Positions 1-64,000 of a stretch of DNA of 64,000 nucleotides are shown piece by piece. The stretch spans positions 1 through 64,000 of the forward strand of contig JBGASG010000008.1 of the NCBI GenBank assembly GCA_044229845.1, read 5' to 3'. The translations under genes and the position numbers were made by a program. Each line of letters starts with the position of its first letter. Position 1 is the first letter of the stretch. The stretch is from Candidatus Obscuribacteraceae bacterium (GTDB taxonomy: Bacteria > Cyanobacteriota > Vampirovibrionia > Obscuribacterales > Obscuribacteraceae). The notes under the pieces were generated by a model. It did not search any database. It was not told the origin of the DNA and saw only the letters and a list, made by a program, of their open reading frames with translations.

Positions 1-323
1 TTCATGAGAGAAACGAGACGTACTTCATCGAAGCCGCTGACGTGGACGCCGTCCACTTCGAAGCAGCAGCGGTAGCTGCCGTCTTTGAGAACGATCACGC
101 CCAGCCCGGATTGCTGGTCTTGAAACAGATCCCAAAGTGGCAGAAGACCGGCGGCAGAAGCATGCGCTCTGGGCACCGGGCAAGAAGGCAACTTGGACAA
201 TCCGACGGAAGCAGCGGTGTCGGTCTGTCCGCGTCTGTTGAGCAGTCCGCCCAGCAGTCCGCCAGCGTTGCCGCCGCCATTGCCGTTTCCAGTTTTGTAG
301 TTTCTTGATAGTGAAGAAGCCAT
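1..323 (-). CDS. 5' part of a TraC/VirB4-N-like conjugation-associated protein (runs off window edge)
   Basis: Hand translation from ATG at 323: MASSLSRN...LLPLWDLF...GVIVLKDGSYRCCFEVDGVHVSGFDEVRL; resembles the 'GxIvLKDGSxR' N-terminus of PrgI-linked TraC/VirB4-associated proteins; open to window edge; not in ORF track. Confidence 0.6.
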   Translation of the reverse strand, partial: MASSLSRNYKTGNGNGGGNAGGLLGGLLNRRGQTDTAASVGLSKLPSCPVPRAHASAAGLLPLWDLFQDQQSGLGVIVLKDGSYRCCFEVDGVHVSGFDEVRLVSLM

Positions 324-423
324 TTTCGTTCTTTTCGTTTTTCGGTGGTGTGGGTGTGGTCTTGGTCGAGGTCTTGGTCGATTCGATGTTTGAGTGGTCT
401 TGGACTTGGGCTTGGACTTGAGG

Positions 424-1113
424 TTAGATAGCCGGAAGACGCAGTGGGCGTTTCGGGCAGAAGAGGCGCTCCACCAGATGTGGTGGCAGCAGTGTGTGCG
501 ACGGGTCAGCAGCGATTGCTTGCACTTTCTGACGGGTGATCAGTTGCTTGGGCAAACGCGAGCTAAGCGTAGCTTTGTTGAAATGACGAACGGCGGTGGT
601 GAAGTCACTGAGTTGACGGCAGATTTCAGCCATCAGGTAGTGATAATAACCACGGTCTCCGCCCCAGCTCTTATCGAAGAGAGCTTTGTCGAGTTCTTGA
701 GCCGCCAGGTCCAGCCAGCGCTGGTAGGGCAGATCGGCTTCGCGCGAGCACCAGCCGCCATTGAGCGCGATCAACGCCAGTTCGACATGACTGGCGCCGG
801 CGGAACGGGCGGTGATGAAAGCATTGGCGAACTTGCGCGGATATTCGATCGAGTCGGAAACGGCGAAGCACTCAGCTTCAAGCATCTTGATCTCGAAGTG
901 CGAAATCCAATTGCCATACCCGCAATCAAGGCATAGTCCGATCAGCGCGGCGCGGATTGCCGGGTCAGGCAGCACGCGGTGCAGATCGGTCTCAAGAGCC
1001 GTGCGGGATGTAATCGCCGGAACGTTCAACAAGTAGGGTGTGTCGAACTGGGCGTTGCAAGCCGGGCATACGGCTATCGCTTGTCGCAGTTTGAATTCGT
1101 CCGTGAGATGCAT
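424..1113 (-). CDS. DUF2225-like protein (CxxC...CxxC plus TPR-like C-terminus)
   Basis: CPACNAQF...ETDLH...CLDCGY and YLMAEICRQLSDFTTA helical end. Confidence 0.7.
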   Translation of the reverse strand: MHLTDEFKLRQAIAVCPACNAQFDTPYLLNVPAITSRTALETDLHRVLPDPAIRAALIGLCLDCGYGNWISHFEIKMLEAECFAVSDSIEYPRKFANAFITARSAGASHVELALIALNGGWCSREADLPYQRWLDLAAQELDKALFDKSWGGDRGYYHYLMAEICRQLSDFTTAVRHFNKATLSSRLPKQLITRQKVQAIAADPSHTLLPPHLVERLFCPKRPLRLPAI

Positions 1114-1206
1114 TCGTTTGGGTCGCCGTTTTCGGTGGAGAGGCTGATTGCGTCAGGCATTGCCTGCGTGCTTATAGATTAGGTGTTGCTCACCCTCGGG
1201 TAAATC

Positions 1207-1240
1207 GGGGGAAATCCCCCAAGCATGGTGGAATGCCCAT
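1207..1240. promoter_or_regulatory. Tandem 14-bp GGGAA/TTCCC-type palindromic boxes upstream of the DUF2225-like gene
   Basis: GGGGGAAATCCCCC (1207-1220) and GGTGGAATGCCCAT (1227-1240); related boxes at 4030, 10953-10986 and 12862. Confidence 0.4.
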
Positions 1241-1585
1241 CTCACTTGTCTGCCGTGGGAAAAATACGTAGTCGAATTAATGCTGCGCACAGCGCAAAAA
1301 TTCAGGTCGCGACCCGCGAAATTTCATAAAGCCACGCGAAATTTCATGGAAGTCGGCCGAGATTTTATCTTGGCCGCAGATCGAATTGAAATCGCACCAC
1401 CGTTTTCGAATTATTGAGCGACGGTGGCCACCTACACGGCCACCCAGCCCTCCGATTTTGGCAATACAGGCGAAGTTGTCCACCCACCCGGCCAACATGA
1501 ACAGATTTGGCCATGCTGGCGGCCAGCGTCTATGAATCCGCCTTGTGGCGGACCAGCAGTCACACGGAAATGCTAGTTGATCGAC

Positions 1586-1924
1586 TTATTCCGGGAAGTC
1601 GACCAGGGTTTCGTCAGTTAGGAAACGGACTGGGTTGGGATCTGGACCGGGGATGTAGACCGAGGAACTGACGTAGAAGCTCATTACCTGCTCCCACTTG
1701 TTGCCCGAGTCGTTCATGGTGACAAGTGCGTACAGCGGACCCAGACCAAACAAAAAGAGCGCGATAATCGTGCGCAAATCGTGTCCATAAAATGGAATCG
1801 GATTGAGCCACGAATACAGTTGGCTGGCTGCGATTAGACCGCCCAGAATGGCAATCAGTTGGTCGTATCGCAAACCAAATAACTTTGGTTGGTCTTCTAA
1901 ATTGAGAGGGGTGATGTCGTCCAC
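1586..1924 (-). CDS. PrgI/VirB3-like two-TM T4SS membrane protein
   Basis: 112 aa, PLNLEDQPKLFGLRYDQL followed by two hydrophobic helices, as in PrgI-family proteins. Confidence 0.6.
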   Translation of the reverse strand: MDDITPLNLEDQPKLFGLRYDQLIAILGGLIAASQLYSWLNPIPFYGHDLRTIIALFLFGLGPLYALVTMNDSGNKWEQVMSFYVSSSVYIPGPDPNPVRFLTDETLVDFPE

Positions 1925-1963
1925 TGTTCTCTAAGTCCTTGTTCTTGTTGCTGTCCTGAATAA

Positions 1964-3958
1964 TTAATTGCCGCGGTAGCCACGCAGCCAATTGATGCGG
2001 CGCGCTTGCTGAGAGAGGGCGAGATAACTTTCAACGCGTGCCACCGCGTCTGAGACGTCCATTTGGGCGCCGCCGGATTCGTCGGTATCCATGACCTGCG
2101 GCTGTTGTTGCACCGGCTGCACCGGTTGCTGATGCGGCTGGTGAGAAACCTGCTGTTGCGGCTGGGAATACTGAGGTTGCGGCGGATAAGTTTCGGAAGG
2201 TGCAGCATAATTTCCGCCGCCGCCACCGCCAGACATGGCATAGCTGGCTGCCGGCATAGCTGAAGTATAGGCTTGTTGCGCCGCGTGAACAGGTTGGGCG
2301 GGCGGCGATGCATAATTGACTGCCGGAGCCAGGGCTTGCGGTGCAGAAACTGCGAAGCGGTCGCGCCGACGGCGTTTCTTCTTCTTAAGCGGTGCTGCGT
2401 TCACATCGCCGGTGAGGGTGATGGCTGGAATGATTGCCTCAATTGGGATGTCTTCTTCGAATTCGTCGTCGAATTCTTCTTCGTCGTCGTTGTATGCCGG
2501 CAGCAATGTTGTCGGCTCAATAGAATAGACGACCGCCGGACCTGCTGACGCGGCTGGAGCCATGGGCGCCGGAGCGGCTGGTGCTACTGCTGGTGCCGGA
2601 GCTGGTGCCACGGGGATCGGAACCGCCACAGCTGACGCCTGCGCGGCAACGTATGTATTGATGACTTGATTCTGGTAGCGCTCGAAAGCTTCGATCTCGG
2701 CTTCAGTAGGAGCCGCTACAACGGCTTGAGCGTTGTTGGCGGCAGCCATAGCCGCCGCTGTATGTGCCACCCATTTATCAGATTCGAAGGACTCGGGTTG
2801 AGCAGCCGGCTGCGGTTGCTGTTGATTGTTGTAGTCGCTCGTCCAGGTGTCGGCGGCAGGCTCTGCTGCAGCATCCGGCGACGATGGACGGCGGAAGTAG
2901 TGAGAGTGGACGCGTGCCTCGACCTTGTTGTGTGCGGTGGCGGCAGCAGCGGGAGCTTCGGGCAGTACAACATGTTCTTTGCCGGCCGGCAAGACATCGC
3001 TGTAGGCATCGTGATCGTCGCTGGAGCCGGTCTGTCCGTTGCCGGTGTGAGGGAAGCTCTCTCTGACGAAAGCCGATCTGTCAGCTGGCACCGCCGATGG
3101 TGCAGCCGGCGTCACCGGCGATTGCGGAGCCGGCGTCACGCTGACTGTGGCAGCCCGCTTAACAGGCGGCGGAGTGAGCGGCTTGCTGATTTCGACACCG
3201 AGGATGGCAGCCAGTTTTTCGTTCGGCTTCTGAGCCGGCATGGGCGGAACAGGCAGTTCTTCGATCTCTTCATAGATAACATCTGGTGATGACACCGCGA
3301 TGAAGACTTCGCGCACCATCGCCGCCGGCAACGATGTCGGTGCACTGTGACTGTTCTGAGCCAGCATCCGTTGCCGAGTTATCAACTCTTTCGGGACGCT
3401 GTGGTCTTTGAGAGCGAGGTCATAGTGACGAATCGCTCTATCGAACTGCCGAAGCTGTCGCCAGATTTCGGCCATCATTAGATGTCCGAGTCCGTCTTCT
3501 TCAGCAGAAAGTGGATTGTCAGCCAATCCACGCGCATGTTCAAATGCGGCCAATTCCAACCAGAGATCATCCGGTTCACCAGCTTCTCGTGCCGCCCAAC
3601 ATCCGTTGAGGGCAATAAACGCCAGGTCCAGCGGGTGCATGTTATTGTCACGGCCGGTCTTGACGGCGAGAGCATATTTTTGAGCAGCCGGGCACTCGCT
3701 GCGCGGAACGACGTTCACCTTCAGTGGAACTCGGGTGAACGTGCTGGTCCAGGACGCGAAGTGACAATCCGGGCAGACAGCTATTAAAGCGGCACGCAGG
3801 TCGGCATTGGGCAGAACGCGGTGCAGGTCTGCTTCGACTTGATCGAGATCGGAGATCGGCGGTATTTCTACAAGCGCCGATGTCGCAAATGCGAGCCCGC
3901 AACTGCGACAAATCACGACTATGTCTTTTAGCTTGAAGTCTGTCTGGGTGGATTCCAT
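1964..3958 (-). CDS. DUF2225-like domain protein with long Pro/Ala/Gln-rich disordered tail
   Basis: CRSCGLAF...EADLHRVLP...CPDCHFA, IALNGCW, LMMAEIWRQL: paralog of 424-1113; ATG at 3958 (ORF track TTG 3991). Confidence 0.7.
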   Translation of the reverse strand: MESTQTDFKLKDIVVICRSCGLAFATSALVEIPPISDLDQVEADLHRVLPNADLRAALIAVCPDCHFASWTSTFTRVPLKVNVVPRSECPAAQKYALAVKTGRDNNMHPLDLAFIALNGCWAAREAGEPDDLWLELAAFEHARGLADNPLSAEEDGLGHLMMAEIWRQLRQFDRAIRHYDLALKDHSVPKELITRQRMLAQNSHSAPTSLPAAMVREVFIAVSSPDVIYEEIEELPVPPMPAQKPNEKLAAILGVEISKPLTPPPVKRAATVSVTPAPQSPVTPAAPSAVPADRSAFVRESFPHTGNGQTGSSDDHDAYSDVLPAGKEHVVLPEAPAAAATAHNKVEARVHSHYFRRPSSPDAAAEPAADTWTSDYNNQQQPQPAAQPESFESDKWVAHTAAAMAAANNAQAVVAAPTEAEIEAFERYQNQVINTYVAAQASAVAVPIPVAPAPAPAVAPAAPAPMAPAASAGPAVVYSIEPTTLLPAYNDDEEEFDDEFEEDIPIEAIIPAITLTGDVNAAPLKKKKRRRRDRFAVSAPQALAPAVNYASPPAQPVHAAQQAYTSAMPAASYAMSGGGGGGNYAAPSETYPPQPQYSQPQQQVSHQPHQQPVQPVQQQPQVMDTDESGGAQMDVSDAVARVESYLALSQQARRINWLRGYRGN

Positions 3959-4113
3959 CGGCTTTCCGATAGGTCTGAGGGCGTTGTACAACAGATAAAT
4001 TTTAGAGCCGCAGCGACGTTGAGGGAATAAGTGGAATTCCCATAGGCCATGGGACTTCTACTCTAAAAAACGCCCGTTTCCAAGACTAGTTGAGGTTACG
4101 AGACCGGTTCAGC

Positions 4114-7100
4114 TTACGGGGTGCCGCGACCGCCGCCGCCGCCGCCACCGGTACCGGGGGCGCGCGGCATCGACATTTGCACCAGGCGATCCCAAACGGC
4201 GCGCTGAGCGGCATCATTCATGTCGAGGTGTGCCGGACCTGTACCGCGAGCGCTGAAGGCTTGAGATTGCTGGACGACGCCGAGATTCTTCGGACTCAAG
4301 CGCACCATTTCGCACTGAGCGACACCCTGAACGTTGTTGGCTCCCATGGCTTCCTGAATCGCCACCTGACGTGCCTCGTACACCGCCATGCCGGCGTTGA
4401 GGTCGCCCAGAGTCATGCGATCCATGTTGCCGCCGTTGTCGAGGTATTCTTCGATGACCTGAATCGGCGTGTCATTGATGCTGTGAACGTGCTCGGCGCC
4501 GATCAGGCGAGCGGCTACGTTAATTGCAGGCAGCGTGTATCCGCTGGTGCCGCTCTGGTTGACGGCTTCCACCGCCAGGTTGACCACGCCGCGGTCGCCC
4601 ATTTGCGAATCGGAGAATCTGCCGGCACGCTGGACGTTGACTGCAGTGTGTTCGATACGCGATGCGTAGTTCGGCACTTGATGCGCCAGTTCGTTCATCA
4701 ACATGTTCATCGGCAGCGAGTCGGCATTGGCTATGCCGCTGTCGCCAGCCAGATCGCGAGCGAACATTTCGAAGACCTTCGGCGCGGCTTGTGGATTGCG
4801 GCAGCCTTCTCCGATACGGATGATGGCGCGCATTTCGCCGGCATCGATGCGATCTCCACCATGCATGGCGGCGTTCTCGATGGCGAAGTTGATAGTTTGA
4901 CGTGTCGGTGCGACACCGATGTCGCTCAGGCGGCCGACGTGCACAGCGGAGCGCAGATCGGTAACTTGACCGGTGCGATAAGGCTCGGCTTGACGGATCA
5001 AATTATTGATGTCGCCGGGGCTCGGATCTGTATTGCCGGTCGCGATCGCGTATTCGACGACGTGCGGAGCGACGGCGCGTGAACCACCAGCTGAGTGCAG
5101 GTTGGTGATAGCGCGAATGTGCACGCTGTCCATGCGCTCGAGGGCGCCGCCTTGCGACACGTTTTCGAACACGGCTTGCAAGGTGCCTGCGGTGCTCGGG
5201 CTGGAACGATCGTTGATGACGGTGCGCATGACGGCGAACTTGCCTTGAGCTTGCGGCGAGTAGACATTGTGAATGTCGTTGCCCATGAAGTTCATGGCGG
5301 CGCTGGCAGTGTCTTCGTTCAAGAACAGTTTGGCATCGAGACCGGAGGCATTGGCTACTTTCATACCTTGCACGGTGCCGACGGACAACGTAGCGAATGC
5401 TTCCTGGTGCGTTTCACCCGGCAGCGGCTCGATATTGTAATAGAGGTCGCGCATCGTGCTGATGTTGCGCGGGCTGACACCGGCGCGCAGTCTGCCTGTC
5501 GCGGCAGCGGCGTGCGGCATGACGGCGGACATGGCGCCATAGCTCTTCGGTAGATCCATACCGGTCTCGGCGGCCAGTTGCATGACCGGCGCAGCGAAGG
5601 TCGGGCTGCTGTCGGCCCCACCAGATCCGGTGTCGAGTGCGACAGCGGCTTCCACTTCCGATTGCGGCAAGGCTCTCGCCATTTCGGCGTGGGCTTGTGC
5701 AAATACTGAAGGATCGAGATGTCCATAGTTGGCTTTCGCTTCGGCGAATGTGTAGCGCAGGAGCGCCGGCACTGCCAGTTTGCGGCGAGACGGGTGCATA
5801 GCCATGACGGCCGGGTTCTGCATGGCGCCTCTGGTTTGCGCAGAAATTGGAATACCGCCAGAGACCAGGGCATCGGTAGCTGGACCAATGGCCGGGTTCC
5901 ATGGAGATTCGCTGCATTCCGGATCGGTTAAGATGAAGGTCGCGGCCGTGTCCATCTTGTCGTCCCAATCGCCATACTTGCCGCGCAGGTAGTCGGTGAA
6001 CGCATTGCCTTGCTGTCCAGACACGTAAGCTGCCGAGCCGGCGGCGGCGACTGCATATCTTTGCTGGGCGAAACGCTCTTTGGCGCGCACTGTTTGTTTG
6101 AAACTGCTGCCCGTGGCGGCGTACCAGTTGGCGGCCAGGTTTTCGAACAAGCCCTTCGGTTTGTCGGCGCCGGCATCTATTGCGGCTTGTCTGGCGGCGT
6201 CGGAACCGACTACGTCATTGGTGGCTTCCTGGGCATAGGATGCAGCCATGATACCGTGAGCCATTTCGCCATCGCTGGCACCGCGGCGCACGTTAATACG
6301 TGTGGCACCGTTCCTGGCATCACCTTGAACGCCCGTTGATTCCTGGTCGAAGTGAATACCGATACCATTGACCTGACGCAACTGACCGATCACCTTACGG
6401 TAAGGGACCACAGCCAGGTTTGGCTCGTTCCATCCGCGCGGTGTGCTGACCGGCATCTGGAATTGCTCTTCGTTCGGATTCGGAACTCCGCCAGCGCCGT
6501 TGGGTGCGTTCGGATTATTTGGATTGTTGGGGTTGTTCGGGTTGTTCGGATCTTGACCGAGCGCGAACGCTGCGGCTTGTTGACCCGGAGTGAGAGGTGC
6601 TTGTTGGCCAGCCTGACGTCCAGCCATCACACTACCGAGAGCAGCGGCGCCTGCCATACCGGCAGCCATGGTGCCCACGCCAGGCGTGGTGGGAGTCGGT
6701 GTGCCCGGTCTGGGAGTGCCGCCCGGAGTCGTGGGAGTTGTCGGGGTCGTTGGCGTTCCCGGCGTTCCTGGCGTTCCCGGTGTAGTTGGTGTTGCCGTCG
6801 GCGTGGTCGGCAGTCCGGTTCCTGTTGAAGGCGGAACATGCGCACCGGAAGCGGCGCCGGTGCCAGGAGCACCCGGAGTTCCCGGAGTAGTGATAGGTGC
6901 AGTCGGGTTCGTGCCCAGGGCATGCGCAGCAGCTGCAGCACCAGGCGTCAAGCCTGTGGTACCGGCACCGGTGGCGCCTGTACCTGGGGCGCCGGGCGTC
7001 CCCGTGCCTGGTGTGCCGGGAGTTCTGATACCAGGCGGTGTGCCAGGCGTAGCGGCACCGGCGGTCGGATTGGCTCCGATGCCTTGCTGACGCAGACGCT

Positions 7101-8832
7101 CGCGCTCTGTTTTGGAGACATTCTTGAGAGATTCGACTTGTGCCTGGTTGGTTGCTTCATGCGGCAGACCTTCCATAGCATTGTTGGTGGTGCCTTGCGT
7201 GCCGCGGGCGCCGTACTTCTGGTTCATGTGATAGTCGAACAGTTGTCCGGTGCGAGCCTTGGCAGTCGAGCCCATCCAGCCCAACATCTTGAAGAGACCA
7301 CCTGTGATCAAGCCGGCGGAGATGAAGTCCGACATCGGGCTGATCTGGGCTCTTGCAAGGAACGTCGGCACTTGAATCATCATCTGCAGTACGCCGATGG
7401 CGATCAGAATTTTGCCCCAGGGGTTGAAGTTGGAGAACATGATGATCACCATGATCTTCAACAAGCCGACCCAGACGAATGTCCACAAGCTGGTTTCGAC
7501 GAAGGCGCGGACGAAACCGGTGGCGACCGACTCTGTGGAAGGCGTAGCGTAGAAGACCAGGAAGATAGGAGCGAACATGTATTGCGCAGTCAACAGCGCA
7601 GTTTGAATCGCTTTCAAAACGAGGATGTAGACCAGCTCGGCTACCAGAATGCCGCCGAGGATCAAGAAGATAACCAGACCGGCAAATGCGAAGACTTCGC
7701 CGATAGTCATACCGACCGGTCCTGCCAGAACGCCGCCCAGAAGTGGGGCGAACGCGTTGGTCAGACCACCGATACCGGCGAGGATACCGCCGCGGACTGC
7801 CGATGCCAGAGCGGCATCAAGCATCATGACCTGGTCGAATGTATTGAAGTAGATCGCCTTGATCATTTCATTGGTGATCTGAACTTCGAAAGCGTAGAGA
7901 GTCGGCCATGCAAGCATTAGACCGGCGGTGAAGATCAAGCGACCGACGGCACCCATGAGGTTGCCGGCGCCGCGCCAGGCGGCTTCAATCCAGTACTTCC
8001 AGATAGCGAGGATGAAGAGGAGAAGCAAAAGGTCGACAGCGATACCGTACATGACGTCAGCAGCCTGACGAATGTAGGGCGAGATGCCGTCGTTGGTGGA
8101 GTTGTTGAGACCGTTGACTGCAACGTTCGGGTTGAGCACGAACACGCGCAGGAAGCCGGCGAGGAAGTTGACGGTGTCAGCCACCCAACCGTTAATAAGT
8201 TCGCTGATCCACTTACCGATCAACTGACCGATGTTGCCGAACAGGTTGCCGATGATGTCGTCTTTGAAGAACTGGTGCATACCGGTGTAGGTATCGTTGA
8301 TGGAGCCGAGGCTCTCATCAATCAAGTTGTTCACATCAGTCTGCGCCGAATAATTGGCTTGTTCGGTGCCCTGGAAAATCAGTGTCGACAGTTGCTCGCT
8401 CTGTCCGTACGGGTTGTCGCGGCGCAGGATGTCGTCGACGTTTCTTTGAATACCGCCGATAGTTCCCTGTCCGCCATGCACGTTGATTTCTGCCGACGTG
8501 TTGCTTTGCGGCACGAAACCCATAGCGTCAATATAAGGATTCTTGACCGTGGCATCAGTGTTTCTTGCATTGCCGTCCGGCTGCTGGCTGCCGCCGTTCT
8601 GCTGTTGGCTCCCCGGTCCTGGCTCCATGGTTTGAGCGAAAGCCGCCAATCCAAGAACTTGGATTGCCACCATGATGAAGAGGCAAACGAACGCCGAGAT
8701 TTTTCTCCCAGAAACGCGTTTTTGCTGAAGTAGACTTTCTGTCTTCTTCAGCGCTTTGGATTTCAGTTTTTGTGAGGATCTCGGGGTGGACATCTTCGAG
8801 GTGAATCTTTTGAGAAGCGGGCTTGACGCCAT
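4114..8832 (-). CDS. Extended VirB6/TrbL-like polytopic membrane protein (1572 aa)
   Basis: Multiple TM segments at about aa 260-520 with a VirB6-like pattern (LKAIQTALLTAQYMFAPIFLVF...TPST...F), TPG/NNP low-complexity linker, large C-terminal domain; lies between pilin-like and PrgI-like genes. Confidence 0.6.
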   Translation of the reverse strand: MASSPLLKRFTSKMSTPRSSQKLKSKALKKTESLLQQKRVSGRKISAFVCLFIMVAIQVLGLAAFAQTMEPGPGSQQQNGGSQQPDGNARNTDATVKNPYIDAMGFVPQSNTSAEINVHGGQGTIGGIQRNVDDILRRDNPYGQSEQLSTLIFQGTEQANYSAQTDVNNLIDESLGSINDTYTGMHQFFKDDIIGNLFGNIGQLIGKWISELINGWVADTVNFLAGFLRVFVLNPNVAVNGLNNSTNDGISPYIRQAADVMYGIAVDLLLLLFILAIWKYWIEAAWRGAGNLMGAVGRLIFTAGLMLAWPTLYAFEVQITNEMIKAIYFNTFDQVMMLDAALASAVRGGILAGIGGLTNAFAPLLGGVLAGPVGMTIGEVFAFAGLVIFLILGGILVAELVYILVLKAIQTALLTAQYMFAPIFLVFYATPSTESVATGFVRAFVETSLWTFVWVGLLKIMVIIMFSNFNPWGKILIAIGVLQMMIQVPTFLARAQISPMSDFISAGLITGGLFKMLGWMGSTAKARTGQLFDYHMNQKYGARGTQGTTNNAMEGLPHEATNQAQVESLKNVSKTERERLRQQGIGANPTAGAATPGTPPGIRTPGTPGTGTPGAPGTGATGAGTTGLTPGAAAAAHALGTNPTAPITTPGTPGAPGTGAASGAHVPPSTGTGLPTTPTATPTTPGTPGTPGTPTTPTTPTTPGGTPRPGTPTPTTPGVGTMAAGMAGAAALGSVMAGRQAGQQAPLTPGQQAAAFALGQDPNNPNNPNNPNNPNAPNGAGGVPNPNEEQFQMPVSTPRGWNEPNLAVVPYRKVIGQLRQVNGIGIHFDQESTGVQGDARNGATRINVRRGASDGEMAHGIMAASYAQEATNDVVGSDAARQAAIDAGADKPKGLFENLAANWYAATGSSFKQTVRAKERFAQQRYAVAAAGSAAYVSGQQGNAFTDYLRGKYGDWDDKMDTAATFILTDPECSESPWNPAIGPATDALVSGGIPISAQTRGAMQNPAVMAMHPSRRKLAVPALLRYTFAEAKANYGHLDPSVFAQAHAEMARALPQSEVEAAVALDTGSGGADSSPTFAAPVMQLAAETGMDLPKSYGAMSAVMPHAAAATGRLRAGVSPRNISTMRDLYYNIEPLPGETHQEAFATLSVGTVQGMKVANASGLDAKLFLNEDTASAAMNFMGNDIHNVYSPQAQGKFAVMRTVINDRSSPSTAGTLQAVFENVSQGGALERMDSVHIRAITNLHSAGGSRAVAPHVVEYAIATGNTDPSPGDINNLIRQAEPYRTGQVTDLRSAVHVGRLSDIGVAPTRQTINFAIENAAMHGGDRIDAGEMRAIIRIGEGCRNPQAAPKVFEMFARDLAGDSGIANADSLPMNMLMNELAHQVPNYASRIEHTAVNVQRAGRFSDSQMGDRGVVNLAVEAVNQSGTSGYTLPAINVAARLIGAEHVHSINDTPIQVIEEYLDNGGNMDRMTLGDLNAGMAVYEARQVAIQEAMGANNVQGVAQCEMVRLSPKNLGVVQQSQAFSARGTGPAHLDMNDAAQRAVWDRLVQMSMPRAPGTGGGGGGGRGTP

Positions 8833-8948
8833 TTAGTTCGGACCTTGGAGCATCACTATAAGCGAAGGGGTGCTTGCTGTCAGTGGGGAAAACCGTGCCC
8901 CTAAGAATTGGGCTGGTGATTTCTCACCAGCCCATTCAGGAGTTCTTT

Positions 8949-9365
8949 TTAGAGACCGCCGCCCAGTCCGCCGAAGTTGTTGATGGCGAAGGTGCCGATC
9001 AAGTGGACCGCTGTCGGTCCGCCGAATCCTACACCGAGACCTTTGGCTACGTTCATCGCAGATTCGCCGCCGTCTCTCTGACCGAAAGCGATCTTCATAC
9101 CGGCGAGGGACGAAGGCACTGTGGAGAGAGCGGTGACAACGCGGCTGACGTCACGAGCTGTGTCGTAACCGTAGTCAGCCAACATACCTACTTCGTTCGA
9201 TTGACCGTAACGTGGGTCTACCGGTGCGCCGACCAAACCTTGGGCATGAGCTGCTTGGTCATAAATGCCAAACGCCATGAGCAAAAGTTGGGGAGCAAGG
9301 AGAAATCCCACTCGGGAGGCAACCTTGAAAGCATGAGACGAGGTGATGGTTTTGATGGTTACCAT
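8949..9365 (-). CDS. VirB2/TrbC-like pilin candidate
   Basis: 138 aa, signal peptide ending AAHA, then two Gly-rich hydrophobic segments separated by GQRDGG; directly upstream of the VirB6-like gene. Confidence 0.45.
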   Translation of the reverse strand: MVTIKTITSSHAFKVASRVGFLLAPQLLLMAFGIYDQAAHAQGLVGAPVDPRYGQSNEVGMLADYGYDTARDVSRVVTALSTVPSSLAGMKIAFGQRDGGESAMNVAKGLGVGFGGPTAVHLIGTFAINNFGGLGGGL

Positions 9366-9431
9366 AGTTTTGTGAACCTCCTAGTTCGAAAATCAATTTG
9401 AGTGAGTGGAGTGAAAAATTTGATCGGTTGG

Positions 9432-10097
9432 TTAGTGGCGGCGGATGATGGTACCGCTGACTGTGGTCGAGGTGCTTACGCTGCTAGAGCCGAGCGCCGG
9501 CAACGAAGGTCCAGCTGTATAGCCGAATCCTGGCTTGTAAGCGGCAACGGCGGGTCCGGCAGCAAGACCTGTCGGTCTTTGCACCGGGCGTTTCTTGATT
9601 ACGCCAGACACAGCGGTGTTGACAGTGCGCGGAGCGCTAGCTTGACGCGTCTGTCCCATCGGTTGTGACATAGCTTGTTGAGGAGCCACTGCAGGGATCA
9701 TCGGGGCAGTCGATGGTTGCAGAGCAATTTGTTGAGCTGGTCCCGCTGGTCTGCCGAACGCCGGGTTGAAGGTACCCTTCGCTACAACAGGAGTCGAGAT
9801 CATTCTCGGGGTGACATTTTGTTGGATCTGCGGAGGAGGAGCCGGCTTCGAGAAGAAGTTCGGATCGTTTCCGCCGAGGAGTGAATTGCCTTTCGGCACC
9901 GAACCAGCTCTCACATTGTGGAACTCGGCCGGGATGGTGTTCGGGATTCTGGCAGTTTCTGTTTTCCAGACCGAAGGCGCGAAGTTGAAGCGGTTGCCGC
10001 GTTCTTTCGGACCCGAAGGTTGTGCTTCTTGAGCCATAGCTGCTTGAGCGCAGGCGATAGTGGAGAGGAGGAGAGCGATAGATAGGCTTAATTTCAT
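9432..10097 (-). CDS. Secreted Pro/Gln-rich hypothetical protein
   Basis: MKLSLSIALLLSTIACAQAAMA signal peptide; ATG at 10097. Confidence 0.7.
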   Translation of the reverse strand: MKLSLSIALLLSTIACAQAAMAQEAQPSGPKERGNRFNFAPSVWKTETARIPNTIPAEFHNVRAGSVPKGNSLLGGNDPNFFSKPAPPPQIQQNVTPRMISTPVVAKGTFNPAFGRPAGPAQQIALQPSTAPMIPAVAPQQAMSQPMGQTRQASAPRTVNTAVSGVIKKRPVQRPTGLAAGPAVAAYKPGFGYTAGPSLPALGSSSVSTSTTVSGTIIRRH

Positions 10098-10101
10098 TGT
10101 C

Positions 10102-10872
10102 TTAGAACCTGGAAGCGTTACGAACACCAAAACCTGTCATCGTGGCACCGAACATGCCCAAGCCCATCATGGCGCTTTGGGGATTCATGAGGGCACCGTG
10201 CGTGATGGCGCCTGCGCCGAAACCGGCCATGGCGGAAAGGGCATGTGAGAAGCCACCCTTGCGGACGTCTTTCACAGTGGGCTTGGACTTGGGAGCGCCG
10301 GACAGTGTCTGTGTTTGATGAGCACTGTAGAGAGCGCCGTTAGTCATGCCGGGAGTGGATGGGTACTGACCGAACTGTGGGCTGCCGGGCGGTGCGAAAC
10401 CGGGTTGCTGCTGCATGCCGGGAGCGCCGGGCATGTTGGGCATACCGGATTGCATTCCGTTCATCGGCATGGCGGGGGCGCCGTTGCCGTATGAAACTTG
10501 ACCGGCTCTCCAAACAGGTTGCTGCTGCTGTTGCGGCATTTGACCCTGGTTATATAGAGATTGGAAAGCTGACTTGCGAAAATCTTGAGCCGATTGCATT
10601 CCGTTGTTGTTGTCACCGGCGACCAGTCCAGGAGCGGCGGCATCGGAACCGGACATCTGACGGCTCTCGGCTTGCGTAGCGGAGAGTTGGCTGGCAGCTG
10701 TCGGATCCAGAGGCACCACTTCCGGTGGCAACAGATCCATGCCCATGCTGCCGTCATCAGTCGATTGCGCTTGCACAGCCGGACCGGCGGCGATGATGCC
10801 GAGGGCGAGGCTGAAAGCAAGTGCCAAACCCTTCAGGGTTTTTTGACTTTCAGATTGGACAGGAAGAAACAT
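10102..10872 (-). CDS. Secreted Gln/Pro/Met-rich protein with Gly-rich hydrophobic C-terminus
   Basis: Signal-like LKGLALAFSLALGIIAAGPAVQA; ATG at 10872. Confidence 0.7.
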   Translation of the reverse strand: MFLPVQSESQKTLKGLALAFSLALGIIAAGPAVQAQSTDDGSMGMDLLPPEVVPLDPTAASQLSATQAESRQMSGSDAAAPGLVAGDNNNGMQSAQDFRKSAFQSLYNQGQMPQQQQQPVWRAGQVSYGNGAPAMPMNGMQSGMPNMPGAPGMQQQPGFAPPGSPQFGQYPSTPGMTNGALYSAHQTQTLSGAPKSKPTVKDVRKGGFSHALSAMAGFGAGAITHGALMNPQSAMMGLGMFGATMTGFGVRNASRF

Positions 10873-10993
10873 TTGATTTGTTGCCTTTGAATTAGATAGC
10901 TCGGTGGCGGTTGATGTGCAAATAGTACTTTTCCGGACGGGTAGCGGGAAGACGGGTAATTCCCACGCCCATGGGAAGATCACCACTAACAAG

Positions 10994-11020
10994 CAAAAGG
11001 CGCACCGGGTGCGCCTTTTG
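10994..11020. terminator. Intrinsic terminator hairpin
   Basis: CAAAAGGCGCAC-CGG-GTGCGCCTTTTG perfect 12-bp stem just past the stop at 11034. Confidence 0.7.
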
Positions 11021-11033
11021 GAATGCCTTTTTT

Positions 11034-11996
11034 CTAGAAGTTAGTGATAACGGCAGTTGGCAAGAGGTGCTGCCCTGTTTTTTGCTGCGTAATATTAGCT
11101 GGACTGTATTGTGTGTACGGGAAGCCGAAGTCGGTTGTCTTGCTGCTGTACTGTGGTATCCGCCTCCAGCCCTGACCGAATTCTGTCGCTTGACGGCCAT
11201 TGAGGGCCCCGATCCCGTTTTGACGCATTGAGCTGAGACCATAATCCTGGACTGTCGATCCTGTAGATATGGTGTTGCCGCCGGCAGCGAAGCGCTGACC
11301 GCCGCCCAGATCAATAGAGTTGTTGCGCAACCCCTGTCCGGTCGGTACGCCGAATGGCAGACCCCAACCGGTCATTGGTCCTAAGAGTTCCACCTGGTCC
11401 ATACTGCCGTCATCGGGCGCGCCGCCCAGCGAGGAGTTGAATCCGCGCAATTCATATTGACGGGTTGACTGTCCGCCACGGCGGACGGTGGGAATGGTTG
11501 TGCAATAGCCGCCGGTTCCGGGAATGCCGCCGGTCGGGTTGATGTTGAGTTCTTGAGAAGGATTGAATGATCCGACCGGGGCGGTCAAGCTTCCCGGATC
11601 AGCGCCTGGGGTGGAAGGCGGCGCTGGGATAAACGGCGTCAGCATTGGTCCTAGAACGCCGGGGGGCATCTCGACTGCGGGAGAGATCGGGAGTGGAATA
11701 CCTGAGGAGCCCTGGTCGATCTGATTCGAAGGAATAGATGGAACCCAGGGAAGCAAAGTCGAAGGACCAGTGTGACCTGGCACTACGCCTGCGGGTGTGG
11801 CGCCGTCACCGACAGCCGGCGGCTGTCCTTCCGGTGCCTGAATAAACGGCATCTGGCTGGATGCTCCATTTATAAGTGGGGTTCTGATGGTGGCATTAGG
11901 CGCACCGGACAGATTGCAACTTTGTGCGAGAGCGGCTGCTTGGCTCACACCAAAACTTAGTGCGACGGCGGCGATTGTGAGTGATTTGCTGAACAT
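11034..11996 (-). CDS. Secreted Pro/Gly-rich protein (paralog of 12058-12741)
   Basis: Signal peptide, GGAGG RBS; shares CxLSGxPNxTxRTPLI, QAPxGQPPAxGDGxTPA, PPSTPGxDPG and NINPxGGI motifs. Confidence 0.75.
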   Translation of the reverse strand: MFSKSLTIAAVALSFGVSQAAALAQSCNLSGAPNATIRTPLINGASSQMPFIQAPEGQPPAVGDGATPAGVVPGHTGPSTLLPWVPSIPSNQIDQGSSGIPLPISPAVEMPPGVLGPMLTPFIPAPPSTPGADPGSLTAPVGSFNPSQELNINPTGGIPGTGGYCTTIPTVRRGGQSTRQYELRGFNSSLGGAPDDGSMDQVELLGPMTGWGLPFGVPTGQGLRNNSIDLGGGQRFAAGGNTISTGSTVQDYGLSSMRQNGIGALNGRQATEFGQGWRRIPQYSSKTTDFGFPYTQYSPANITQQKTGQHLLPTAVITNF

Positions 11997-12057
11997 ATTT
12001 GATTTGGCCTCCTGCAGCCTATTTCTTTTGATCAATTTGGAGTGAGTTCAAATTTTT

Positions 12058-12741
12058 TCAATGAGGAGCAATAGTTTGGGTTGAGTACTGGCGCATGCCA
12101 TAGCAGTCCTGGATGGTTGAGCCCTGTTGGTTGGGCCACGGTCCGTCGTACGAGGTGGAACCTTCATATAGCTGTCGGCCCCAGTCGTAAGCGCGTTTGC
12201 CTTGATATTTGTAGCGCCCGAAGTCGCGGGTGGTCTGTCCGCCCCAGCGTTGGGTCGGCGCGTAACCGCTGATGCCACCACCGGGATTTATGTTCACCAC
12301 GTTAACTGGAGGTGGACAAAAATCCGTCGGACCCGAAATCATGCCCGGGTCATAGCCCGGAGTGGAGGGCGGCGGCGGTACATATGTAGATGCACCGTAC
12401 TGACCGGGCGCGTATTCGGAGCCCGGGTTGAAAGGCACTTGATACGAGGGTGCATTGATCTGATTGGCCGGCAAGACCGGATTGGAAGGAAGGAGCGTGG
12501 GCGCGCAGGTCATGCCTGGCGTCACAGGTGCCGGGGTTGATCCATCGCCGATTGCGGGGGGCTGCCCTTGTGGGGCTTGCTGCAATGGTGGCGTGGCTGG
12601 TGCGCCATAAATAAGCGGCGTGCGCAACGTCGTATTTGGCGAACCGGACAGATCGCACTGGGCATAGGCGCCGCTCAGGAAGCCGGCGCTCGCGAACGCC
12701 ACTGCCGTCAATGCTCCTATTACCAGTCCTTTCTTTTGCAC
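12058..12741 (-). CDS. Secreted Pro/Gly-rich protein (paralog of 11034-11996)
   Basis: GTG start, signal peptide ending AYA, same shared motifs. Confidence 0.75.
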   Translation of the reverse strand: MQKKGLVIGALTAVAFASAGFLSGAYAQCDLSGSPNTTLRTPLIYGAPATPPLQQAPQGQPPAIGDGSTPAPVTPGMTCAPTLLPSNPVLPANQINAPSYQVPFNPGSEYAPGQYGASTYVPPPPSTPGYDPGMISGPTDFCPPPVNVVNINPGGGISGYAPTQRWGGQTTRDFGRYKYQGKRAYDWGRQLYEGSTSYDGPWPNQQGSTIQDCYGMRQYSTQTIAPH

Positions 12742-12974
12742 TTAACTGTGCCTCATCTGAGTTGGTGGTCTGCCTGCGGGCGCTTTTACACGCACTACAA
12801 CAGGTACCGTACAAATTACTTCCAAGCACCAGGCTTGTCTTTGGTGTTAGTACGCAGTGCCGTGGGAAGATTCCCACTGACCCGGAGACCCCGCCACGGA
12901 CGCACGCTTTCTTCCACCCACCCACATCTATTTATATGGATGGAGAGTGAGCGGATTCGCCCATGCAGGTCCGG

Positions 12975-13643
12975 CTACAGCTTCAGCCCCAGATCCTTGG
13001 CGCGCTTCATATCCTTGACGGCGTCGTCCGGATGCCCGGTTTTCTCCAGCACGACCGCGCGCAGCGCGTAAGCGTTCGGGTTGTCCTTTACCTTATCCAA
13101 ATACTGGTTTAGATAAGGCAAGGCTTCCGTGAAGCGTTTCGTCTCCACATAGCAGCAAGCCAGCTGGAAGGACGCGTCGGGAAAGCGATCCTTTGCGTCC
13201 GTCCGAATGCAGTCTTTGAAATCAGCGATCGCCAGGTCCCATTTCTTCAGGTCGACGTAATCGCTGGCTCGCCCATAGAAATACTGGCAGCGGGGGTCGC
13301 GTCTGATCACCTCGTCCATGAGCTGGAAGTACTTCTTCATGTCCCCACGCTTGCGGCAGATCACCGCCTCTCCGGACATGGCTCCGACATGATTTGGCTT
13401 GAGGCGCAGCGCTTCGTCGAAAGACTTCATCGCCTCGTCTACTTTGCCTTGATCCAATAACTGATAGCCTTCCAGGGCAGCCTTATCGGCAGGCGTCAAC
13501 TCAGCGCCGGATTCCAGCAGCCTGGTCGCCGGGCTCTTGTCCTTCGCCTTCGACTCATCAGCGAAGCTGGATGACGCGGCACCGCAGGTCAGCACCAGGG
13601 AAGACACCACGAGAGACACCAATGCGATTGCAGATCTGGTCAT
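12975..13643 (-). CDS. Secreted tetratricopeptide-repeat protein
   Basis: Signal peptide; TPR patterns (GKVDEAMKSFDEALRLKP, AYALRAVVLEKTGHPDDAVKDM). Confidence 0.85.
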   Translation of the reverse strand: MTRSAIALVSLVVSSLVLTCGAASSSFADESKAKDKSPATRLLESGAELTPADKAALEGYQLLDQGKVDEAMKSFDEALRLKPNHVGAMSGEAVICRKRGDMKKYFQLMDEVIRRDPRCQYFYGRASDYVDLKKWDLAIADFKDCIRTDAKDRFPDASFQLACCYVETKRFTEALPYLNQYLDKVKDNPNAYALRAVVLEKTGHPDDAVKDMKRAKDLGLKL

Positions 13644-14007
13644 AGTAAAAACTGTCCATATAGAGGTGGGATCTTGACATACCACCATGAGCGGTGCTCG
13701 ACTCTACGCACCGCTGGCAGTCAACGGAAAAACGAAAAGCACCACCGCCGCCACCACCAAGATCGAGTTGACTAATCTCATTTGCCACCTGCCGTTGCCG
13801 AACGCATATCAGTGTAATGGCAAAAGCTCAGATGCGATAGCTATGCCTCTGCCCGCTTGGAGATCTTGACATGCCACCGCAAACGGTGCAAACGATCATG
13901 CCACCGCCCTTGGGGCTATCTGCGAGGAAATTTATTTTGGTGGCACAAAAAAATGTTTGTCCAAATGATCAGTTGCAGCTATCATTACGTCCAGAAAGGA
14001 GGCTGCC

Positions 14008-14640
14008 GTGGAAACAGAAGGCATTGGCACCGCGGGCGGTTTCGATCAGATCAGGATTCACAACGACGCAGTCACGACCGACGGACTGGAAGACCTTTTC
14101 AAATGGGCATCAAACCTGGTGGCAGATGGTGAGGACAGCCGCACCAAACGTTCACGAGAGTTGCGCATCCGCCGGCGGGTACTGGACCTCATCCACACCT
14201 CCAAAGAACTGGAAGCCCACGCTAAGTACGCTGAAGAACTCAGCTATCTGCAGCGCCGGGTGATTGCTCTCCTGCAATTGCTCGCCGAGAAGTCCGAAGA
14301 AGTCACCCATGTCAAACAAGTCATGGTGGCGCAATACTACGCACTCGGACAGATTCCATTACTGCAAGAAGAAGTCAAGCAACTCAAGCAACTTACCTGG
14401 TATCGGGAAGAAGCCGAGGCTGAGCGCAAGCAACTGATGAACACTTTGCAGCGCATGAAAAAGGAACGCGATTATCTTGACGAACTGGTGACAGTCAACG
14501 AACAAGAAAACGCGCGCCTCACGAGATTGCTGGTTACCGCCCGCGCCGAGAATGCAGAATTGCAGAACCGCCGCTGGTGGCACCCACTGGTCAACTGGTT
14601 TCGCGGTCTGATCGACATCGAGCATTCAGCGGCCAGCTAG
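14008..14640 (+). CDS. Coiled-coil hypothetical protein
   Basis: 210 aa, E/K/L/Q-rich heptads, ends RRWWHPLVNWFRG. Confidence 0.7.
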   Translation: METEGIGTAGGFDQIRIHNDAVTTDGLEDLFKWASNLVADGEDSRTKRSRELRIRRRVLDLIHTSKELEAHAKYAEELSYLQRRVIALLQLLAEKSEEVTHVKQVMVAQYYALGQIPLLQEEVKQLKQLTWYREEAEAERKQLMNTLQRMKKERDYLDELVTVNEQENARLTRLLVTARAENAELQNRRWWHPLVNWFRGLIDIEHSAAS

Positions 14641-14688
14641 GCAAAGCAGTTCAGGTTCAGTTTCTTCCGAAAAGTTTTTGTGGCCAGT

Positions 14689-14717
14689 GAGCGGGGTGAA
14701 AGCCCCGCTCGCTTTTT
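14689..14717 (+). terminator. Intrinsic terminator between convergent genes
   Basis: GAGCGGGG-TGAAAG-CCCCGCTC followed by a T-run. Confidence 0.6.
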
Positions 14718-14746
14718 GCGCACGCCGTGCGTCTTTTGGTCGGTGT

Positions 14747-16000
14747 TTACTCTTTGGGCAACTTGCCTTCAAAACCGCGATCGGTTGGATGGTAATACCG
14801 GCGGCTCGCCAGTTCGTCCGGCAAACAACTCATATCGGTGGCGGCATCCTTATAGTTGTGCGCGTACTTGTAACCTTTCGAATAACCGAGTTCCTTCATC
14901 AATTTGGTCGGCGCGTTGCGCAAATGCATGGGCACCGGATGCTGCAATGTATTGTGAGCGTCGTCGGCTGCCTGACCGTAGGCCGTGTAGATGGCATTGG
15001 ACTTGGGTGCAATCGCCAAAAAGGCAACCGCCTGTGCCAGAGCCAACTTACCTTCCGGCATGCCAATCAGATGCACCGCCTGCATGGCCGCAACCGCCTG
15101 ATTGAGCGCCTGAGGGTGCGCCAGCCCGACGTCTTCCGATGCAAATCGCACTACCCGGCGCGCGATATACATCGGGTCTTCGCCGGCTTCCAGCATGCGT
15201 GCCAGCCAGTAGAGACTGGCATCGACATCGGAGTTGCGCATCGATTTGTGCAGCGCCGAAATAATGTTGAAGTGCTCCTCACCGGCTTTATCGTATTTGA
15301 TCACCGCTTTCTGGACGGCTTGCTTGATATCATCCTCGGTGGCAGCGCTGCGTCCTCGCCGCTGCAGAAGTGGTGGCAGAAGCTCGAGACTGTTCAAAGC
15401 CGTGCGCGCATCTCCGGATGAATAAACAGCCAGGGTGCGCAACTGGTCATCGGTGATTTCGAGATTTGCCTCGCCCAGACCACGCTCTTTGTCTTGCAGC
15501 GCGCAGCGCAGGATGTTGACCAGATCATCCAGCCCATGCTCTTCCATGACGAAGACTTTCATGCGCGACAGCAACGCCGAGTTCAGTTCGAATGACGGAT
15601 TCTCTGTCGTGGCGCCGACCAGAAGAATCGTGCCGGCTTCTACATAAGGCAAAAACGCATCCTGCTGCGCCTTATTGAACCGATGAATCTCATCGACGAA
15701 GAGTATCGTGCGCCGTTTCTCGAAATTGAACGCCATCTCGGCTTCCGCCATGACGCCCTTAATCTCTTTAATCCCGGCAGTAACCGCCGAAAAGGCAATC
15801 CATCGAGACTTCGAGCGATTGGCGATGATGCGGGCCAGCGTCGTCTTGCCGACGCCGGGCGGTCCCCACAAAATGAAGGATTTCAGCTCGTCCGCCTCGA
15901 TCAGCTCGCGCAAAATCGAGTCTGGCGCCAGAAGTTTGTCCTGCCCGACAAACTCGTCCAGGTCGCGCGGTCGCATCCGTTCGGCAAGTGGCTGTTGCAT
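14747..16000 (-). CDS. rarA: Replication-associated recombination protein A (MgsA/RarA AAA+ ATPase)
   Basis: [57 protein letters not shown]. Confidence 0.97.
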
Positions 16001-16091
16001 GCCGGGTTATTGTACGCCGCCGCATCCCGTTCGAGCACGCCAAGCAGCACCGGGGTAGAATTCAATATATATCGATCTTCCGGATATAAGA

Positions 16092-17516
16092 TTGCTGAAT
16101 CGACCCACTCTAGTGATTCGAGACGGTGCAGAGGTGCGACGAAACGCCCTTTTGGCTTCGCTTGTCCTCTCGCCCCTCTGGCTGTTTTACATCCCCAAAT
16201 TGATGCTTTACTTCGTCACCATGGCTCTCGGGGGCGACTATTTTTACAGCGGTCCGCTCGTCATGCTGACCTTGCTGGAAGTGGCTGTGCTGACCAACAT
16301 CGGCATTTGCCTGAACAACGGCATCAGCATTTCGTCCCGGGGCATACACTTCCCGGTGCGCTTCTCCCTGCAGACCGGAATTTGGCGCCAGCGCGCCTGG
16401 TCGGAGATCAAGCGCATATCGTTCCGCCGACGCGGCAAAATCAGCACGACCGACCCTGATGAACTGGTCATCGAGATCCAACGCGGACTGCCGGTCAAAC
16501 TGAAACTGGCGGGACTTTCAGCCAGCGACCTGCAGAAGTTCGTCCTGGCGGTCAACACATTCGCACCCGGCACGCCCATCGAGCCGCCGCTGGAGAAGGT
16601 TTCACTGCCTGGAGTGCGCAAACACGCCGCCCTGCCCGACGTTTCTTTCACAGAACTCTGGGAACATGGACTCGACCGGCGCTTCGGCGCCACAATCTTC
16701 GTCCCAAAAGAGCGCGGCGAGAAGCTCCACGGCGGTTCCTTAACTGTAATCGAGCAGCTCGCTTACGGCGGACTCTCGGCTATATATCTGGTTAGAAACT
16801 CCGCCGGCAAAGAGCTGGTACTCAAAGAGTTTGTACTACCGGCTGGAGCCGACAAAGACTTCAGGGAAAAGGCCAGTGACATGTTCAGCAGAGAAGCGAA
16901 AATTCTATGTACACTCAGCCATCCCCGAATAGTTAAAGTGCACGACCATTTTGTCGAGAACGGACAAAATTATCTCCTCCTCGAGCATATTCGGGGCGTC
17001 AGTCTGCGGCGCCTGATTCAGGAGCAGGGCGCCCGCCCGGAACATCTGGCGCTCACCTGGGGCGCAGAAATCACCGAGATGCTGGAGTATCTGCACGGAC
17101 AGAGTCCGCCCGTCCTGCACCGAGACCTCACTCCGGATAACTTGATGCTCAGCTACGACGGCAAGCTTTTCCTGATTGACTTCGGGGCTGCCAATCATTT
17201 TCTCGGCACAGCCACGGGCACCATGGTCGGCAAACAGTCATACATCTCACCCGAGCAGTTCAAAGGCAAGGCGACACCGGCAAGCGACCTGTTTTCGCTG
17301 GGCTGCACGCTGCATTACCTGCTCACGGGCTCTGATGCCGAGCCCCTTTCCACATCAAATCCGAAAGACGCGAGAAGCGATGTTTCTTCAGGGGCTGCTG
17401 ACCTGGTGAAGAAACTGACCGCGCTGGACGCCGCCGAGCGTTATGGCGATGCGGCAGCCGTACGAAACCAGATAACGGATCTTCTGAGTGCCCGTCCCGC
17501 AGCAAGTGTCAAGTGA
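16092..17516 (+). CDS. Membrane Ser/Thr protein kinase (type A)
   Basis: Two N-terminal TMs, GGLSAIY, VLKE, HRDLTPDN, DFG, SPE. Confidence 0.92.
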   Translation: MLNRPTLVIRDGAEVRRNALLASLVLSPLWLFYIPKLMLYFVTMALGGDYFYSGPLVMLTLLEVAVLTNIGICLNNGISISSRGIHFPVRFSLQTGIWRQRAWSEIKRISFRRRGKISTTDPDELVIEIQRGLPVKLKLAGLSASDLQKFVLAVNTFAPGTPIEPPLEKVSLPGVRKHAALPDVSFTELWEHGLDRRFGATIFVPKERGEKLHGGSLTVIEQLAYGGLSAIYLVRNSAGKELVLKEFVLPAGADKDFREKASDMFSREAKILCTLSHPRIVKVHDHFVENGQNYLLLEHIRGVSLRRLIQEQGARPEHLALTWGAEITEMLEYLHGQSPPVLHRDLTPDNLMLSYDGKLFLIDFGAANHFLGTATGTMVGKQSYISPEQFKGKATPASDLFSLGCTLHYLLTGSDAEPLSTSNPKDARSDVSSGAADLVKKLTALDAAERYGDAAAVRNQITDLLSARPAASVK

Positions 17517-18952
17517 TGAATAGCGATACCAGAATCACTGCGCCCAGCGACGTCGTCTCCGACGACATAACCGAGACCGAGCCGCAGAAATACGGATTGT
17601 TCGCACTCTCGGTCGTCGTGGGCATCATTGTCTTCTGCGCGTTGCTCGACTGGTTCTCAGCGTGGACGCGTCAGGCAAACGGCGGCGACTTCGTCAGTCC
17701 GGCGCTCTGGGCTTGCGTGGTGCTCTTCCCGATCGGTCTTGTGATCGCGGCATTCTTCCGGCGGCGCCAGGTGTCCATCGACGATCGCGGCGTCACTATC
17801 TTCCGCATGCAGAACAATCAGCCCACTGATCTGGAATATGTTTCGTGGAGAAACTTCCGAAGGCTCAGCATAGCGAGTATCGGTCCTGAAAAGGTGGTGC
17901 GCATCGACGCCAAAGACGGGCGAGTGCTGCGGCTTCCCTATCGGCAACTGGCAGATTGCATGGACCCCGGCGAGTTTTTCAGCGCAGTGCGAGCGTGGGC
18001 ACCGGGTGTCATGAAAGAAGATGCTGCCCTGCTCGGAAGCGAAGGCAATCACACGCGACTCTGGCTCGACTCGTTTTCTCACACCAGCGGTCGCGGGCGC
18101 TCGACCACCGAACTGGAAGCGGGAACCAAACTGCAAGAAGGGCGCTACCAGATCATCAACGCCATCGGTCAAGGCGGGCAGGGCACCGCATATCTAGCCG
18201 CATCGTCCGCATCGACCATGCCGGCGGAGGTAGTGCTTAAGGAGTACATTCTCCCGATGCACCACTTCAAGACTCAGTCGATACTGACTGAAAACGCCGA
18301 AAAGCTGAACAAAGAAGCAGTGATCTTGGAGAAGATCGACCACGAACAAATCGTCCGGTTGTACGGACACTTCGTGGAAGACTACCGCGGTTATCTGGTG
18401 ATGGAGCATGTGGAAGGCGTGTCCCTTAAAGAGCTGGTTTCACGTGAGGGCAGTCAGCCGGAATCATTCGTCATAGATATCACCGGGCAAATCTGCGACA
18501 TACTCACTTATCTGCATGGACTGCCGACACCTATCGTCCACCGCGACATCACCCCGGATAATCTGATTTTGCAATGCGACGGCAAAATAAAGCTGGTGGA
18601 TTTTAACGTCGCGCACCAGATGGAATCATCAGCCACTGCCACCGTGGTCGGCAAGCACGCCTTCATCCCGCCTGAGCAGTTCAAAGGGAAACCATCACCC
18701 CAGAGCGATGTTTATGCACTTGGTTGCACGATGCACTACCTTCTCACTGGCAAAGAGCCTGAGCCAATTACACCTTCGACGCCGCAAAGCCTTTGCGCTT
18801 CAGTGAGCGATACTTTGAACAGCGTAGTGAAACGCGCTACCGCGCTGAGCACCGAAGACCGTTTCGTCTCCGCAGAAAGGCTGAAAGCCGCGTTGCCTCC
18901 AGCTCCAGCCGTCAAAGCCGCCAATCCCGCCAAAGCCGGAGGTGGGCGATGA
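17513..18952 (+). CDS. Membrane Ser/Thr protein kinase (type B, DFN)
   Basis: Two TMs, GQGGQG, LKEYILP, HRDITPDN, DFN, PPE; overlaps upstream stop. Confidence 0.92.
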   Translation: MMNSDTRITAPSDVVSDDITETEPQKYGLFALSVVVGIIVFCALLDWFSAWTRQANGGDFVSPALWACVVLFPIGLVIAAFFRRRQVSIDDRGVTIFRMQNNQPTDLEYVSWRNFRRLSIASIGPEKVVRIDAKDGRVLRLPYRQLADCMDPGEFFSAVRAWAPGVMKEDAALLGSEGNHTRLWLDSFSHTSGRGRSTTELEAGTKLQEGRYQIINAIGQGGQGTAYLAASSASTMPAEVVLKEYILPMHHFKTQSILTENAEKLNKEAVILEKIDHEQIVRLYGHFVEDYRGYLVMEHVEGVSLKELVSREGSQPESFVIDITGQICDILTYLHGLPTPIVHRDITPDNLILQCDGKIKLVDFNVAHQMESSATATVVGKHAFIPPEQFKGKPSPQSDVYALGCTMHYLLTGKEPEPITPSTPQSLCASVSDTLNSVVKRATALSTEDRFVSAERLKAALPPAPAVKAANPAKAGGGR

Positions 18953-20457
18953 ACAGCTTGCGCGAAAACAAGTTTCGCCTGCCCTTGCCTTATCACGACA
19001 CACGGTCGACGGTGATGCTCGGTGTGCTGATCACGTTCATGCCGATCTGGCTTGTCTGGATACCCTATCGCATCCTGCAATCACCGACGGTACAAAATCT
19101 ATTGATCGCACCGATGGGATTCACTCCGGACAGATGGTTCGATCAACCTCAGATTTGGTATCCAGACCACTTCTTCAAAGAGACGGGGCTGATCGTTTCG
19201 CTCTTTTGCCTTCTGGCACTGATACTTCTGATCGATAGACGCCTGATCATCTCCAATCAGGGCATTCGTTTCCCCGCTATCTGCTCGATCGAGTTGCGCA
19301 CCAAACTCTTCCGCCCGTGGGACGATCTTGTGGAAGTGCAAGTCAAATGCAGCCGCATGCTGCACTGCAAACCAAGTCAAGTTTCCTTCGTATTCAAAGG
19401 CGGAGCCGTCGCGCATTTGGACTTCGATTCAATTAATCGCAACCAGTGGCAAAAGCTTTTCATCGCCATCCATACTTATGCTCCACACGTCCAAATGGAT
19501 TCCCATGTGCAGGATGTACACGCCGACTTTGTCGGCAATGACATAGTCTTGCACCCCTTCACATACGCGCGGGTATGGCGCGATGAATTGACACGCCGGT
19601 TCAATCCGACGGTCTTTGTTCCTCGCGAAGCCGGAGACCAGCTGCAAGAAGGACGCTACACCGTCGAAGGACAATTGGCATTCGGCGGGCTGTCGGCTAT
19701 CTATGTAGCCCGCCAGCGGGACGGCACGCGAGTTGTAATAAAAGAGGCAGTGGTGCCCGCCGACGCCAGCGAAGAAACAGCGCAAAAGGCGACCGAGCTG
19801 TTCCAGCGCGAGGCTCTGCTTCTGCAGAATCTGGAGCATCCAGGCATCGCCCGTGTGTTCGATCACTTTGTCGAGAACGGTCGCAACTACATGGTGTTGG
19901 AATACATACCAGGCAAAGACCTGCGCCAGTTAGTCACCAATTGCGGTGCTCAGCAGATGGACACCGTCATGCACTGGGCGCGCGAGGTTGCCGCCATCAT
20001 GATTTATTTGCACGGCATCGACCCACCTATCGTGCATCGCGACCTGACGCCGGACAATCTGGTTTTGCGCAACGACGGCACGATTACTTTGATCGACTTC
20101 GGCGCCGCCAACCATTTCATTGGTACCGCCACCGGCACCATGGTCGGCAAACAGTCTTATATGGCTCCCGAGCAATTGCGCGGCAAAGCGCATCTGAAGA
20201 GCGACATCTACTCATTTGGAGCAACACTCTATTTCCTACTCACCGGCAAAGATCCGGAGCCAATCACCCAATCGCAAGTTCAAGAAGAGAATCCCGATAT
20301 CAGCGACGAAATAGCCGATCTGATCGCGCGCTGCACCAGTCTCGACTCCGACGAGCGACCGTCCGGCTTCGCGGAAGTCCTATCGATACTCAATGGCGAG
20401 TCGCAGGAAGTTGAAGGAACGTACGTATCCCTTGCCGGTATGGTGTTTGATTCATGA
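18949..20457 (+). CDS. Membrane Ser/Thr protein kinase (type A)
   Basis: ATG at 18949 in ATGA overlap; GGLSAIY, HRDLTPDN, DFGAANHF, APE. Confidence 0.92.
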   Translation: MNSLRENKFRLPLPYHDTRSTVMLGVLITFMPIWLVWIPYRILQSPTVQNLLIAPMGFTPDRWFDQPQIWYPDHFFKETGLIVSLFCLLALILLIDRRLIISNQGIRFPAICSIELRTKLFRPWDDLVEVQVKCSRMLHCKPSQVSFVFKGGAVAHLDFDSINRNQWQKLFIAIHTYAPHVQMDSHVQDVHADFVGNDIVLHPFTYARVWRDELTRRFNPTVFVPREAGDQLQEGRYTVEGQLAFGGLSAIYVARQRDGTRVVIKEAVVPADASEETAQKATELFQREALLLQNLEHPGIARVFDHFVENGRNYMVLEYIPGKDLRQLVTNCGAQQMDTVMHWAREVAAIMIYLHGIDPPIVHRDLTPDNLVLRNDGTITLIDFGAANHFIGTATGTMVGKQSYMAPEQLRGKAHLKSDIYSFGATLYFLLTGKDPEPITQSQVQEENPDISDEIADLIARCTSLDSDERPSGFAEVLSILNGESQEVEGTYVSLAGMVFDS

Positions 20458-21959
20458 CGAGCCGCGACGACCACTACATAAGGAATGTGGCGCGGGGTAC
20501 CGCGCTGGTCAATTCTTCGGACATGACCAAACTGGAATTCACTTCGGTGGTTTGCGTCAATTCTATGAAGAGCTTGCTCTTCGTGTTGTCTGCGCCCGCC
20601 ACTGCCGTAATCTTGCTGACGCCTCTGTTCGGCTTGCTCGGCTCAGCGTTTCTTTTCATTTGCAACGACGATCCGGTCGTTCGTATCTGCGCCCTCGCCT
20701 GCGTTTTTCTCAGCATTCTGTCCGCAACCAAGCTCATCTATCGCATGTTGCCGAAAGCTAATTCGATTGATGTCATCAAAGAAGGGCTGTTGCTGCAAAC
20801 CGATGAACCGCAAGCTCCGACCTCGCTCATTCCCTGGGACGCACTCGGTGCACTGAATATAAAAACCGAACGCGGCATTCTTCTGAATGAAGAACAGTGG
20901 CTGTATATGCCGCTGCGCCTGAAGTTCAACACCGGCACCAGAGTCACCATTCCCTATCGCATGAAGTGGTCCGATGTTCTGAAGTCGGTCGACGTCGGTC
21001 AGTTTCTCAGTGCTGTCCGCACCTTCGCGCCGCACGCGGACATCTCGCCGCAGCTGAGAAATCTGGTCAACCAGCCTGAAACTTCGCGTACCAACTACAC
21101 AGAATTATGGTTGCATGAGTTCTCGCGCACTCCCCGACGAATGCGCCTGGAGCCGCTCGAACCCGGGACGAAACTCGACAACGACCGCTACGAAGTCGTC
21201 GGCAGGCTGGGCATCGGCGGGCAGGGCGTGGCTTATCTGGCAACCGATGCCGAGAAGCAACAAGATGTGGTGCTCAAGGAATACATACTGCCGGTTTATC
21301 GAGAAGCGGAATTTCAACAGGCGGCGCGAGAGAAGCTCGAACGCGAGGCAGAGATTCTAAAAAAACTCTCGCACCCACAGATCATCAGCCTGCTCGACTT
21401 CTTCATGGAGGACTATCGCGGCTACCTGGTGCTGGAATTTGTCGAGGGAGAAACGCTGCGCGCACTGGTTGTCCGAGAAGGTCCGCGTTCGGAGAATGAA
21501 GCCGTCAAACTGATTCAGCAGGTCTCAAGCATAGCCATGCACCTGCACGGGCTGGAACCGCCCGTGGTGCACCGCGACATCACGCCGGAGAATCTCATTT
21601 TGCAACCGGACGGCAGCTTGAAGCTCGTCGATTTCAACGTCGCCCAACAGAAGTCCACGCAAACCACTGCCACGATAGTCGGTAAACACGCCTATATCGC
21701 GCCCGAGCAGTTTCGCGGCAAACCAACGACGCAGAGCGACATCTACTCAATCGGTTGCACTATGCACTATCTTTTGACCGGACAGGATCCCGAGGCGATT
21801 ACCCGCTCGTCACCGCGCTCGGTGACGGAGGACGTTTCTGAATGGGCAAATGAGATTGTCGAAAAAGCCACTGCCGGCAGCACGGACATGCGCTATGCGG
21901 ATATCAAAGACATGCTGATCGATCTCGCCGGTCACGGGAAGAAACCACGCCGCAAATAG
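20454..21959 (+). CDS. Membrane Ser/Thr protein kinase (type B, DFN)
   Basis: ATGA overlap; GIGGQG, LKEYILP, HRDITPEN, DFN, APE. Confidence 0.92.
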   Translation: MTSRDDHYIRNVARGTALVNSSDMTKLEFTSVVCVNSMKSLLFVLSAPATAVILLTPLFGLLGSAFLFICNDDPVVRICALACVFLSILSATKLIYRMLPKANSIDVIKEGLLLQTDEPQAPTSLIPWDALGALNIKTERGILLNEEQWLYMPLRLKFNTGTRVTIPYRMKWSDVLKSVDVGQFLSAVRTFAPHADISPQLRNLVNQPETSRTNYTELWLHEFSRTPRRMRLEPLEPGTKLDNDRYEVVGRLGIGGQGVAYLATDAEKQQDVVLKEYILPVYREAEFQQAAREKLEREAEILKKLSHPQIISLLDFFMEDYRGYLVLEFVEGETLRALVVREGPRSENEAVKLIQQVSSIAMHLHGLEPPVVHRDITPENLILQPDGSLKLVDFNVAQQKSTQTTATIVGKHAYIAPEQFRGKPTTQSDIYSIGCTMHYLLTGQDPEAITRSSPRSVTEDVSEWANEIVEKATAGSTDMRYADIKDMLIDLAGHGKKPRRK

Positions 21960-21995
21960 CCCGAGCGCCCCAGCCAAGGCTCACGCTTTAACTTA

Positions 21996-22019
21996 TGACT
22001 ATAGTCCCTGACTATGGTA
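21996..22019. promoter_or_regulatory. Putative TA operator
   Basis: TGACTATAGTC (GACTATAGTC palindrome) and second copy TGACTATGGTA upstream of the antitoxin. Confidence 0.5.
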
Positions 22020-22056
22020 ATATTAAAGAGCGACCCCATCGCGCAGCAGACACACT

Positions 22057-22305
22057 ATGCATACAAAGAAACTAAAGCAATTTGCAGCTGGCGAATTTAA
22101 GGCGAAGTGCCTCCAAATCATGGACGAAGTGCAGAATACGAAGATCCCAGTTGTGGTGACAAAACACGGGAAGCCTGTGGTCACTATAGTGCCGTTCGAA
22201 GAACGCAAAGTCTTTCCCTACGGAGCGATGCAACACCAGATCAAAATAAACGGTGATATCGTCGGTCCACTGAGAGAACCATGGAATGCGGAAAGCGACA
22301 GTTAA
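22057..22305 (+). CDS. Phd/YefM family antitoxin
   Basis: AAGEFKAKCLQIMDEV...PVVVTKHGKPV. Confidence 0.92.
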   Translation: MHTKKLKQFAAGEFKAKCLQIMDEVQNTKIPVVVTKHGKPVVTIVPFEERKVFPYGAMQHQIKINGDIVGPLREPWNAESDS

Positions 22306-22744
22306 CGAAACTCAAGCGCAATACTTCCAGCACACTCCGGCAATCATTTTGGATACTCACATTGCCGTTTGGCTCTCGGCTCGTTCATCGATCAAACCGT
22401 CAGCGCTGGCGATTTTAGAACGGGCATTTCAAGAAGGACGCCTTTGGATTTCTCCGATTTCTGCTTGGGAGATCGGTTTGCTGGTCTCTCGAAATCGTCT
22501 AGATCTGGGGCAATCGCCGCGCAGTTGGTTCGATAGATTCGTGCAGCAATTCAGCGTTTCAGTTTTGGACCTGACCCCTGAAATTGCCATCAACAGCAGT
22601 TTCCTGCCCGGAGACTTTCACGGTGATCCAGCAGATCGAATGATTGTGTCCAGCGCACAAGTCTATTCCGCGACCATTGCGTCTGCAGACAACCTGATTC
22701 TCTCCTATGGAAAGCGCGGTATGATTAAGGTGCTTCCCTGCTGA
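22286..22744 (+). CDS. vapC: VapC (PIN domain) toxin
   Basis: ILDTH, ISPISAWEI, HGDPADRMI. Confidence 0.92.
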   Translation: MRKATVNETQAQYFQHTPAIILDTHIAVWLSARSSIKPSALAILERAFQEGRLWISPISAWEIGLLVSRNRLDLGQSPRSWFDRFVQQFSVSVLDLTPEIAINSSFLPGDFHGDPADRMIVSSAQVYSATIASADNLILSYGKRGMIKVLPC

Positions 22745-22757
22745 AACGTGCCCGTTA

Positions 22758-23342
22758 TCAAAGAATCGCGGGCTCCTTCCACTTGGGGTTGGATTTGGAA
22801 GTGAGGATGTGGTCTTCCCACTTGCCGTTCAAGTAGAGGTAATCGCGCGCGTAACCCTCGACCGTGAATCCGAGACGACGCAATAGATTGCCGCTACGCA
22901 CATTGGATGGCATGTAGTTTGCCATGATGCGGTGCAGATTTTTGTCCTTGAATCCGTACTCGACGACGGCATTCACCGCTTCACTCATGAAGCCCTTGCC
23001 TTGCTTGCTTTTGGCCAGTCCATAGCCGAGATAACAGAACTGCGCGGCGTGCCTTTGAATGGAACCGAGACTGAGATTACCGATGATCTCGTCGTCTTTG
23101 CCGCGCTCCCAGACAAAAAATCGCACTGAGACATCCTGTTCGAACTCGCGAATGTTGGCCTTGACGCGCAAATGCCAGAAGTCCTCGCAGTAGAAGTCTT
23201 CCGGCCACTTGGGTCCGAAGGGCTGCAGATGCGCTTCGTTCTCTTTGAAGTAGCGGATGGCATGCGGTATGTCTTCCAGAACTACGAGGCGGATGCAGAG
23301 GCGGTCCGTCAAGAGCTTTGGCAGATTCACTTTGTTGATCAC
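22758..23342 (-). CDS. rimJ: RimJ/RimL family GNAT N-acetyltransferase
   Basis: LLTDRL, LGYGL..QGKGFMSEA, LHRIMANYMPSNVRS, EGYARDYL..NGKWEDH; start chosen at GTG 23342 (ORF track 23387). Confidence 0.85.
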   Translation of the reverse strand: MINKVNLPKLLTDRLCIRLVVLEDIPHAIRYFKENEAHLQPFGPKWPEDFYCEDFWHLRVKANIREFEQDVSVRFFVWERGKDDEIIGNLSLGSIQRHAAQFCYLGYGLAKSKQGKGFMSEAVNAVVEYGFKDKNLHRIMANYMPSNVRSGNLLRRLGFTVEGYARDYLYLNGKWEDHILTSKSNPKWKEPAIL

Positions 23343-23364
23343 CAAACGAAGCGGCTCCCGTTTT

Positions 23365-23451
23365 CTATCGACCAAGAGTGCTGACAATCACCGAAAGCAG
23401 GAAGGTGGCGATCATCAACCAGATGATCACCTTCTGACTGCCGCGCATCAT
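23365..23451 (-). CDS. 28-aa single-TM mini-protein (DUF4044/Prli42-like)
   Basis: MMRGSQKVIIWLMIATFLLSVIVSTLGR*, fills the gap between uvrC and rimJ on the same strand. Confidence 0.5.
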   Translation of the reverse strand: MMRGSQKVIIWLMIATFLLSVIVSTLGR

Positions 23452-23470
23452 TTCGAAGAAACTGAGGCGC

Positions 23471-25393
23471 TCAGCTCTGGGCTTCGGCGATTTCGGCTCT
23501 TTCGGGTCCTTCGGTTCTTTCGGCTGTTTCTTCGACATTGTGGAGGGTCTTGAAAATCTTCTCGGCTAAGGATTTGGGCAGGCCTTTTACGGATTTTAGC
23601 TCATCGAGGGTGGCCGCGCGCAACCCATCAAACGAACCGAAATGCTCCAGAAGCAGTTTGCGCCGATTTGGTCCGATCCCTGGCAACATATCCATTTGCG
23701 ATTGTATCGACCGCTTGGCCCGCCGTTTACGGTGAAAAGTCACCGCAAATCTGTGAGCTTCATCCCGCACGCGCTGTAACAGGTGCAGCGCTTCGCTGCG
23801 GCGCGGCAGAAGTTCAGGATCTGACTTGCCGGGCAAATAGACCTCCTCCTGCCGTTTGGCAAGACCGACGATGTCCAGGTCGCCACTTTCTATGCCCAGC
23901 TCATCCAGGGCCTCCAGCGCTGCGTTCAGTTGTCCTTTGCCACCATCTATGATGACAAGATCCGGTAGCGACTTAGCGTCTTCAATGACGCGCTTATATC
24001 GGCGCGTCACCACTTCCTTCATGGAAGCAAAATCGTTCGGCTCGCCCTCGACCGACCGAATTTTGAAGACTCGGTAATCGGCTTTCTTGGCGACGGCATT
24101 CTCGAAGACCACCAGGCTGGCGACGTTGTCGGTTCCTTGAATATTGGAGATGTCGAAGCACTCGATGCGCTTAGGAGGCTTCTGTAAATTGAGTTCGTCT
24201 TTGAGACGCGTCAACAAATCCAGTACGCGCGCGTTGGTCTCCGACTCATCGACCAGCTGTTTCTCCAGGGCTGATATAGCATTCTTGCGCGCCATCTCCA
24301 GCAGTTTGGCTTTGTCTCCCTTTTGCGGCACTATCAGTTTTACCGAATGTCGCGGCGCTCTTTGACTGAGCAGTTCAGCCAGCGCACCGACGCCTTCGAA
24401 TGTATGCTGCAACAAAATCTCTTTAGGCAGCGAAATGTCTTCAGCCTCGGCGTAATACTGCTCGACAAAACTCTGAAAAGCTTCGTCGTAGCGCGTCTTC
24501 TCCTGCAGAGGAATGTCGAAGGTTTCCGAACCAATCAACTTGCCTTCGCGCAATCGCATCAAGCAAAAAAGAATGACTTTCTCTGTGTGCGACTCGGCGA
24601 TGACATCGAGACTGACAGTGTGGTCCTGGAAAAAGACTTGCTGTTTCTCCAGAATCGAACGCAAAAGCCCCAGGCGATCGCGCAGCTTGGCCGCTTCTTC
24701 GAATTCCAGTGCATCTGATTTGGCTTCCATTTCGCGCTGCATCTCAGCTACAGCTTCGCTCTGGCGCCCGGAGAGAAACAGTTCTACCTGTCCGACCATG
24801 TGGTTGTAGAACTCTTCGTCGACCAGATTCTGGCAAGGTCCCAGACATAACCCCATGTGATAGTTGAGACAGGGGCGGTCTTTGAAAAACGGTGTGCGTC
24901 TTTGCCGCATCGGAAAGACCCGGCGCAATATGCGCACCGTCTGCCACATGTTGCCGGTCTCGACATAGGGTCCGAAAATTTTTGCCTTCGGATGATCCGG
25001 TCTGTACTTTCTGGGATCGCGCACCATCACCAGTCGCGGAAACTTCTCGTCGTACGTGATGGCAAGCCACGGATAGCGTTTGTCGTCCTTCAAGCTGACG
25101 TTGTACTTGGGCATGTGCTTGCGCACCAGCGTCCGCTCCAGAAGCAGAGCTTCTTTCTCCGAGTTGGTCAAAATCGTCTCGAAGTCGGCGACCTTCGGCA
25201 TCATCACCGCCAGCTTCGGCCGCTCGTACCAGGCATTGGCGTTCCAGTACGAACGCACCCGCGAACGCAGGCTCAGTGCCTTGCCTATATAAATGATCTC
25301 GCCCTCGGCATTTTTGAAGACGTAGACACCCGGCTCTGCCGGCAACAATGCCAGCAGTTTGGAGATACTTTCAGATGGCTCCGAAGTCTTCAA
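23471..25393 (-). CDS. uvrC: Excinuclease ABC subunit C
   Basis: GIY-YIG (PGVY...IYIGKA), RIECFDISN, IIDGGKGQL, RDEAHRFA, HhH. Confidence 0.98.
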   Translation of the reverse strand: MKTSEPSESISKLLALLPAEPGVYVFKNAEGEIIYIGKALSLRSRVRSYWNANAWYERPKLAVMMPKVADFETILTNSEKEALLLERTLVRKHMPKYNVSLKDDKRYPWLAITYDEKFPRLVMVRDPRKYRPDHPKAKIFGPYVETGNMWQTVRILRRVFPMRQRRTPFFKDRPCLNYHMGLCLGPCQNLVDEEFYNHMVGQVELFLSGRQSEAVAEMQREMEAKSDALEFEEAAKLRDRLGLLRSILEKQQVFFQDHTVSLDVIAESHTEKVILFCLMRLREGKLIGSETFDIPLQEKTRYDEAFQSFVEQYYAEAEDISLPKEILLQHTFEGVGALAELLSQRAPRHSVKLIVPQKGDKAKLLEMARKNAISALEKQLVDESETNARVLDLLTRLKDELNLQKPPKRIECFDISNIQGTDNVASLVVFENAVAKKADYRVFKIRSVEGEPNDFASMKEVVTRRYKRVIEDAKSLPDLVIIDGGKGQLNAALEALDELGIESGDLDIVGLAKRQEEVYLPGKSDPELLPRRSEALHLLQRVRDEAHRFAVTFHRKRRAKRSIQSQMDMLPGIGPNRRKLLLEHFGSFDGLRAATLDELKSVKGLPKSLAEKIFKTLHNVEETAERTEGPERAEIAEAQS

Positions 25394-26864
25394 AACTTAC
25401 CGATTCCGCAGGTTCTCTAAGCTCACCATTGACGACGCTGCGCTCACCGCTTGCACTTGATTTGCCCGGCTTAAAGCCGGAAACGACGTTAGACAGGGCG
25501 TCCACCAGGTATTCTACGCCTATTAACTCTAACTGATCGACCGGTGAACTCAAGGGCAGGTTGGCTGCCGGTACCAGCGCCTTGCGGAAGCCCATGCGTG
25601 CCGCCTCGCGCAGTCGCCGCTCCAGCGCCGCAACCGGTCTGATTTCGCCCGACAAGCCGATTTCGCCGGCACAGAACAAGAATGGATCGATTGAGCGGTC
25701 CAGATAGGAAGTGGCGACCGCAACGGCAATACCAAGGTCTGATGCCGGATCGCTGGTTTCGAAGCCACCGACGATATTGATGTAGACGTCCTGGCGGGCC
25801 AGCCCGAGCCCCATCCGTTTCTCGAGCACGGCAATTATTTGCAGCAGGCGATTGAGATCCCAGCCGTTGGCCGTGCGGCGCGGACTGTTGTATGCAGTCG
25901 AACCGACCAGAGCCTGCACTTCCAAAAGCAGCGGACGGTTGCCTTCCAGAGTGGCAATCACCGCAGTTCCGGACGGCGCGCGCTCGTTGGCGTTGCGGGC
26001 CAGGCGATTGCCGAGAAACAACAAACTGGGATTGCGCACTTCTTGCAATCCGCCCTCGCTCATAGAGAAAAGCGCGATCTCCTGCGTCGACCCGAACCGG
26101 TTTTTGACGGCGCGCAAAACGCGCAGCTGGCGCGCCCGGTCGCCTTCGAAATGCAATACGACATCGACCATGTGCTCGAGCACACGCGGTCCGGCGATGG
26201 TACCGTCCTTGGTGACATGTCCGACGAGAATCGCCGGTATGTTTTTGGCCTTGGCGGCATTCAGCAAAACGGCGGCACTCTCGCGAGTCTGGCTTACCGA
26301 GCCGGGAGCGCTGGATATCTCGGGGTGAAATACAGCCTGAACACTGTCGATGATCACAAAGTCGTGATCGCCTCCATTGATTCGCTTTTCGATGGTGGAG
26401 ACATTTTGTTCCGAGTCGATCCAGAGATTGTCGGCAACCACACCCAGGCGCTGCGCACGCATGGAGACCTGCTTTTTGGACTCCTCGCCGGAGACGTATA
26501 GAACCTTGTTGCGACGAGCCAGATGATTGGCAACTTGCAAGAGCAATGTCGATTTGCCGATACCGGGATCGCCGGCAAACAACACCACAGCACCGCGGAC
26601 GAAACCGCCACCGAGCACCTCGTCAACCGCGCAGAAGCCGCTCTCCATGCGCTCTCCGTCTTCGGTATCGACTGAGGCCAGTTTGGTCGGACCTTCAGCC
26701 GAAGGCGGCGCCACCGAGCGCGGTGCTACAGCGGCAGTGGAAACATCCAGTTCTTCGACGATGCTTCCCCAGGCTCCACATTCGGTGCACTTGCCGAGAT
26801 AGCCAGTTGCAACAAACCCGCATTCCTGGCAGGTCCAGCGACTTTTAGACTTTCTCACTTGCAC
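25371..26864 (-). CDS. radA: DNA repair protein RadA/Sms
   Basis: CQECG..CTECG zinc finger, GDPGIGKST, KNRFG, Lon-like C-terminus. Confidence 0.98.
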   Translation of the reverse strand: MQVRKSKSRWTCQECGFVATGYLGKCTECGAWGSIVEELDVSTAAVAPRSVAPPSAEGPTKLASVDTEDGERMESGFCAVDEVLGGGFVRGAVVLFAGDPGIGKSTLLLQVANHLARRNKVLYVSGEESKKQVSMRAQRLGVVADNLWIDSEQNVSTIEKRINGGDHDFVIIDSVQAVFHPEISSAPGSVSQTRESAAVLLNAAKAKNIPAILVGHVTKDGTIAGPRVLEHMVDVVLHFEGDRARQLRVLRAVKNRFGSTQEIALFSMSEGGLQEVRNPSLLFLGNRLARNANERAPSGTAVIATLEGNRPLLLEVQALVGSTAYNSPRRTANGWDLNRLLQIIAVLEKRMGLGLARQDVYINIVGGFETSDPASDLGIAVAVATSYLDRSIDPFLFCAGEIGLSGEIRPVAALERRLREAARMGFRKALVPAANLPLSSPVDQLELIGVEYLVDALSNVVSGFKPGKSSASGERSVVNGELREPAESVSFEDFGAI

Positions 26865-26995
26865 CTCATCGAGTTGTCAATATAAAGATTCAGCTCTTGT
26901 TCACCAGCTTCCGCGCCATTTTAACTTGACGGTATGCTGCTTCGGCCATAGCTTTATACAGGCGGCTGATAAGACAATTCCAAGCAGGTATTTTT

Positions 26996-27289
26996 ATGTT
27001 GAACGCAATCCCGTTCGTCATCGTTTCGGTGTCACTGGCTGCGCCAAACGTCAATCTCCATGCGCAAAGCAAAGACCCGGTCAGTTGCATGAAGAGAGAT
27101 CCTTCAATGATTCTCATCGCCCAGAAGCGGCCGCAGGACCCGCACGGCGATGACCCTCATGGTGACGATCCCAACGATGAAGTGCACCCTGCCGACCTTC
27201 CGGCTAACGAAGAGCAAAAAGCCAACAAGGCTCCGCGCGATGTTTATCCCAAGGGCATTCCCAACGGAAAAGAGCCGTACATTCCATAA
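26996..27289 (+). CDS. Small secreted hypothetical protein
   Basis: Hydrophobic N-terminus, DPHGD repeat. Confidence 0.5.
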   Translation: MLNAIPFVIVSVSLAAPNVNLHAQSKDPVSCMKRDPSMILIAQKRPQDPHGDDPHGDDPNDEVHPADLPANEEQKANKAPRDVYPKGIPNGKEPYIP

Positions 27290-27336
27290 TTGGAAACGGC
27301 CCGCGCGCTAATTCCGTTTGCATTTGCTAAATTGAG

Positions 27337-28215
27337 GTGCAAGCGGGAGATTCAGCTTTGGGCATCACATTACAGTCGCCGGGTCCAATGTTTCTGGAGT
27401 GGGGCCCGATCCATATCCGCTGGTATGCAGTCATGATTGCCAGCGGATTTTTCGCTGCCCTCTTTGTAATTGAGAAACTGGCAACCCGCTTCGGCATCGA
27501 CAAGGACAAGCTGGTCAATGGCGCGCTGGTTTCATTCATCGGCGGCATCATAGGCGCAAGACTGTATTTCGTCGCCCTCAACCTCAATTCGTACTTGCAA
27601 CGCCCCGAAGACATCCTGGCTACCTGGCAGGGAGGCATGTCCATCCATGGTGGGATACTTGGTGGTTTGCTTTTCGGCACCGTCTACGCCCGCCTGACAA
27701 AACTCTCTTTCGCCCGCGGCTGCGACATCTTCGGCGTTGGTCTGCCGCTCGGGCAGGCAATCGGGCGCTGGGGCAACTTTTTCAATTCAGAAGCTTTCGG
27801 CTCGCCGGTCTCGGATAACTTCCCCTTCAAGGTCAGCATCCCTCCTCAAAACCGGCCGCTGGAGTTGCAGGGGCATCAGTACTTTCACGCCACGTTTTTC
27901 TATGAAGCCGTGTGGGACATGCTGCTGTTCGCTTTTCTCTACTTCTTCGCCGCGGACAAACTGAAAAACTATCCCGGCGCCACATTCATGGTTTATCTGG
28001 CGGGATACTCGCTGGGGCGCCTTCTAATCGAGCCGATTCGCACCGACAGCATCATGATGGGTTCTATGCCCGTGCCGATTATCGCCAGCGCGGTCAGTCT
28101 GGGTCTGGCTCTGATCGGCTATTTCATGATTCGGGCGAAGCACAAAGGTGCCGGCGCAGGTTCAGAAACGACAGAACAAACAGCGCCACATTCCACCACA
28201 GAAACGGCTGAATGA
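27337..28215 (+). CDS. lgt: Prolipoprotein diacylglyceryl transferase
   Basis: IRWY, GARLY, GGMSIHGG, GRWGNFFNSE, FFYE. Confidence 0.97.
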   Translation: MQAGDSALGITLQSPGPMFLEWGPIHIRWYAVMIASGFFAALFVIEKLATRFGIDKDKLVNGALVSFIGGIIGARLYFVALNLNSYLQRPEDILATWQGGMSIHGGILGGLLFGTVYARLTKLSFARGCDIFGVGLPLGQAIGRWGNFFNSEAFGSPVSDNFPFKVSIPPQNRPLELQGHQYFHATFFYEAVWDMLLFAFLYFFAADKLKNYPGATFMVYLAGYSLGRLLIEPIRTDSIMMGSMPVPIIASAVSLGLALIGYFMIRAKHKGAGAGSETTEQTAPHSTTETAE

Positions 28216-29401
28216 ACAGGAAGTGCGCTACAAGCGGTTGCACCATAAAGAAGATCCAGCTGACAAACGGAAATGACACGACCAGAACGCGTGCCGCCTT
28301 GGCCGGCCTGCCGGCAGACCACTGGGTGTTTAGCGTGTAGAGCCACATGCAAGGCGCTGCGGTCAGCCAGTAGTCCTGGGTGTGAGTGTGTACACTGGTC
28401 ATCAACATCGCCAGCGTGGTCATCGCGGCGGCAAAGAAGAGCGTTTCTCGCCGCACAAAAAGACCCTTGCGTTTCATCGAGAACCAGATAAACGAAAGCG
28501 CCACTGTGGTCAACAACCAGACGCTGAAGGAGACGATTTTGACGACGTCGGGGGACTGTGGCATGAGCAAAGTCAGTTCACCGCGAAGGTTTTGCATCAT
28601 TTCGGCTGCCACACCACTCACCGCCGTGGTGGTTTCCTGAGACAGTGCATGAGGAAAATCCATGACGTTAGCCGGTCCGAGAATTGCCACCGCCCATAAC
28701 ACCAGAGTCAGCAAGATCGCCGCTGTCGCCAGTGCATACGGCAGCCCCAGCATGAGCGTGCCGATCAGCCCCACGACCGGCAGATACTGAATTTTAACCA
28801 TGACGGGAATCGTGCAGAGGGCAGCCAGATAGGGGCGTTTGGCAAAAACACAAAGAAAAAATCCGGTGACGCCCGCGCAGGCAAACAGCGCCGGCTGCCC
28901 TAACTGAGCAGACATCCAGGCTGGAAAAGAACCGAAAGCCGCCACCATCGCAAACGTTCGCCTAAAAGGAGTCTGAAAACACTGCTTCGCCACCATCCAC
29001 AGTGCCCAGGCGGAGAGCCCCAGTCCCGTTAAATCCCAAGCCAGCCAGGACGGAAACATCGGCATGACCGAAAGCGGCAGTGCCAGCACGAACGCATAAG
29101 GCGGATACTGGAAGTAGAAGGGCAACTCCGGAATGATCGGCTTGGTTAACTCCGCCACCGATGCCGCTTGCACATTGATGTCATAGACGTCCGGTTTGGT
29201 TGGACCGGTAAGACACTGGCGAGCCAGAAGCGCCGCGCTGTACATGTTGACGAAGTCGTTGGTGTAGGGCTTGTTATCTATGCGTCGGGCGAAGAGTGTG
29301 CCTTCGTACTGCCACTTGCCCAAAAGACCAAAGCCACAGAGCCCCCAGACGGCGAGCGCGGTTATGTAGGCGAACCAGAGTTTCTTGGTCAGGTCAGACA
29401 T
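28124..29401 (-). CDS. Glycosyltransferase family 87 (DUF2029) membrane protein
   Basis: NDF..Y, FQYPP, GQ and KIQY motifs, many TMs. Confidence 0.8.
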   Translation of the reverse strand: MSDLTKKLWFAYITALAVWGLCGFGLLGKWQYEGTLFARRIDNKPYTNDFVNMYSAALLARQCLTGPTKPDVYDINVQAASVAELTKPIIPELPFYFQYPPYAFVLALPLSVMPMFPSWLAWDLTGLGLSAWALWMVAKQCFQTPFRRTFAMVAAFGSFPAWMSAQLGQPALFACAGVTGFFLCVFAKRPYLAALCTIPVMVKIQYLPVVGLIGTLMLGLPYALATAAILLTLVLWAVAILGPANVMDFPHALSQETTTAVSGVAAEMMQNLRGELTLLMPQSPDVVKIVSFSVWLLTTVALSFIWFSMKRKGLFVRRETLFFAAAMTTLAMLMTSVHTHTQDYWLTAAPCMWLYTLNTQWSAGRPAKAARVLVVSFPFVSWIFFMVQPLVAHFLFIQPFLWWNVALFVLSFLNLRRHLCASPES

Positions 29402-29457
29402 GACTAGATTCTAGCTCCTATGGGCATTACATAAATGCAAGCCCTTGCATAAAACCT

Positions 29458-31557
29458 ATGAAAAAGGTGGTCTCCAGATTTTGCCCGACCTGCAGTCGGG
29501 AATTTGGACCGGACGAGCAGGTTTCAACCTGTCCGGTCGATCACTCGCTGCTGCACGTTGTGACCAGCGACCCGATGGACAAAGAGCTGATCAACGAACG
29601 TTATCAGATGATCGGGGTGATTGGAGAAGGTGGCTGGAGCACGGTTTACAAGGCCAAGGACATAAAGCTGAACCGGCTGGTGGCCGTCAAGCTATTACAC
29701 CGGCACCTGGTATCAAGCGCGGAAAAGGTCAAGCGCTTCCAGCAAGAAGCCGAGTCGGCCGCCCAACTGACTCATAACAATGTGGTCGTCACCTATGACT
29801 TTGGTGTCCTCACAGACGGTCAGCCCTACATCGTCATGGAGTTCTTGTCGGGGCGCAGTCTCAATACATTGCTCATGGAAGAGGGTCGCATTCCCTATAA
29901 ACGATTGATTGACTTGATGCTGCCGGTTTGCGAGGGCATGCACACGGCACACGAAAAGGGGTTGGTGCACCGCGACCTGAAGCCGGCCAACATCTTCGTC
30001 ACCCGCGACAAAGACGGCGAAGAAGTGGTGAAGGTTGTCGATTTCGGTCTGGCTAAGGTCGTGGAGACGGGGCAAGGGCTTGCCGCCGCCAGTTTGACCG
30101 AGACCGGAGCCACCCTCGGCACGCCCGCTTACATGAGTCCCGAGCAGTGCATGGGCAGAACGCTCGACCGGCGCTCCGACATTTACGCCATCGGTTGCAT
30201 CATGTATGAAGCGCTTTTGGGCGAGAAGCCTTTTGCGGGCGAAACGCCGTTTGACTGCATGCTCAAGCACCTCAACGAGCCGCCTCTCGCGTTCGCCAGC
30301 CAGCACAGCCCGATTTCTGTGCCACCATCTTTGGAGCGGGCAGTGTTTAGATGCCTGGCTAAGGATCCGGCACACCGCTTTCAAAGCGCTAAAGAATTAT
30401 CCACCGAGCTGCGTCGCGCCGCTGTGGAGGCGTGCGCCACGCCCATGGGGCAAAGTGCCATTGCTCGCATCATCGCACCCAAAAGACAACTCTCGCCTCT
30501 GATTGCCGCCTCTGTCGCACTGGCGCTGGCAGCCGGCTTGGGAGTTTATGCCATCTGTCACAAAACAGCCGAACAGGAAAAGGCAGAGAAGAAACAAGCG
30601 CAAGTCGAGAAACAGGAATCATCCCTCAACTCAATCAATTCCATGCTCGATGAATCATCCCTTTCGATCATCGATTCCAAAAGAATTACCGATGAGATTT
30701 TGCAGGAGCGGTTGAAGTCCTACTCAGGCTATCAGGAATTGGACCTTTCTGATTCTCGAGTCAGCGACAAGGGCATCGCCATGCTCGTCGGACTGCCGCG
30801 ATTGAAGACGCTTGTGTTGCGCCGCTGTTATAAGGTGACCGATGCAGCAATGGACTCCCTGTCCAAAATCCCGACTCTGGCTGAGATCGATATCAGAGAC
30901 ACCAAAATCACCAGTGCCGGAGTCGCCAAACTCGCTGACCTGCCCGAGTTGGAAAGCCTCTGGATATCAGGCAAAGAGCTGGGCGACGACTGCTGCGCAA
31001 CAGTCGCAAAAATGAAGCACCTTGTGCTTTTGCAAGCCGATCACACCAATTTCGGTGACAACGGCATTCAAAAACTTTTGCCTCTGGCCAAAGACCTCAA
31101 ACAGCTGCGACTGGAACACACGCGCGTTGGCGATACCGGTTTGAAAACCCTGGGTGCCTTCAAGCAACTGGTTCGTTTGAATCTCTCGGGCACCAAAGTC
31201 ACAGACGCCGGCATCCCCTATTTAAGCGGGCTTTCGGCGATGCGCCAGTTCACACTGCAGGGCACCAAAGTCACTGACAAGAGTCTTCCAGTGATAGCCA
31301 AAATGACGGCGCTGGAAGAATTGAATGTCGCAGAATGCGCTATTACCGATGGCGGAGCCAAGATCATCGGCCAGATGAAGACGCTCTTGATCTTAAGCCT
31401 CGCCAAAACCGCGGTCACCGATGAGGGGCTGCGCTCTTTATACGGACTGAATCACTTGTTGAAACTCAACCTGCGCGACACGGCAACTTCCGAAGCGGCA
31501 ATCACCAGCTTGGAAGAGAAACTGCTTGATTGCAAAGTCGACTCGATTCCACACTGA
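29458..31557 (+). CDS. Ser/Thr kinase with TM and C-terminal leucine-rich repeats
   Basis: CPTC/CPVD N-terminus, GEGGWS, HRDLKPAN, DFG, GTPAYMSPE, LxxLxLxxTxVTDxG repeats. Confidence 0.95.
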   Translation: MKKVVSRFCPTCSREFGPDEQVSTCPVDHSLLHVVTSDPMDKELINERYQMIGVIGEGGWSTVYKAKDIKLNRLVAVKLLHRHLVSSAEKVKRFQQEAESAAQLTHNNVVVTYDFGVLTDGQPYIVMEFLSGRSLNTLLMEEGRIPYKRLIDLMLPVCEGMHTAHEKGLVHRDLKPANIFVTRDKDGEEVVKVVDFGLAKVVETGQGLAAASLTETGATLGTPAYMSPEQCMGRTLDRRSDIYAIGCIMYEALLGEKPFAGETPFDCMLKHLNEPPLAFASQHSPISVPPSLERAVFRCLAKDPAHRFQSAKELSTELRRAAVEACATPMGQSAIARIIAPKRQLSPLIAASVALALAAGLGVYAICHKTAEQEKAEKKQAQVEKQESSLNSINSMLDESSLSIIDSKRITDEILQERLKSYSGYQELDLSDSRVSDKGIAMLVGLPRLKTLVLRRCYKVTDAAMDSLSKIPTLAEIDIRDTKITSAGVAKLADLPELESLWISGKELGDDCCATVAKMKHLVLLQADHTNFGDNGIQKLLPLAKDLKQLRLEHTRVGDTGLKTLGAFKQLVRLNLSGTKVTDAGIPYLSGLSAMRQFTLQGTKVTDKSLPVIAKMTALEELNVAECAITDGGAKIIGQMKTLLILSLAKTAVTDEGLRSLYGLNHLLKLNLRDTATSEAAITSLEEKLLDCKVDSIPH

Positions 31558-31739
31558 GTGGCTGAGATAAAATCTTCGTTGCTGTCTCGATTAATCTGTT
31601 CGAAAAGCAGTCCAGGTGACAATTGTGACTCAGCGGCGACAATATTTTGAGCAGAGTGACTATTGCATCGGATTTCGAGATAGGCGATACTCCCCGCCCA
31701 GTCGACCCCCAGCGCGCAACTTCCGATCCTGAGGTGAGC

Positions 31740-34700
31740 ATGGCACACCAGAACGCGGCATTCATCAGCCTGGCAATCACCCGCACCGCACATGTGCTGC
31801 TGCTTGTCATGTTCACGTTGGGGCAGTCTGTTTTGCCTGTACTGGCTAGCGAGCCTGCTCAGAAATTAGACGCATCGCAAATGCCGAGCTACGGAGCAGC
31901 CAAGCCGCCCAATCCGATCGGGGCGGTAAGCGCGCAGGAGCGTTCGGCCATGGTGACCGCGCAATCGTCTCAATTCACTCTGCCTGTAGAGGCAGACGAT
32001 GTGCAGTTACGGGCGGTGCGACTATTCGAGGAGCCGCTTGTGCCGATGGGTGGATCGCCAGCTGCAGGCGAAAACTCCGCGCTGGCAAAAGCGCTGACGT
32101 TGTATGCCAGCTCGTCCGACAAAGAAGACATATCGTCTCTTCAGGCATTCTTGAAGCAATATCCTCACTCGCGCTGGAGCGCTTCTGTGGCACTGAATGC
32201 CGGCTTGTTGCGCCGCGAGCAAGGCTACTTTACTGAGGCGATCGATCTACTTAAGTTGTCCTGGGACGATTCAAAGAACGCGACCTTGAAAGAGCAGCAG
32301 CTTGTCGCCCAGCGGGCAGTTTCGGAGCTACTCTTTGTTGAAGCTACTTTTGGCCGACTGAGTGAAATGAAATCAGGGTTGGCCGACATGGGCGATCGGC
32401 AGATATTGGGCAGTGCTCGCGAGCGGGTAGATGCGGTACTAGATGCGGTGCACATTATGGAGAAAGCACCGCAAGACGCATTTCTTTGCGGACCGCAAGC
32501 GGTCGCAACATTGATTAGGCTTTCCACGGGCAGACCGGCCGATAATGACTCGCCGGTTCGCCAGGCTAAATCCACGCGCGAAGGCACAAATCTTTTGTAC
32601 GTGAAGCAACTGGCGGACAGATCGGGACTGAAGCTGCAAGTTGCCAGACGCACCACCCATAGTGCAGAACTGCTGGTTCCTTGTGTCGCCCATTTCCGGC
32701 TCGGGCATTTCAGTGTGCTCAGTAAGACAGCGAACGGTAAATACTTTCTCGAAGACCCGACCCTTGACCGCGTCGGCGATATCTGGATCAGCCGTAAGGC
32801 AATCAATGCCGAGACCGACGGCTATTTTCTGGTGCGAGCTGGTAGCCTTCCAGACGGCTGGGAAGCGGTCTCAGATAGCGAAGCGGAGAAAGTCTACGGG
32901 CGAGGCGGTGCCGAAACCCGCAACGAAGACAAAAGCCACGCGATGCCGATGATCAAATTATCGGCGGGAGGAGTCCCCGCAAAATCACTGAGGATAACCA
33001 GGACACCCAGCAATACCCCGTCACCTAAACCCGACCCCAATCCGGCCGACAACTCGAATGACGATTCGTGCGATTCTTCATCATGGGCCCATAATTTCGA
33101 GGCACAAGACTTTAACGGAAATTGGACGGACAGACCACCGATGGCTGTGCCGTCCGCCTTCCAGATGCAGGCCGAGTTGAATGTGAGCGATACGCCTCTG
33201 TCGTACCGCCTGCCGGTTGGGCTGGCCATGAACTTCTCGGTCAACTACACCCAAAATGAGGTAGATCAGCCCTCTTCATGGACGTTTTCCAACCTCGGAC
33301 CAAACTGGAGCACCAACTTTGTTGCTTGGGTGAAGATAGACGCTTCCAGCAACGCTGTCGCACATCTGCGCAATGGCGGTGTAGAGCGATATCCGTATAG
33401 CGGTAATCCAAGTGTGCCATACTCTCAAAACCTGTACTCGCAGGCGACTCTGGACAATCCCAGTGCGGGAGTGTACCGTCGGCTCCTGCCCGATGGATCG
33501 ATAGAAGTGTTCAGCGTCAGCGATGGCAGCGGCAACTATCTTTTGTCGAGTGTGATCAGCTCGACCGGTCAAGCCACCACTTTGCAGTACGATGTTAACC
33601 ATCGCATCCAGAGCGTGATCGATACCAATGGTAATACCAGCACATTTACACATGTCTCGAACACGCCCGGCAATTCCGGGTTTTATCTGATCTCAGGAAT
33701 AAGCGATCCTTTCGGGCGCTCATGCGCTTTCAGCTATGATGCTACCAATACGTTTTTGCTCAGCATCCAGGATCAGGTGGGTATAGTTTCAACCTTCGCC
33801 TACAACACGGGAACGGGCTTCATCACGTCGATGGTGACGCCTTACGGGACCCACAGTTTCGAAACTTACACCATAACGGCAGGCTACAACTTCCCGGGGC
33901 GCGGGCTGAAAGTGACTTATCCAGATGGCACCATGGCTGTTCTGGAAAACACTCTGGACTTGGAGATCCAGACACGCTACTGGGATCGCGAAGCGATGAG
34001 CCGGTACCCAAACGATCCTACAAACCGCATATTTTCTCACTGCCGGTCGACCCGCTTTTTCAACGAAGGAGTGACGACGAATGAATCAGCCGTAATTAAC
34101 TACACGAAAAACCCGCTTGAATCCCAGGTCTTCATGAACTACCCGGGCAGCTCCTGGCCCAATTTCTTCGGCACGCTCAATCATCCCACCGACACGACGC
34201 AAAGCAACAAGCAAAACCTCAGGCACAGGTTCAGCATCTCAGGCACCATTACTCCCGGCGACATCCTGTACATCAAGGTGATTAGCAATGTGCTGCCGGG
34301 GGGGCAGGAAATAATACCATATACGGTGGCAAGCGGCGATACCGCAGCCAGCATTCTCCAGCAGTTTGCTACGCTCCTCAACAACGATGTCGAGCTCAAC
34401 AAGCGCGGTTATTATGCCCAAATGTTCGGCAATTATCTGATTGCCTTTAGCGGCGACACCTATCCCACCGTGGCCCAGTCCTATACTTCGGTCGGAGCAA
34501 CCGAAACATTCGATTATAAGTTCGACGGCAATCTGTACAGCGATAACGTCAATGTGGTGCTGGGCGGCACGGTGACGCCGGGCGAGACCATTAGCCTATT
34601 TCCGGCTTACACCGATAACCACTACCCGGTGCTCCAGTACGTGGCCCAGGCGGGCGACACGCTAGAGTCAATCGCCAAAAAACTCGCTTACGACATAACG

Positions 34701-37700
34701 ACCAACACCTTCTCCCAGCAATACAAGTGGTCGGCCGTTCCCAGAGACAAGAAAATCTGGGTGCACTGCGGCTGGGGCGGCGGCACCATATATGGTAACT
34801 CGACCGGGACAATTACGGTCACCACTCAGAGTGTCACCGACCAAACCCAGAATTTATACGAATGGAATCCTCTCGGCTACGCGACGAAGTTGACTGATCC
34901 GGTGGGGAGGGTCATCTCCAAAACCTACGCCAGCAATAACATTGACTTGCAAGAAGTGCGCGAGACCAGAGACGGCAACAACTTCCTGCTTGGCAAGTGG
35001 ACCTACAACAGCCAGCATCTGCCGCTGACGTATCTCGATTCGTCTGGGCGCCAGACAAGCTATACTTACAACGTGTTCGGTCAGCTGACATCGGTCACTG
35101 ACCCCCTTTCGCATCTCTCGACCTACCAGTACACATCTAATGCCACCGCTACCGTAGGCGGCACCATCTCCGCCGGCGACCAGGTGAATTTGACTGTCAC
35201 CGATCCGGCGCTGTCAGGCGGCAGCCGCACGGTCTCGTACACGGCCAGCGCCGGGCAAACCCCAGCGCAGGTGGCGGCCGGGCTGACCACCAACATTAAT
35301 GCCGACACTCAACTGCAAGCGCTCGGCTGCACAGGCACCGCCAGCGGTGCCGTCATCACCCTCAAGTGCACCTCCGTCAATGCCACCACCTATAGTCGCA
35401 CCGTCACAGGCGGTGTCACCCTCACCTTGTCCGCCGTCGCCTACGGCTTCTTGACCAAGGTCACAGGTCCCCTGCAGCAAGCGGATGTCACCACCTTTTC
35501 GTGGAACCCCAACGGCACCCTCGCCTCATCGACCAACTCGCGCGGCTACACGCTCGCCTTCCAATATGACGCGCTGGACAGGCTCACGAAAACCACCTAC
35601 CCGGATGGCACCACCGAGGAGACAGGCTACCAAGACCTCGACCCCATCTTCTTCACGGACAGGCTCGGGCGGGTAACCCAGCAGTCTTTCGATAACATGC
35701 AGCAGCTGGCCTTTTCTATCGACCCCCTGGGCAGAAAGACCCAGTACACCTGGTGCTCCTGCGGTGCACTGAAAGTCCTCACCGACCCAGCCGGGCATGC
35801 CACCACCTGGAATTTCGACCTGCAAGGACGCATCGCCGAAAAAGTCTACGCCGACGGCACCAAGACCAGTTACCTCTGGGAGCCCAATCGCAGCGTCGTC
35901 GACGTGAAGCGTGACGCGCTCGCACAAGAGACCCAGTACTACCGCGACTGGGACGGCACGCTCGCCTCGATTCAATATGCCAACGCAGTGAATGCAACCT
36001 CCGCTGTCGTCAATGTCTACGACACGCACTACATGCGAATGGTGCGCGCGCAAAACGGCTGGGGCCAGTACGACTACACTTACAACAACTGCATAACCGA
36101 CCCGCTCGCTCCGCCGATCACAGGCGGCGGCCGCCTCTCCGGCATCACCAATTCGGTCATCCCGAACTCGGCGATAACTTTCCAATACGATGCTGAGGGG
36201 CGCACCACCAACCGCTCCATTAACGGCGCCGCCAACTCAATCACCTGGACATATGACGCCATGAATCGCGTCACCCAGGAGTCAAACGCGCTGGGCGCCT
36301 TCAACTTCACGTACATGAACGACGTCTCGCCGAACAGCAAAGGTGACACCAGGCTGTCCAACATTGCCTACCCCAATGGGCAAAATACAAAGTTCAGCTG
36401 GTTCGACACAAACAGAGATGAGCGCTTGCGCCAGATCTCCAACCAGACATCCACCTCGCAGGTGCTCTCCCAGTTCGACTATTCTTTCGACCCGGCTGGT
36501 CAGATCACCCGCTGGCTGCAGCAGCAAAAGACAAGTCACCAGGGACTGGCGCTCGACTACGATGACGCCGGCCAGCTCACAGGCGCGGTCGGCTCGCAAG
36601 GAGCCGGAACCCTGGCGCCTCCGCACGGCAATCAGAACTATTACGCGTACGACCCAGCGGCCAACCGCACCGCCGCTCAAGTGAGCCAGGTGCAAAAGAT
36701 TGCCTTGAGCGGCACCAAGACCACGGGCGACATAATCACTTTGACGGTCAGCGACAGCGGCTTGACTGGCGGCTCCCAGGCGGTCACCTACACCACCGTA
36801 GCCGCCGACACCCTGACCACCATCGCTACCAAATTGGCGGCAACAATCACCGCCAACAGCAACTTGAAAAACCTGGGCATTGACGCCGTCTCCTCCGGCA
36901 CCACCATTACCCTGCGCTCCAAGTCGCCCAATTTGACGACCTACACCGCAAGCGTCAGCGGACCAGCCACTGAGAAACTGACTTTCGGCATTAACAACGC
37001 CGTGCAGAACATAACCGTAGGCGGCACCGCGCACACGGGCGACGTTCTTCAGGTGATCGTGCGCGACCCGGCGCTCACCGGCGGGCAGACCACCGTCTCG
37101 TACACTGTCCCCGCTTCCCCAACGCTCAACAGCATCGCCTCCGGGCTCGCGGCGGCAATTAACGCCGGCACCGGTCTATCGGCTCTGGCTGTCACCGCCG
37201 CCGCGAACAACACCGTCATTACCGTCACTTCCACTTCGCAGAACGTCACCAGCTACAGTGGCTCTGTCTCCGGCGCTGGCGCCACCGTCACCTTGTCCCT
37301 CGGGCAAGCTATTAATGGCTCGCTGACCGCACTTGTGACCGGCACCAAGACAACAGGCGACATCGTCTCCGTCACCATATTTGATGCCGGCTTGTCCGGC
37401 GGGTCGAAAACGGTTAACTACACCGTTCTGGCCGCAGACACGCTCACGACCATTACGACTGGTCTGACGACCGCAATCAATAACGACACGGCGCTGCAAG
37501 TGATTGGCGTGCGCGCCAGCTCATCCGGGACGAAACTGACACTCACGTCGGTCTCCACCAATGCCACCACTTACCTGCCGTCGACTAAAAACTCCGCCGG
37601 CACCGCGCTCGGCACCGAGAAATTCCTCTGGGGGCTGCCAGCCAACGGCACCACCACCGCGCAAATCTCCGGAACCGTGGCATCTGCTGATGTATTCACG

Positions 37701-39062
37701 TTGACCGTTTTCGATGCCGGCTTGACCGGCGGCTCGGTGGCGAAGACCGTCACCGCCAAGACAACGCCGAATGCTGTTGCCACCGGACTCGCCACGGCAA
37801 TTAATGGCGATGCGAACCTCACAGCCATTGGCGTCACCGCCGTCGCATCTACGCCGACCACGTCTGTCTCGGTGACTAACATAACCTCCACGTCGAACAA
37901 TGCCACCACCTATACTTTTAGCCGCACCGGCTCATCCACAATTGCGCTCAGCAAGAGCGTCGGAGTGTCCCAGGCGAGCTTCAACAACATCAACGAGCTG
38001 ACTGGCATCTCCGCCGGCGGCCCAACGCGCTTCCAGGGCACCACTGACAGACCAGTTTTAACGACCATGACTGTCGCAGGCGGCGCCGTCAACATGCGCA
38101 CATCGCAGAATTTCCAGGCGACGCCGCCTTTGACCTCCGGGTCAAACAGCGTCGCCGTCAGCGCCACCGCCGGTGGCGGCAGCGGCACGACCACGAACAA
38201 TTACAAACTCGAGGTAACCGGCTCTGGCAGCCAGACCCTGACCTACGACGCCAACGGAAATATGACCAGCGACGGCACCAACTCGTACGTCTGGGATTGC
38301 GAAAATCGCCTGATTCAGATCACTTATCCCGGGATCAATAATAAATCGGAATTCACGTACGATCCAATTGGAAGAAATGTTGCCATCGTCGAGACTACTG
38401 GAGGCAGCCCGGCGACACAACAGTTCGTGTGGTTCGCTAGCCAGCGATGTGAGGAACGCGATGGGAGCGGCAATCTAACAAAGCGGTTTTTTGATGATAA
38501 GGGACAGATGAACGGAAGCACTAAGTACTTCTACGCGACAGACCATCTGGGCTCAATTCGAGAAATGACAGACAATTCCGGAGCGGTTCAGTCCCGGTAC
38601 GCTGATGATCCATATGGTCGAGCGACCAAGCTCTTAGCTTCGACTGACTCTGACTTTGGGTTTGCCGGGATGTTTGTACATGCTAGAAGCGGCAGCAATC
38701 TCACGCTCTATCGTCCATACAGCTCTGACCTTGGGAGATGGCTTACAAAAGACCCTCTTGGTGGTGCAAACGCTTACGCATACTGCCTCAATTCGCCAGT
38801 AGCTTATGTTGATCCACTGGGGCTCAGGGCCTACACCGAATCAATCGGGTTGTGTCCACCCTGCTCGCCCCCATGCGACGGAACTCCCGTGCCTCTGCTG
38901 TGCAGATTCAGATTCTCAGAGGAATATGATCCGAGATCGAACAAGTTTTATTGGTCTTCCTCTGTCTATTTCGTCGCACCAGGCAGACGTCCGGGAAGTC
39001 CCAGTATTTATTCCTGGAATCCTAACGGCGACGGAACTTGTAGCTGGCTCGGACCCACCTAG
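31740..39062 (+). CDS. Giant RHS/YD-repeat protein with N-terminal C39-like peptidase, seven inserted ~95-aa repeats and short C-terminal tip
   Basis: ATG 31740 with GAGG RBS and signal-like segment; CGPQAV...HF...EDP C39 motif; YD repeats; RHS core DHLGSIR...GRWLTKDPLG...PVAYVDPLGL; 78-aa tip. Confidence 0.9.
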   Translation: MAHQNAAFISLAITRTAHVLLLVMFTLGQSVLPVLASEPAQKLDASQMPSYGAAKPPNPIGAVSAQERSAMVTAQSSQFTLPVEADDVQLRAVRLFEEPLVPMGGSPAAGENSALAKALTLYASSSDKEDISSLQAFLKQYPHSRWSASVALNAGLLRREQGYFTEAIDLLKLSWDDSKNATLKEQQLVAQRAVSELLFVEATFGRLSEMKSGLADMGDRQILGSARERVDAVLDAVHIMEKAPQDAFLCGPQAVATLIRLSTGRPADNDSPVRQAKSTREGTNLLYVKQLADRSGLKLQVARRTTHSAELLVPCVAHFRLGHFSVLSKTANGKYFLEDPTLDRVGDIWISRKAINAETDGYFLVRAGSLPDGWEAVSDSEAEKVYGRGGAETRNEDKSHAMPMIKLSAGGVPAKSLRITRTPSNTPSPKPDPNPADNSNDDSCDSSSWAHNFEAQDFNGNWTDRPPMAVPSAFQMQAELNVSDTPLSYRLPVGLAMNFSVNYTQNEVDQPSSWTFSNLGPNWSTNFVAWVKIDASSNAVAHLRNGGVERYPYSGNPSVPYSQNLYSQATLDNPSAGVYRRLLPDGSIEVFSVSDGSGNYLLSSVISSTGQATTLQYDVNHRIQSVIDTNGNTSTFTHVSNTPGNSGFYLISGISDPFGRSCAFSYDATNTFLLSIQDQVGIVSTFAYNTGTGFITSMVTPYGTHSFETYTITAGYNFPGRGLKVTYPDGTMAVLENTLDLEIQTRYWDREAMSRYPNDPTNRIFSHCRSTRFFNEGVTTNESAVINYTKNPLESQVFMNYPGSSWPNFFGTLNHPTDTTQSNKQNLRHRFSISGTITPGDILYIKVISNVLPGGQEIIPYTVASGDTAASILQQFATLLNNDVELNKRGYYAQMFGNYLIAFSGDTYPTVAQSYTSVGATETFDYKFDGNLYSDNVNVVLGGTVTPGETISLFPAYTDNHYPVLQYVAQAGDTLESIAKKLAYDITTNTFSQQYKWSAVPRDKKIWVHCGWGGGTIYGNSTGTITVTTQSVTDQTQNLYEWNPLGYATKLTDPVGRVISKTYASNNIDLQEVRETRDGNNFLLGKWTYNSQHLPLTYLDSSGRQTSYTYNVFGQLTSVTDPLSHLSTYQYTSNATATVGGTISAGDQVNLTVTDPALSGGSRTVSYTASAGQTPAQVAAGLTTNINADTQLQALGCTGTASGAVITLKCTSVNATTYSRTVTGGVTLTLSAVAYGFLTKVTGPLQQADVTTFSWNPNGTLASSTNSRGYTLAFQYDALDRLTKTTYPDGTTEETGYQDLDPIFFTDRLGRVTQQSFDNMQQLAFSIDPLGRKTQYTWCSCGALKVLTDPAGHATTWNFDLQGRIAEKVYADGTKTSYLWEPNRSVVDVKRDALAQETQYYRDWDGTLASIQYANAVNATSAVVNVYDTHYMRMVRAQNGWGQYDYTYNNCITDPLAPPITGGGRLSGITNSVIPNSAITFQYDAEGRTTNRSINGAANSITWTYDAMNRVTQESNALGAFNFTYMNDVSPNSKGDTRLSNIAYPNGQNTKFSWFDTNRDERLRQISNQTSTSQVLSQFDYSFDPAGQITRWLQQQKTSHQGLALDYDDAGQLTGAVGSQGAGTLAPPHGNQNYYAYDPAANRTAAQVSQVQKIALSGTKTTGDIITLTVSDSGLTGGSQAVTYTTVAADTLTTIATKLAATITANSNLKNLGIDAVSSGTTITLRSKSPNLTTYTASVSGPATEKLTFGINNAVQNITVGGTAHTGDVLQVIVRDPALTGGQTTVSYTVPASPTLNSIASGLAAAINAGTGLSALAVTAAANNTVITVTSTSQNVTSYSGSVSGAGATVTLSLGQAINGSLTALVTGTKTTGDIVSVTIFDAGLSGGSKTVNYTVLAADTLTTITTGLTTAINNDTALQVIGVRASSSGTKLTLTSVSTNATTYLPSTKNSAGTALGTEKFLWGLPANGTTTAQISGTVASADVFTLTVFDAGLTGGSVAKTVTAKTTPNAVATGLATAINGDANLTAIGVTAVASTPTTSVSVTNITSTSNNATTYTFSRTGSSTIALSKSVGVSQASFNNINELTGISAGGPTRFQGTTDRPVLTTMTVAGGAVNMRTSQNFQATPPLTSGSNSVAVSATAGGGSGTTTNNYKLEVTGSGSQTLTYDANGNMTSDGTNSYVWDCENRLIQITYPGINNKSEFTYDPIGRNVAIVETTGGSPATQQFVWFASQRCEERDGSGNLTKRFFDDKGQMNGSTKYFYATDHLGSIREMTDNSGAVQSRYADDPYGRATKLLASTDSDFGFAGMFVHARSGSNLTLYRPYSSDLGRWLTKDPLGGANAYAYCLNSPVAYVDPLGLRAYTESIGLCPPCSPPCDGTPVPLLCRFRFSEEYDPRSNKFYWSSSVYFVAPGRRPGSPSIYSWNPNGDGTCSWLGPT
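38317..38332 (+). repeat. att-core-like direct repeat copy 1 (inside RHS gene)
   Basis: AGATCACTTATCCCGG identical at 43890 and 49728. Confidence 0.8.
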
Positions 39063-39091
39063 TCGCGGTCTCTCTAAAAGGACGCATCCGG

Positions 39092-39682
39092 CTAGTCAAC
39101 CTTCTTAACCGACTCCTTTGGGCTTGGAATTGTGATCGTCTGCGATGTGAAAACTTGGGAACTGGGAAGCACACTTCCCTCGGCTGTCCCCGGCATGGTA
39201 TCAACCGACGTGACTTGACTCGCCGCGGACGAGGGCTGGGCAGCGACCTGCTCGGCCCTTTTGCGGTAATGCCGCAGCAGAAGTATTGCTGCCGGAAGTG
39301 GGATGAACAGGTAAGTCGAAAGGACTATCGCCGCGCACCAAAAAGCCTTGGCGGATCTCGTTGACTTCGAACGGAAAATCCAGATAAGGTAAGCAGCCGC
39401 AACAACGATGTTCAGTAATTGCAGGGAAACTCTATAGTAACCAAACTCTGTCATTCCGGGCACAAATCGGTGTGGAAGCCCGTACAGAAGCGTCTCCAGC
39501 AGTAATAGCCATTGGGCTGCCGCGTCAAGCAGATAGAATTGAAGCCTATCGCAATCCAGGCGATCTGCAATTTGCAAAGCCAACACGGCTAGATGAAGCG
39601 GCAACAGCGTTAAGACGAGCAAGATAATCCGCGAAGGCAATCCATCCATCCGAGTCTTGTATGCAGTATTTAACAGCTTCAT
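39092..39682 (-). CDS. Membrane protein (about 4 TM), possible immunity or cargo gene
   Basis: 196 aa hydrophobic ORF convergent with the RHS tip. Confidence 0.55.
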   Translation of the reverse strand: MKLLNTAYKTRMDGLPSRIILLVLTLLPLHLAVLALQIADRLDCDRLQFYLLDAAAQWLLLLETLLYGLPHRFVPGMTEFGYYRVSLQLLNIVVAAAYLIWIFRSKSTRSAKAFWCAAIVLSTYLFIPLPAAILLLRHYRKRAEQVAAQPSSAASQVTSVDTMPGTAEGSVLPSSQVFTSQTITIPSPKESVKKVD

Positions 39683-39994
39683 TTCAGCGAAAGATAGCTA
39701 CCGACCTGGCTTCTTGAATCATGATACTCTACATTTCCGGGCATGCAAGCATTGAGGGGTTCTTCTGCTGGCTCGGGCAGGTGGGTACACCACTTTCATA
39801 CAGTTGCGGGCGCGCTGCAGCCAAGCTGTTGATTCACAAACGTGTCCATCACAATCGATCACTGTCGGAAGGAAGAGTCGCGCTAAAGGCGCCAGCATCG
39901 AATGGACCGAAGAACCTTTGCATCAGGCAAGCAATCAGTTATTATCTAATGCGGCTCGTTTATCTAGAACCCGAGGAGATAGAATAGCTCCGAG

Positions 39995-40087
39995 GCAGGA
40001 TAAAGCGATGATTTCATTTTGGCGGAAGCACCGCGGGCGGTGCGTTGCCACGGTTTCAGAGAGTACCCCACATAATGCCGGGTACCC
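39995..40087. repeat. Conserved non-coding module copy A (oriT-like)
   Basis: GCAGGATAA...GCACC-N6-GGTGC...ACGGT...AATGCCG with the same spacing as copies at 45265 and 45568. Confidence 0.65.
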
Positions 40088-40369
40088 GAGATAGGCTCCT
40101 GGTGACCGCTGAACGGCAGCCGCCCATCGCTGGTGCGTTTGCGGCACCCTTTACCCGGCTTTCTCTTCCTGTCACCGCATACGCCTCGCTAGCTACAGCA
40201 CTCCGACACTATATGTGGTGGCATTCCGGGAACCATCGGCCTTTTCCTGCGTCATCGGAAACTGATGAGTTTACTCGTCATCTCTCCTCGCCCTCATTTT
40301 GAGGAGCCCCTGCAAGCGAATTGCTTGCATCAATGTCCAAGCGCAAAGCGCGCGTGTTCAGAGGTATGA

Positions 40370-40765
40370 ATGCGTTTACCCCAATTCTGTGTTCGCTTCC
40401 CAAAGGAGATGGCAGAAGAAGTCACCCGACTGGCGAAAGCGAACAGGCTCACCCCCGCAGAGATGGTTCGTGAATTGGTCCGCGACGGAATCGTCGCCCG
40501 GGCCGAGGCAACCACCAACTCCCAATTCGCCTACGTAGAGAAGCGTCTGCGGCGAATGGAAGACCGATTTGCTGGCTGGATGATCAAACTCAGTAAAGCC
40601 ATCGCCCAGGTCTTGTTCTTCACCGAGCAGCTCGCGCTGTACGAGGTTGATGAGAAGGACCAAATAGCATTGAAGCAATTGGCGCAAAGCTTCGCGAGGC
40701 AATTTCTGCAACAAAAGACCTCCAGCCATCTAAAAGATGACCAGGAGCATCTGGACCAGGAATAG
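40370..40765 (+). CDS. Ribbon-helix-helix (CopG/MobC/TrwA-like) protein
   Basis: QFCVRFP beta strand plus two helices (EEVTRLAK...AEMVRELV); close paralog at 45914. Confidence 0.75.
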   Translation: MRLPQFCVRFPKEMAEEVTRLAKANRLTPAEMVRELVRDGIVARAEATTNSQFAYVEKRLRRMEDRFAGWMIKLSKAIAQVLFFTEQLALYEVDEKDQIALKQLAQSFARQFLQQKTSSHLKDDQEHLDQE

Positions 40766-40959
40766 CAAGCCGGAGGAGACCAGGGAACGCGTACCGCGCA
40801 CTCAACGTTGCGCAAGGGTGATTCGAATGGCTCAAATCCGGCAATTAGCCTGACGTTGCGCGGTTCCACATCACGCCGTCGGAAATGGACCTTCTGGAGG
40901 TAGCGCGCCTGCGCTCTTATATTGAACTTGACAGCTTTGATATGTGGTTAGGTAATTAT

Positions 40960-41110
40960 TGAGAGATCGGAGAGAGGAGAGTAAACCGAGCCTGCGCCCA
41001 GTGCAAAACCTGTCATATGGAGATTTGCGACTCTCCTCTCACCGCAGCAATAGTCTAACCCGAGGGAAATCTTTGGTCACGTTCGTGAAACCGTATAAGA
41101 GCTTCGGATA
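40960..41110 (+). ncRNA. IS110 bridge RNA (target- and donor-binding loops); ends approximate
   Basis: 11-bp stem 40972-82/41030-40 enclosing CTGCGCCC and ATGGAG; second stem enclosing GGGAAATCT and TATAAG; these match the flanks and element ends. Confidence 0.75.
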
Positions 41111-41153
41111 AGGCCGCTGCTTCGATCCGCACACTACAATAGAAAGAGGTTCT

Positions 41154-42137
41154 ATGAAGGTTCCAGCTGGTGCGGATATATCCGAACCATGGTTTGACAT
41201 TTGCGTTCTACCACCAAATGGTAAAGCACTTTCCGAGCGCTTTGCGCGAAATGCTCATGGACTTCGAGCCTGTGTCAAATGGCTTGAAGAGAACGGCATT
41301 CAGAGTATCGACTTAGTCATCGAACCGACCGGGCGATACGGTGAAATCGTTGCTGAGTATTTTTCATAAACGCAAGACGCGCGTCTTTGGCGCAGCCGCT
41401 CAAGTTTTCGAAGTACGCTGAATCACACGAGATTCGCATTCGTTCTGATCGGAAGGCAGCGTACCTGCTCGCAGAATACTGCAAAGAGCGTTCTGACAAA
41501 CTTCCTCAGTGGCAGCCAAAGACGAACTTAGAGTGGGAGCTGAGAGACACGGTAGTATTGATTCGTTCGCTGACAAAGCGAACTGTGGCAATCCGATGCC
41601 TTGCATGTGGACTCCGCTCCAAGTTTGTGAAACAGCAGCTCGAAGCCGAGTTGGCGATGGCGGGAGTCTAATTTAGAGCAAACCCTGGGGCGGGCCAAAG
41701 AGCTAATCGGTCAACACCCTGTTCTGAGCAACGATTTCACGCTCTTGTGCACGATCCCTGGAATAGCTGACAGATCAGCGGTCACCCTACTCACGCTTAT
41801 TGATTTCCGGCGCTTTCGTTCAAGTCGGTCTTTAGCATGCTTTCTCGGATTGACCAGCCGAAAACACGCATCAGGAATATCAGTGAGAGAAAAGGATCGT
41901 ATTTCTAAACGAGGAAGTGCGGCAGTTAGGGGAGCTTTATTCATGCCGGCACGCGCCGCGCGAGTACACAATCCCCAGATCAGAGAATTCTCTGAACGCC
42001 TTCTTGCGCAAGGAAAGCACGACTTCACGGTTCAGATGGCGGTGATCCGCAAGCTCGTGGTGACAGCTTGGTCCGTCATCCACAGCCAAACAGCTTGGGA
42101 CGCAAACCACGTAAACCCACACTTCAAAGCGTCTTAG
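41154..42137 (+). pseudogene. IS110 family recombinase, doubly frameshifted
   Basis: Three ORF pieces: GADIS..VIEPTG; RSDRKAA; TIPGI...FLGL...SG...ISKRG. Confidence 0.9.
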
Positions 42138-42266
42138 TTCGACATCGAAGTGCACTGAATACGGTGCCAGTTGCTTCGCAACTGGCGAACTTGTTTGCGC
42201 GCGTTCACCAGATTGACATTTGACGGGAAATCTCCATGCCGGCTAAAGCCGAGCAGCGGACCCCTC

Positions 42267-42318
42267 CTGTCAAGGCTAAACCCCTTCGGGGTGTCTGCTG
42301 CGCAGCCAGCCTTGACAG
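42267..42318. other. Branched hairpin upstream of integrase
   Basis: CTGTCAAGGCT/AGCCTTGACAG 11-bp stem enclosing ACCCCTTCGGGGT and GCTGCGCAGC. Confidence 0.55.
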
Positions 42319-42506
42319 CAGGAACCCGGTCCGCCGCTATTCCGCATGGGGGCATGGCGACTTGGCGCGGATTTTTCTGAAAGCAAAAAACAGCAAACCT
42401 CGGAAAGCCACATCCAATCAGCCATAGCAGAAGCAATTTTTGCTCAAGTCGTCGACATAGTGACGACACAACTTTACAAACACCCCCAAAATTCAAAGGC
42501 GAAAGA

Positions 42507-43748
42507 ATGCCCAAATTGACCCAAAAGTTTGTGAACGAAGTAGAACCCCCGGAGCGAGGTCAGAAGATCTACCGGGACACCGTGCTTGTCGGTCTTGCGT
42601 TACGCGTCACTCCCGGAAGCAAGACGTATGTCGTTGAGGCGCGAGTAAATGGTGTCGCCAGAAGAATCACTCTGGGCAAAAATGGCCCGCTGACTCCTGC
42701 CACGGCCCGAAAGAAAGCGCGCAAGATTCAAGCGATGATGGCGGCAGGCAAAGACCCCATGGTCGAGAGAGCGAAGAAAAAGACCATCGGTGTCACCCTG
42801 CACGACATCCTTGAGCAGTTCTTGTCGGTGAGAAATCTGAAGCCGAACACGACCCGGTGTTACCGATATATGGTGACGCGCTGTCTGCGCGACTGGCTAG
42901 ATCTGCCGGTGGTTTCAATCACGCGGGACATGGTAGAGCAGCGACACTCGGACCTGCGCAGGACGACGAGGCAAGGCACATCGGGGGAGGCGCAAGCGAA
43001 CACCGTGATGCACATGCTTGGCACGCTGCTGAACTTCGCTGCAGCCAACTACGACATCGACGAAAAACCCATCATCTTATATAACCCGGTCAAGCGGCTG
43101 TCACAAAATCGCCGCTGGTATCCAGAGCGCAGGCGACAAACGGTGATCCCGGACCACAAGCTGCCAGACTGGTATCAAGTCGTTGTGTCGCTCCGGCACC
43201 CCACCATCAGAGATTACCTTCTGCTCTTACTCTTCACGGGCTTGCGTCGCAATGAAGCCGCCACACTGCGGTGGGCTGATATCGATTTCGAGTCGAAGGT
43301 TTTGACCATTCGGGCGGAGATTGCGAAGAACGGAAAGGAACACCGCCTGCCGTTAAGCGATTTCCTCGAAGATCTGTTGAAGCGACGGCACGCGGAACGC
43401 GGGGATGCAGAGTATGTGTTTCCCGGACGCAGCGCCAAGCGCCACATCGTCGACTCGGACCATGTGATCAGTGGAGTGGCACAGAAGGCCGGTTGCCCAT
43501 TCACCCTCCACGATCTGCGCAGAACCTTCCTCACCGTCGCCGAGCGACTGGCACTTTCATACGTGGTTTTGAAGAAGCTCGCCAACCACTCGGGAAGGAA
43601 CGACACCACGTTCGGTTATCTTGTAGTCGACGTGGAAAGACTGCGTGAACCCATGCAAAAGATCACCAACGAGTTTGTGGCTATGTGCAAGGCGAAAGAA
43701 ACAGAGAAAGCCTCGGCAAATCCAACCGACGTCCAGGAAGCTCAGTAG
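42507..43748 (+). CDS. Tyrosine integrase with N-terminal arm-binding domain
   Basis: KLTQKFV...GLALRV...RRITLG arm domain; catalytic TGLRRNE, KN, HDLRR, NHS and GY all present. Confidence 0.95.
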   Translation: MPKLTQKFVNEVEPPERGQKIYRDTVLVGLALRVTPGSKTYVVEARVNGVARRITLGKNGPLTPATARKKARKIQAMMAAGKDPMVERAKKKTIGVTLHDILEQFLSVRNLKPNTTRCYRYMVTRCLRDWLDLPVVSITRDMVEQRHSDLRRTTRQGTSGEAQANTVMHMLGTLLNFAAANYDIDEKPIILYNPVKRLSQNRRWYPERRRQTVIPDHKLPDWYQVVVSLRHPTIRDYLLLLLFTGLRRNEAATLRWADIDFESKVLTIRAEIAKNGKEHRLPLSDFLEDLLKRRHAERGDAEYVFPGRSAKRHIVDSDHVISGVAQKAGCPFTLHDLRRTFLTVAERLALSYVVLKKLANHSGRNDTTFGYLVVDVERLREPMQKITNEFVAMCKAKETEKASANPTDVQEAQ

Positions 43749-43783
43749 AAGCGCTTTTCGCGCACAGGCAAATTTTTCTTGTT

Positions 43784-43906
43784 GTCGACACTGTGGCGAC
43801 AACGATCACAAGGATCCGTTTCATCCGTTTCTTGCATTGCCATCTCCGTGTGGCATCCGCACCACCCACGGTGCCAACGAGTTTTAGAAAGATCACTTAT
43901 CCCGGA
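43784..43906 (+). repeat. attR-like site copy 2 (arm repeat, palindrome, core)
   Basis: GTCGACACTGTGGCGACA, GCACC-N6-GGTGC, TAGAAAGATCACTTATCCCGGA; homologous to 49623-49744. Confidence 0.75.
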
Positions 43907-44842
43907 ACGAATAATAAGACAGAGTTCATCTACGCGCCAATGGAGGGAATTGCGAAAATTGTGGAGACGGTCAGCGGCAGCGTGACCAGTACGAAGCAGT
44001 TCCCGGGAGGAGAAGAACGCGACGGTAGCGGTGCTGTGACCAAGCAGTTCTTTGCCCAAGGACAGAGAAATGGCTCTACCAACTACTTCTATAGTCGCGA
44101 CCACCTCGGCTCGGTCCGCACAATGACGGACAACAGCGGTGTTTCTGCATCTGATCGAACTTTCGACCCCTATGGACGGATAACCGTCCTTAGCGAAAGC
44201 ACGGCGCCTGATTTTGGATTCGCGGGAATGTATGTCCACAGCAGGAGCGGACTTAATTTGACGACCTTCAGAGCTTACAATCCGGCCATTGCGCGATGGA
44301 TCAACCGAGACCCTCTGGGCGAAAGGGGCGCACTGAATGCGTATGGTTATGCGGATGGCAATCCCGTCAGCTTCGTTGACAGACTGGGACTCTTCACATT
44401 TGATGCCAAAGCATGCGCTGAGATAGAGAAATTTCTGAAATTCATGGCGGACATGTCTCGGGCAACAGGCAGAGAAGTTGGTGCAGGGTTTAACTACAAC
44501 AACGGTGTGCCAGAATTTCTGCAAGGACCACCCCATCTTGGAACAAGCAATCACGTTGATATTGAGGCGTGGACCTCTGGCGTGGCAATGACGCACGTAA
44601 TCGGTGATCCCGGACCCATGGGCTTTCTCAACGTTCCGCTTTGGGACAATTCAGGGTTCAATCAGAGTGACTATCAATTCTCTTTGAACTCGGCTCAACA
44701 AATCTGGACCATGAATGGCTCCGGCAACCTCTTTGTACTAGAAAGAGGGCAGCTGTACCAGATACAAGCGGGGTGCAACAAGTGTGAGTTCAGGGGAGCT
44801 GGACCGAAGGGCGACCCGGCAATTCACCGGCCAGTCCCCTAA
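43888..44842 (+). pseudogene. Orphan RHS core plus alternative toxin tip (JAB/DUF4329-like), no evident own start
   Basis: Homology to the main RHS begins exactly at ITYPG; DHLGSVR, RWINRDPLG, PVSFVDRLGL; tip has REVG...TH...FNQSD. Confidence 0.8.
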
Positions 44843-44921
44843 TAAGCGTGCCCTTGCGGGAAACCGTGTTGCGCTGACGCAGAATTTGTGCGATCTGTAC
44901 TACCCAGGGACTAAGGTGCGT

Positions 44922-45158
44922 ATGAAAGTCAAGAAAAAAACGGTGACTATCGGGTGCGTGGGACTGCTCATGGGTGGCATCGGGTTTCTGACGTCCGTAT
45001 ACATCCAAGAGGAGCATATTCCACCTGATAATCCACCTCCTGGTTTTAGGAGGTATCGTCGTACGCCTTTGCTGCACACTGTCATCGACAACATCACCAT
45101 CAATTCTGCTTCATTCGTTGCAAGAGGCATCAGTGCTTTGCGCTCCTCCGACAACTGA
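44922..45158 (+). CDS. Small single-TM protein, candidate immunity for tip 2
   Basis: MKVKKKTVTIGCVGLLMGGIGFL...; directly downstream of the orphan tip. Confidence 0.4.
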   Translation: MKVKKKTVTIGCVGLLMGGIGFLTSVYIQEEHIPPDNPPPGFRRYRRTPLLHTVIDNITINSASFVARGISALRSSDN

Positions 45159-45264
45159 AGATAGATCAGAACCAGGTAGGAAGAGATCGTCGCATCGGCG
45201 ACAGAATAAGCGCCTTGCGCGTCTCACATTGTTGGTCTCATTTACTCGTGAACTAGCTGCCCGG

Positions 45265-45357
45265 GCAGGATAAACAAGTGCTAGCAAACGGGCGCAAAGC
45301 ACCACGAGTGGTGCCTTTTCACGGTAGCATCGACGTTCGCCGTGAATGCCGCATACC
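45265..45357. repeat. Conserved non-coding module copy B (oriT-like)
   Basis: CCGGGCAGGATAA...GCACCACGAGTGGTGC...AATGCCG. Confidence 0.65.
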
Positions 45358-45567
45358 CGCAATCAAGTTGCACTCGGCACTGGGATAGCCACACGTCTAA
45401 ATACGACGATTCGTATGGAGTTGGCACGCCAGTGTTCTATAGTTACACTGACAAAACTGGATTGCACGACTAGATAACATCGGAGTAAATCATGGCCTGG
45501 ATAGCGTACTTCTTAGTTGGAAGCAAGCCGGATGCGCGCAAGTTCTGCCAATTACGAGGCGAGCATA

Positions 45568-45659
45568 GCAGGATAAGAGGATGATACCAAATGGCGGAAA
45601 GCACCACGGGCGGTGCCTTTCGACGGTATCGTCCACGCCCTACACGAATGCCGCAGACC
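45568..45659. repeat. Conserved non-coding module copy C (oriT-like)
   Basis: GCAGGATAA...GCACCACGGGCGGTGC...AATGCCG; homology to copy A continues to the RHH start. Confidence 0.65.
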
Positions 45660-45913
45660 TAAAAGCATCGCGTAGTCAGTGCGGCACGGCAGTCGCCCAT
45701 CACTAGTGCCTTTCCGGGTTCCATTGCTCTAGCTTTCTTACCCTTGCGGATGTTATCTCACACCATATATGGTGGCTTCGAGGGAACAAATCTCGCCGAT
45801 ATGCTTCAATGGTAATGGCGAGTTACTCGCCGAAACTCCCTCGGGAGTTCCCTGCAAGCTCCTTTGCTTGCGTCAACGTCCAAGTGCAATAGCACGTGCC
45901 CTTTGAGGTATCA

Positions 45914-46303
45914 ATGCGTTTACCCCAGTTTTGCGTTCGCTTCCCGCCAGAGATAGCTGAAGAAGTCTATCGGCTAGCGAAGGCGAACGGCGTCTCACAG
46001 TCCGACATGATTCGGGATCTGGTGCGCGACGGAATCATCGTCCGCGCAGAGGCCACCACGAATTCTCAATTCCAGTACGTAGAGCAACGCCTGCGTCGAA
46101 TAGAAGAACGCTTTGCCGGCTGGATGATCAAGCTTAGCAAAGCGACCGCCCAGACCTGGTTTTTCACAGAGCAACTCGCACTCTTCGAAGTGGATGAGGA
46201 GGACCAGATAGCATTGCGGCGAGCAGCAGAAAGGTTCATGAGCCAATTTCTGCAAATAAAGACCGCTCGCTATGAGCGGGAGCATCCAGTCCAGGACGAA
46301 TAG
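45914..46303 (+). CDS. Ribbon-helix-helix protein, paralog of 40370-40765
   Basis: MRLPQFCVRFP...RAEATTNSQF.YVE.RLRR.E.RFAGWMIKLSKA shared. Confidence 0.75.
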   Translation: MRLPQFCVRFPPEIAEEVYRLAKANGVSQSDMIRDLVRDGIIVRAEATTNSQFQYVEQRLRRIEERFAGWMIKLSKATAQTWFFTEQLALFEVDEEDQIALRRAAERFMSQFLQIKTARYEREHPVQDE

Positions 46304-46439
46304 ACCAGAGGAAGCGTGTGCGTCCGGTAGTCCACGTCGTGGGAATTTGTGCAGGGGTGTGGTTTGCTAATTGCACATGCGGCGCGGCTAGTTCGAAGCT
46401 ACGAAAAGCGCTTGCACACCGAGTCACTGAGGGCAAGTC

Positions 46440-46913
46440 GTGGCACGAGCAAGAAGAACAGATACAACGCACAACACCAACAGCGAACTTTTAACACGGA
46501 ATGAAGCTGCCCAGTATCTAGGCGTTTCTCCTAACACATTGGCGATCTGGAGTTGCACCGGGCGGTACGACTTACCCTTCGTGAAAGTTGGTCGGCTTGC
46601 AAAATACCAGAGGTCAACACTGGATCATTTCCTGCAGCGGCGCACGAAACACTGGGACGGAACGGAAACCGGGCGTGCAGACCGGCCTTGTGTAGCACCA
46701 GCATACACACCGTCTAAAAAAGCGCCCGCCGTGCGGCCGCAAGAGGTCGAATTTCGGGAAGTGAGGCTGGTCGAGCCACGCAGAGAAGAGGACCTGCCTC
46801 CATCGAACGGTGTGCTGGAAATCGCTCTACCCAGTGGTATCACTCTTCGACTGCCGGCAGGTTGTTCTCCGGACTTTCTCGCTTCGGTAATCGCCACATT
46901 GGAGAAATCGTAG
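46440..46913 (+). CDS. IS66 OrfA-like protein with N-terminal excisionase-type (HTH_17) domain
   Basis: LLTRNEAAQYLGVSPNTL..W...PFVKVGR..Y fused to FREV...LEIALPSGITLRL TnpA-type C-terminus. Confidence 0.75.
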   Translation: MARARRTDTTHNTNSELLTRNEAAQYLGVSPNTLAIWSCTGRYDLPFVKVGRLAKYQRSTLDHFLQRRTKHWDGTETGRADRPCVAPAYTPSKKAPAVRPQEVEFREVRLVEPRREEDLPPSNGVLEIALPSGITLRLPAGCSPDFLASVIATLEKS

Positions 46914-47320
46914 TGTTCAATTTGTCACCATCGGTGCGCATTTTCGTTTGCACAAAGCCGGTCGACATGCGGCGTTCGTTCGACGGGCTGTTCGGGCTTG
47001 TTCAGACGCTGGTGCACCAAGACCCGTTTTCTGGATCGCTCTTTCTCTTCCGCAGTCGACGCGGCGACTTCATCAAAATTCTCTGGTGGGACCTCGACGG
47101 ATTTGCCATTTTTGCAAAGCGTCTCGAAGTCGGAACATTCCGTTTTCCAGAAGTGCGGTTCGTGAACGGCGAGTATGAAGCACTGGAGATGGAACGATCC
47201 GACCTTCTCCTGCTTCTGGAGGGCATCGACACCGATTCTGTGAAGAGACTGAAGCGCTACCGCCGGAAAAGCCCGGGATCAAGCCAAAAGTCCACCCCAA
47301 AAGTACCCGCCGTGAGGTGA
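46913..47320 (+). CDS. tnpB: IS66 accessory protein TnpB
   Basis: PVDMRRSFDGL, DPFSG.LFLF, KILWWD.DG....KRLE.G.F. Confidence 0.95.
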   Translation: MFNLSPSVRIFVCTKPVDMRRSFDGLFGLVQTLVHQDPFSGSLFLFRSRRGDFIKILWWDLDGFAIFAKRLEVGTFRFPEVRFVNGEYEALEMERSDLLLLLEGIDTDSVKRLKRYRRKSPGSSQKSTPKVPAVR

Positions 47321-47502
47321 GCAAACATCCGATCGCCATCTGGTGGCACTTCCGAGAAACGAGGAGTAAAACATAATAGAATTTTCCAAGACGCTGGCCG
47401 GCAATGTCGCCACCATTGGCGGTGCAATACAGATCAGTCAGATCTAAGCTGCAAAATACGGTCCCGAGTAGTACCATATACGGTATCACCCAGGTATTTG
47501 CC

Positions 47503-49048
47503 GTGCCAAAATCCGAAGATTCCGAAAATACGCGCCTCAGAAAAGAAAATGCCCGGCTCCAAAAGTCGCTGGACCGCATGGAGAAGCAGCTCCAAGAAGC
47601 CAATGACGCCAACAAAGAGCTGCGCGCGCTCATGAAGGATCTCCAGGAAAAACTCGACATCCTTATCGTCCAATTCAAAAAACGGAATCGCAAGGACTTT
47701 GGCAACAAGACTGAACGACACAATCCGCGGCCGGCACTCGCTGACGAATTGTCTCCTCTGACTGCTAAGGAAAAGTCGACTCCAAAACCACGCAATCACA
47801 TCAAGCACATTCTCTCGCAGAACCTTCCCCCTGAGATTGTTCCGCACACCGTTAAGCCGGAAGATGCAACCTGTCCCTACTGCATCGTTGACACCGTTTT
47901 CGTCGGCACCGAAGTGACCCACCAGTTGGAGCGCTTGACTCAAACGCTTAAACATCTGCAGCATGAGCAGGAAGTTCGGGCGTGCCCGAAGTGTAGGAAG
48001 TACATCGTCACTGCAGAAAAACCTTGTTCGCCAATTCCCGGCAGCTACGCCGGACCGGGACTGCTCGCGGACGTCTGTGTGAACAAACTTGCAGACGGGC
48101 TTCCAAACTACAGACAGGAGAAAAGATACAAACGCGAAAGTGCCACCATACCACGGTCCACTCAAAGTGATTGGATGCTGGCTGCCTCGTTTACTGTTGA
48201 GCCCTCTGTACGATCTCGTTACTCGACGCCTGCTCCTTTCTCGCGTAATACAGACGGACGACAGCGAACTTAAGGTCCAGGACCGGAAGCACAAGCGAAA
48301 AATGCGCAAAGGCAAAATGACTGTTTACCGCGGGGATGAGAATCACAGGTTTGTAGCCTTCGATTTCTCTCCCGATCAAACCTTCGCCAGGAACATTGCA
48401 TTCCTCGAACAGTTTGTCGGCATCGTACAGGCCGACGCCGCAAAGGGCTTCGACAAGCTGTACGAGGATGGCACCAAAGTCGAGGCCGGTTGTAACGCCC
48501 ATTCGCGCAGGAAGTACTACGAAGCGCTGGTGATTGATCCTCAAAGCTGCAACCCGATCCTGGACATCTATCACGCACTTTACGACATCGAAGCAGAGAT
48601 CAAGACACGGAGTCCTGCGGAGAAGCTGGCTGAGCGACAAGCACGATCGAAGCCACTCGTTGGGCAGCTTCACGCCCTGGTTCTCTCTCTTAGTGAGAAA
48701 TTGAACCCGAAACATCCAGTCATGCGCGCCGTCCAGTACACACTCACTCACTGGCAGGCGCTCACTCGTTTTCTCGAAGATCCTGCCATCAATATCGACA
48801 ACAACGCCGCCGAGCGAGAAATCAAAGACTTCGTGATTGATCGAAAGAATTTCCTGTTCGCAGGCTCGGACGCTGGCGGTAAGTCGATTGCCATTCTCCT
48901 GACTCTCATTGCCTCTGCGAAGCGCAACAAGATCGACCCACGTGCATACCTCACCGACGTGTTTACGCGCATCAACTCCATGAAGACCAGCGAGCTTGAG
49001 CAGCTTCTTCCGGACCGGTGGACGCCAAACCAAAACAAAGTCTCCTGA
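47503..49048 (+). pseudogene. tnpC: IS66 transposase TnpC, frameshifted near 48205
   Basis: Coiled coil, CPYC/CPKC, LPNYRQ; second frame QTDD, QAD, CNAHSRRK, IDNNAAER, LLP..W. Confidence 0.9.
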
Positions 49049-49114
49049 ATTTCGCTACCTCAGGAAACCACGCCCCACCTTAATTTTCCAGGACGTGAAG
49101 AACCGGACGCACAC

Positions 49115-49164
49115 TCTATCTCTTCCAAATCGAGTTCGGCAGCAGAAGTGATGAGGAGCTTCAC
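49115..49164 (-). pseudogene. ParE/RelE toxin N-terminus truncated by IS66
   Basis: GTG at 49164 gives MKLLITSAAELDLEEI, cut at the IS66 right end. Confidence 0.6.
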
Positions 49165-49172
49165 GTTGAACT

Positions 49173-49391
49173 CTACAGTCTTGACTGAGCTTTTTTGCGC
49201 AGTTTTGCGAGCACTTCCTCGGCTGGCTTCAATTCACCACGGTCCGCAGCGGCAATGCCCTTCTGTATGTCTCGGCGAAAATCCTCAGCCCTAAGCTCTC
49301 GCATCAACTGTTCACGTTCTTCCGGGGACAGCTGATCTACCAGTTTCAAAACCTGGTCGACGGTTGGTCTTTTGTTTCGAGATTGAGTCAT
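49173..49391 (-). CDS. ParD-like/addiction-module antitoxin
   Basis: QLSPEEREQL...RRDIQKGIAAADRGELKPAEEVLAKL; precedes the parE remnant. Confidence 0.7.
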   Translation of the reverse strand: MTQSRNKRPTVDQVLKLVDQLSPEEREQLMRELRAEDFRRDIQKGIAAADRGELKPAEEVLAKLRKKAQSRL

Positions 49392-49622
49392 GAAAACACT
49401 TCTACGAGACTTCTACAGCCTGCTGATAGTTTACCACGGCCGGACGAACGCTCTAAGAGAGGCACAGGCGCCCGATGAAGGAATCCTATGGGACTTGAAG
49501 CGTCGGAGCATCGCGGATTACCCGGGACAGGATTAGCGAGAATAGCCGCGGAAGAGAAAGAGCCAGAACCTTACGCGAGCAGTCCGAAAACGAAATCAAC
49601 GCAGATTGAATTTGCGCGACTC

Positions 49623-49744
49623 GTCGACACTGCAGCGACAGCGGTGGGACACCTCTTGATCATGCCTCGTCGGAATCCCACTCCTGGTGCGGTAGTGGCA
49701 CCACGTGCGGTGCCAGCGGATCTAGAAAGATCACTTATCCCGGA
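49623..49744 (+). repeat. attR-like site copy 3
   Basis: GTCGACACTGCAGCGACA 105 bp before core, GCACCACGTGCGGTGC, TAGAAAGATCACTTATCCCGGA. Confidence 0.75.
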
Positions 49745-49839
49745 TCATCGACGCGAGGTCGTCAACATGAATCGATTCGATCGCAGAGCCCCTCCACGCT
49801 CTGTCTCCGCGTAAAAGAGTCTCCGACTCCGCCTACTCC

Positions 49840-50352
49840 GGCAGTAAGCGATGAAACCGGAGGGTAGAAAGGCACGAAAGGTTCGAAGCGTCTAGCCACA
49901 CACAGAAGCTAAGGACCAAGGGGAGACCGGCACGGTCAGCGAAAGCAAATCATCGTACGCTCCGTAATAAGTGAATTGGTGAAAGTGGCTGTCACACCAA
50001 GCCCAAAAGGGAAGCGGGTTGGCTGCTCCACGTCCTGGGATGAGCAGCGAGGAGGCTACATTCCTGCCGGAGTATAGATGGGACCTAAACCGGTCGCTAG
50101 TCATGTTGACGGAACGCGGTAAACCTCATTGGCTCTCGCCCGTTCTGCGAGTAATCGAAGCGCAAGCAACGACTAACGCCCAGGAGGCAACGGATTCTGG
50201 AAGAAGCGAAAGCCTTGCTGGAATGGCAAGGATCGGGCTAAGCTGTTTTTGGCAAATTAAAAGTAGGCCGCGTGGCAGTCGAAAATTAGGCCACCCACCC
50301 ACCGGAGGCGGATGAACAAAGGCATATACGGCAGCTGGGCTGCCGTATATGC
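49840..50352 (+). ncRNA. Group II intron ribozyme remnant (5' domains, ends uncertain)
   Basis: Non-coding, purine-rich, with GGAACGCGGTAAACC and GAAGCGAAAGCCTTGC..GCAAGG motifs reminiscent of DII/DIII; RT fragment about 1 kb downstream. Confidence 0.5.
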
Positions 50353-50581
50353 GATGAGGGTAAGTCAGCGCGAAGCCGAACTCGTAGACAGTTTTTAGTC
50401 AGTCTTTCGCACTTTTTTGCGTCGCAAGCTTTCTTTGAAGCGATAGCTTTCGCTGTTGGCCTCAACGATGTGACAGCGATGATTGAGCCGATCAAGAACC
50501 GCGGCCGTTAGATTTTTGGTCATGAAGGCAGACGACCAATCACCAAATTCTAGGTTGGTCGTGATGATAGTAGAAATGGCC

Positions 50582-51191
50582 CCGGTTTTTTAGGCCAAGC
50601 CAAGAGATAGAAATTGCTACCCCCAAAATGCTGTAATACAGCAATCCAAGAGGAGCAAAAGAACATGCCCAGACCCTTGCGCAAGCACAACGCAGATTTC
50701 AAAGCCAAAGTGGCACTGGCTGCCATCCGCGAAGAAGGCACGCTCGCTGAACTCTCGGCAAAATATGGCGTGCATGCAACCCAGATCAACAAATGGAAAA
50801 AGGCCGTTCTGGATGGCGTACGCGATGTTTTCGATCCAAACTCAAAGTCTGTGCCGAAGGGCATGGTGCCCGAAGATGAGGTGGAAGCGTTGTACAAAAA
50901 AATTGGCAAATTGGAGGTAGAGCGCGATTTTTTGTCACGAGTGCTCGATCGCTGAGTCGAGCAGAGCGCGCCGAGCGAGTGAATAGCCAACATCAACTAT
51001 CCGTCCGTCAGCAGTGCGAGGTCCTGGACCTTAATCGGACCACGCTCTACTACGAGCCAGCAGCCCCAAGCGAAAGCACGCTCGAGCTATTGCGACGCAT
51101 CGACCGAATCTTCACGGATTCGCCGTTCTTTGGTGCGCGCAGAATTCGAGAAGCATTGCGTGATGAAGGGCAAGACGTCAGTTATCTCTGA
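50582..51191 (+). mobile_element. IS3 family remnant (left end, OrfA, truncated OrfB)
   Basis: OrfA 50665-50955; OrfB fragment LSVRQQCEVL.L.R...YY...FFGARRI. Confidence 0.85.
50665..50955 (+). CDS. IS3 family transposase OrfA (HTH)
   Basis: HNADFKAKVALAAI...AELSAKYGVHATQINKWKK...LYKKIGKLEVERDFL. Confidence 0.9.
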   Translation: MPRPLRKHNADFKAKVALAAIREEGTLAELSAKYGVHATQINKWKKAVLDGVRDVFDPNSKSVPKGMVPEDEVEALYKKIGKLEVERDFLSRVLDR

Positions 51192-51330
51192 GATTTCTCA
51201 TGATGCGCTAGCACCAGATGTGGTATCATTCACAACCACTGCGGCGCGTCAAAGAATCCCCGTAAGTGAGCCATGCAACTTCCATCTCTTAGAATCTAGA
51301 ATTTGGCCCGAATGATCGGGGCCACCTCAT

Positions 51331-51711
51331 ATATTCCGCGCAACGCGTGAGCAAAAGTGGAACAAGGTGCGCAGCCTAATGAAACTTATGCTCCGCAGTT
51401 TCTTTAACCTGCTGGTGTCTGTGCGACGGGTGACCGAAAAGAACAAAGGCAAGAAAACTGCCGGAGTAGATCAAGAAGTCGCCCTCACGGCCGAAAGGCG
51501 GACATCGCTGGTTCGAAGCATGGGCAAATACACTCTCTGGAAGGCAAAGCCAACCAGACGGATATACATTCCGAAACCCGGCAAGCCTGGGCAGAAGCGT
51601 CCACTTTCGATACCAACGGTCCGGAATCGCGTGGCGCAGGCGATCGTGAAGAATGCATATGAGCCCTACTGGGAATCTCATTTTGAGAAATCAACGCAGA
51701 TTGAATTTTGA
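51331..51711 (+). pseudogene. Group II intron reverse transcriptase N-terminal fragment
   Basis: IFRA...KVRSL..L...AVRRVT-like, NKGKKTAGVD, RRIYIPK...RPLSIPT.R.R..Q......EP.WE. Confidence 0.88.
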
Positions 51712-51850
51712 AAGTGCTGCTGCGACTGATGGCGATTTACGCAGGATTCATCCTCAGCGCGTGTCAGCGGTTAGCCACTGCGGGGCGGAACCCGGGTGCA
51801 AACATGGATTATCAGTGACGGCGTATGTAGCGGAAGCTATCTACCGAACG

Positions 51851-53764
51851 CTAACCAAGCGATATCTCAATGTTTGCGATGACTGCGTCGCGATACTTCT
51901 GCGATAGATCTTCTGGGAGTCGTGACTGCTCCAGGACTTCATCAATATTTTGTTGAATACTTTTCGCCAGATCTTGCATGATCTGCATGACTCGCTCTTT
52001 GGTGCCGCCCCACCTATCTGCGACAGCCGCGAAGTCCTTGCGCTTTATTTTGTCGTTACGTCCGTTGATTGTGATCGCAAACTTGTCGCCAGCCAGGTAG
52101 ATTCGAGTGTTCACAAGATCGTAGATTGGCGAGTAGGCAATATCAGCAAGCTCAGGGTAGAGACCCAGTTTGCCCGGTCTGAGCCACTTGATCACTGAGA
52201 TGTTTTTTGCATGCAAATCGCCATTTGCAACGAACCACGAGAAAATAAGGTGGCTTAGATAGAGCCAGAGGTCTGCTTCGCTCAGTCTGAGATCGACCAA
52301 TGTCTTCGCTACTCGCTCTGCTGATGTTCCGTATTTGTCTGCGCGCGATAGGTAGAGCAATGACGCGGCGTCCTCTTGCAGCGCCAGCTTTAGGCTGTGG
52401 TGCATCTCTTCCAAGTCTCGCTTGTTCGGTACGTCGTAGCGTTCGATCAAAAGAGCCCGGCCTGGAAAGAGATCAGTTTTGCTAGTTGCGTCAATCATTC
52501 GCACGGTGGCTACATTGAGTCCTGCACGCCGAGCTAGTTCCATGGTGGCCCATTCGTTTTCGACCATATTTGAAAACGTAGGCGACTGGTATTTGATGAT
52601 GTGGCTGCAAGAATTTGCCAGAACTCCAAGTTCGAGCTTGGGCTGCCCCTTTTGCATGCTCAGCGCCACTGGTAATTTTGCCTGGACGCCTGAGACGCGG
52701 ACAGGCCCCTTTGAACCGAGCCTTCGCATGACGTCTTGTAGCGTCTTTTCATCGATGATGCGATCTTCGACTTCAAGGATCGTTTGCGGCGCCGCCGCTA
52801 AATCAGTAAGTTTCAGTTGCAGTGTGTCAAAAGTAATCTCGAATTCTTGCGAGGTCGTTGTTCTGAGAGTCAGATTGGAGAGGTACTTTTGGCTCGTTGC
52901 TAGAAGCGCAAGTTTGTCTTCCTTTGCGATTTTGAAGGTCGCCTGTAGCTGGCTCTCCATCCAGCCTTCGGGCAGCAAGTTCTCGAAAAAGGCTGGCATT
53001 TGTCTCCCCTCGTAAGCCGGTTGAGCTTTGAGCGGCAGCTGGGGAGAGAGTTCAACCTTCCAATTTGGCGAATACTCAAATCGATATTCGCTAGACAATC
53101 CAGCAAGCTGCCCGATCTCCCAACCGTAGAAGTAGACTTGAAATTCGCGGCGCTTGGCGATTTGAACTTTGGAGACGAACTGGTGTTTGTCCATCAGTTC
53201 GGTCAACCGCCAGTATTCCGGCTTTAGATCATTGCGGTTTGCAAATGCCTGGGCGCGTTCGCGATCTGCTTGACCGAGGCTCTGTATCAAATCGAGTAAT
53301 TTCGATTCGGGCAGAGACTTCTCTGCATAAGACTTCGATGCAGAAAGGCACTCAAAGACAGTTTGCAGTGGGCTTGACACGGCTACCTTTATAGCTTGAG
53401 GTTCCTCGTTCAAGCGCGAAGCGATCAGCGTCGGCGCTTGTATCCAATCAACCTCGGGGTATGGCAAATCTCTGTTGCGGCCGATCCTGACTCCCGGCAA
53501 CACAACCGGTGAATGAGTAGCGCTTCTGGAGGAGATGAAAGCAAATCCATTGATCGGGCTGAGGGTCGCTGCCGTGCTGAACGAAAGATGCCAATCGGGA
53601 AACAACCTTGCTATGATCGCTAGTAGGTTGTCTTGAACGACCCGCTCGGGGTCTGCCCCGGGTTCATCGGAGTATATGCCCCGACTGAGAGCAACTAGCT
53701 GGCCGCGGTGCGCAGCTACTCTTAGGGCGTTCTTGTCGTCTGGGGTAGTTCCAATGTAGAGCAT
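51851..53764 (-). CDS. HipA-family kinase toxin with ~200-aa N-terminal extension
   Basis: HipA_N (YRFEY...LSPQLP...FFENLLPEG), SGVQAK, NGDLHAKN, SPIYDL; start 53764 or 53809. Confidence 0.88.
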   Translation of the reverse strand: MLYIGTTPDDKNALRVAAHRGQLVALSRGIYSDEPGADPERVVQDNLLAIIARLFPDWHLSFSTAATLSPINGFAFISSRSATHSPVVLPGVRIGRNRDLPYPEVDWIQAPTLIASRLNEEPQAIKVAVSSPLQTVFECLSASKSYAEKSLPESKLLDLIQSLGQADRERAQAFANRNDLKPEYWRLTELMDKHQFVSKVQIAKRREFQVYFYGWEIGQLAGLSSEYRFEYSPNWKVELSPQLPLKAQPAYEGRQMPAFFENLLPEGWMESQLQATFKIAKEDKLALLATSQKYLSNLTLRTTTSQEFEITFDTLQLKLTDLAAAPQTILEVEDRIIDEKTLQDVMRRLGSKGPVRVSGVQAKLPVALSMQKGQPKLELGVLANSCSHIIKYQSPTFSNMVENEWATMELARRAGLNVATVRMIDATSKTDLFPGRALLIERYDVPNKRDLEEMHHSLKLALQEDAASLLYLSRADKYGTSAERVAKTLVDLRLSEADLWLYLSHLIFSWFVANGDLHAKNISVIKWLRPGKLGLYPELADIAYSPIYDLVNTRIYLAGDKFAITINGRNDKIKRKDFAAVADRWGGTKERVMQIMQDLAKSIQQNIDEVLEQSRLPEDLSQKYRDAVIANIEISLG

Positions 53765-53876
53765 GTAATGATTTCGCGCACAAAATAGGGTTTTCGGGAG
53801 CACTTTCATTACAAGTATACATCATCTGTAATGATTTCGCGCGCCAGAACGATAAACGAAGCGCGATTTCATTACA
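53764..53876. promoter_or_regulatory. Two tandem inverted-repeat operators of the HipA-like gene
   Basis: TGTAATGATTTCGCGC at 53764 and 53827; inverted (GC)GCRMTTTCATTACA-like copies ending 53813 and 53876; TATACT (minus strand) between them. Confidence 0.7.
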
Positions 53877-53960
53877 ACAAATCATACATACGTAACGATA
53901 AATTGAGAAAGCGCGCCATGCTCTTGATTATTCATCAGAGCGTGTTAGTGAGAAATATCG

Positions 53961-54162
53961 CCGGTTTTTTAGGCCAAGCCAAGAGATAGAAATTGCTACC
54001 CCAAAAATGCTGCAATACAGCAATCCAAGAGGAGGCAAAAGAACATGCCCAGACCCTTGCGCAAGCACAACGCAGATTTCAAAGCCAAAGTGGCACTGGC
54101 TGCCATCCGCGAAGAAGGCACGCTCGCTGAACTCTCGGCAAAATATGGCGTGCATGCAACCC
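53961..54162 (+). mobile_element. Second IS3 left-end fragment (near-identical to 50582-50782)
   Basis: About 200-bp near-identical duplicate, truncated after YGVHAT. Confidence 0.85.
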
Positions 54163-54511
54163 TCCGTCGACACCACATCTGGTGGTTAGCTCTAATGGCG
54201 CGCTTGGCAGGCTCTCCGTTGCCTGGACTCCATGGGTAGCGTGAGCCTTGTGTTGTAAGGAAGAAAAAAGCCCCGCCCTTCACCTTGCCAGTTTCTCTTG
54301 ACCGACCGCAAATCGCTTCACAGCGAGTTGAAATGCAGGATGAAACATAATCGACGTTCTAAGTCTGCTATCTGGACAGTTTGAACACCACCCACTCACT
54401 CCTACTCACGTTCTCCTTGTGATATCAGAACAAGCATGCTTCATGCTGGGAATCTCGCCAAGTCTCCGAGCGGACACCATTGTGTGACATGCTGTTCCTG
54501 CTCGCCAGCGG

Positions 54512-54931
54512 CTACTGGCTGGTTGCTGGTAACTGGAGATTGATCACCGGGGCTGTTGTGCCGCCGGCTGCGGGCGCGGGGTATTTTATGGCGTCAAGAC
54601 TATACGTAGCCGTCACTACATTGCTCGACACTCCACCGACAATCGCAATAGCCCGGATCGTTTCCGTCCAGCGCACCACCAGCGGTGCCGTGTAGAGAGA
54701 GCTCGAGCTGGTAGGCGTCGTCCCATCGCGCGTGTACCTTATCTCGCCGTTGTATGGCACCGCTATTGCCACTTGCCTCGGCGCTGCGAACGAACTACCG
54801 CTCGCGACACTGAAAACTGGGTCTCGCGTTACCGCGCATGCTGCCGCGCAAAACCAGATTGAGAATGTGGCTAAACATCCTGCTTGGATTGACTTAGGAA
54901 AACTGAACCGACTCCATATTTTGGCTAGCAT
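54512..54931 (-). CDS. Secreted CHB_HEX_C/Fn3-associated domain protein
   Basis: IRYTRDGTTPTSSSSLYTAPL...TIRAIA...SNVVTATY. Confidence 0.8.
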   Translation of the reverse strand: MLAKIWSRFSFPKSIQAGCLATFSIWFCAAACAVTRDPVFSVASGSSFAAPRQVAIAVPYNGEIRYTRDGTTPTSSSSLYTAPLVVRWTETIRAIAIVGGVSSNVVTATYSLDAIKYPAPAAGGTTAPVINLQLPATSQ

Positions 54932-55113
54932 GGTCTGTCCCGCCTCCTAAATTAGTGATTTGAATCTCGATTTGCTGCTAGAAGTTATATCTGGACATTT
55001 GTCAAAGCCAGGCTGCAGACGCCACTTGTGACGGTGCGTCTACACAATTAGACTAAAACGTGCGAGATTTATATCGCTAAAAGCATGCGCCGGCAATGCG
55101 TGACAACTACGCG

Positions 55114-56133
55114 TCAAACAGATCTGCCGGCGCCGACCGAGAGGCGCTCGATAAATTTGTCCCAGGCTTGGGGATTGACCAGATTGTGCGGTTGTTGGCC
55201 GGAGAAAGCCTTCAATAGCCCATCCACGGCCAGATTAGCCATCGCTGCTCGGGTGGCTGAAGTTGAACTGCCGATATGGGGCGCCAGCACAACGTTGTCC
55301 ATTTCGATCAACTCGCGCGGCACATTCGGTTCGTTCTGAAACACATCCAGTCCAGCACCGGCAATGGTGCCTTCCTTGAGCGCCTGGATGAGAGCCGCCT
55401 CGTCGACAATCGGACCGCGAGCCGTGTTGATCAGAATCGGCCGATGTTTGATCAGCGAAAAGGCGCGCGCGCCCAGAAGACCTCGAGTGTTTGGTGTGAG
55501 CGGACAATGCACGCTGATGAATTCGGACCGCTGCAACAGAGTTGCCAGCGACACATACGTCACCTGCAGCTTTTCCTCCAGCTCTTTGGGAGCGCGGTTT
55601 CGCTGCGTATACAAAATCTCCATATCAAACCCGCGAGCTCGCCGGGCCATTGCTTGCCCGATGCGCCCGAGACCGATGATGCCGAGCACCTTGCCGTGCA
55701 CGTCGGTGCCCAACATCAGATCAGCGGTGAAGCTCTTCCAACGATCTGACCGCACAAATTTGTCGGCTTCGACAATTCGACGAGCCACAGCCAGCATCAG
55801 TGCAAATGCCAGATCGGCAGTGGTGTCATCGAGAACCCCCGGTGTGTTGACCACCGGAATACCGCGCTCCGTAGCCGCCTGCACATCAATGTTGTCGAAG
55901 CCGACGGCCGCATTAGCGATCAACATCAATTTTGGAAGGGCGTGGATCACGTCGGCAGAAAACGAGTTGGGCACCACCGACAGTACTGCATCTTTGTCTC
56001 TCATGTGGGACAGCAAATCTGCTTCCGGCAGTTCGTCCAACTCCCAGGCGTCGACGTCAGCCTGTTCACGCAACCTGTTGACAGCATTCCCTGGATGCTG
56101 CGACGAAACAAACACCTTGGGGCGGACTAGCAT
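55114..56133 (-). CDS. gyaR: D-2-hydroxyacid dehydrogenase (glyoxylate reductase/D-glycerate dehydrogenase)
   Basis: VGFDNID, NTPGVL, GIIGLGRIG, INTARG, LDVF..EP, PHIGS. Confidence 0.9.
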   Translation of the reverse strand: MLVRPKVFVSSQHPGNAVNRLREQADVDAWELDELPEADLLSHMRDKDAVLSVVPNSFSADVIHALPKLMLIANAAVGFDNIDVQAATERGIPVVNTPGVLDDTTADLAFALMLAVARRIVEADKFVRSDRWKSFTADLMLGTDVHGKVLGIIGLGRIGQAMARRARGFDMEILYTQRNRAPKELEEKLQVTYVSLATLLQRSEFISVHCPLTPNTRGLLGARAFSLIKHRPILINTARGPIVDEAALIQALKEGTIAGAGLDVFQNEPNVPRELIEMDNVVLAPHIGSSTSATRAAMANLAVDGLLKAFSGQQPHNLVNPQAWDKFIERLSVGAGRSV

Positions 56134-56134
56134 T

Positions 56135-57790
56135 TTATCTTGCTCCTACGGGCTCCTTGAGAGCTGCCATGTGCTCGGCTATCAGAGATTTCACTGCCGC
56201 AAGCTCAGCATCATAGCGCCGGTCGTCCCAAGACAACAAGACCTTCATAAGTTCGCCCACTCTCGGTGCCGCATCCAGGCATTGCTTGTGGTGCAAAACT
56301 CCCAGCCGCAGGCGACGGAAGAGCAGGTCTTGCAATGAAACGGAAGACTCGAAAGTCACGCAGAAAGCAATTTCAGCCATGATCGCGGGGAAATCAGGGC
56401 AAATGCGCTCGGCGTACGCCGAGTTTCTTTCCACGATATCCACAACCAGTTGCGCGTCGGCGCCATAATTGGACAGCAAGTGTTCGATAATCGCCGGCTC
56501 CAGCGATTGCTTGCGCGCCGACATGCCGATCACCGCGCTGCGCGTCAGGTAATCTTCCTTGTCGGTCCAACCGCCCAGCATCAGGGTCTGCGTGCCGGCC
56601 GGCTTGATTTGACCGCCGCCAGGCAGGCGCAGCAAAATCTTCGCCATCGCTGCTTCGGCAATCACGCGGTAAGTGGTGAGGTCGCCGCCCACCACAGTAA
56701 CTGTGCCGTTGCTCTCCGCCTGCAGGAGCGCGTAGTCTCCGGCGGCGTCGCCACGCCTGGGCGAGCGCGCCAGTGCCCCCACCCCGGCAAAACTGGCGAT
56801 CACGTGCGAGCGCTGCAGCTTCTGCGTCGCAGTATAGCGATTGACGGCGCGCAACAGATAATCGATCTCTTCGGTTGTCGGGACGGGACTCTCGATGTCG
56901 CCATCGAATTTTTCATCGGTGGTACCGATCAAGAGCGCCCGCTGCCATGGCACCACCACCACATAACGCTGATCATCGCTAGGTAGAAGCAGCGCCGTGT
57001 TCGTCTCGAACACCGACGGCGGCACCACAATATGGGTGCTCTTGGACAGCACAAAAGGTTCCGAACCGGCGGCGTCGGCAAGTTTCATCACCCCGTTGCT
57101 CCACGCACCGGCAGCCACTGCGAGCGCCCGTCCGCGCACGGACAATTCAACGCCGTTGTATCTGTCGCGCACCGTCAGCGTATGCAGCCCGCCGGCATGA
57201 TCGTACGCAAAGGCATTCGCCTGACAGTAATTGAGCGCCAACGCACCGCGGTTGCAAGCACTTTTAACCACGTCCAAAACCAATCGCGAATCGTCGGTTG
57301 TGCATTCGCGAAAATTCAGACCGCCGACTACCAAGCTGCGGTCAAGCGCCGGTGCGCGTTCGAAGGTTTCTCTCTGACCAACATGCCGCTGCGCGTGCCG
57401 CCCCATCGGCGCGCCCTGGAGCAGGTCATACATTCCCAGGGCCAGTCCGGCTTTCAAGTTGAAAAGCGGACGATGCTTGCTGAGCGGCAGCACAAAATTG
57501 CTCTCTCGCACCATATGTGGTGCCAGGCGTTCGAGCAAGGACCTCTCCTTGCACAGCTGAACAGTCAGTTCGAGGTTCAGCTGCTCCAGCTGACGCAGCC
57601 CGCCATGGATTAATTTAGTAGTCTTGCTTGAGGCGCCCGAGGCGAAGTCGTCTTTCTCCAGCAAACAGACGGAAAGCCCACGCGATGCCGCATTTTGGGC
57701 GATTCCGGCACCGATTATGCCACCACCGACGATTAGCAGATCAAATTCGGTCGAAACAGCAGCGTCAACGGACTCGGGACGGGTTTTCAT
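56135..57790 (-). CDS. glpD: FAD-dependent glycerol-3-phosphate dehydrogenase/oxidase
   Basis: GGGIIG, DFASGASSKTTKLIHGGLR, DDSRL, IGTTD, DAO C-terminus. Confidence 0.88.
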   Translation of the reverse strand: MKTRPESVDAAVSTEFDLLIVGGGIIGAGIAQNAASRGLSVCLLEKDDFASGASSKTTKLIHGGLRQLEQLNLELTVQLCKERSLLERLAPHMVRESNFVLPLSKHRPLFNLKAGLALGMYDLLQGAPMGRHAQRHVGQRETFERAPALDRSLVVGGLNFRECTTDDSRLVLDVVKSACNRGALALNYCQANAFAYDHAGGLHTLTVRDRYNGVELSVRGRALAVAAGAWSNGVMKLADAAGSEPFVLSKSTHIVVPPSVFETNTALLLPSDDQRYVVVVPWQRALLIGTTDEKFDGDIESPVPTTEEIDYLLRAVNRYTATQKLQRSHVIASFAGVGALARSPRRGDAAGDYALLQAESNGTVTVVGGDLTTYRVIAEAAMAKILLRLPGGGQIKPAGTQTLMLGGWTDKEDYLTRSAVIGMSARKQSLEPAIIEHLLSNYGADAQLVVDIVERNSAYAERICPDFPAIMAEIAFCVTFESSVSLQDLLFRRLRLGVLHHKQCLDAAPRVGELMKVLLSWDDRRYDAELAAVKSLIAEHMAALKEPVGAR

Positions 57791-57995
57791 GAGCTAGATA
57801 TTTATTGTTTCGTGGAGGTTCTTAGCAACTTTAAGATTTGGCCATGAAGGTTGAAGTATTGACCTATCCTTAGGAAAATTGGGCTCTACAGGTCTTTCCA
57901 CAATTATGACCTCTCTGAAGACGGATATCAGCATTGCTCACTTGCAGAATGCAATTTCGGAACGCTCAGCTGCGTCCCTAGGGGTAGAAGGATTC

Positions 57996-60866
57996 ATGTT
58001 CAATAAAAACGTACTCGCCCGTTGTGCCGCCGTCTTGTTGCTGGCAGCCAGTATTGGTGTCACCTTTGGTGCACCGACGACACCAGCCAAGCAAATGAGC
58101 AACGAGGAAGTGCTGGACAAGGTTTTCGAGTTCACTGAACGTCAAGAAACAACCGGCAGCATCGAAACCGTACAGAAGCTGCGCAAAGACGCGCAAGTCT
58201 TTGTCGGCAAGAAAGACCTCGAAAAGGCGCTGGCCAAGCTGCAGGAAGCTTACGGTCTCTGCAAAGACATGAAGTACGCCGATGGTGAGGGTCAAGTGCT
58301 CACCGACATGTCGGCGATCTATCAACAGCGCGGGCAAATACCGCGCGCCAAAATGCTCTGCGAAAACGCCGTCGAAGTCCTCTCTGACTCAACTGATAAG
58401 AAAGCCTTGGCTAAGGCCCGTGTGGTGCTGGCAGAAGTCTACTTGGCACTCGACAACCCGACATGGGCAGTCGAGCAACTCGGACTCGCCCTTAAGTGTA
58501 TGGAGAGCATCAAAGACGTAGACGGCGCCGACGCCGGACAGGTGATGCTCACCGCCGCCGAACTTGCGTCGCGACTCGGACAGTCCAAAGAAGAGATTCA
58601 GTTCTTGAAGGGCGCCGCGACTTTCTACGGACATTCCGGAGACAGCGCCCGCGAAATCGGTCTGCTCAGCCTGCTCGTTAAACGCTGTCAGATGCGGGGC
58701 TACTTCACCGCAGCTTCGGAAGAAGCCCGCAACGCCGTGGTCGCCGCTCGCAAATCCAAGAGAACCGACCTGCTGCAAAACGCGCTCATATTGTTGGGCA
58801 ACTGCCAATATGACTTGTGCGAGTTCGCAGCCTCCCGCAAGTCGTTTGAAGAGGCATTGAAGGTCAGTTCCACCGGCAATAACAATGCGGTCGTCACCGC
58901 CAACAACTATATCGGTTATGCCTATGCTCTAGCCGCGACGGGAGACACCGAGCAAGCCAAATCCTATCTTGAGAAAGCCTTGACGGTTTTGCGCAAGGAC
59001 AGAGGATCGGCGGAGCAGACTGCCGAAGCCCTCAACACGCTCGGCATCATTGACTCCCTGAAAGGACGCCACGCAACCGCCCTCCAGTCCTTGAGAGAGG
59101 CATTGGACATTCAAGGTGTCACAGGCAAGAATCCGAGACCCGGCATTCTCACCACCATCAATCTGGCTTCAGCTGAGGCTCGAGCCGGCGAAAATCGCAA
59201 TGCGAAGAGCCACTACTTGGCGGCTCTGAATGCCTGCAACTCGAAATCATTCAAGGATGTCTACACACAATCACACATTCTTTGCGCGCTGGAAGAGGTT
59301 TGCTTGAACCTCAAAGAAATCGCGCAAGCCCAAGTGTATGCGGACGAGGGCATCAAACAGAGCACGGCATTGAACGATGACTCGGCCCTGTGGCGGCACT
59401 ACAGCAATAAAGTGCGCATTCTGAACGCGCAAGGATTACCATCTAAAGATGCATTGGTGAGCGCCGTCAGTTTCTTCCGCTCGCCGCAAGCCGGTAAGTT
59501 TGCCGCGCCTGAGCGCATGACATATCCCTCCACCCGTGAAGAAGCTGGCTTCCAGCTGGTATCGCAACTGGTTTCCGCTGGCATGGTCGACGCCGCGCTT
59601 TTGACAGCCGAACAACTCAAAGACGAATCGTTCATCAACGAATGGCACCGTCGCGGCGGCGAAGTAAAACCGGGTGACCGCGAACTCTACTGGGACCTCG
59701 TCACACAACGCGCTCACCTGCATGCAGCAGAAAGCGTCAGCCCGCCGTCTCAACTTCTCAAAGACTGGCGCGAATGGCTGCAGCGATTCACGGCACTGGC
59801 CCGCGAAAACCGCCAGCTGGCCGCTTTAGTCGCACCGGTTCCCATCAGCCTCGCCGACGTAATCAAATCAGCTCAATCAACTCATTCCACGGTTGTCGAC
59901 TACCTGGTCGGCCCGCAGCAATCGCTGGTCTTCACCGTCGATGGTGGCGGACGCTTGATGGCGTCGAGACTGAATGTCGGACGCGATAAGCTGCAAGCCC
60001 AAGTGGCAGCATTGCTGACGGCCTCGGGCAAGGGCGACGAAACCGCTCGCGAAACCGAACGTCGCCTGCTCACCGTCCTCTACGCAGAACTGATGCCTGA
60101 GCCGGTGCAACGCGCACTGCCTCCCAACGCGGACAACACTGTCGTCATCGTTCCGGATGCGGTGCTCTTCAATCTGCCGTTTGCCGCTCTCTTGAATCAG
60201 AACGGCAAGTACTTCATCGAAAGCCACACCCTGACCCTGGCTTCGTCAATGGGTAACATCGCCGGCGTGCCGCGCTACTCGCATGACGCGTCGGTCGTGG
60301 TCGGCACCAGCGATGGTGGCGAGAGCCGCGAAGCCGAAGAAGCCACCGGTATCAGCGGCGTCTTCGAGCCGGCGCAGATCATTCGCCTCTCCGGCAAAGA
60401 AGCGCAGTTGAGCGCCATTCAAGATCAGGCAAGAAACAATAATTCGATGCTGCACATCGCACCGACGGTCAACATCCACGAGAGCAACCCGCTGCGCTCC
60501 GTTGTGCCGCTCGGTGCCGGCAACGATCCCAATCAGAAAGTGGAAGCCAATCGACTGTTTGGTCTTTCACTGCCCAGCGACCTGGCGGTCATGAGCGGCA
60601 CCTCCATCAACTCCAAGGACTATCAAGGCAACGGCGTGAAAGTATTCAGCCGCGGACTCGAGTATGCCGGAGTGCGGAACCTGCTGATGAGCCTCTGGGT
60701 CAGCCAGAGTCCCGAACGGACCACCGAGCTTGTCGACTTCTATCGCGGCACGCAATCGGGACTGAATCAAGCTCAGTCTTTGCGCAAGGCCCAGCTGCTG
60801 GCAATCTCAAAAGACCCGTCGCCTCGCTCGTGGGCAGCGTTCCAACTGGTCGGTCCAGGTAATTAA
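57996..60866 (+). CDS. Secreted TPR + CHAT domain protein, probably catalytically inactive
   Basis: Signal peptide, TPRs, IVPD..L..LPFAAL, SLW, AQSLRKAQL, WAAFQLVG; His/Cys dyad positions read LHIAPT and VMSGT. Confidence 0.88.
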   Translation: MFNKNVLARCAAVLLLAASIGVTFGAPTTPAKQMSNEEVLDKVFEFTERQETTGSIETVQKLRKDAQVFVGKKDLEKALAKLQEAYGLCKDMKYADGEGQVLTDMSAIYQQRGQIPRAKMLCENAVEVLSDSTDKKALAKARVVLAEVYLALDNPTWAVEQLGLALKCMESIKDVDGADAGQVMLTAAELASRLGQSKEEIQFLKGAATFYGHSGDSAREIGLLSLLVKRCQMRGYFTAASEEARNAVVAARKSKRTDLLQNALILLGNCQYDLCEFAASRKSFEEALKVSSTGNNNAVVTANNYIGYAYALAATGDTEQAKSYLEKALTVLRKDRGSAEQTAEALNTLGIIDSLKGRHATALQSLREALDIQGVTGKNPRPGILTTINLASAEARAGENRNAKSHYLAALNACNSKSFKDVYTQSHILCALEEVCLNLKEIAQAQVYADEGIKQSTALNDDSALWRHYSNKVRILNAQGLPSKDALVSAVSFFRSPQAGKFAAPERMTYPSTREEAGFQLVSQLVSAGMVDAALLTAEQLKDESFINEWHRRGGEVKPGDRELYWDLVTQRAHLHAAESVSPPSQLLKDWREWLQRFTALARENRQLAALVAPVPISLADVIKSAQSTHSTVVDYLVGPQQSLVFTVDGGGRLMASRLNVGRDKLQAQVAALLTASGKGDETARETERRLLTVLYAELMPEPVQRALPPNADNTVVIVPDAVLFNLPFAALLNQNGKYFIESHTLTLASSMGNIAGVPRYSHDASVVVGTSDGGESREAEEATGISGVFEPAQIIRLSGKEAQLSAIQDQARNNNSMLHIAPTVNIHESNPLRSVVPLGAGNDPNQKVEANRLFGLSLPSDLAVMSGTSINSKDYQGNGVKVFSRGLEYAGVRNLLMSLWVSQSPERTTELVDFYRGTQSGLNQAQSLRKAQLLAISKDPSPRSWAAFQLVGPGN

Positions 60867-60911
60867 GGATACTCACTCTCAACTCAAGCGCAGTTCAAGG
60901 AAATCGGAAGT

Positions 60912-62492
60912 ATGAACATGGTTAGCGCCAACATCAATAAACAGTTCATTCGAGTGACGGCAATCATCGCTGCGACGACGGTGCTTATCGGTCCCGCGCT
61001 CGCCGAGCCGCAGACGCTGACCAATACTTCCCTGCCGGTCGGCACTCTCTCCGAGAAACAGACCCGCCGACTGCTTTCCGCAGCCAATTTGAAAGCTAAG
61101 ATGCAATCGGCTATGCGCCTGGGCAAGAAACCCGCGCCGGCGGCTAAGCCGCAAGTGGCCATGACCGGCGGTGCCGCACCAGCGACGGTGGCAGAAACTC
61201 TGCGTCCGCCGATTTCCGTCACTTCACCGGCCACCGGCGAAACCACCTCGCCCGGCTGGCAAGACGATCCCGATGCGTTGCAGCAGCAGTCGGCAAATGG
61301 CGATGCGCGTTCTTTGACTCCGGCGGCAACCCCGCCCGCGACCCCTACTACCGCGCCCGCCGAGACAACTGCGCCGGAAACCCCCGCGGCACCGACAGCA
61401 GCTGCGCCTGAAGCCGGGGCCCCCGCCAGCACCACGGCGATCACCGCCACCGAGATTACTGCCGCTACCGCCACCACCAAAGTCGGCGAATTCAACGTGC
61501 CGACCCTGAGCGGCACCGAACTAATCAAGTCGGCTGACTCCGTGGCCATGAACCCGGCCATGGGCGACGCCATGATCACCTCCAGCCCGGCGCTGCAGGG
61601 CGAAGTTTCGCAAGGCGTGATCGTCATCGACAACGATGAAGAAAAGGAGCAGACGGTCACCATCGCCTACGAAGAGATGCAGACGACTGAAGGCAACACC
61701 GCCGTCAAAGCCGGCGCGCGCTTTCCGGTCGTGATGATGTCCGAGATCAACAGCAAAACCGCCAAGAAAGGCGAACCTATTGAAGCGCGCTTGAAGTACG
61801 ACCTGAAAATCGGGCCGCGTCACATCGCCAATAAAGGATCGCGCGTTCGCGGTCACCTGGACTACGTATTGAAAGCGCGCACCGTGATCGGCTCCATGGT
61901 CACCACCCAGCGCTTCTACCGCAACTCAGGCGTGCTCGGCATCGCCTTCGACGAACTGATTAACGAAAGCGGCGAACACTTTGCTCTGCAAGCCAAGCCG
62001 GCCATGATGGATCGCATCGTCAAAAACAAATACGAAGGACGCGAACTGGGCGTCAACCACAATGGTCAGGTTGCCGGTCCGTTCTCGCAGCAATTGCGCT
62101 ACAAGGCCATTCGCGTCGGCATGAACTTCGCCATGGCTCCTCTCGGTCCGCTCACCTTCGGCGCCATGCCTGTGGCACTGGGCGTCATGGGCGCCGCCAA
62201 CCCGTCGTTCGCCTTCATGAAGCCGGTCGGACTGAACGTCCGCCACCGCCGCATCAAAGGCTTTGCCTGGGGTTTCTTGAGCGGCATTCCCGGAAGTTGG
62301 CTGATCGAAGACACCACAGTGCGCGGACAGGAAGCGATTATCAAACCGGGTGATGAGTTCCTCGCCGTCTTCAAGGAAGAGTTCAAAGGCGAAGCCGTGA
62401 CAGATGCCAGCATGCTTCCGGGCGGCGGCACCAAGGTCAAAGGCGAAGTGCTGAGCGGCGTCAAAGCACCCACCAAGAAGAAAACGAAGTAA
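60912..62492 (+). CDS. Secreted protein with Thr/Pro/Ala linker and TrbI/VirB10-like C-terminal domain
   Basis: AGARFPVVM.SEINSKTAKKGEPIEARL...GSRVRG. Confidence 0.7.
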   Translation: MNMVSANINKQFIRVTAIIAATTVLIGPALAEPQTLTNTSLPVGTLSEKQTRRLLSAANLKAKMQSAMRLGKKPAPAAKPQVAMTGGAAPATVAETLRPPISVTSPATGETTSPGWQDDPDALQQQSANGDARSLTPAATPPATPTTAPAETTAPETPAAPTAAAPEAGAPASTTAITATEITAATATTKVGEFNVPTLSGTELIKSADSVAMNPAMGDAMITSSPALQGEVSQGVIVIDNDEEKEQTVTIAYEEMQTTEGNTAVKAGARFPVVMMSEINSKTAKKGEPIEARLKYDLKIGPRHIANKGSRVRGHLDYVLKARTVIGSMVTTQRFYRNSGVLGIAFDELINESGEHFALQAKPAMMDRIVKNKYEGRELGVNHNGQVAGPFSQQLRYKAIRVGMNFAMAPLGPLTFGAMPVALGVMGAANPSFAFMKPVGLNVRHRRIKGFAWGFLSGIPGSWLIEDTTVRGQEAIIKPGDEFLAVFKEEFKGEAVTDASMLPGGGTKVKGEVLSGVKAPTKKKTK

Positions 62493-62633
62493 CTTCATTG
62501 ACCGCACCGCAGCCGGTGTATTCGGTGAAACACGCGCCTCCAAGCTGTACGAGCGCCATGGCTGGAGGCTCCTCAAAGACGGCTTCAAAGCCGGCTCCGG
62601 ACATCTCTACCGCATCATGGGCAAGCGCCTTAC

Positions 62634-63980
62634 TTAGAAGGCGCCGGTGTAGGGAGGCATGCTGCCGCCGACCGATACGTTGACCGGTGCATCGAGCTGC
62701 AATTGCATCGCCAGTCCGGATGGAATGTTGACCTGCTTGCCGCGACGGAGAAACACGCTCTGCGCGACGCCTACACCACCGCCGATGGCGGCACCACTCC
62801 AGGCCCCGCGTCCGGCTCCCCGTCCGCTGCCTGCCGCGATGGCACCGATGGCAGTACCAAGTGCGGCGCCTGTGCCGGCTCCGATACCGCCACGAATGGC
62901 AGCCTGACCGGCTTTGGTCTTCCAGGTCTCACCGCGGAAGGTGTCACTCTGATCGCCGCCGGTTTCAGAATATTTCTCGATGCCACCAACAATGTGGGCG
63001 CTGATTGGCGTCTCTACTCCATCAGGAGTACGCAGCCTGTTGAACTTGATTTGAATCAGTCCGGCTCGTCCCATGAGACCGCCGCCTTTAGCTTCCGACA
63101 CCTGTCCGAGCACGGTGGCGCCGGCGGGAATCTGAGCATCGCCAAGCAAAACGTTCTGGCTGACGGTGGCTTGAATCAAGTCACCAGGTCGCGCCACATC
63201 AGTTGAAATAGAAGTGTTCAAATTGACTGGTATCACCAGTCCTGCCGGTGCGTACACGACGCGACCGCGCATGGGCGGACCGCCCATGGTCGGCTGCTGG
63301 TATGCAGGAGTCTGACGATTGAATGTATCTCCATAGGCGCCTTGCGGATAGCCTCCGCCCGGCTGACCATATCCACCGCCACCGCCGCCGTAGGCGCCAG
63401 GACCCGGTCCGCCATATCCTCCCGGCTGTCCGCCGCCGTTAAAACCACCGGCAGGTGGTCCGCCGTAGTTTTGCGCCGGCGGAGCGTAAGCTGTGTTAGC
63501 CGGTGGTGCGTATGGTGCCGCCGCCGGTGCGCTGGACTGGAACGAGCCGGTCAACTGCCCTATATAACTGTCTACCGAACCCGTGTCGGCAAGAGCGTTG
63601 CGAATGGCACTGGCCCATTTTTGCGCGAGCAATGCCGGTGTCGTATTGGCTGCCTTGGCGTTGTCTGCGTCTACCGTGGCAACTTGATAGCCGCCCAGGG
63701 TGATCACGGGCAGTCCTTTCACGTACACGATGTTGACGCTGGCCGGCGTGCGATCTTTTGTCGCCACCAGCGCATTGTCGAGATTTTTCTGGATGGTCTC
63801 CGCGCGCTGCTCGACGGTCATGCCGCCGGATGCGGAGCTGTTTACGAAGAGCGTTTGTCCGGCCAGTCTGACTGCGCCATCGGCTGCCTGCACCATATTT
63901 GGTATCACCAGGTAGCTCTGACTCATGGCCACAGCAATAACCAGGGCGGTGCGCTTCCAGTAACCAGTTGAAGAACTCAT
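62634..63980 (-). CDS. Secreted protein with Gly/Pro-rich linker and TrbI/VirB10-like domain with glycine zipper
   Basis: PAGLVIPVNLNTSIST..ARPGD.I.ATV...IPAGATVLGQV; GAGTGAALGTAIGAIA. Confidence 0.75.
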   Translation of the reverse strand: MSSSTGYWKRTALVIAVAMSQSYLVIPNMVQAADGAVRLAGQTLFVNSSASGGMTVEQRAETIQKNLDNALVATKDRTPASVNIVYVKGLPVITLGGYQVATVDADNAKAANTTPALLAQKWASAIRNALADTGSVDSYIGQLTGSFQSSAPAAAPYAPPANTAYAPPAQNYGGPPAGGFNGGGQPGGYGGPGPGAYGGGGGGYGQPGGGYPQGAYGDTFNRQTPAYQQPTMGGPPMRGRVVYAPAGLVIPVNLNTSISTDVARPGDLIQATVSQNVLLGDAQIPAGATVLGQVSEAKGGGLMGRAGLIQIKFNRLRTPDGVETPISAHIVGGIEKYSETGGDQSDTFRGETWKTKAGQAAIRGGIGAGTGAALGTAIGAIAAGSGRGAGRGAWSGAAIGGGVGVAQSVFLRRGKQVNIPSGLAMQLQLDAPVNVSVGGSMPPYTGAF

Positions 63981-64000
63981 AACAGCCTGCCTATCCCCCT

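What the first reader, a model, noticed from the sequence alone, without database searches (positions are those of the whole stretch)
38317..49744. Integrase-driven RHS toxin-tip exchange: tandem integrative elements targeting a site inside an RHS gene
Seen: AGATCACTTATCCCGG occurs in direct orientation at 38317 (within the RHS ORF, ITYPG codons), 43890 and 49728. Copies 2 and 3 extend to 22 bp and share upstream arm-like features (GTCGACAC..GCGACA 105-106 bp before the core, GCACC-N6-GGTGC about 15 bp before) that copy 1 lacks, as expected for attR versus attL. An intact arm-domain tyrosine integrase ends about 140 bp before copy 2. RHS homology of the orphan cassette starts exactly at the core and in the same frame, so excision of 38317-43889 would fuse the RHS body to a different toxin tip. 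Codon style looks less GC3-rich after 38330. Both units share the order tip - small membrane gene - conserved non-coding module - RHH gene. Established: orphan RHS tips are usually attributed to homologous recombination, and integrative elements often restore the 3' end of their target gene. Inference: a site-specific mobile element family that delivers and swaps polymorphic toxin tips; I know of no description of this. After copy 3 the frame stops in about 45 non-RHS codons, so the original tip appears lost.
Basis: partly seen in the sequence, partly recalled or inferred. Interest (0 to 1): 0.92.

Follow-up and report, generated by a model that had tools for sequence, protein, structure and literature searches.

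The report
Integrase elements that swap RHS toxin tips
Small mobile DNA elements carrying their own integrase appear to plug into one fixed spot inside a giant bacterial toxin gene and replace its poisonous end with a new one, which would explain how such toxin genes collect arrays of spare tips.

Summary
AGATCACTTATCCCGG occurs three times in direct orientation (38317, 43890, 49728). Copy 1 lies in the ITYPG codons of a 2471-aa RHS gene. Copies 2 and 3 follow homologous arm regions, and copy 2 sits 141 bp behind an intact arm-domain tyrosine integrase.

- In this genome all 6 integrase paralogs of at least 69% identity are followed by an RHS tip that starts at this codon.
- Across this genome and 64 foreign loci, 17 of 18 tips lying behind an integrase start exactly at the core. 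20 of 25 tips without an integrase continue upstream into RHS body.
- One clade of integrases from uncultured Obscuribacterales has RHS tips beside 24 of 26 members; outside it the figure is 3 of 38.
- GC3 drops from 0.76 to 0.51 at the core.
- A sister species carries a 98.6%-identical arm whose homology to the window ends at the core and is followed there by an intact tip.

- Unit 2 has no integrase; an IS66 lies in its place.
- Copy 3 is followed by a truncated group II intron.
- The hairpin is a genome-wide palindrome, not an att feature.
- The whole 23.6-kb RHS locus is missing in the sister species.

No circle or excision junction was seen. I found no published description. Interest is high.

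The parts
31647..39062 (+). RHS polymorphic-toxin gene (2471 aa). The body is 31647-38315. The currently attached tip 1 is 38316-39062: about 170 aa of conserved RHS sequence ending in VDPLGL, then 78 aa of unassigned toxin.
   Evidence: Pfam RHS_repeat E 4.6e-34 and Peptidase_C39 E 4e-8; translation; no family for the last 78 aa
38317..38332 (+). Core copy 1 (attL-like): RHS body on its left, the element's tip on its right.
38317..43889 (+). Unit 1, 5573 bp: tip 1, a candidate immunity ORF, a non-coding block, an RHH gene, an IS110 remnant, the integrase and the arm. Proposed integrative element.
   Evidence: backbone 40766-42506 is 95-97% identical to the first unit of the array on contig C3
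39092..39682 (-). 196-aa multi-pass membrane ORF. Candidate immunity or accessory gene; unverified.
   Evidence: ORF list and translation; no family
39995..40369 (+). Conserved non-coding block upstream of the RHH gene, with several conserved hairpins. Function unknown.
   Evidence: 82-87% identity to copies on C1 (two) and C3, 68% to C22; alignment; alifold gave 69 pairs, 6 with compensatory change, and a covariation term of +1.13, which is inconclusive
40370..40765 (+). RHH (Arc/CopG-like) gene of unit 1. Candidate regulator or directionality factor.
   Evidence: Pfam Arc E 5.6e-4 and RHH_1 E 1.1e-3, both just under their cut-offs; 69-97% identical paralogs in the other elements
40914..42231 (+). 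Degraded IS110-family insertion in the RHH-integrase spacer.
   Evidence: Pfam DEDD_Tnp_IS110 at 41154-41369 and Transposase_20 at 41745-42137; contigs in runs X2 and X12 skip 40913 to 42232
42507..43748 (+). Tyrosine integrase, 413 aa, with an N-terminal arm-binding domain and an intact catalytic set.
   Evidence: Pfam PF13356 E 1.9e-14 and PF00589 E 5.2e-18; R247/R248, K274, H335, R338, H361 and Y371 conserved in alignment A2
43749..43889 (+). Arm region between the integrase and core 2 (P-arm-like).
   Evidence: (D12); 91% identical to the arm on C22
43890..43905 (+). Core copy 2 (junction between unit 1 and unit 2).
43889..44842 (+). Orphan tip 2 (317 aa, open frame). The conserved RHS stretch ends in VDRLGL and is followed by a 149-aa toxin part.
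   Evidence: atlas lead to DUF4329 / Toxin-JAB1 clusters, score 0.92, a lead only; 31% identity to the attached tip of the C18 RHS gene
44925..45158 (+). 77-aa ORF with one hydrophobic stretch. Candidate immunity gene of tip 2; unverified.
45896..46303 (+). RHH gene of unit 2, preceded by its copy of the non-coding block (about 45540-45895).
   Evidence: Pfam RHH_1 E 6.8e-6
46313..49114 (+). IS66-family element (TnpA-like HTH, TnpB, frameshifted TnpC) sitting where unit 2's integrase would be. No target-site duplication.
   Evidence: Pfam; ends set by other copies in the genome and differing flanks; 4 of 5 copies in the genome lie in tip elements next to or inside the RHH gene
49115..49727 (+). 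Remaining right end of unit 2: a spacer holding a 72-aa antitoxin-like ORF (49173-49391, minus strand) and the arm.
   Evidence: 84% identical (83.6% over 529 bp) to the integrase-tip spacer on C22, and 99.5% over the first 184 bp; 98.6% identical to sister species G001; weak NCBIfam VapB/RelB hits
49728..49743 (+). Core copy 3 (attR-like, no tip behind it).
49745..51686 (+). Remnant of a group II intron. Its 5' end abuts the core. It is interrupted by about 0.9 kb lying between 50238 and 51330, and its RT ORF is cut at 51686.
   Evidence: Homologs in G015 and G004 begin within 3 nt of the same position next to unrelated flanks; RT fragment 51367-51711 matches TIGR04416 at E 1.8e-18 and Pfam RVT_N at E 5e-16; no Rfam hit
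31554..55119 (.). 23.6-kb block (RHS gene, both units, mobile-element debris, HipA) that is absent from sister species G001, where the flanking genes are about 33 bp apart.

Best explanation
The region is a tandem pair of small integrative elements sitting at one fixed site inside an RHS toxin gene. Each element in circular form would read: core, RHS tip (about 170 conserved RHS residues plus a private toxin domain), a small downstream gene (presumed immunity), in this genus also a non-coding block and an RHH gene, then a P4-like tyrosine integrase and an arm region of 130-170 bp leading back to the core. The integrase would recombine the element's core with the same 13-16 bp in the ITYPG codons of a resident RHS gene. 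Because the core is in the same codon phase on both partners, the RHS body becomes fused in frame to the incoming tip. The old tip, with its immunity gene, is pushed downstream as a silent orphan behind the integrase. Repeating this builds arrays, as in tandem accretion of islands at one att site. Excision of unit 1 (38317-43889) would re-attach tip 2 in frame. In this window unit 1 looks complete, with an intact integrase. Unit 2 is defective: an IS66 lies where its integrase should be, with no target duplication. The tip behind core 3 was destroyed by a group II intron and a later truncation. Shown: the repeats, their phase, the fixed boundary, the clade-specific linkage of integrase and tip, the compositional break, and intact orphan frames. 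Inferred: that the integrase catalyses the exchange, which strand-exchange region it uses, that the small genes confer immunity, and how the elements travel between cells.
For: 1. Repeats and phase.
2. Own genome: the integrase has 6 paralogs of at least 69% identity. Each is followed on the same strand by an RHS tip whose similarity starts at the core: 133-165 bp downstream in five cases, 1289 bp in one. RHS bodies at C13, C1 (two) and C3 (two) end at the same codon.
3. Fixed boundary: of 43 tip starts in this genome plus 64 foreign loci, 17 of 18 with an integrase within 3 kb upstream lack the preceding body motif WDxENR. 20 of 25 without an integrase have it. At least 3 of the other 5 start within about 430 nt of a locus edge.
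4. Other genera: arrays such as body, tip, tip, int, tip, int, tip, int, tip in G014, with units of 3.5-3.7 kb (tip, small ORF, integrase) and the core AGATCAATTAYCC at the same codons. Among foreign loci with an integrase of at least 50% identity, 12 of 13 hold a same-strand tip and 9 of 13 have it within 1.2 kb downstream.
5. Tree of 64 integrases: one 26-member clade (SH-like support 92) has RHS tips beside 24 of 26; elsewhere 3 of 38. The 18 loci labelled as other phyla have 0.
6. Integrase-free RHS locus on C18: its orphan carries about 660 aa of body, and its ITYPG DNA differs at 3-4 of 16 positions.
7. GC3 is 0.76 before the core and 0.51 after it.
8. G001: 635 bp at 98.6% identity to 49115-49747, ending 4 nt past the core, then an intact RHS tip.
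9. Catalytic residues are conserved.
10. All 21 orphan tips examined are open for 201-392 codons, one of them only to the edge of its locus.
11. Integrases on C13 and C22 are 99% identical at different loci.
Against: No direct sign of recombination was found.
- Contigs from three studies (X2, X12, X15) bridge all three junctions in the reference arrangement. No clean core-to-core joint or back-joint was listed; the only joints had sides under 30 nt. Contigs cannot show rare events.
- Two metagenome scans, one for the body-core junction and one for the arm-core pattern, found 0 records.
- No empty allele of this RHS gene was found. In G001 the whole 23.6-kb locus is absent, so occupancy of the site itself could not be compared.
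- Five foreign loci (L056, L060, L062, L064, L065) and the 48%-identity paralog on C1 show a tip upstream of the integrase but none downstream within the sequence held. Like core 3 here, they lack the 'old tip' that the model predicts.
- In G007 three orphan tips carry 22-46 extra body residues, so their boundary is not at the core.
- The hairpin cited as an arm feature is a genome-wide palindrome.
- Cores differ by one base between attL and attR at the C1 locus.
- No transfer functions are encoded, and no close relative was found on viral contigs.
Confidence: 0.8

Rival explanations
1. This is ordinary RHS C-terminal displacement by homologous recombination, through circular intermediates as proposed for Enterobacteria. 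The integrase would be a passenger gene that happens to lie in the cassettes.
For: The tips share about 500 bp of conserved RHS sequence that could support RecA-dependent exchange. The C18 locus of this genome and the G007 locus show orphans with longer and variable body fragments, as that model predicts. The model is in print (PMC2935791, abstract and discussion passages read).
Against: That model predicts core fragments of variable length. Here 17 of 18 integrase-linked tips begin at the same nucleotide, in genera whose integrases are only about 50% identical. The linkage maps to a single integrase clade. A conserved non-RHS arm always lies between integrase and core.
Confidence: 0.07
2. This is a host-kept switching device rather than selfish mobile elements. 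The integrases would shuffle a resident reservoir of tips within the cell, in the manner of shufflons or integrons, with little transfer between cells.
For: Orphan frames are all intact. The genome holds about 13 core-bearing tip junctions at five or more loci. No transfer genes are present, and no copies were found on viral contigs. Arms and backbones are mosaic between loci.
Against: Most units carry their own integrase, unlike integron cassettes or shufflon segments. All repeats are direct, not inverted. GC3 of the tips differs from that of the body, which suggests a foreign origin. This reading overlaps with the main one; it differs in who benefits.
Confidence: 0.1
3. The pattern is a chance repeat or an assembly artefact of a metagenome-assembled genome.
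For: The genome is a 22-contig, 88%-complete assembly, and contig C22 ends inside a copy of the element.
Against: 0 of 100 shuffles reach three matches. Contigs from runs of three different studies bridge each of the three junctions without differences. The architecture recurs in independent assemblies of other genera.
Confidence: 0.01

Closest known systems
Rhs C-terminal displacement arrays with orphan tips (Jackson et al. 2009, PMC2935791; abstract and discussion passages read)
   Same: A full-length rhs gene is followed by silent tips that keep a piece of the conserved core and have their own downstream small genes. The paper postulates a circular intermediate that inserts and pushes the old tip downstream.
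   Different: [quoted passage not shown] Here every unit ends in an integrase plus arm, and the boundary is fixed to the nucleotide.
Integrative elements that target a protein-coding or tRNA gene and carry a replacement 3' end
   Same: A tyrosine integrase with an arm-binding domain, a short core inside the target gene, the element supplying the sequence downstream of the core, and tandem accretion at one site.
   Different: Those elements restore the same gene product. Here the replacement end encodes a different toxin, so integration changes the phenotype of the target gene. Here the integrase also lies at the end of the element far from the target gene's body.
Rhs-associated integrase-like genes in bee-gut Snodgrassella and Gilliamella (Steele et al. 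2017, PMC5727410; one passage read)
   Same: Integrase genes are found repeatedly next to Rhs loci, and the authors suggest they may help capture Rhs sequences.
   Different: The passage read reports no att site, no fixed junction and no element boundaries, and the authors say further work is needed. The hosts are from a different phylum. Relatedness of those integrases to this clade was not tested.
Recombinase-associated acquired interbacterial defence (rAID) arrays of Bacteroidales, and XerC/D genes beside polyimmunity loci (PMC12247911 and PMC3482391; passages read)
   Same: A tyrosine recombinase is linked to arrays of polymorphic-toxin-related cassettes with conserved intergenic motifs.
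   Different: rAID has one recombinase per array and collects immunity genes. It does not exchange the toxin end of an expressed gene.
Shufflons and invertible tail-fibre segments (Rci, Gin/Cin/Min; recalled)
   Same: Site-specific recombination swaps the C-terminal end of a surface or delivery protein.
   Different: Those use inversion between inverted repeats with a single fixed recombinase and are not mobile. Here the repeats are direct and each unit has its own integrase.

Membership tests
Tyrosine recombinase / phage integrase family (P4-like, with arm-binding domain) | C-terminal catalytic domain PF00589 | tested here: met
   E 5.2e-18, 65.9 bits against a cut-off of 27.1
Tyrosine recombinase / phage integrase family (P4-like, with arm-binding domain) | Catalytic R..K..HxxR..H/W..Y residues | tested here: met
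   R247/R248, K274, H335, R338 invariant and H361, Y371 nearly invariant in the 10-sequence alignment A2. Assignment of these residues to catalytic roles is from general knowledge.
Tyrosine recombinase / phage integrase family (P4-like, with arm-binding domain) | N-terminal arm-type DNA-binding domain PF13356 | tested here: met
   E 1.9e-14, 54 bits against a cut-off of 27
Site-specific integrative element | Direct repeats of a short core at both ends, with the integrase adjacent to one end | tested here: met
   also L052, G014 and the C1 and C3 loci
Site-specific integrative element | Observed excision, circular form, or occupied versus empty target site | tested here: inconclusive
   No clean joint in contigs of 4 runs. 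0 hits in two metagenome scans. The sister species lacks the whole locus. Raw reads were not available.
RHS / YD-repeat polymorphic toxin | RHS repeats and a conserved core end (..DPxGL) before a variable C-terminal domain | tested here: met
   PF05593 E 4.6e-34. VDPLGL in tip 1 and VDRLGL in tip 2. With a loose motif (D, then P, R, A or S, any residue, G, then L, I or M) searched in residues 120-200 of the tip, 22 of 35 tips scored a hit. Toxin parts are similar in only 3 pairs among 34 tips.
RHS / YD-repeat polymorphic toxin | Cognate immunity gene directly downstream; known toxin fold | tested here: inconclusive
   Small ORFs follow both tips but have no family. The toxin parts have no Pfam or NCBIfam hit. 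Atlas gives only a lead to DUF4329 / Toxin-JAB1.
Rhs displacement by homologous recombination (Jackson model) | Orphan core fragments of variable length; no dedicated recombinase | tested here: not met
   Fixed boundary in 17 of 18 integrase-linked tips. An integrase is present in most units.
Integron / rAID-type cassette array | One fixed integrase beside an array of integrase-less cassettes; IntI-type integrase | tested here: not met
   Several integrases per array. TIGR02249 scores 22 bits against a cut-off of 265.
Shufflon / DNA invertase system | Inverted repeats bounding invertible segments | tested here: not met
   All three cores, and those of the other arrays, are in direct orientation.

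The most novel reading that the evidence does not exclude
A dedicated clade of tyrosine integrases in Obscuribacterales forms minimal (3.5-5.5 kb) 'tip-swapping' elements. Their att site is a conserved codon block of the host's own toxin-delivery gene. The element therefore borrows the host's 2200-residue delivery scaffold to express its private toxin, stays in place because its immunity gene is needed, and lets the roughly 13 core-bearing junctions per genome recombine with one another. Cells in a population could then switch which toxin is armed. That would be a site-specific, programmable version of Rhs C-terminal displacement.
Probability: 0.3. Interest if true: 0.92.

Novelty: new variant of a known kind. 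Interest (0 to 1): 0.8.

Why it matters
Arrays of orphan toxin tips behind rhs, cdiA and similar genes are widespread, but how new tips get in has stayed a hypothesis: homologous recombination with circles. [quoted passage not shown]

This locus and its relatives offer a concrete enzyme, a defined 13-16 bp site and defined element boundaries. The exchange can therefore be tested directly at the bench with an att-by-att assay.

If it is confirmed, it shows three things:
- a mobile element can use a conserved block of a toxin gene as its landing pad and rewrite the weapon's warhead in one step;
- this gives one explanation for how interbacterial weapon repertoires change quickly;
- it provides a natural system for exchanging C-terminal domains on a very large secreted scaffold.

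It would also add a protein-coding, function-changing target to the known repertoire of P4-like integrases.

Tried and rejected
- Public runs: 20 runs from 11 studies hold the stretch. Contigs of four of them were laid. No core-to-core joint, no back-joint and no support for excision appeared. The listed joints (38335 to 44012, 38474 to 44108 and others) have sides of 20-26 nt and look like paralogous tips. All data were contigs, so rare forms cannot be seen.
- One X2 contig joins an integrase 3' end (about 90% identical), then 691 unmatched nt, then 49115-49391 exactly. I read it as a C22-like or ancestral form of unit 2 that still has its integrase, but this is not proof.
- Metagenome scans for the body-core junction and for the arm-core pattern gave 0 records each.
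- Viral contigs hold only integrases of at most 34% identity.
- Rfam found nothing in the whole window or around the intron remnant. There are no tRNA genes in the window. Only 1 of 22 related loci has a tRNA close in front of the integrase, so a tRNA-targeting ancestry could not be shown.
- The hairpin as an att-specific arm site is rejected: the palindrome occurs 326 times genome-wide against 24 for a reversed control.
- A structured-RNA reading of the conserved non-coding block is inconclusive.
- The toxin domains and small ORFs have no Pfam or NCBIfam family. The atlas gives only a lead.
- A repeat of the core downstream of the 48%-identity integrase on C1 was not found within 10 kb.
- No core-like sequence was seen at the borders of the 23.6-kb block or in G001's empty site.
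- Earlier notes of this scan hold nothing on this genome or this integrase. Word matches were integrase-free displacement scars in other genomes.
- Literature: six full-text searches found no description of an integrase att site inside an rhs gene. Supplements were not consulted.
- Structure and complex prediction were not used.

Full report
**Observation.** The 16-mer AGATCACTTATCCCGG occurs three times, all on the + strand, at 38317, 43890 and 49728. The chance expectation is 0.02, and 0 of 100 shuffles reach three matches.
- Copies 2 and 3 share 22 of 22 bases. They have homologous upstream regions, with GTCGACAC..GCGACA at -106 and -105 and a GCACCAC-N4-GGTGC palindrome ending 15 bp before the core. 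Copy 1 is preceded by RHS coding sequence.
- Copy 1 lies in the ITYPG codons of a 2471-aa ORF (31647-39062) with RHS repeats (E 4.6e-34) and a C39-peptidase-like N-terminal domain.
- Copy 2 lies 141 bp behind a 413-aa integrase (42507-43748) with Arm-DNA-bind_3 and Phage_integrase domains. Its catalytic R, K, HxxR, H and Y positions are conserved among ten relatives.
- From copy 2 onward the frame reads KITYPG... and is 56% identical to tip 1 over about 170 residues, then diverges after the VD(P/R)LGL motif. The 68 codons before the core show no RHS similarity.
- In both ORFs the first base of the core is codon position 2. Loss of 38317-43889 would therefore leave the body in frame with tip 2.
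- GC3 is 0.76 in the last 1800 nt of the body, 0.51 in tip 1 and 0.57 in tip 2.

**Anatomy of the two units.**
- Unit 1 (5573 bp) holds, in order: tip 1; a 196-aa membrane ORF on the opposite strand; a 375-bp conserved non-coding block; an RHH gene; a degraded IS110-family insertion, which contigs in two runs skip (40913 to 42232); the integrase; and the arm.
- Unit 2 (5838 bp) holds: tip 2 (317 aa, open); a 77-aa ORF; the non-coding block; an RHH gene; an IS66 element (46313-49114); and 613 bp of spacer and arm.
- Unit 2 has no integrase. The IS66 has no target duplication. The spacer to its right is 84% identical (83.6% over 529 bp) to the segment that separates a 99%-identical integrase from its tip on contig C22, and 99.5% identical over the first 184 bp. 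I infer that unit 2 lost its integrase in an IS66-associated deletion.
- Four of the five IS66 copies in the genome lie in such elements, next to or inside the RHH gene.

**What follows copy 3.** From 49745 the sequence matches elements in at least four other genomes. In G015 and G004 these begin within three nucleotides of the same position, next to unrelated flanks. About 1.6 kb further on lies a fragment of a group II intron reverse transcriptase (TIGR04416 E 1.8e-18, RVT_N E 5e-16). The remnant carries about 0.9 kb of extra DNA between 50238 and 51330, and its ORF is cut at 51686. So the third tip was destroyed by a retroelement and a later truncation. In sister species G001 a 635-bp stretch 98.6% identical to 49115-49747 ends four bases past the core and is followed by an intact RHS tip.

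**Is the integrase tied to RHS tips?**
- In this genome the integrase has six paralogs of at least 69% identity, on contigs C13, C22, C1 and C3 (three). All six are followed on the same strand by a tip that starts at the core: 133-165 bp downstream in five cases and 1289 bp in one.
- Full RHS bodies at five loci end at the same codon.
- Integrase homologs (E at most 1e-40) occur in 16 of 24 other genomes of the same family and in 0 of 16 genomes from other families of the class.
- A scan of species-representative genomes returned 64 loci. Most were titled Candidatus Obscuribacterales or Melainabacteria.
- Among the 13 loci whose integrase is at least 50% identical, 12 hold a same-strand RHS tip and 9 have it within 1.2 kb downstream. 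The one exception is a 2.3-kb contig. None of the 18 loci labelled as other phyla holds an RHS tip.
- In a tree of 64 integrases, one 26-member clade (SH-like support 92) has tips beside 24 of 26 members. Outside it the figure is 3 of 38. The loci were found through the integrase, so these counts speak to the integrase's neighbourhood, not to RHS genes in general.

**Fixed boundary.** I examined 43 tip starts in this genome plus the 64 loci.
- 17 of 18 tips with an integrase within 3 kb upstream lack the body motif WDxENR just before the core.
- 20 of 25 tips without an integrase have that motif. Of the other five, at least three start within about 430 nt of a locus edge.
- The boundary falls on the same codons even where integrases are only about 50% identical and the core differs: AGATCAATTAYCC in G014, AGATCGATTAYCC in several MAGs.
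- G014 shows a full array: body, tip, tip, int, tip, int, tip, int, tip. Its units are 3.5-3.7 kb, each made of a tip, one small ORF and an integrase.
- The integrase-free RHS locus on C18 has an orphan that carries about 660 residues of body, and its ITYPG DNA differs from the core at 3-4 of 16 positions.
- G007 is a partial exception. Its orphans keep 22-46 extra body residues.
- All 21 orphan tips examined are open for 201-392 codons, one of them only to the edge of its locus.
- The toxin parts are hyperdiverse: only 3 similar pairs among 34 tips. One of those pairs is tip 2 with the attached tip of the C18 gene.

**Mechanism.** The simplest account is site-specific integration. A circular element reading core, tip, immunity gene, integrase, arm recombines with the same core in a resident RHS gene. 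The body is fused to the new tip, and the old tip is displaced behind the integrase. Repetition gives arrays. This is the circular-intermediate model of Jackson et al., but with a dedicated enzyme and a fixed site. [quoted passage not shown] The catalysis, the exact crossover, the immunity role of the small ORFs, the role of the RHH protein and the route between cells are all inferred.

**Evidence against, and gaps.**
- No circle, excision junction or tip reordering was seen. Contigs from three studies bridge all three junctions as in the window, and the only joints listed have sides of 20-26 nt.
- Two metagenome scans found nothing. Viral contigs hold only distant integrases.
- In G001 the flanking kinase gene (94.6% identical protein) is followed after about 33 bp by the ortholog of window 55120 onward. 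The whole block 31554-55119 is therefore absent there, and no empty RHS allele could be compared.
- Several terminal integrases have a tip upstream but none downstream in the sequence held: five foreign loci and the 48%-identity paralog on C1.
- The palindrome near the core is a genome-wide motif, with 326 hits against 24 for the control.
- The conserved non-coding block has conserved hairpins but no net covariation support.

**Prior knowledge.** Six full-text searches found no description of an att site inside an rhs gene. The nearest items are:
- Rhs-associated integrases noted without mechanism in bee-gut bacteria (PMC5727410, passage read);
- recombinase-linked immunity arrays, rAID (PMC12247911, passages read);
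- XerC/D genes beside polyimmunity loci (PMC3482391, passage read);
- Rhs effectors carried as cargo of GMT islands (bioRxiv 10.1101/2023.03.28.534373, passages read).

Supplements were not read. Comparisons with icd-targeting prophages, tandem accretion of islands and shufflons rest on recall.

**Verdict.** It is a new variant of known kinds: integrative elements that replace a gene's 3' end, and Rhs tip displacement. Interest is high because it gives a testable enzyme and site for a long-standing model.

Noticed in passing
window 31554-55119: The whole RHS locus with its array, mobile-element debris and a HipA gene is a 23.6-kb block absent from the same-genus genome G001, where the flanking kinase-LRR and 2-hydroxyacid dehydrogenase genes are about 33 bp apart. 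No repeat or core-like sequence was seen at the borders.
   Followed up: partly
genome-wide, e.g. window 43859, 45299, 45601, 49698, 57508: The palindrome GCACCA[CT]-N3-5-[GA][GAC]TGC occurs 326 times in the 5.16-Mb genome against 24 for the reversed control pattern. It is an over-represented palindromic motif of unknown role.
   Followed up: partly
window 49592-49613 and 51687-51708: There is an exact 22-bp direct repeat (GAAATCAACGCAGATTGAATTT). One copy lies in the arm of unit 2. The other lies exactly where the group II intron RT fragment is truncated. It may mark the deletion that removed the intron's 3' part and the third tip.
   Followed up: partly
window 46313-49114; G000 C3:73733-76115, C22:405740-408111, C1:1064310-1066638: Four of five IS66 copies in the genome sit in tip elements, next to or inside the RHH gene. 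On C22 and C3 they coincide with inverted or convergent element fragments, which suggests IS66-mediated scrambling of the arrays or a target preference.
   Followed up: partly
window 50565-50782 and 53943-54162; 51851-53809 (-): 220-bp direct repeats (96% identical) bracket an IS-like fragment, the RT fragment and a 652-aa HipA-like kinase gene (HipA_C E 2.8e-37) with a long N-terminal extension.
   Followed up: no
window 16092-21959 and 29458-31557: Four consecutive Ser/Thr protein kinase genes lie here, and a fifth kinase fused to leucine-rich repeats sits directly upstream of the RHS gene.
   Followed up: no
window 39995-40369 and about 45540-45895; copies on C1, C3, C22 and in G001: A 375-bp non-coding block is conserved (68-87% identity) in front of every RHH gene of the elements. 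It has several conserved hairpins, some with compensatory changes. It could be a structured RNA, an operator region or an origin.
   Followed up: partly
G000 C1:1048432-1049619 and G001 (L046): A second, 48%-identical integrase type also sits behind an RHS tip. In G001 it is followed 2.4 kb later by an arm, a core and a tip. In G000 nothing follows, so arms and integrases are mosaic between elements.
   Followed up: partly
window 43685-43888: The tip 2 frame is open for 68 codons upstream of the core, from a GTG inside the integrase's 3' end. The orphan tip could in principle be translated on its own.
   Followed up: no
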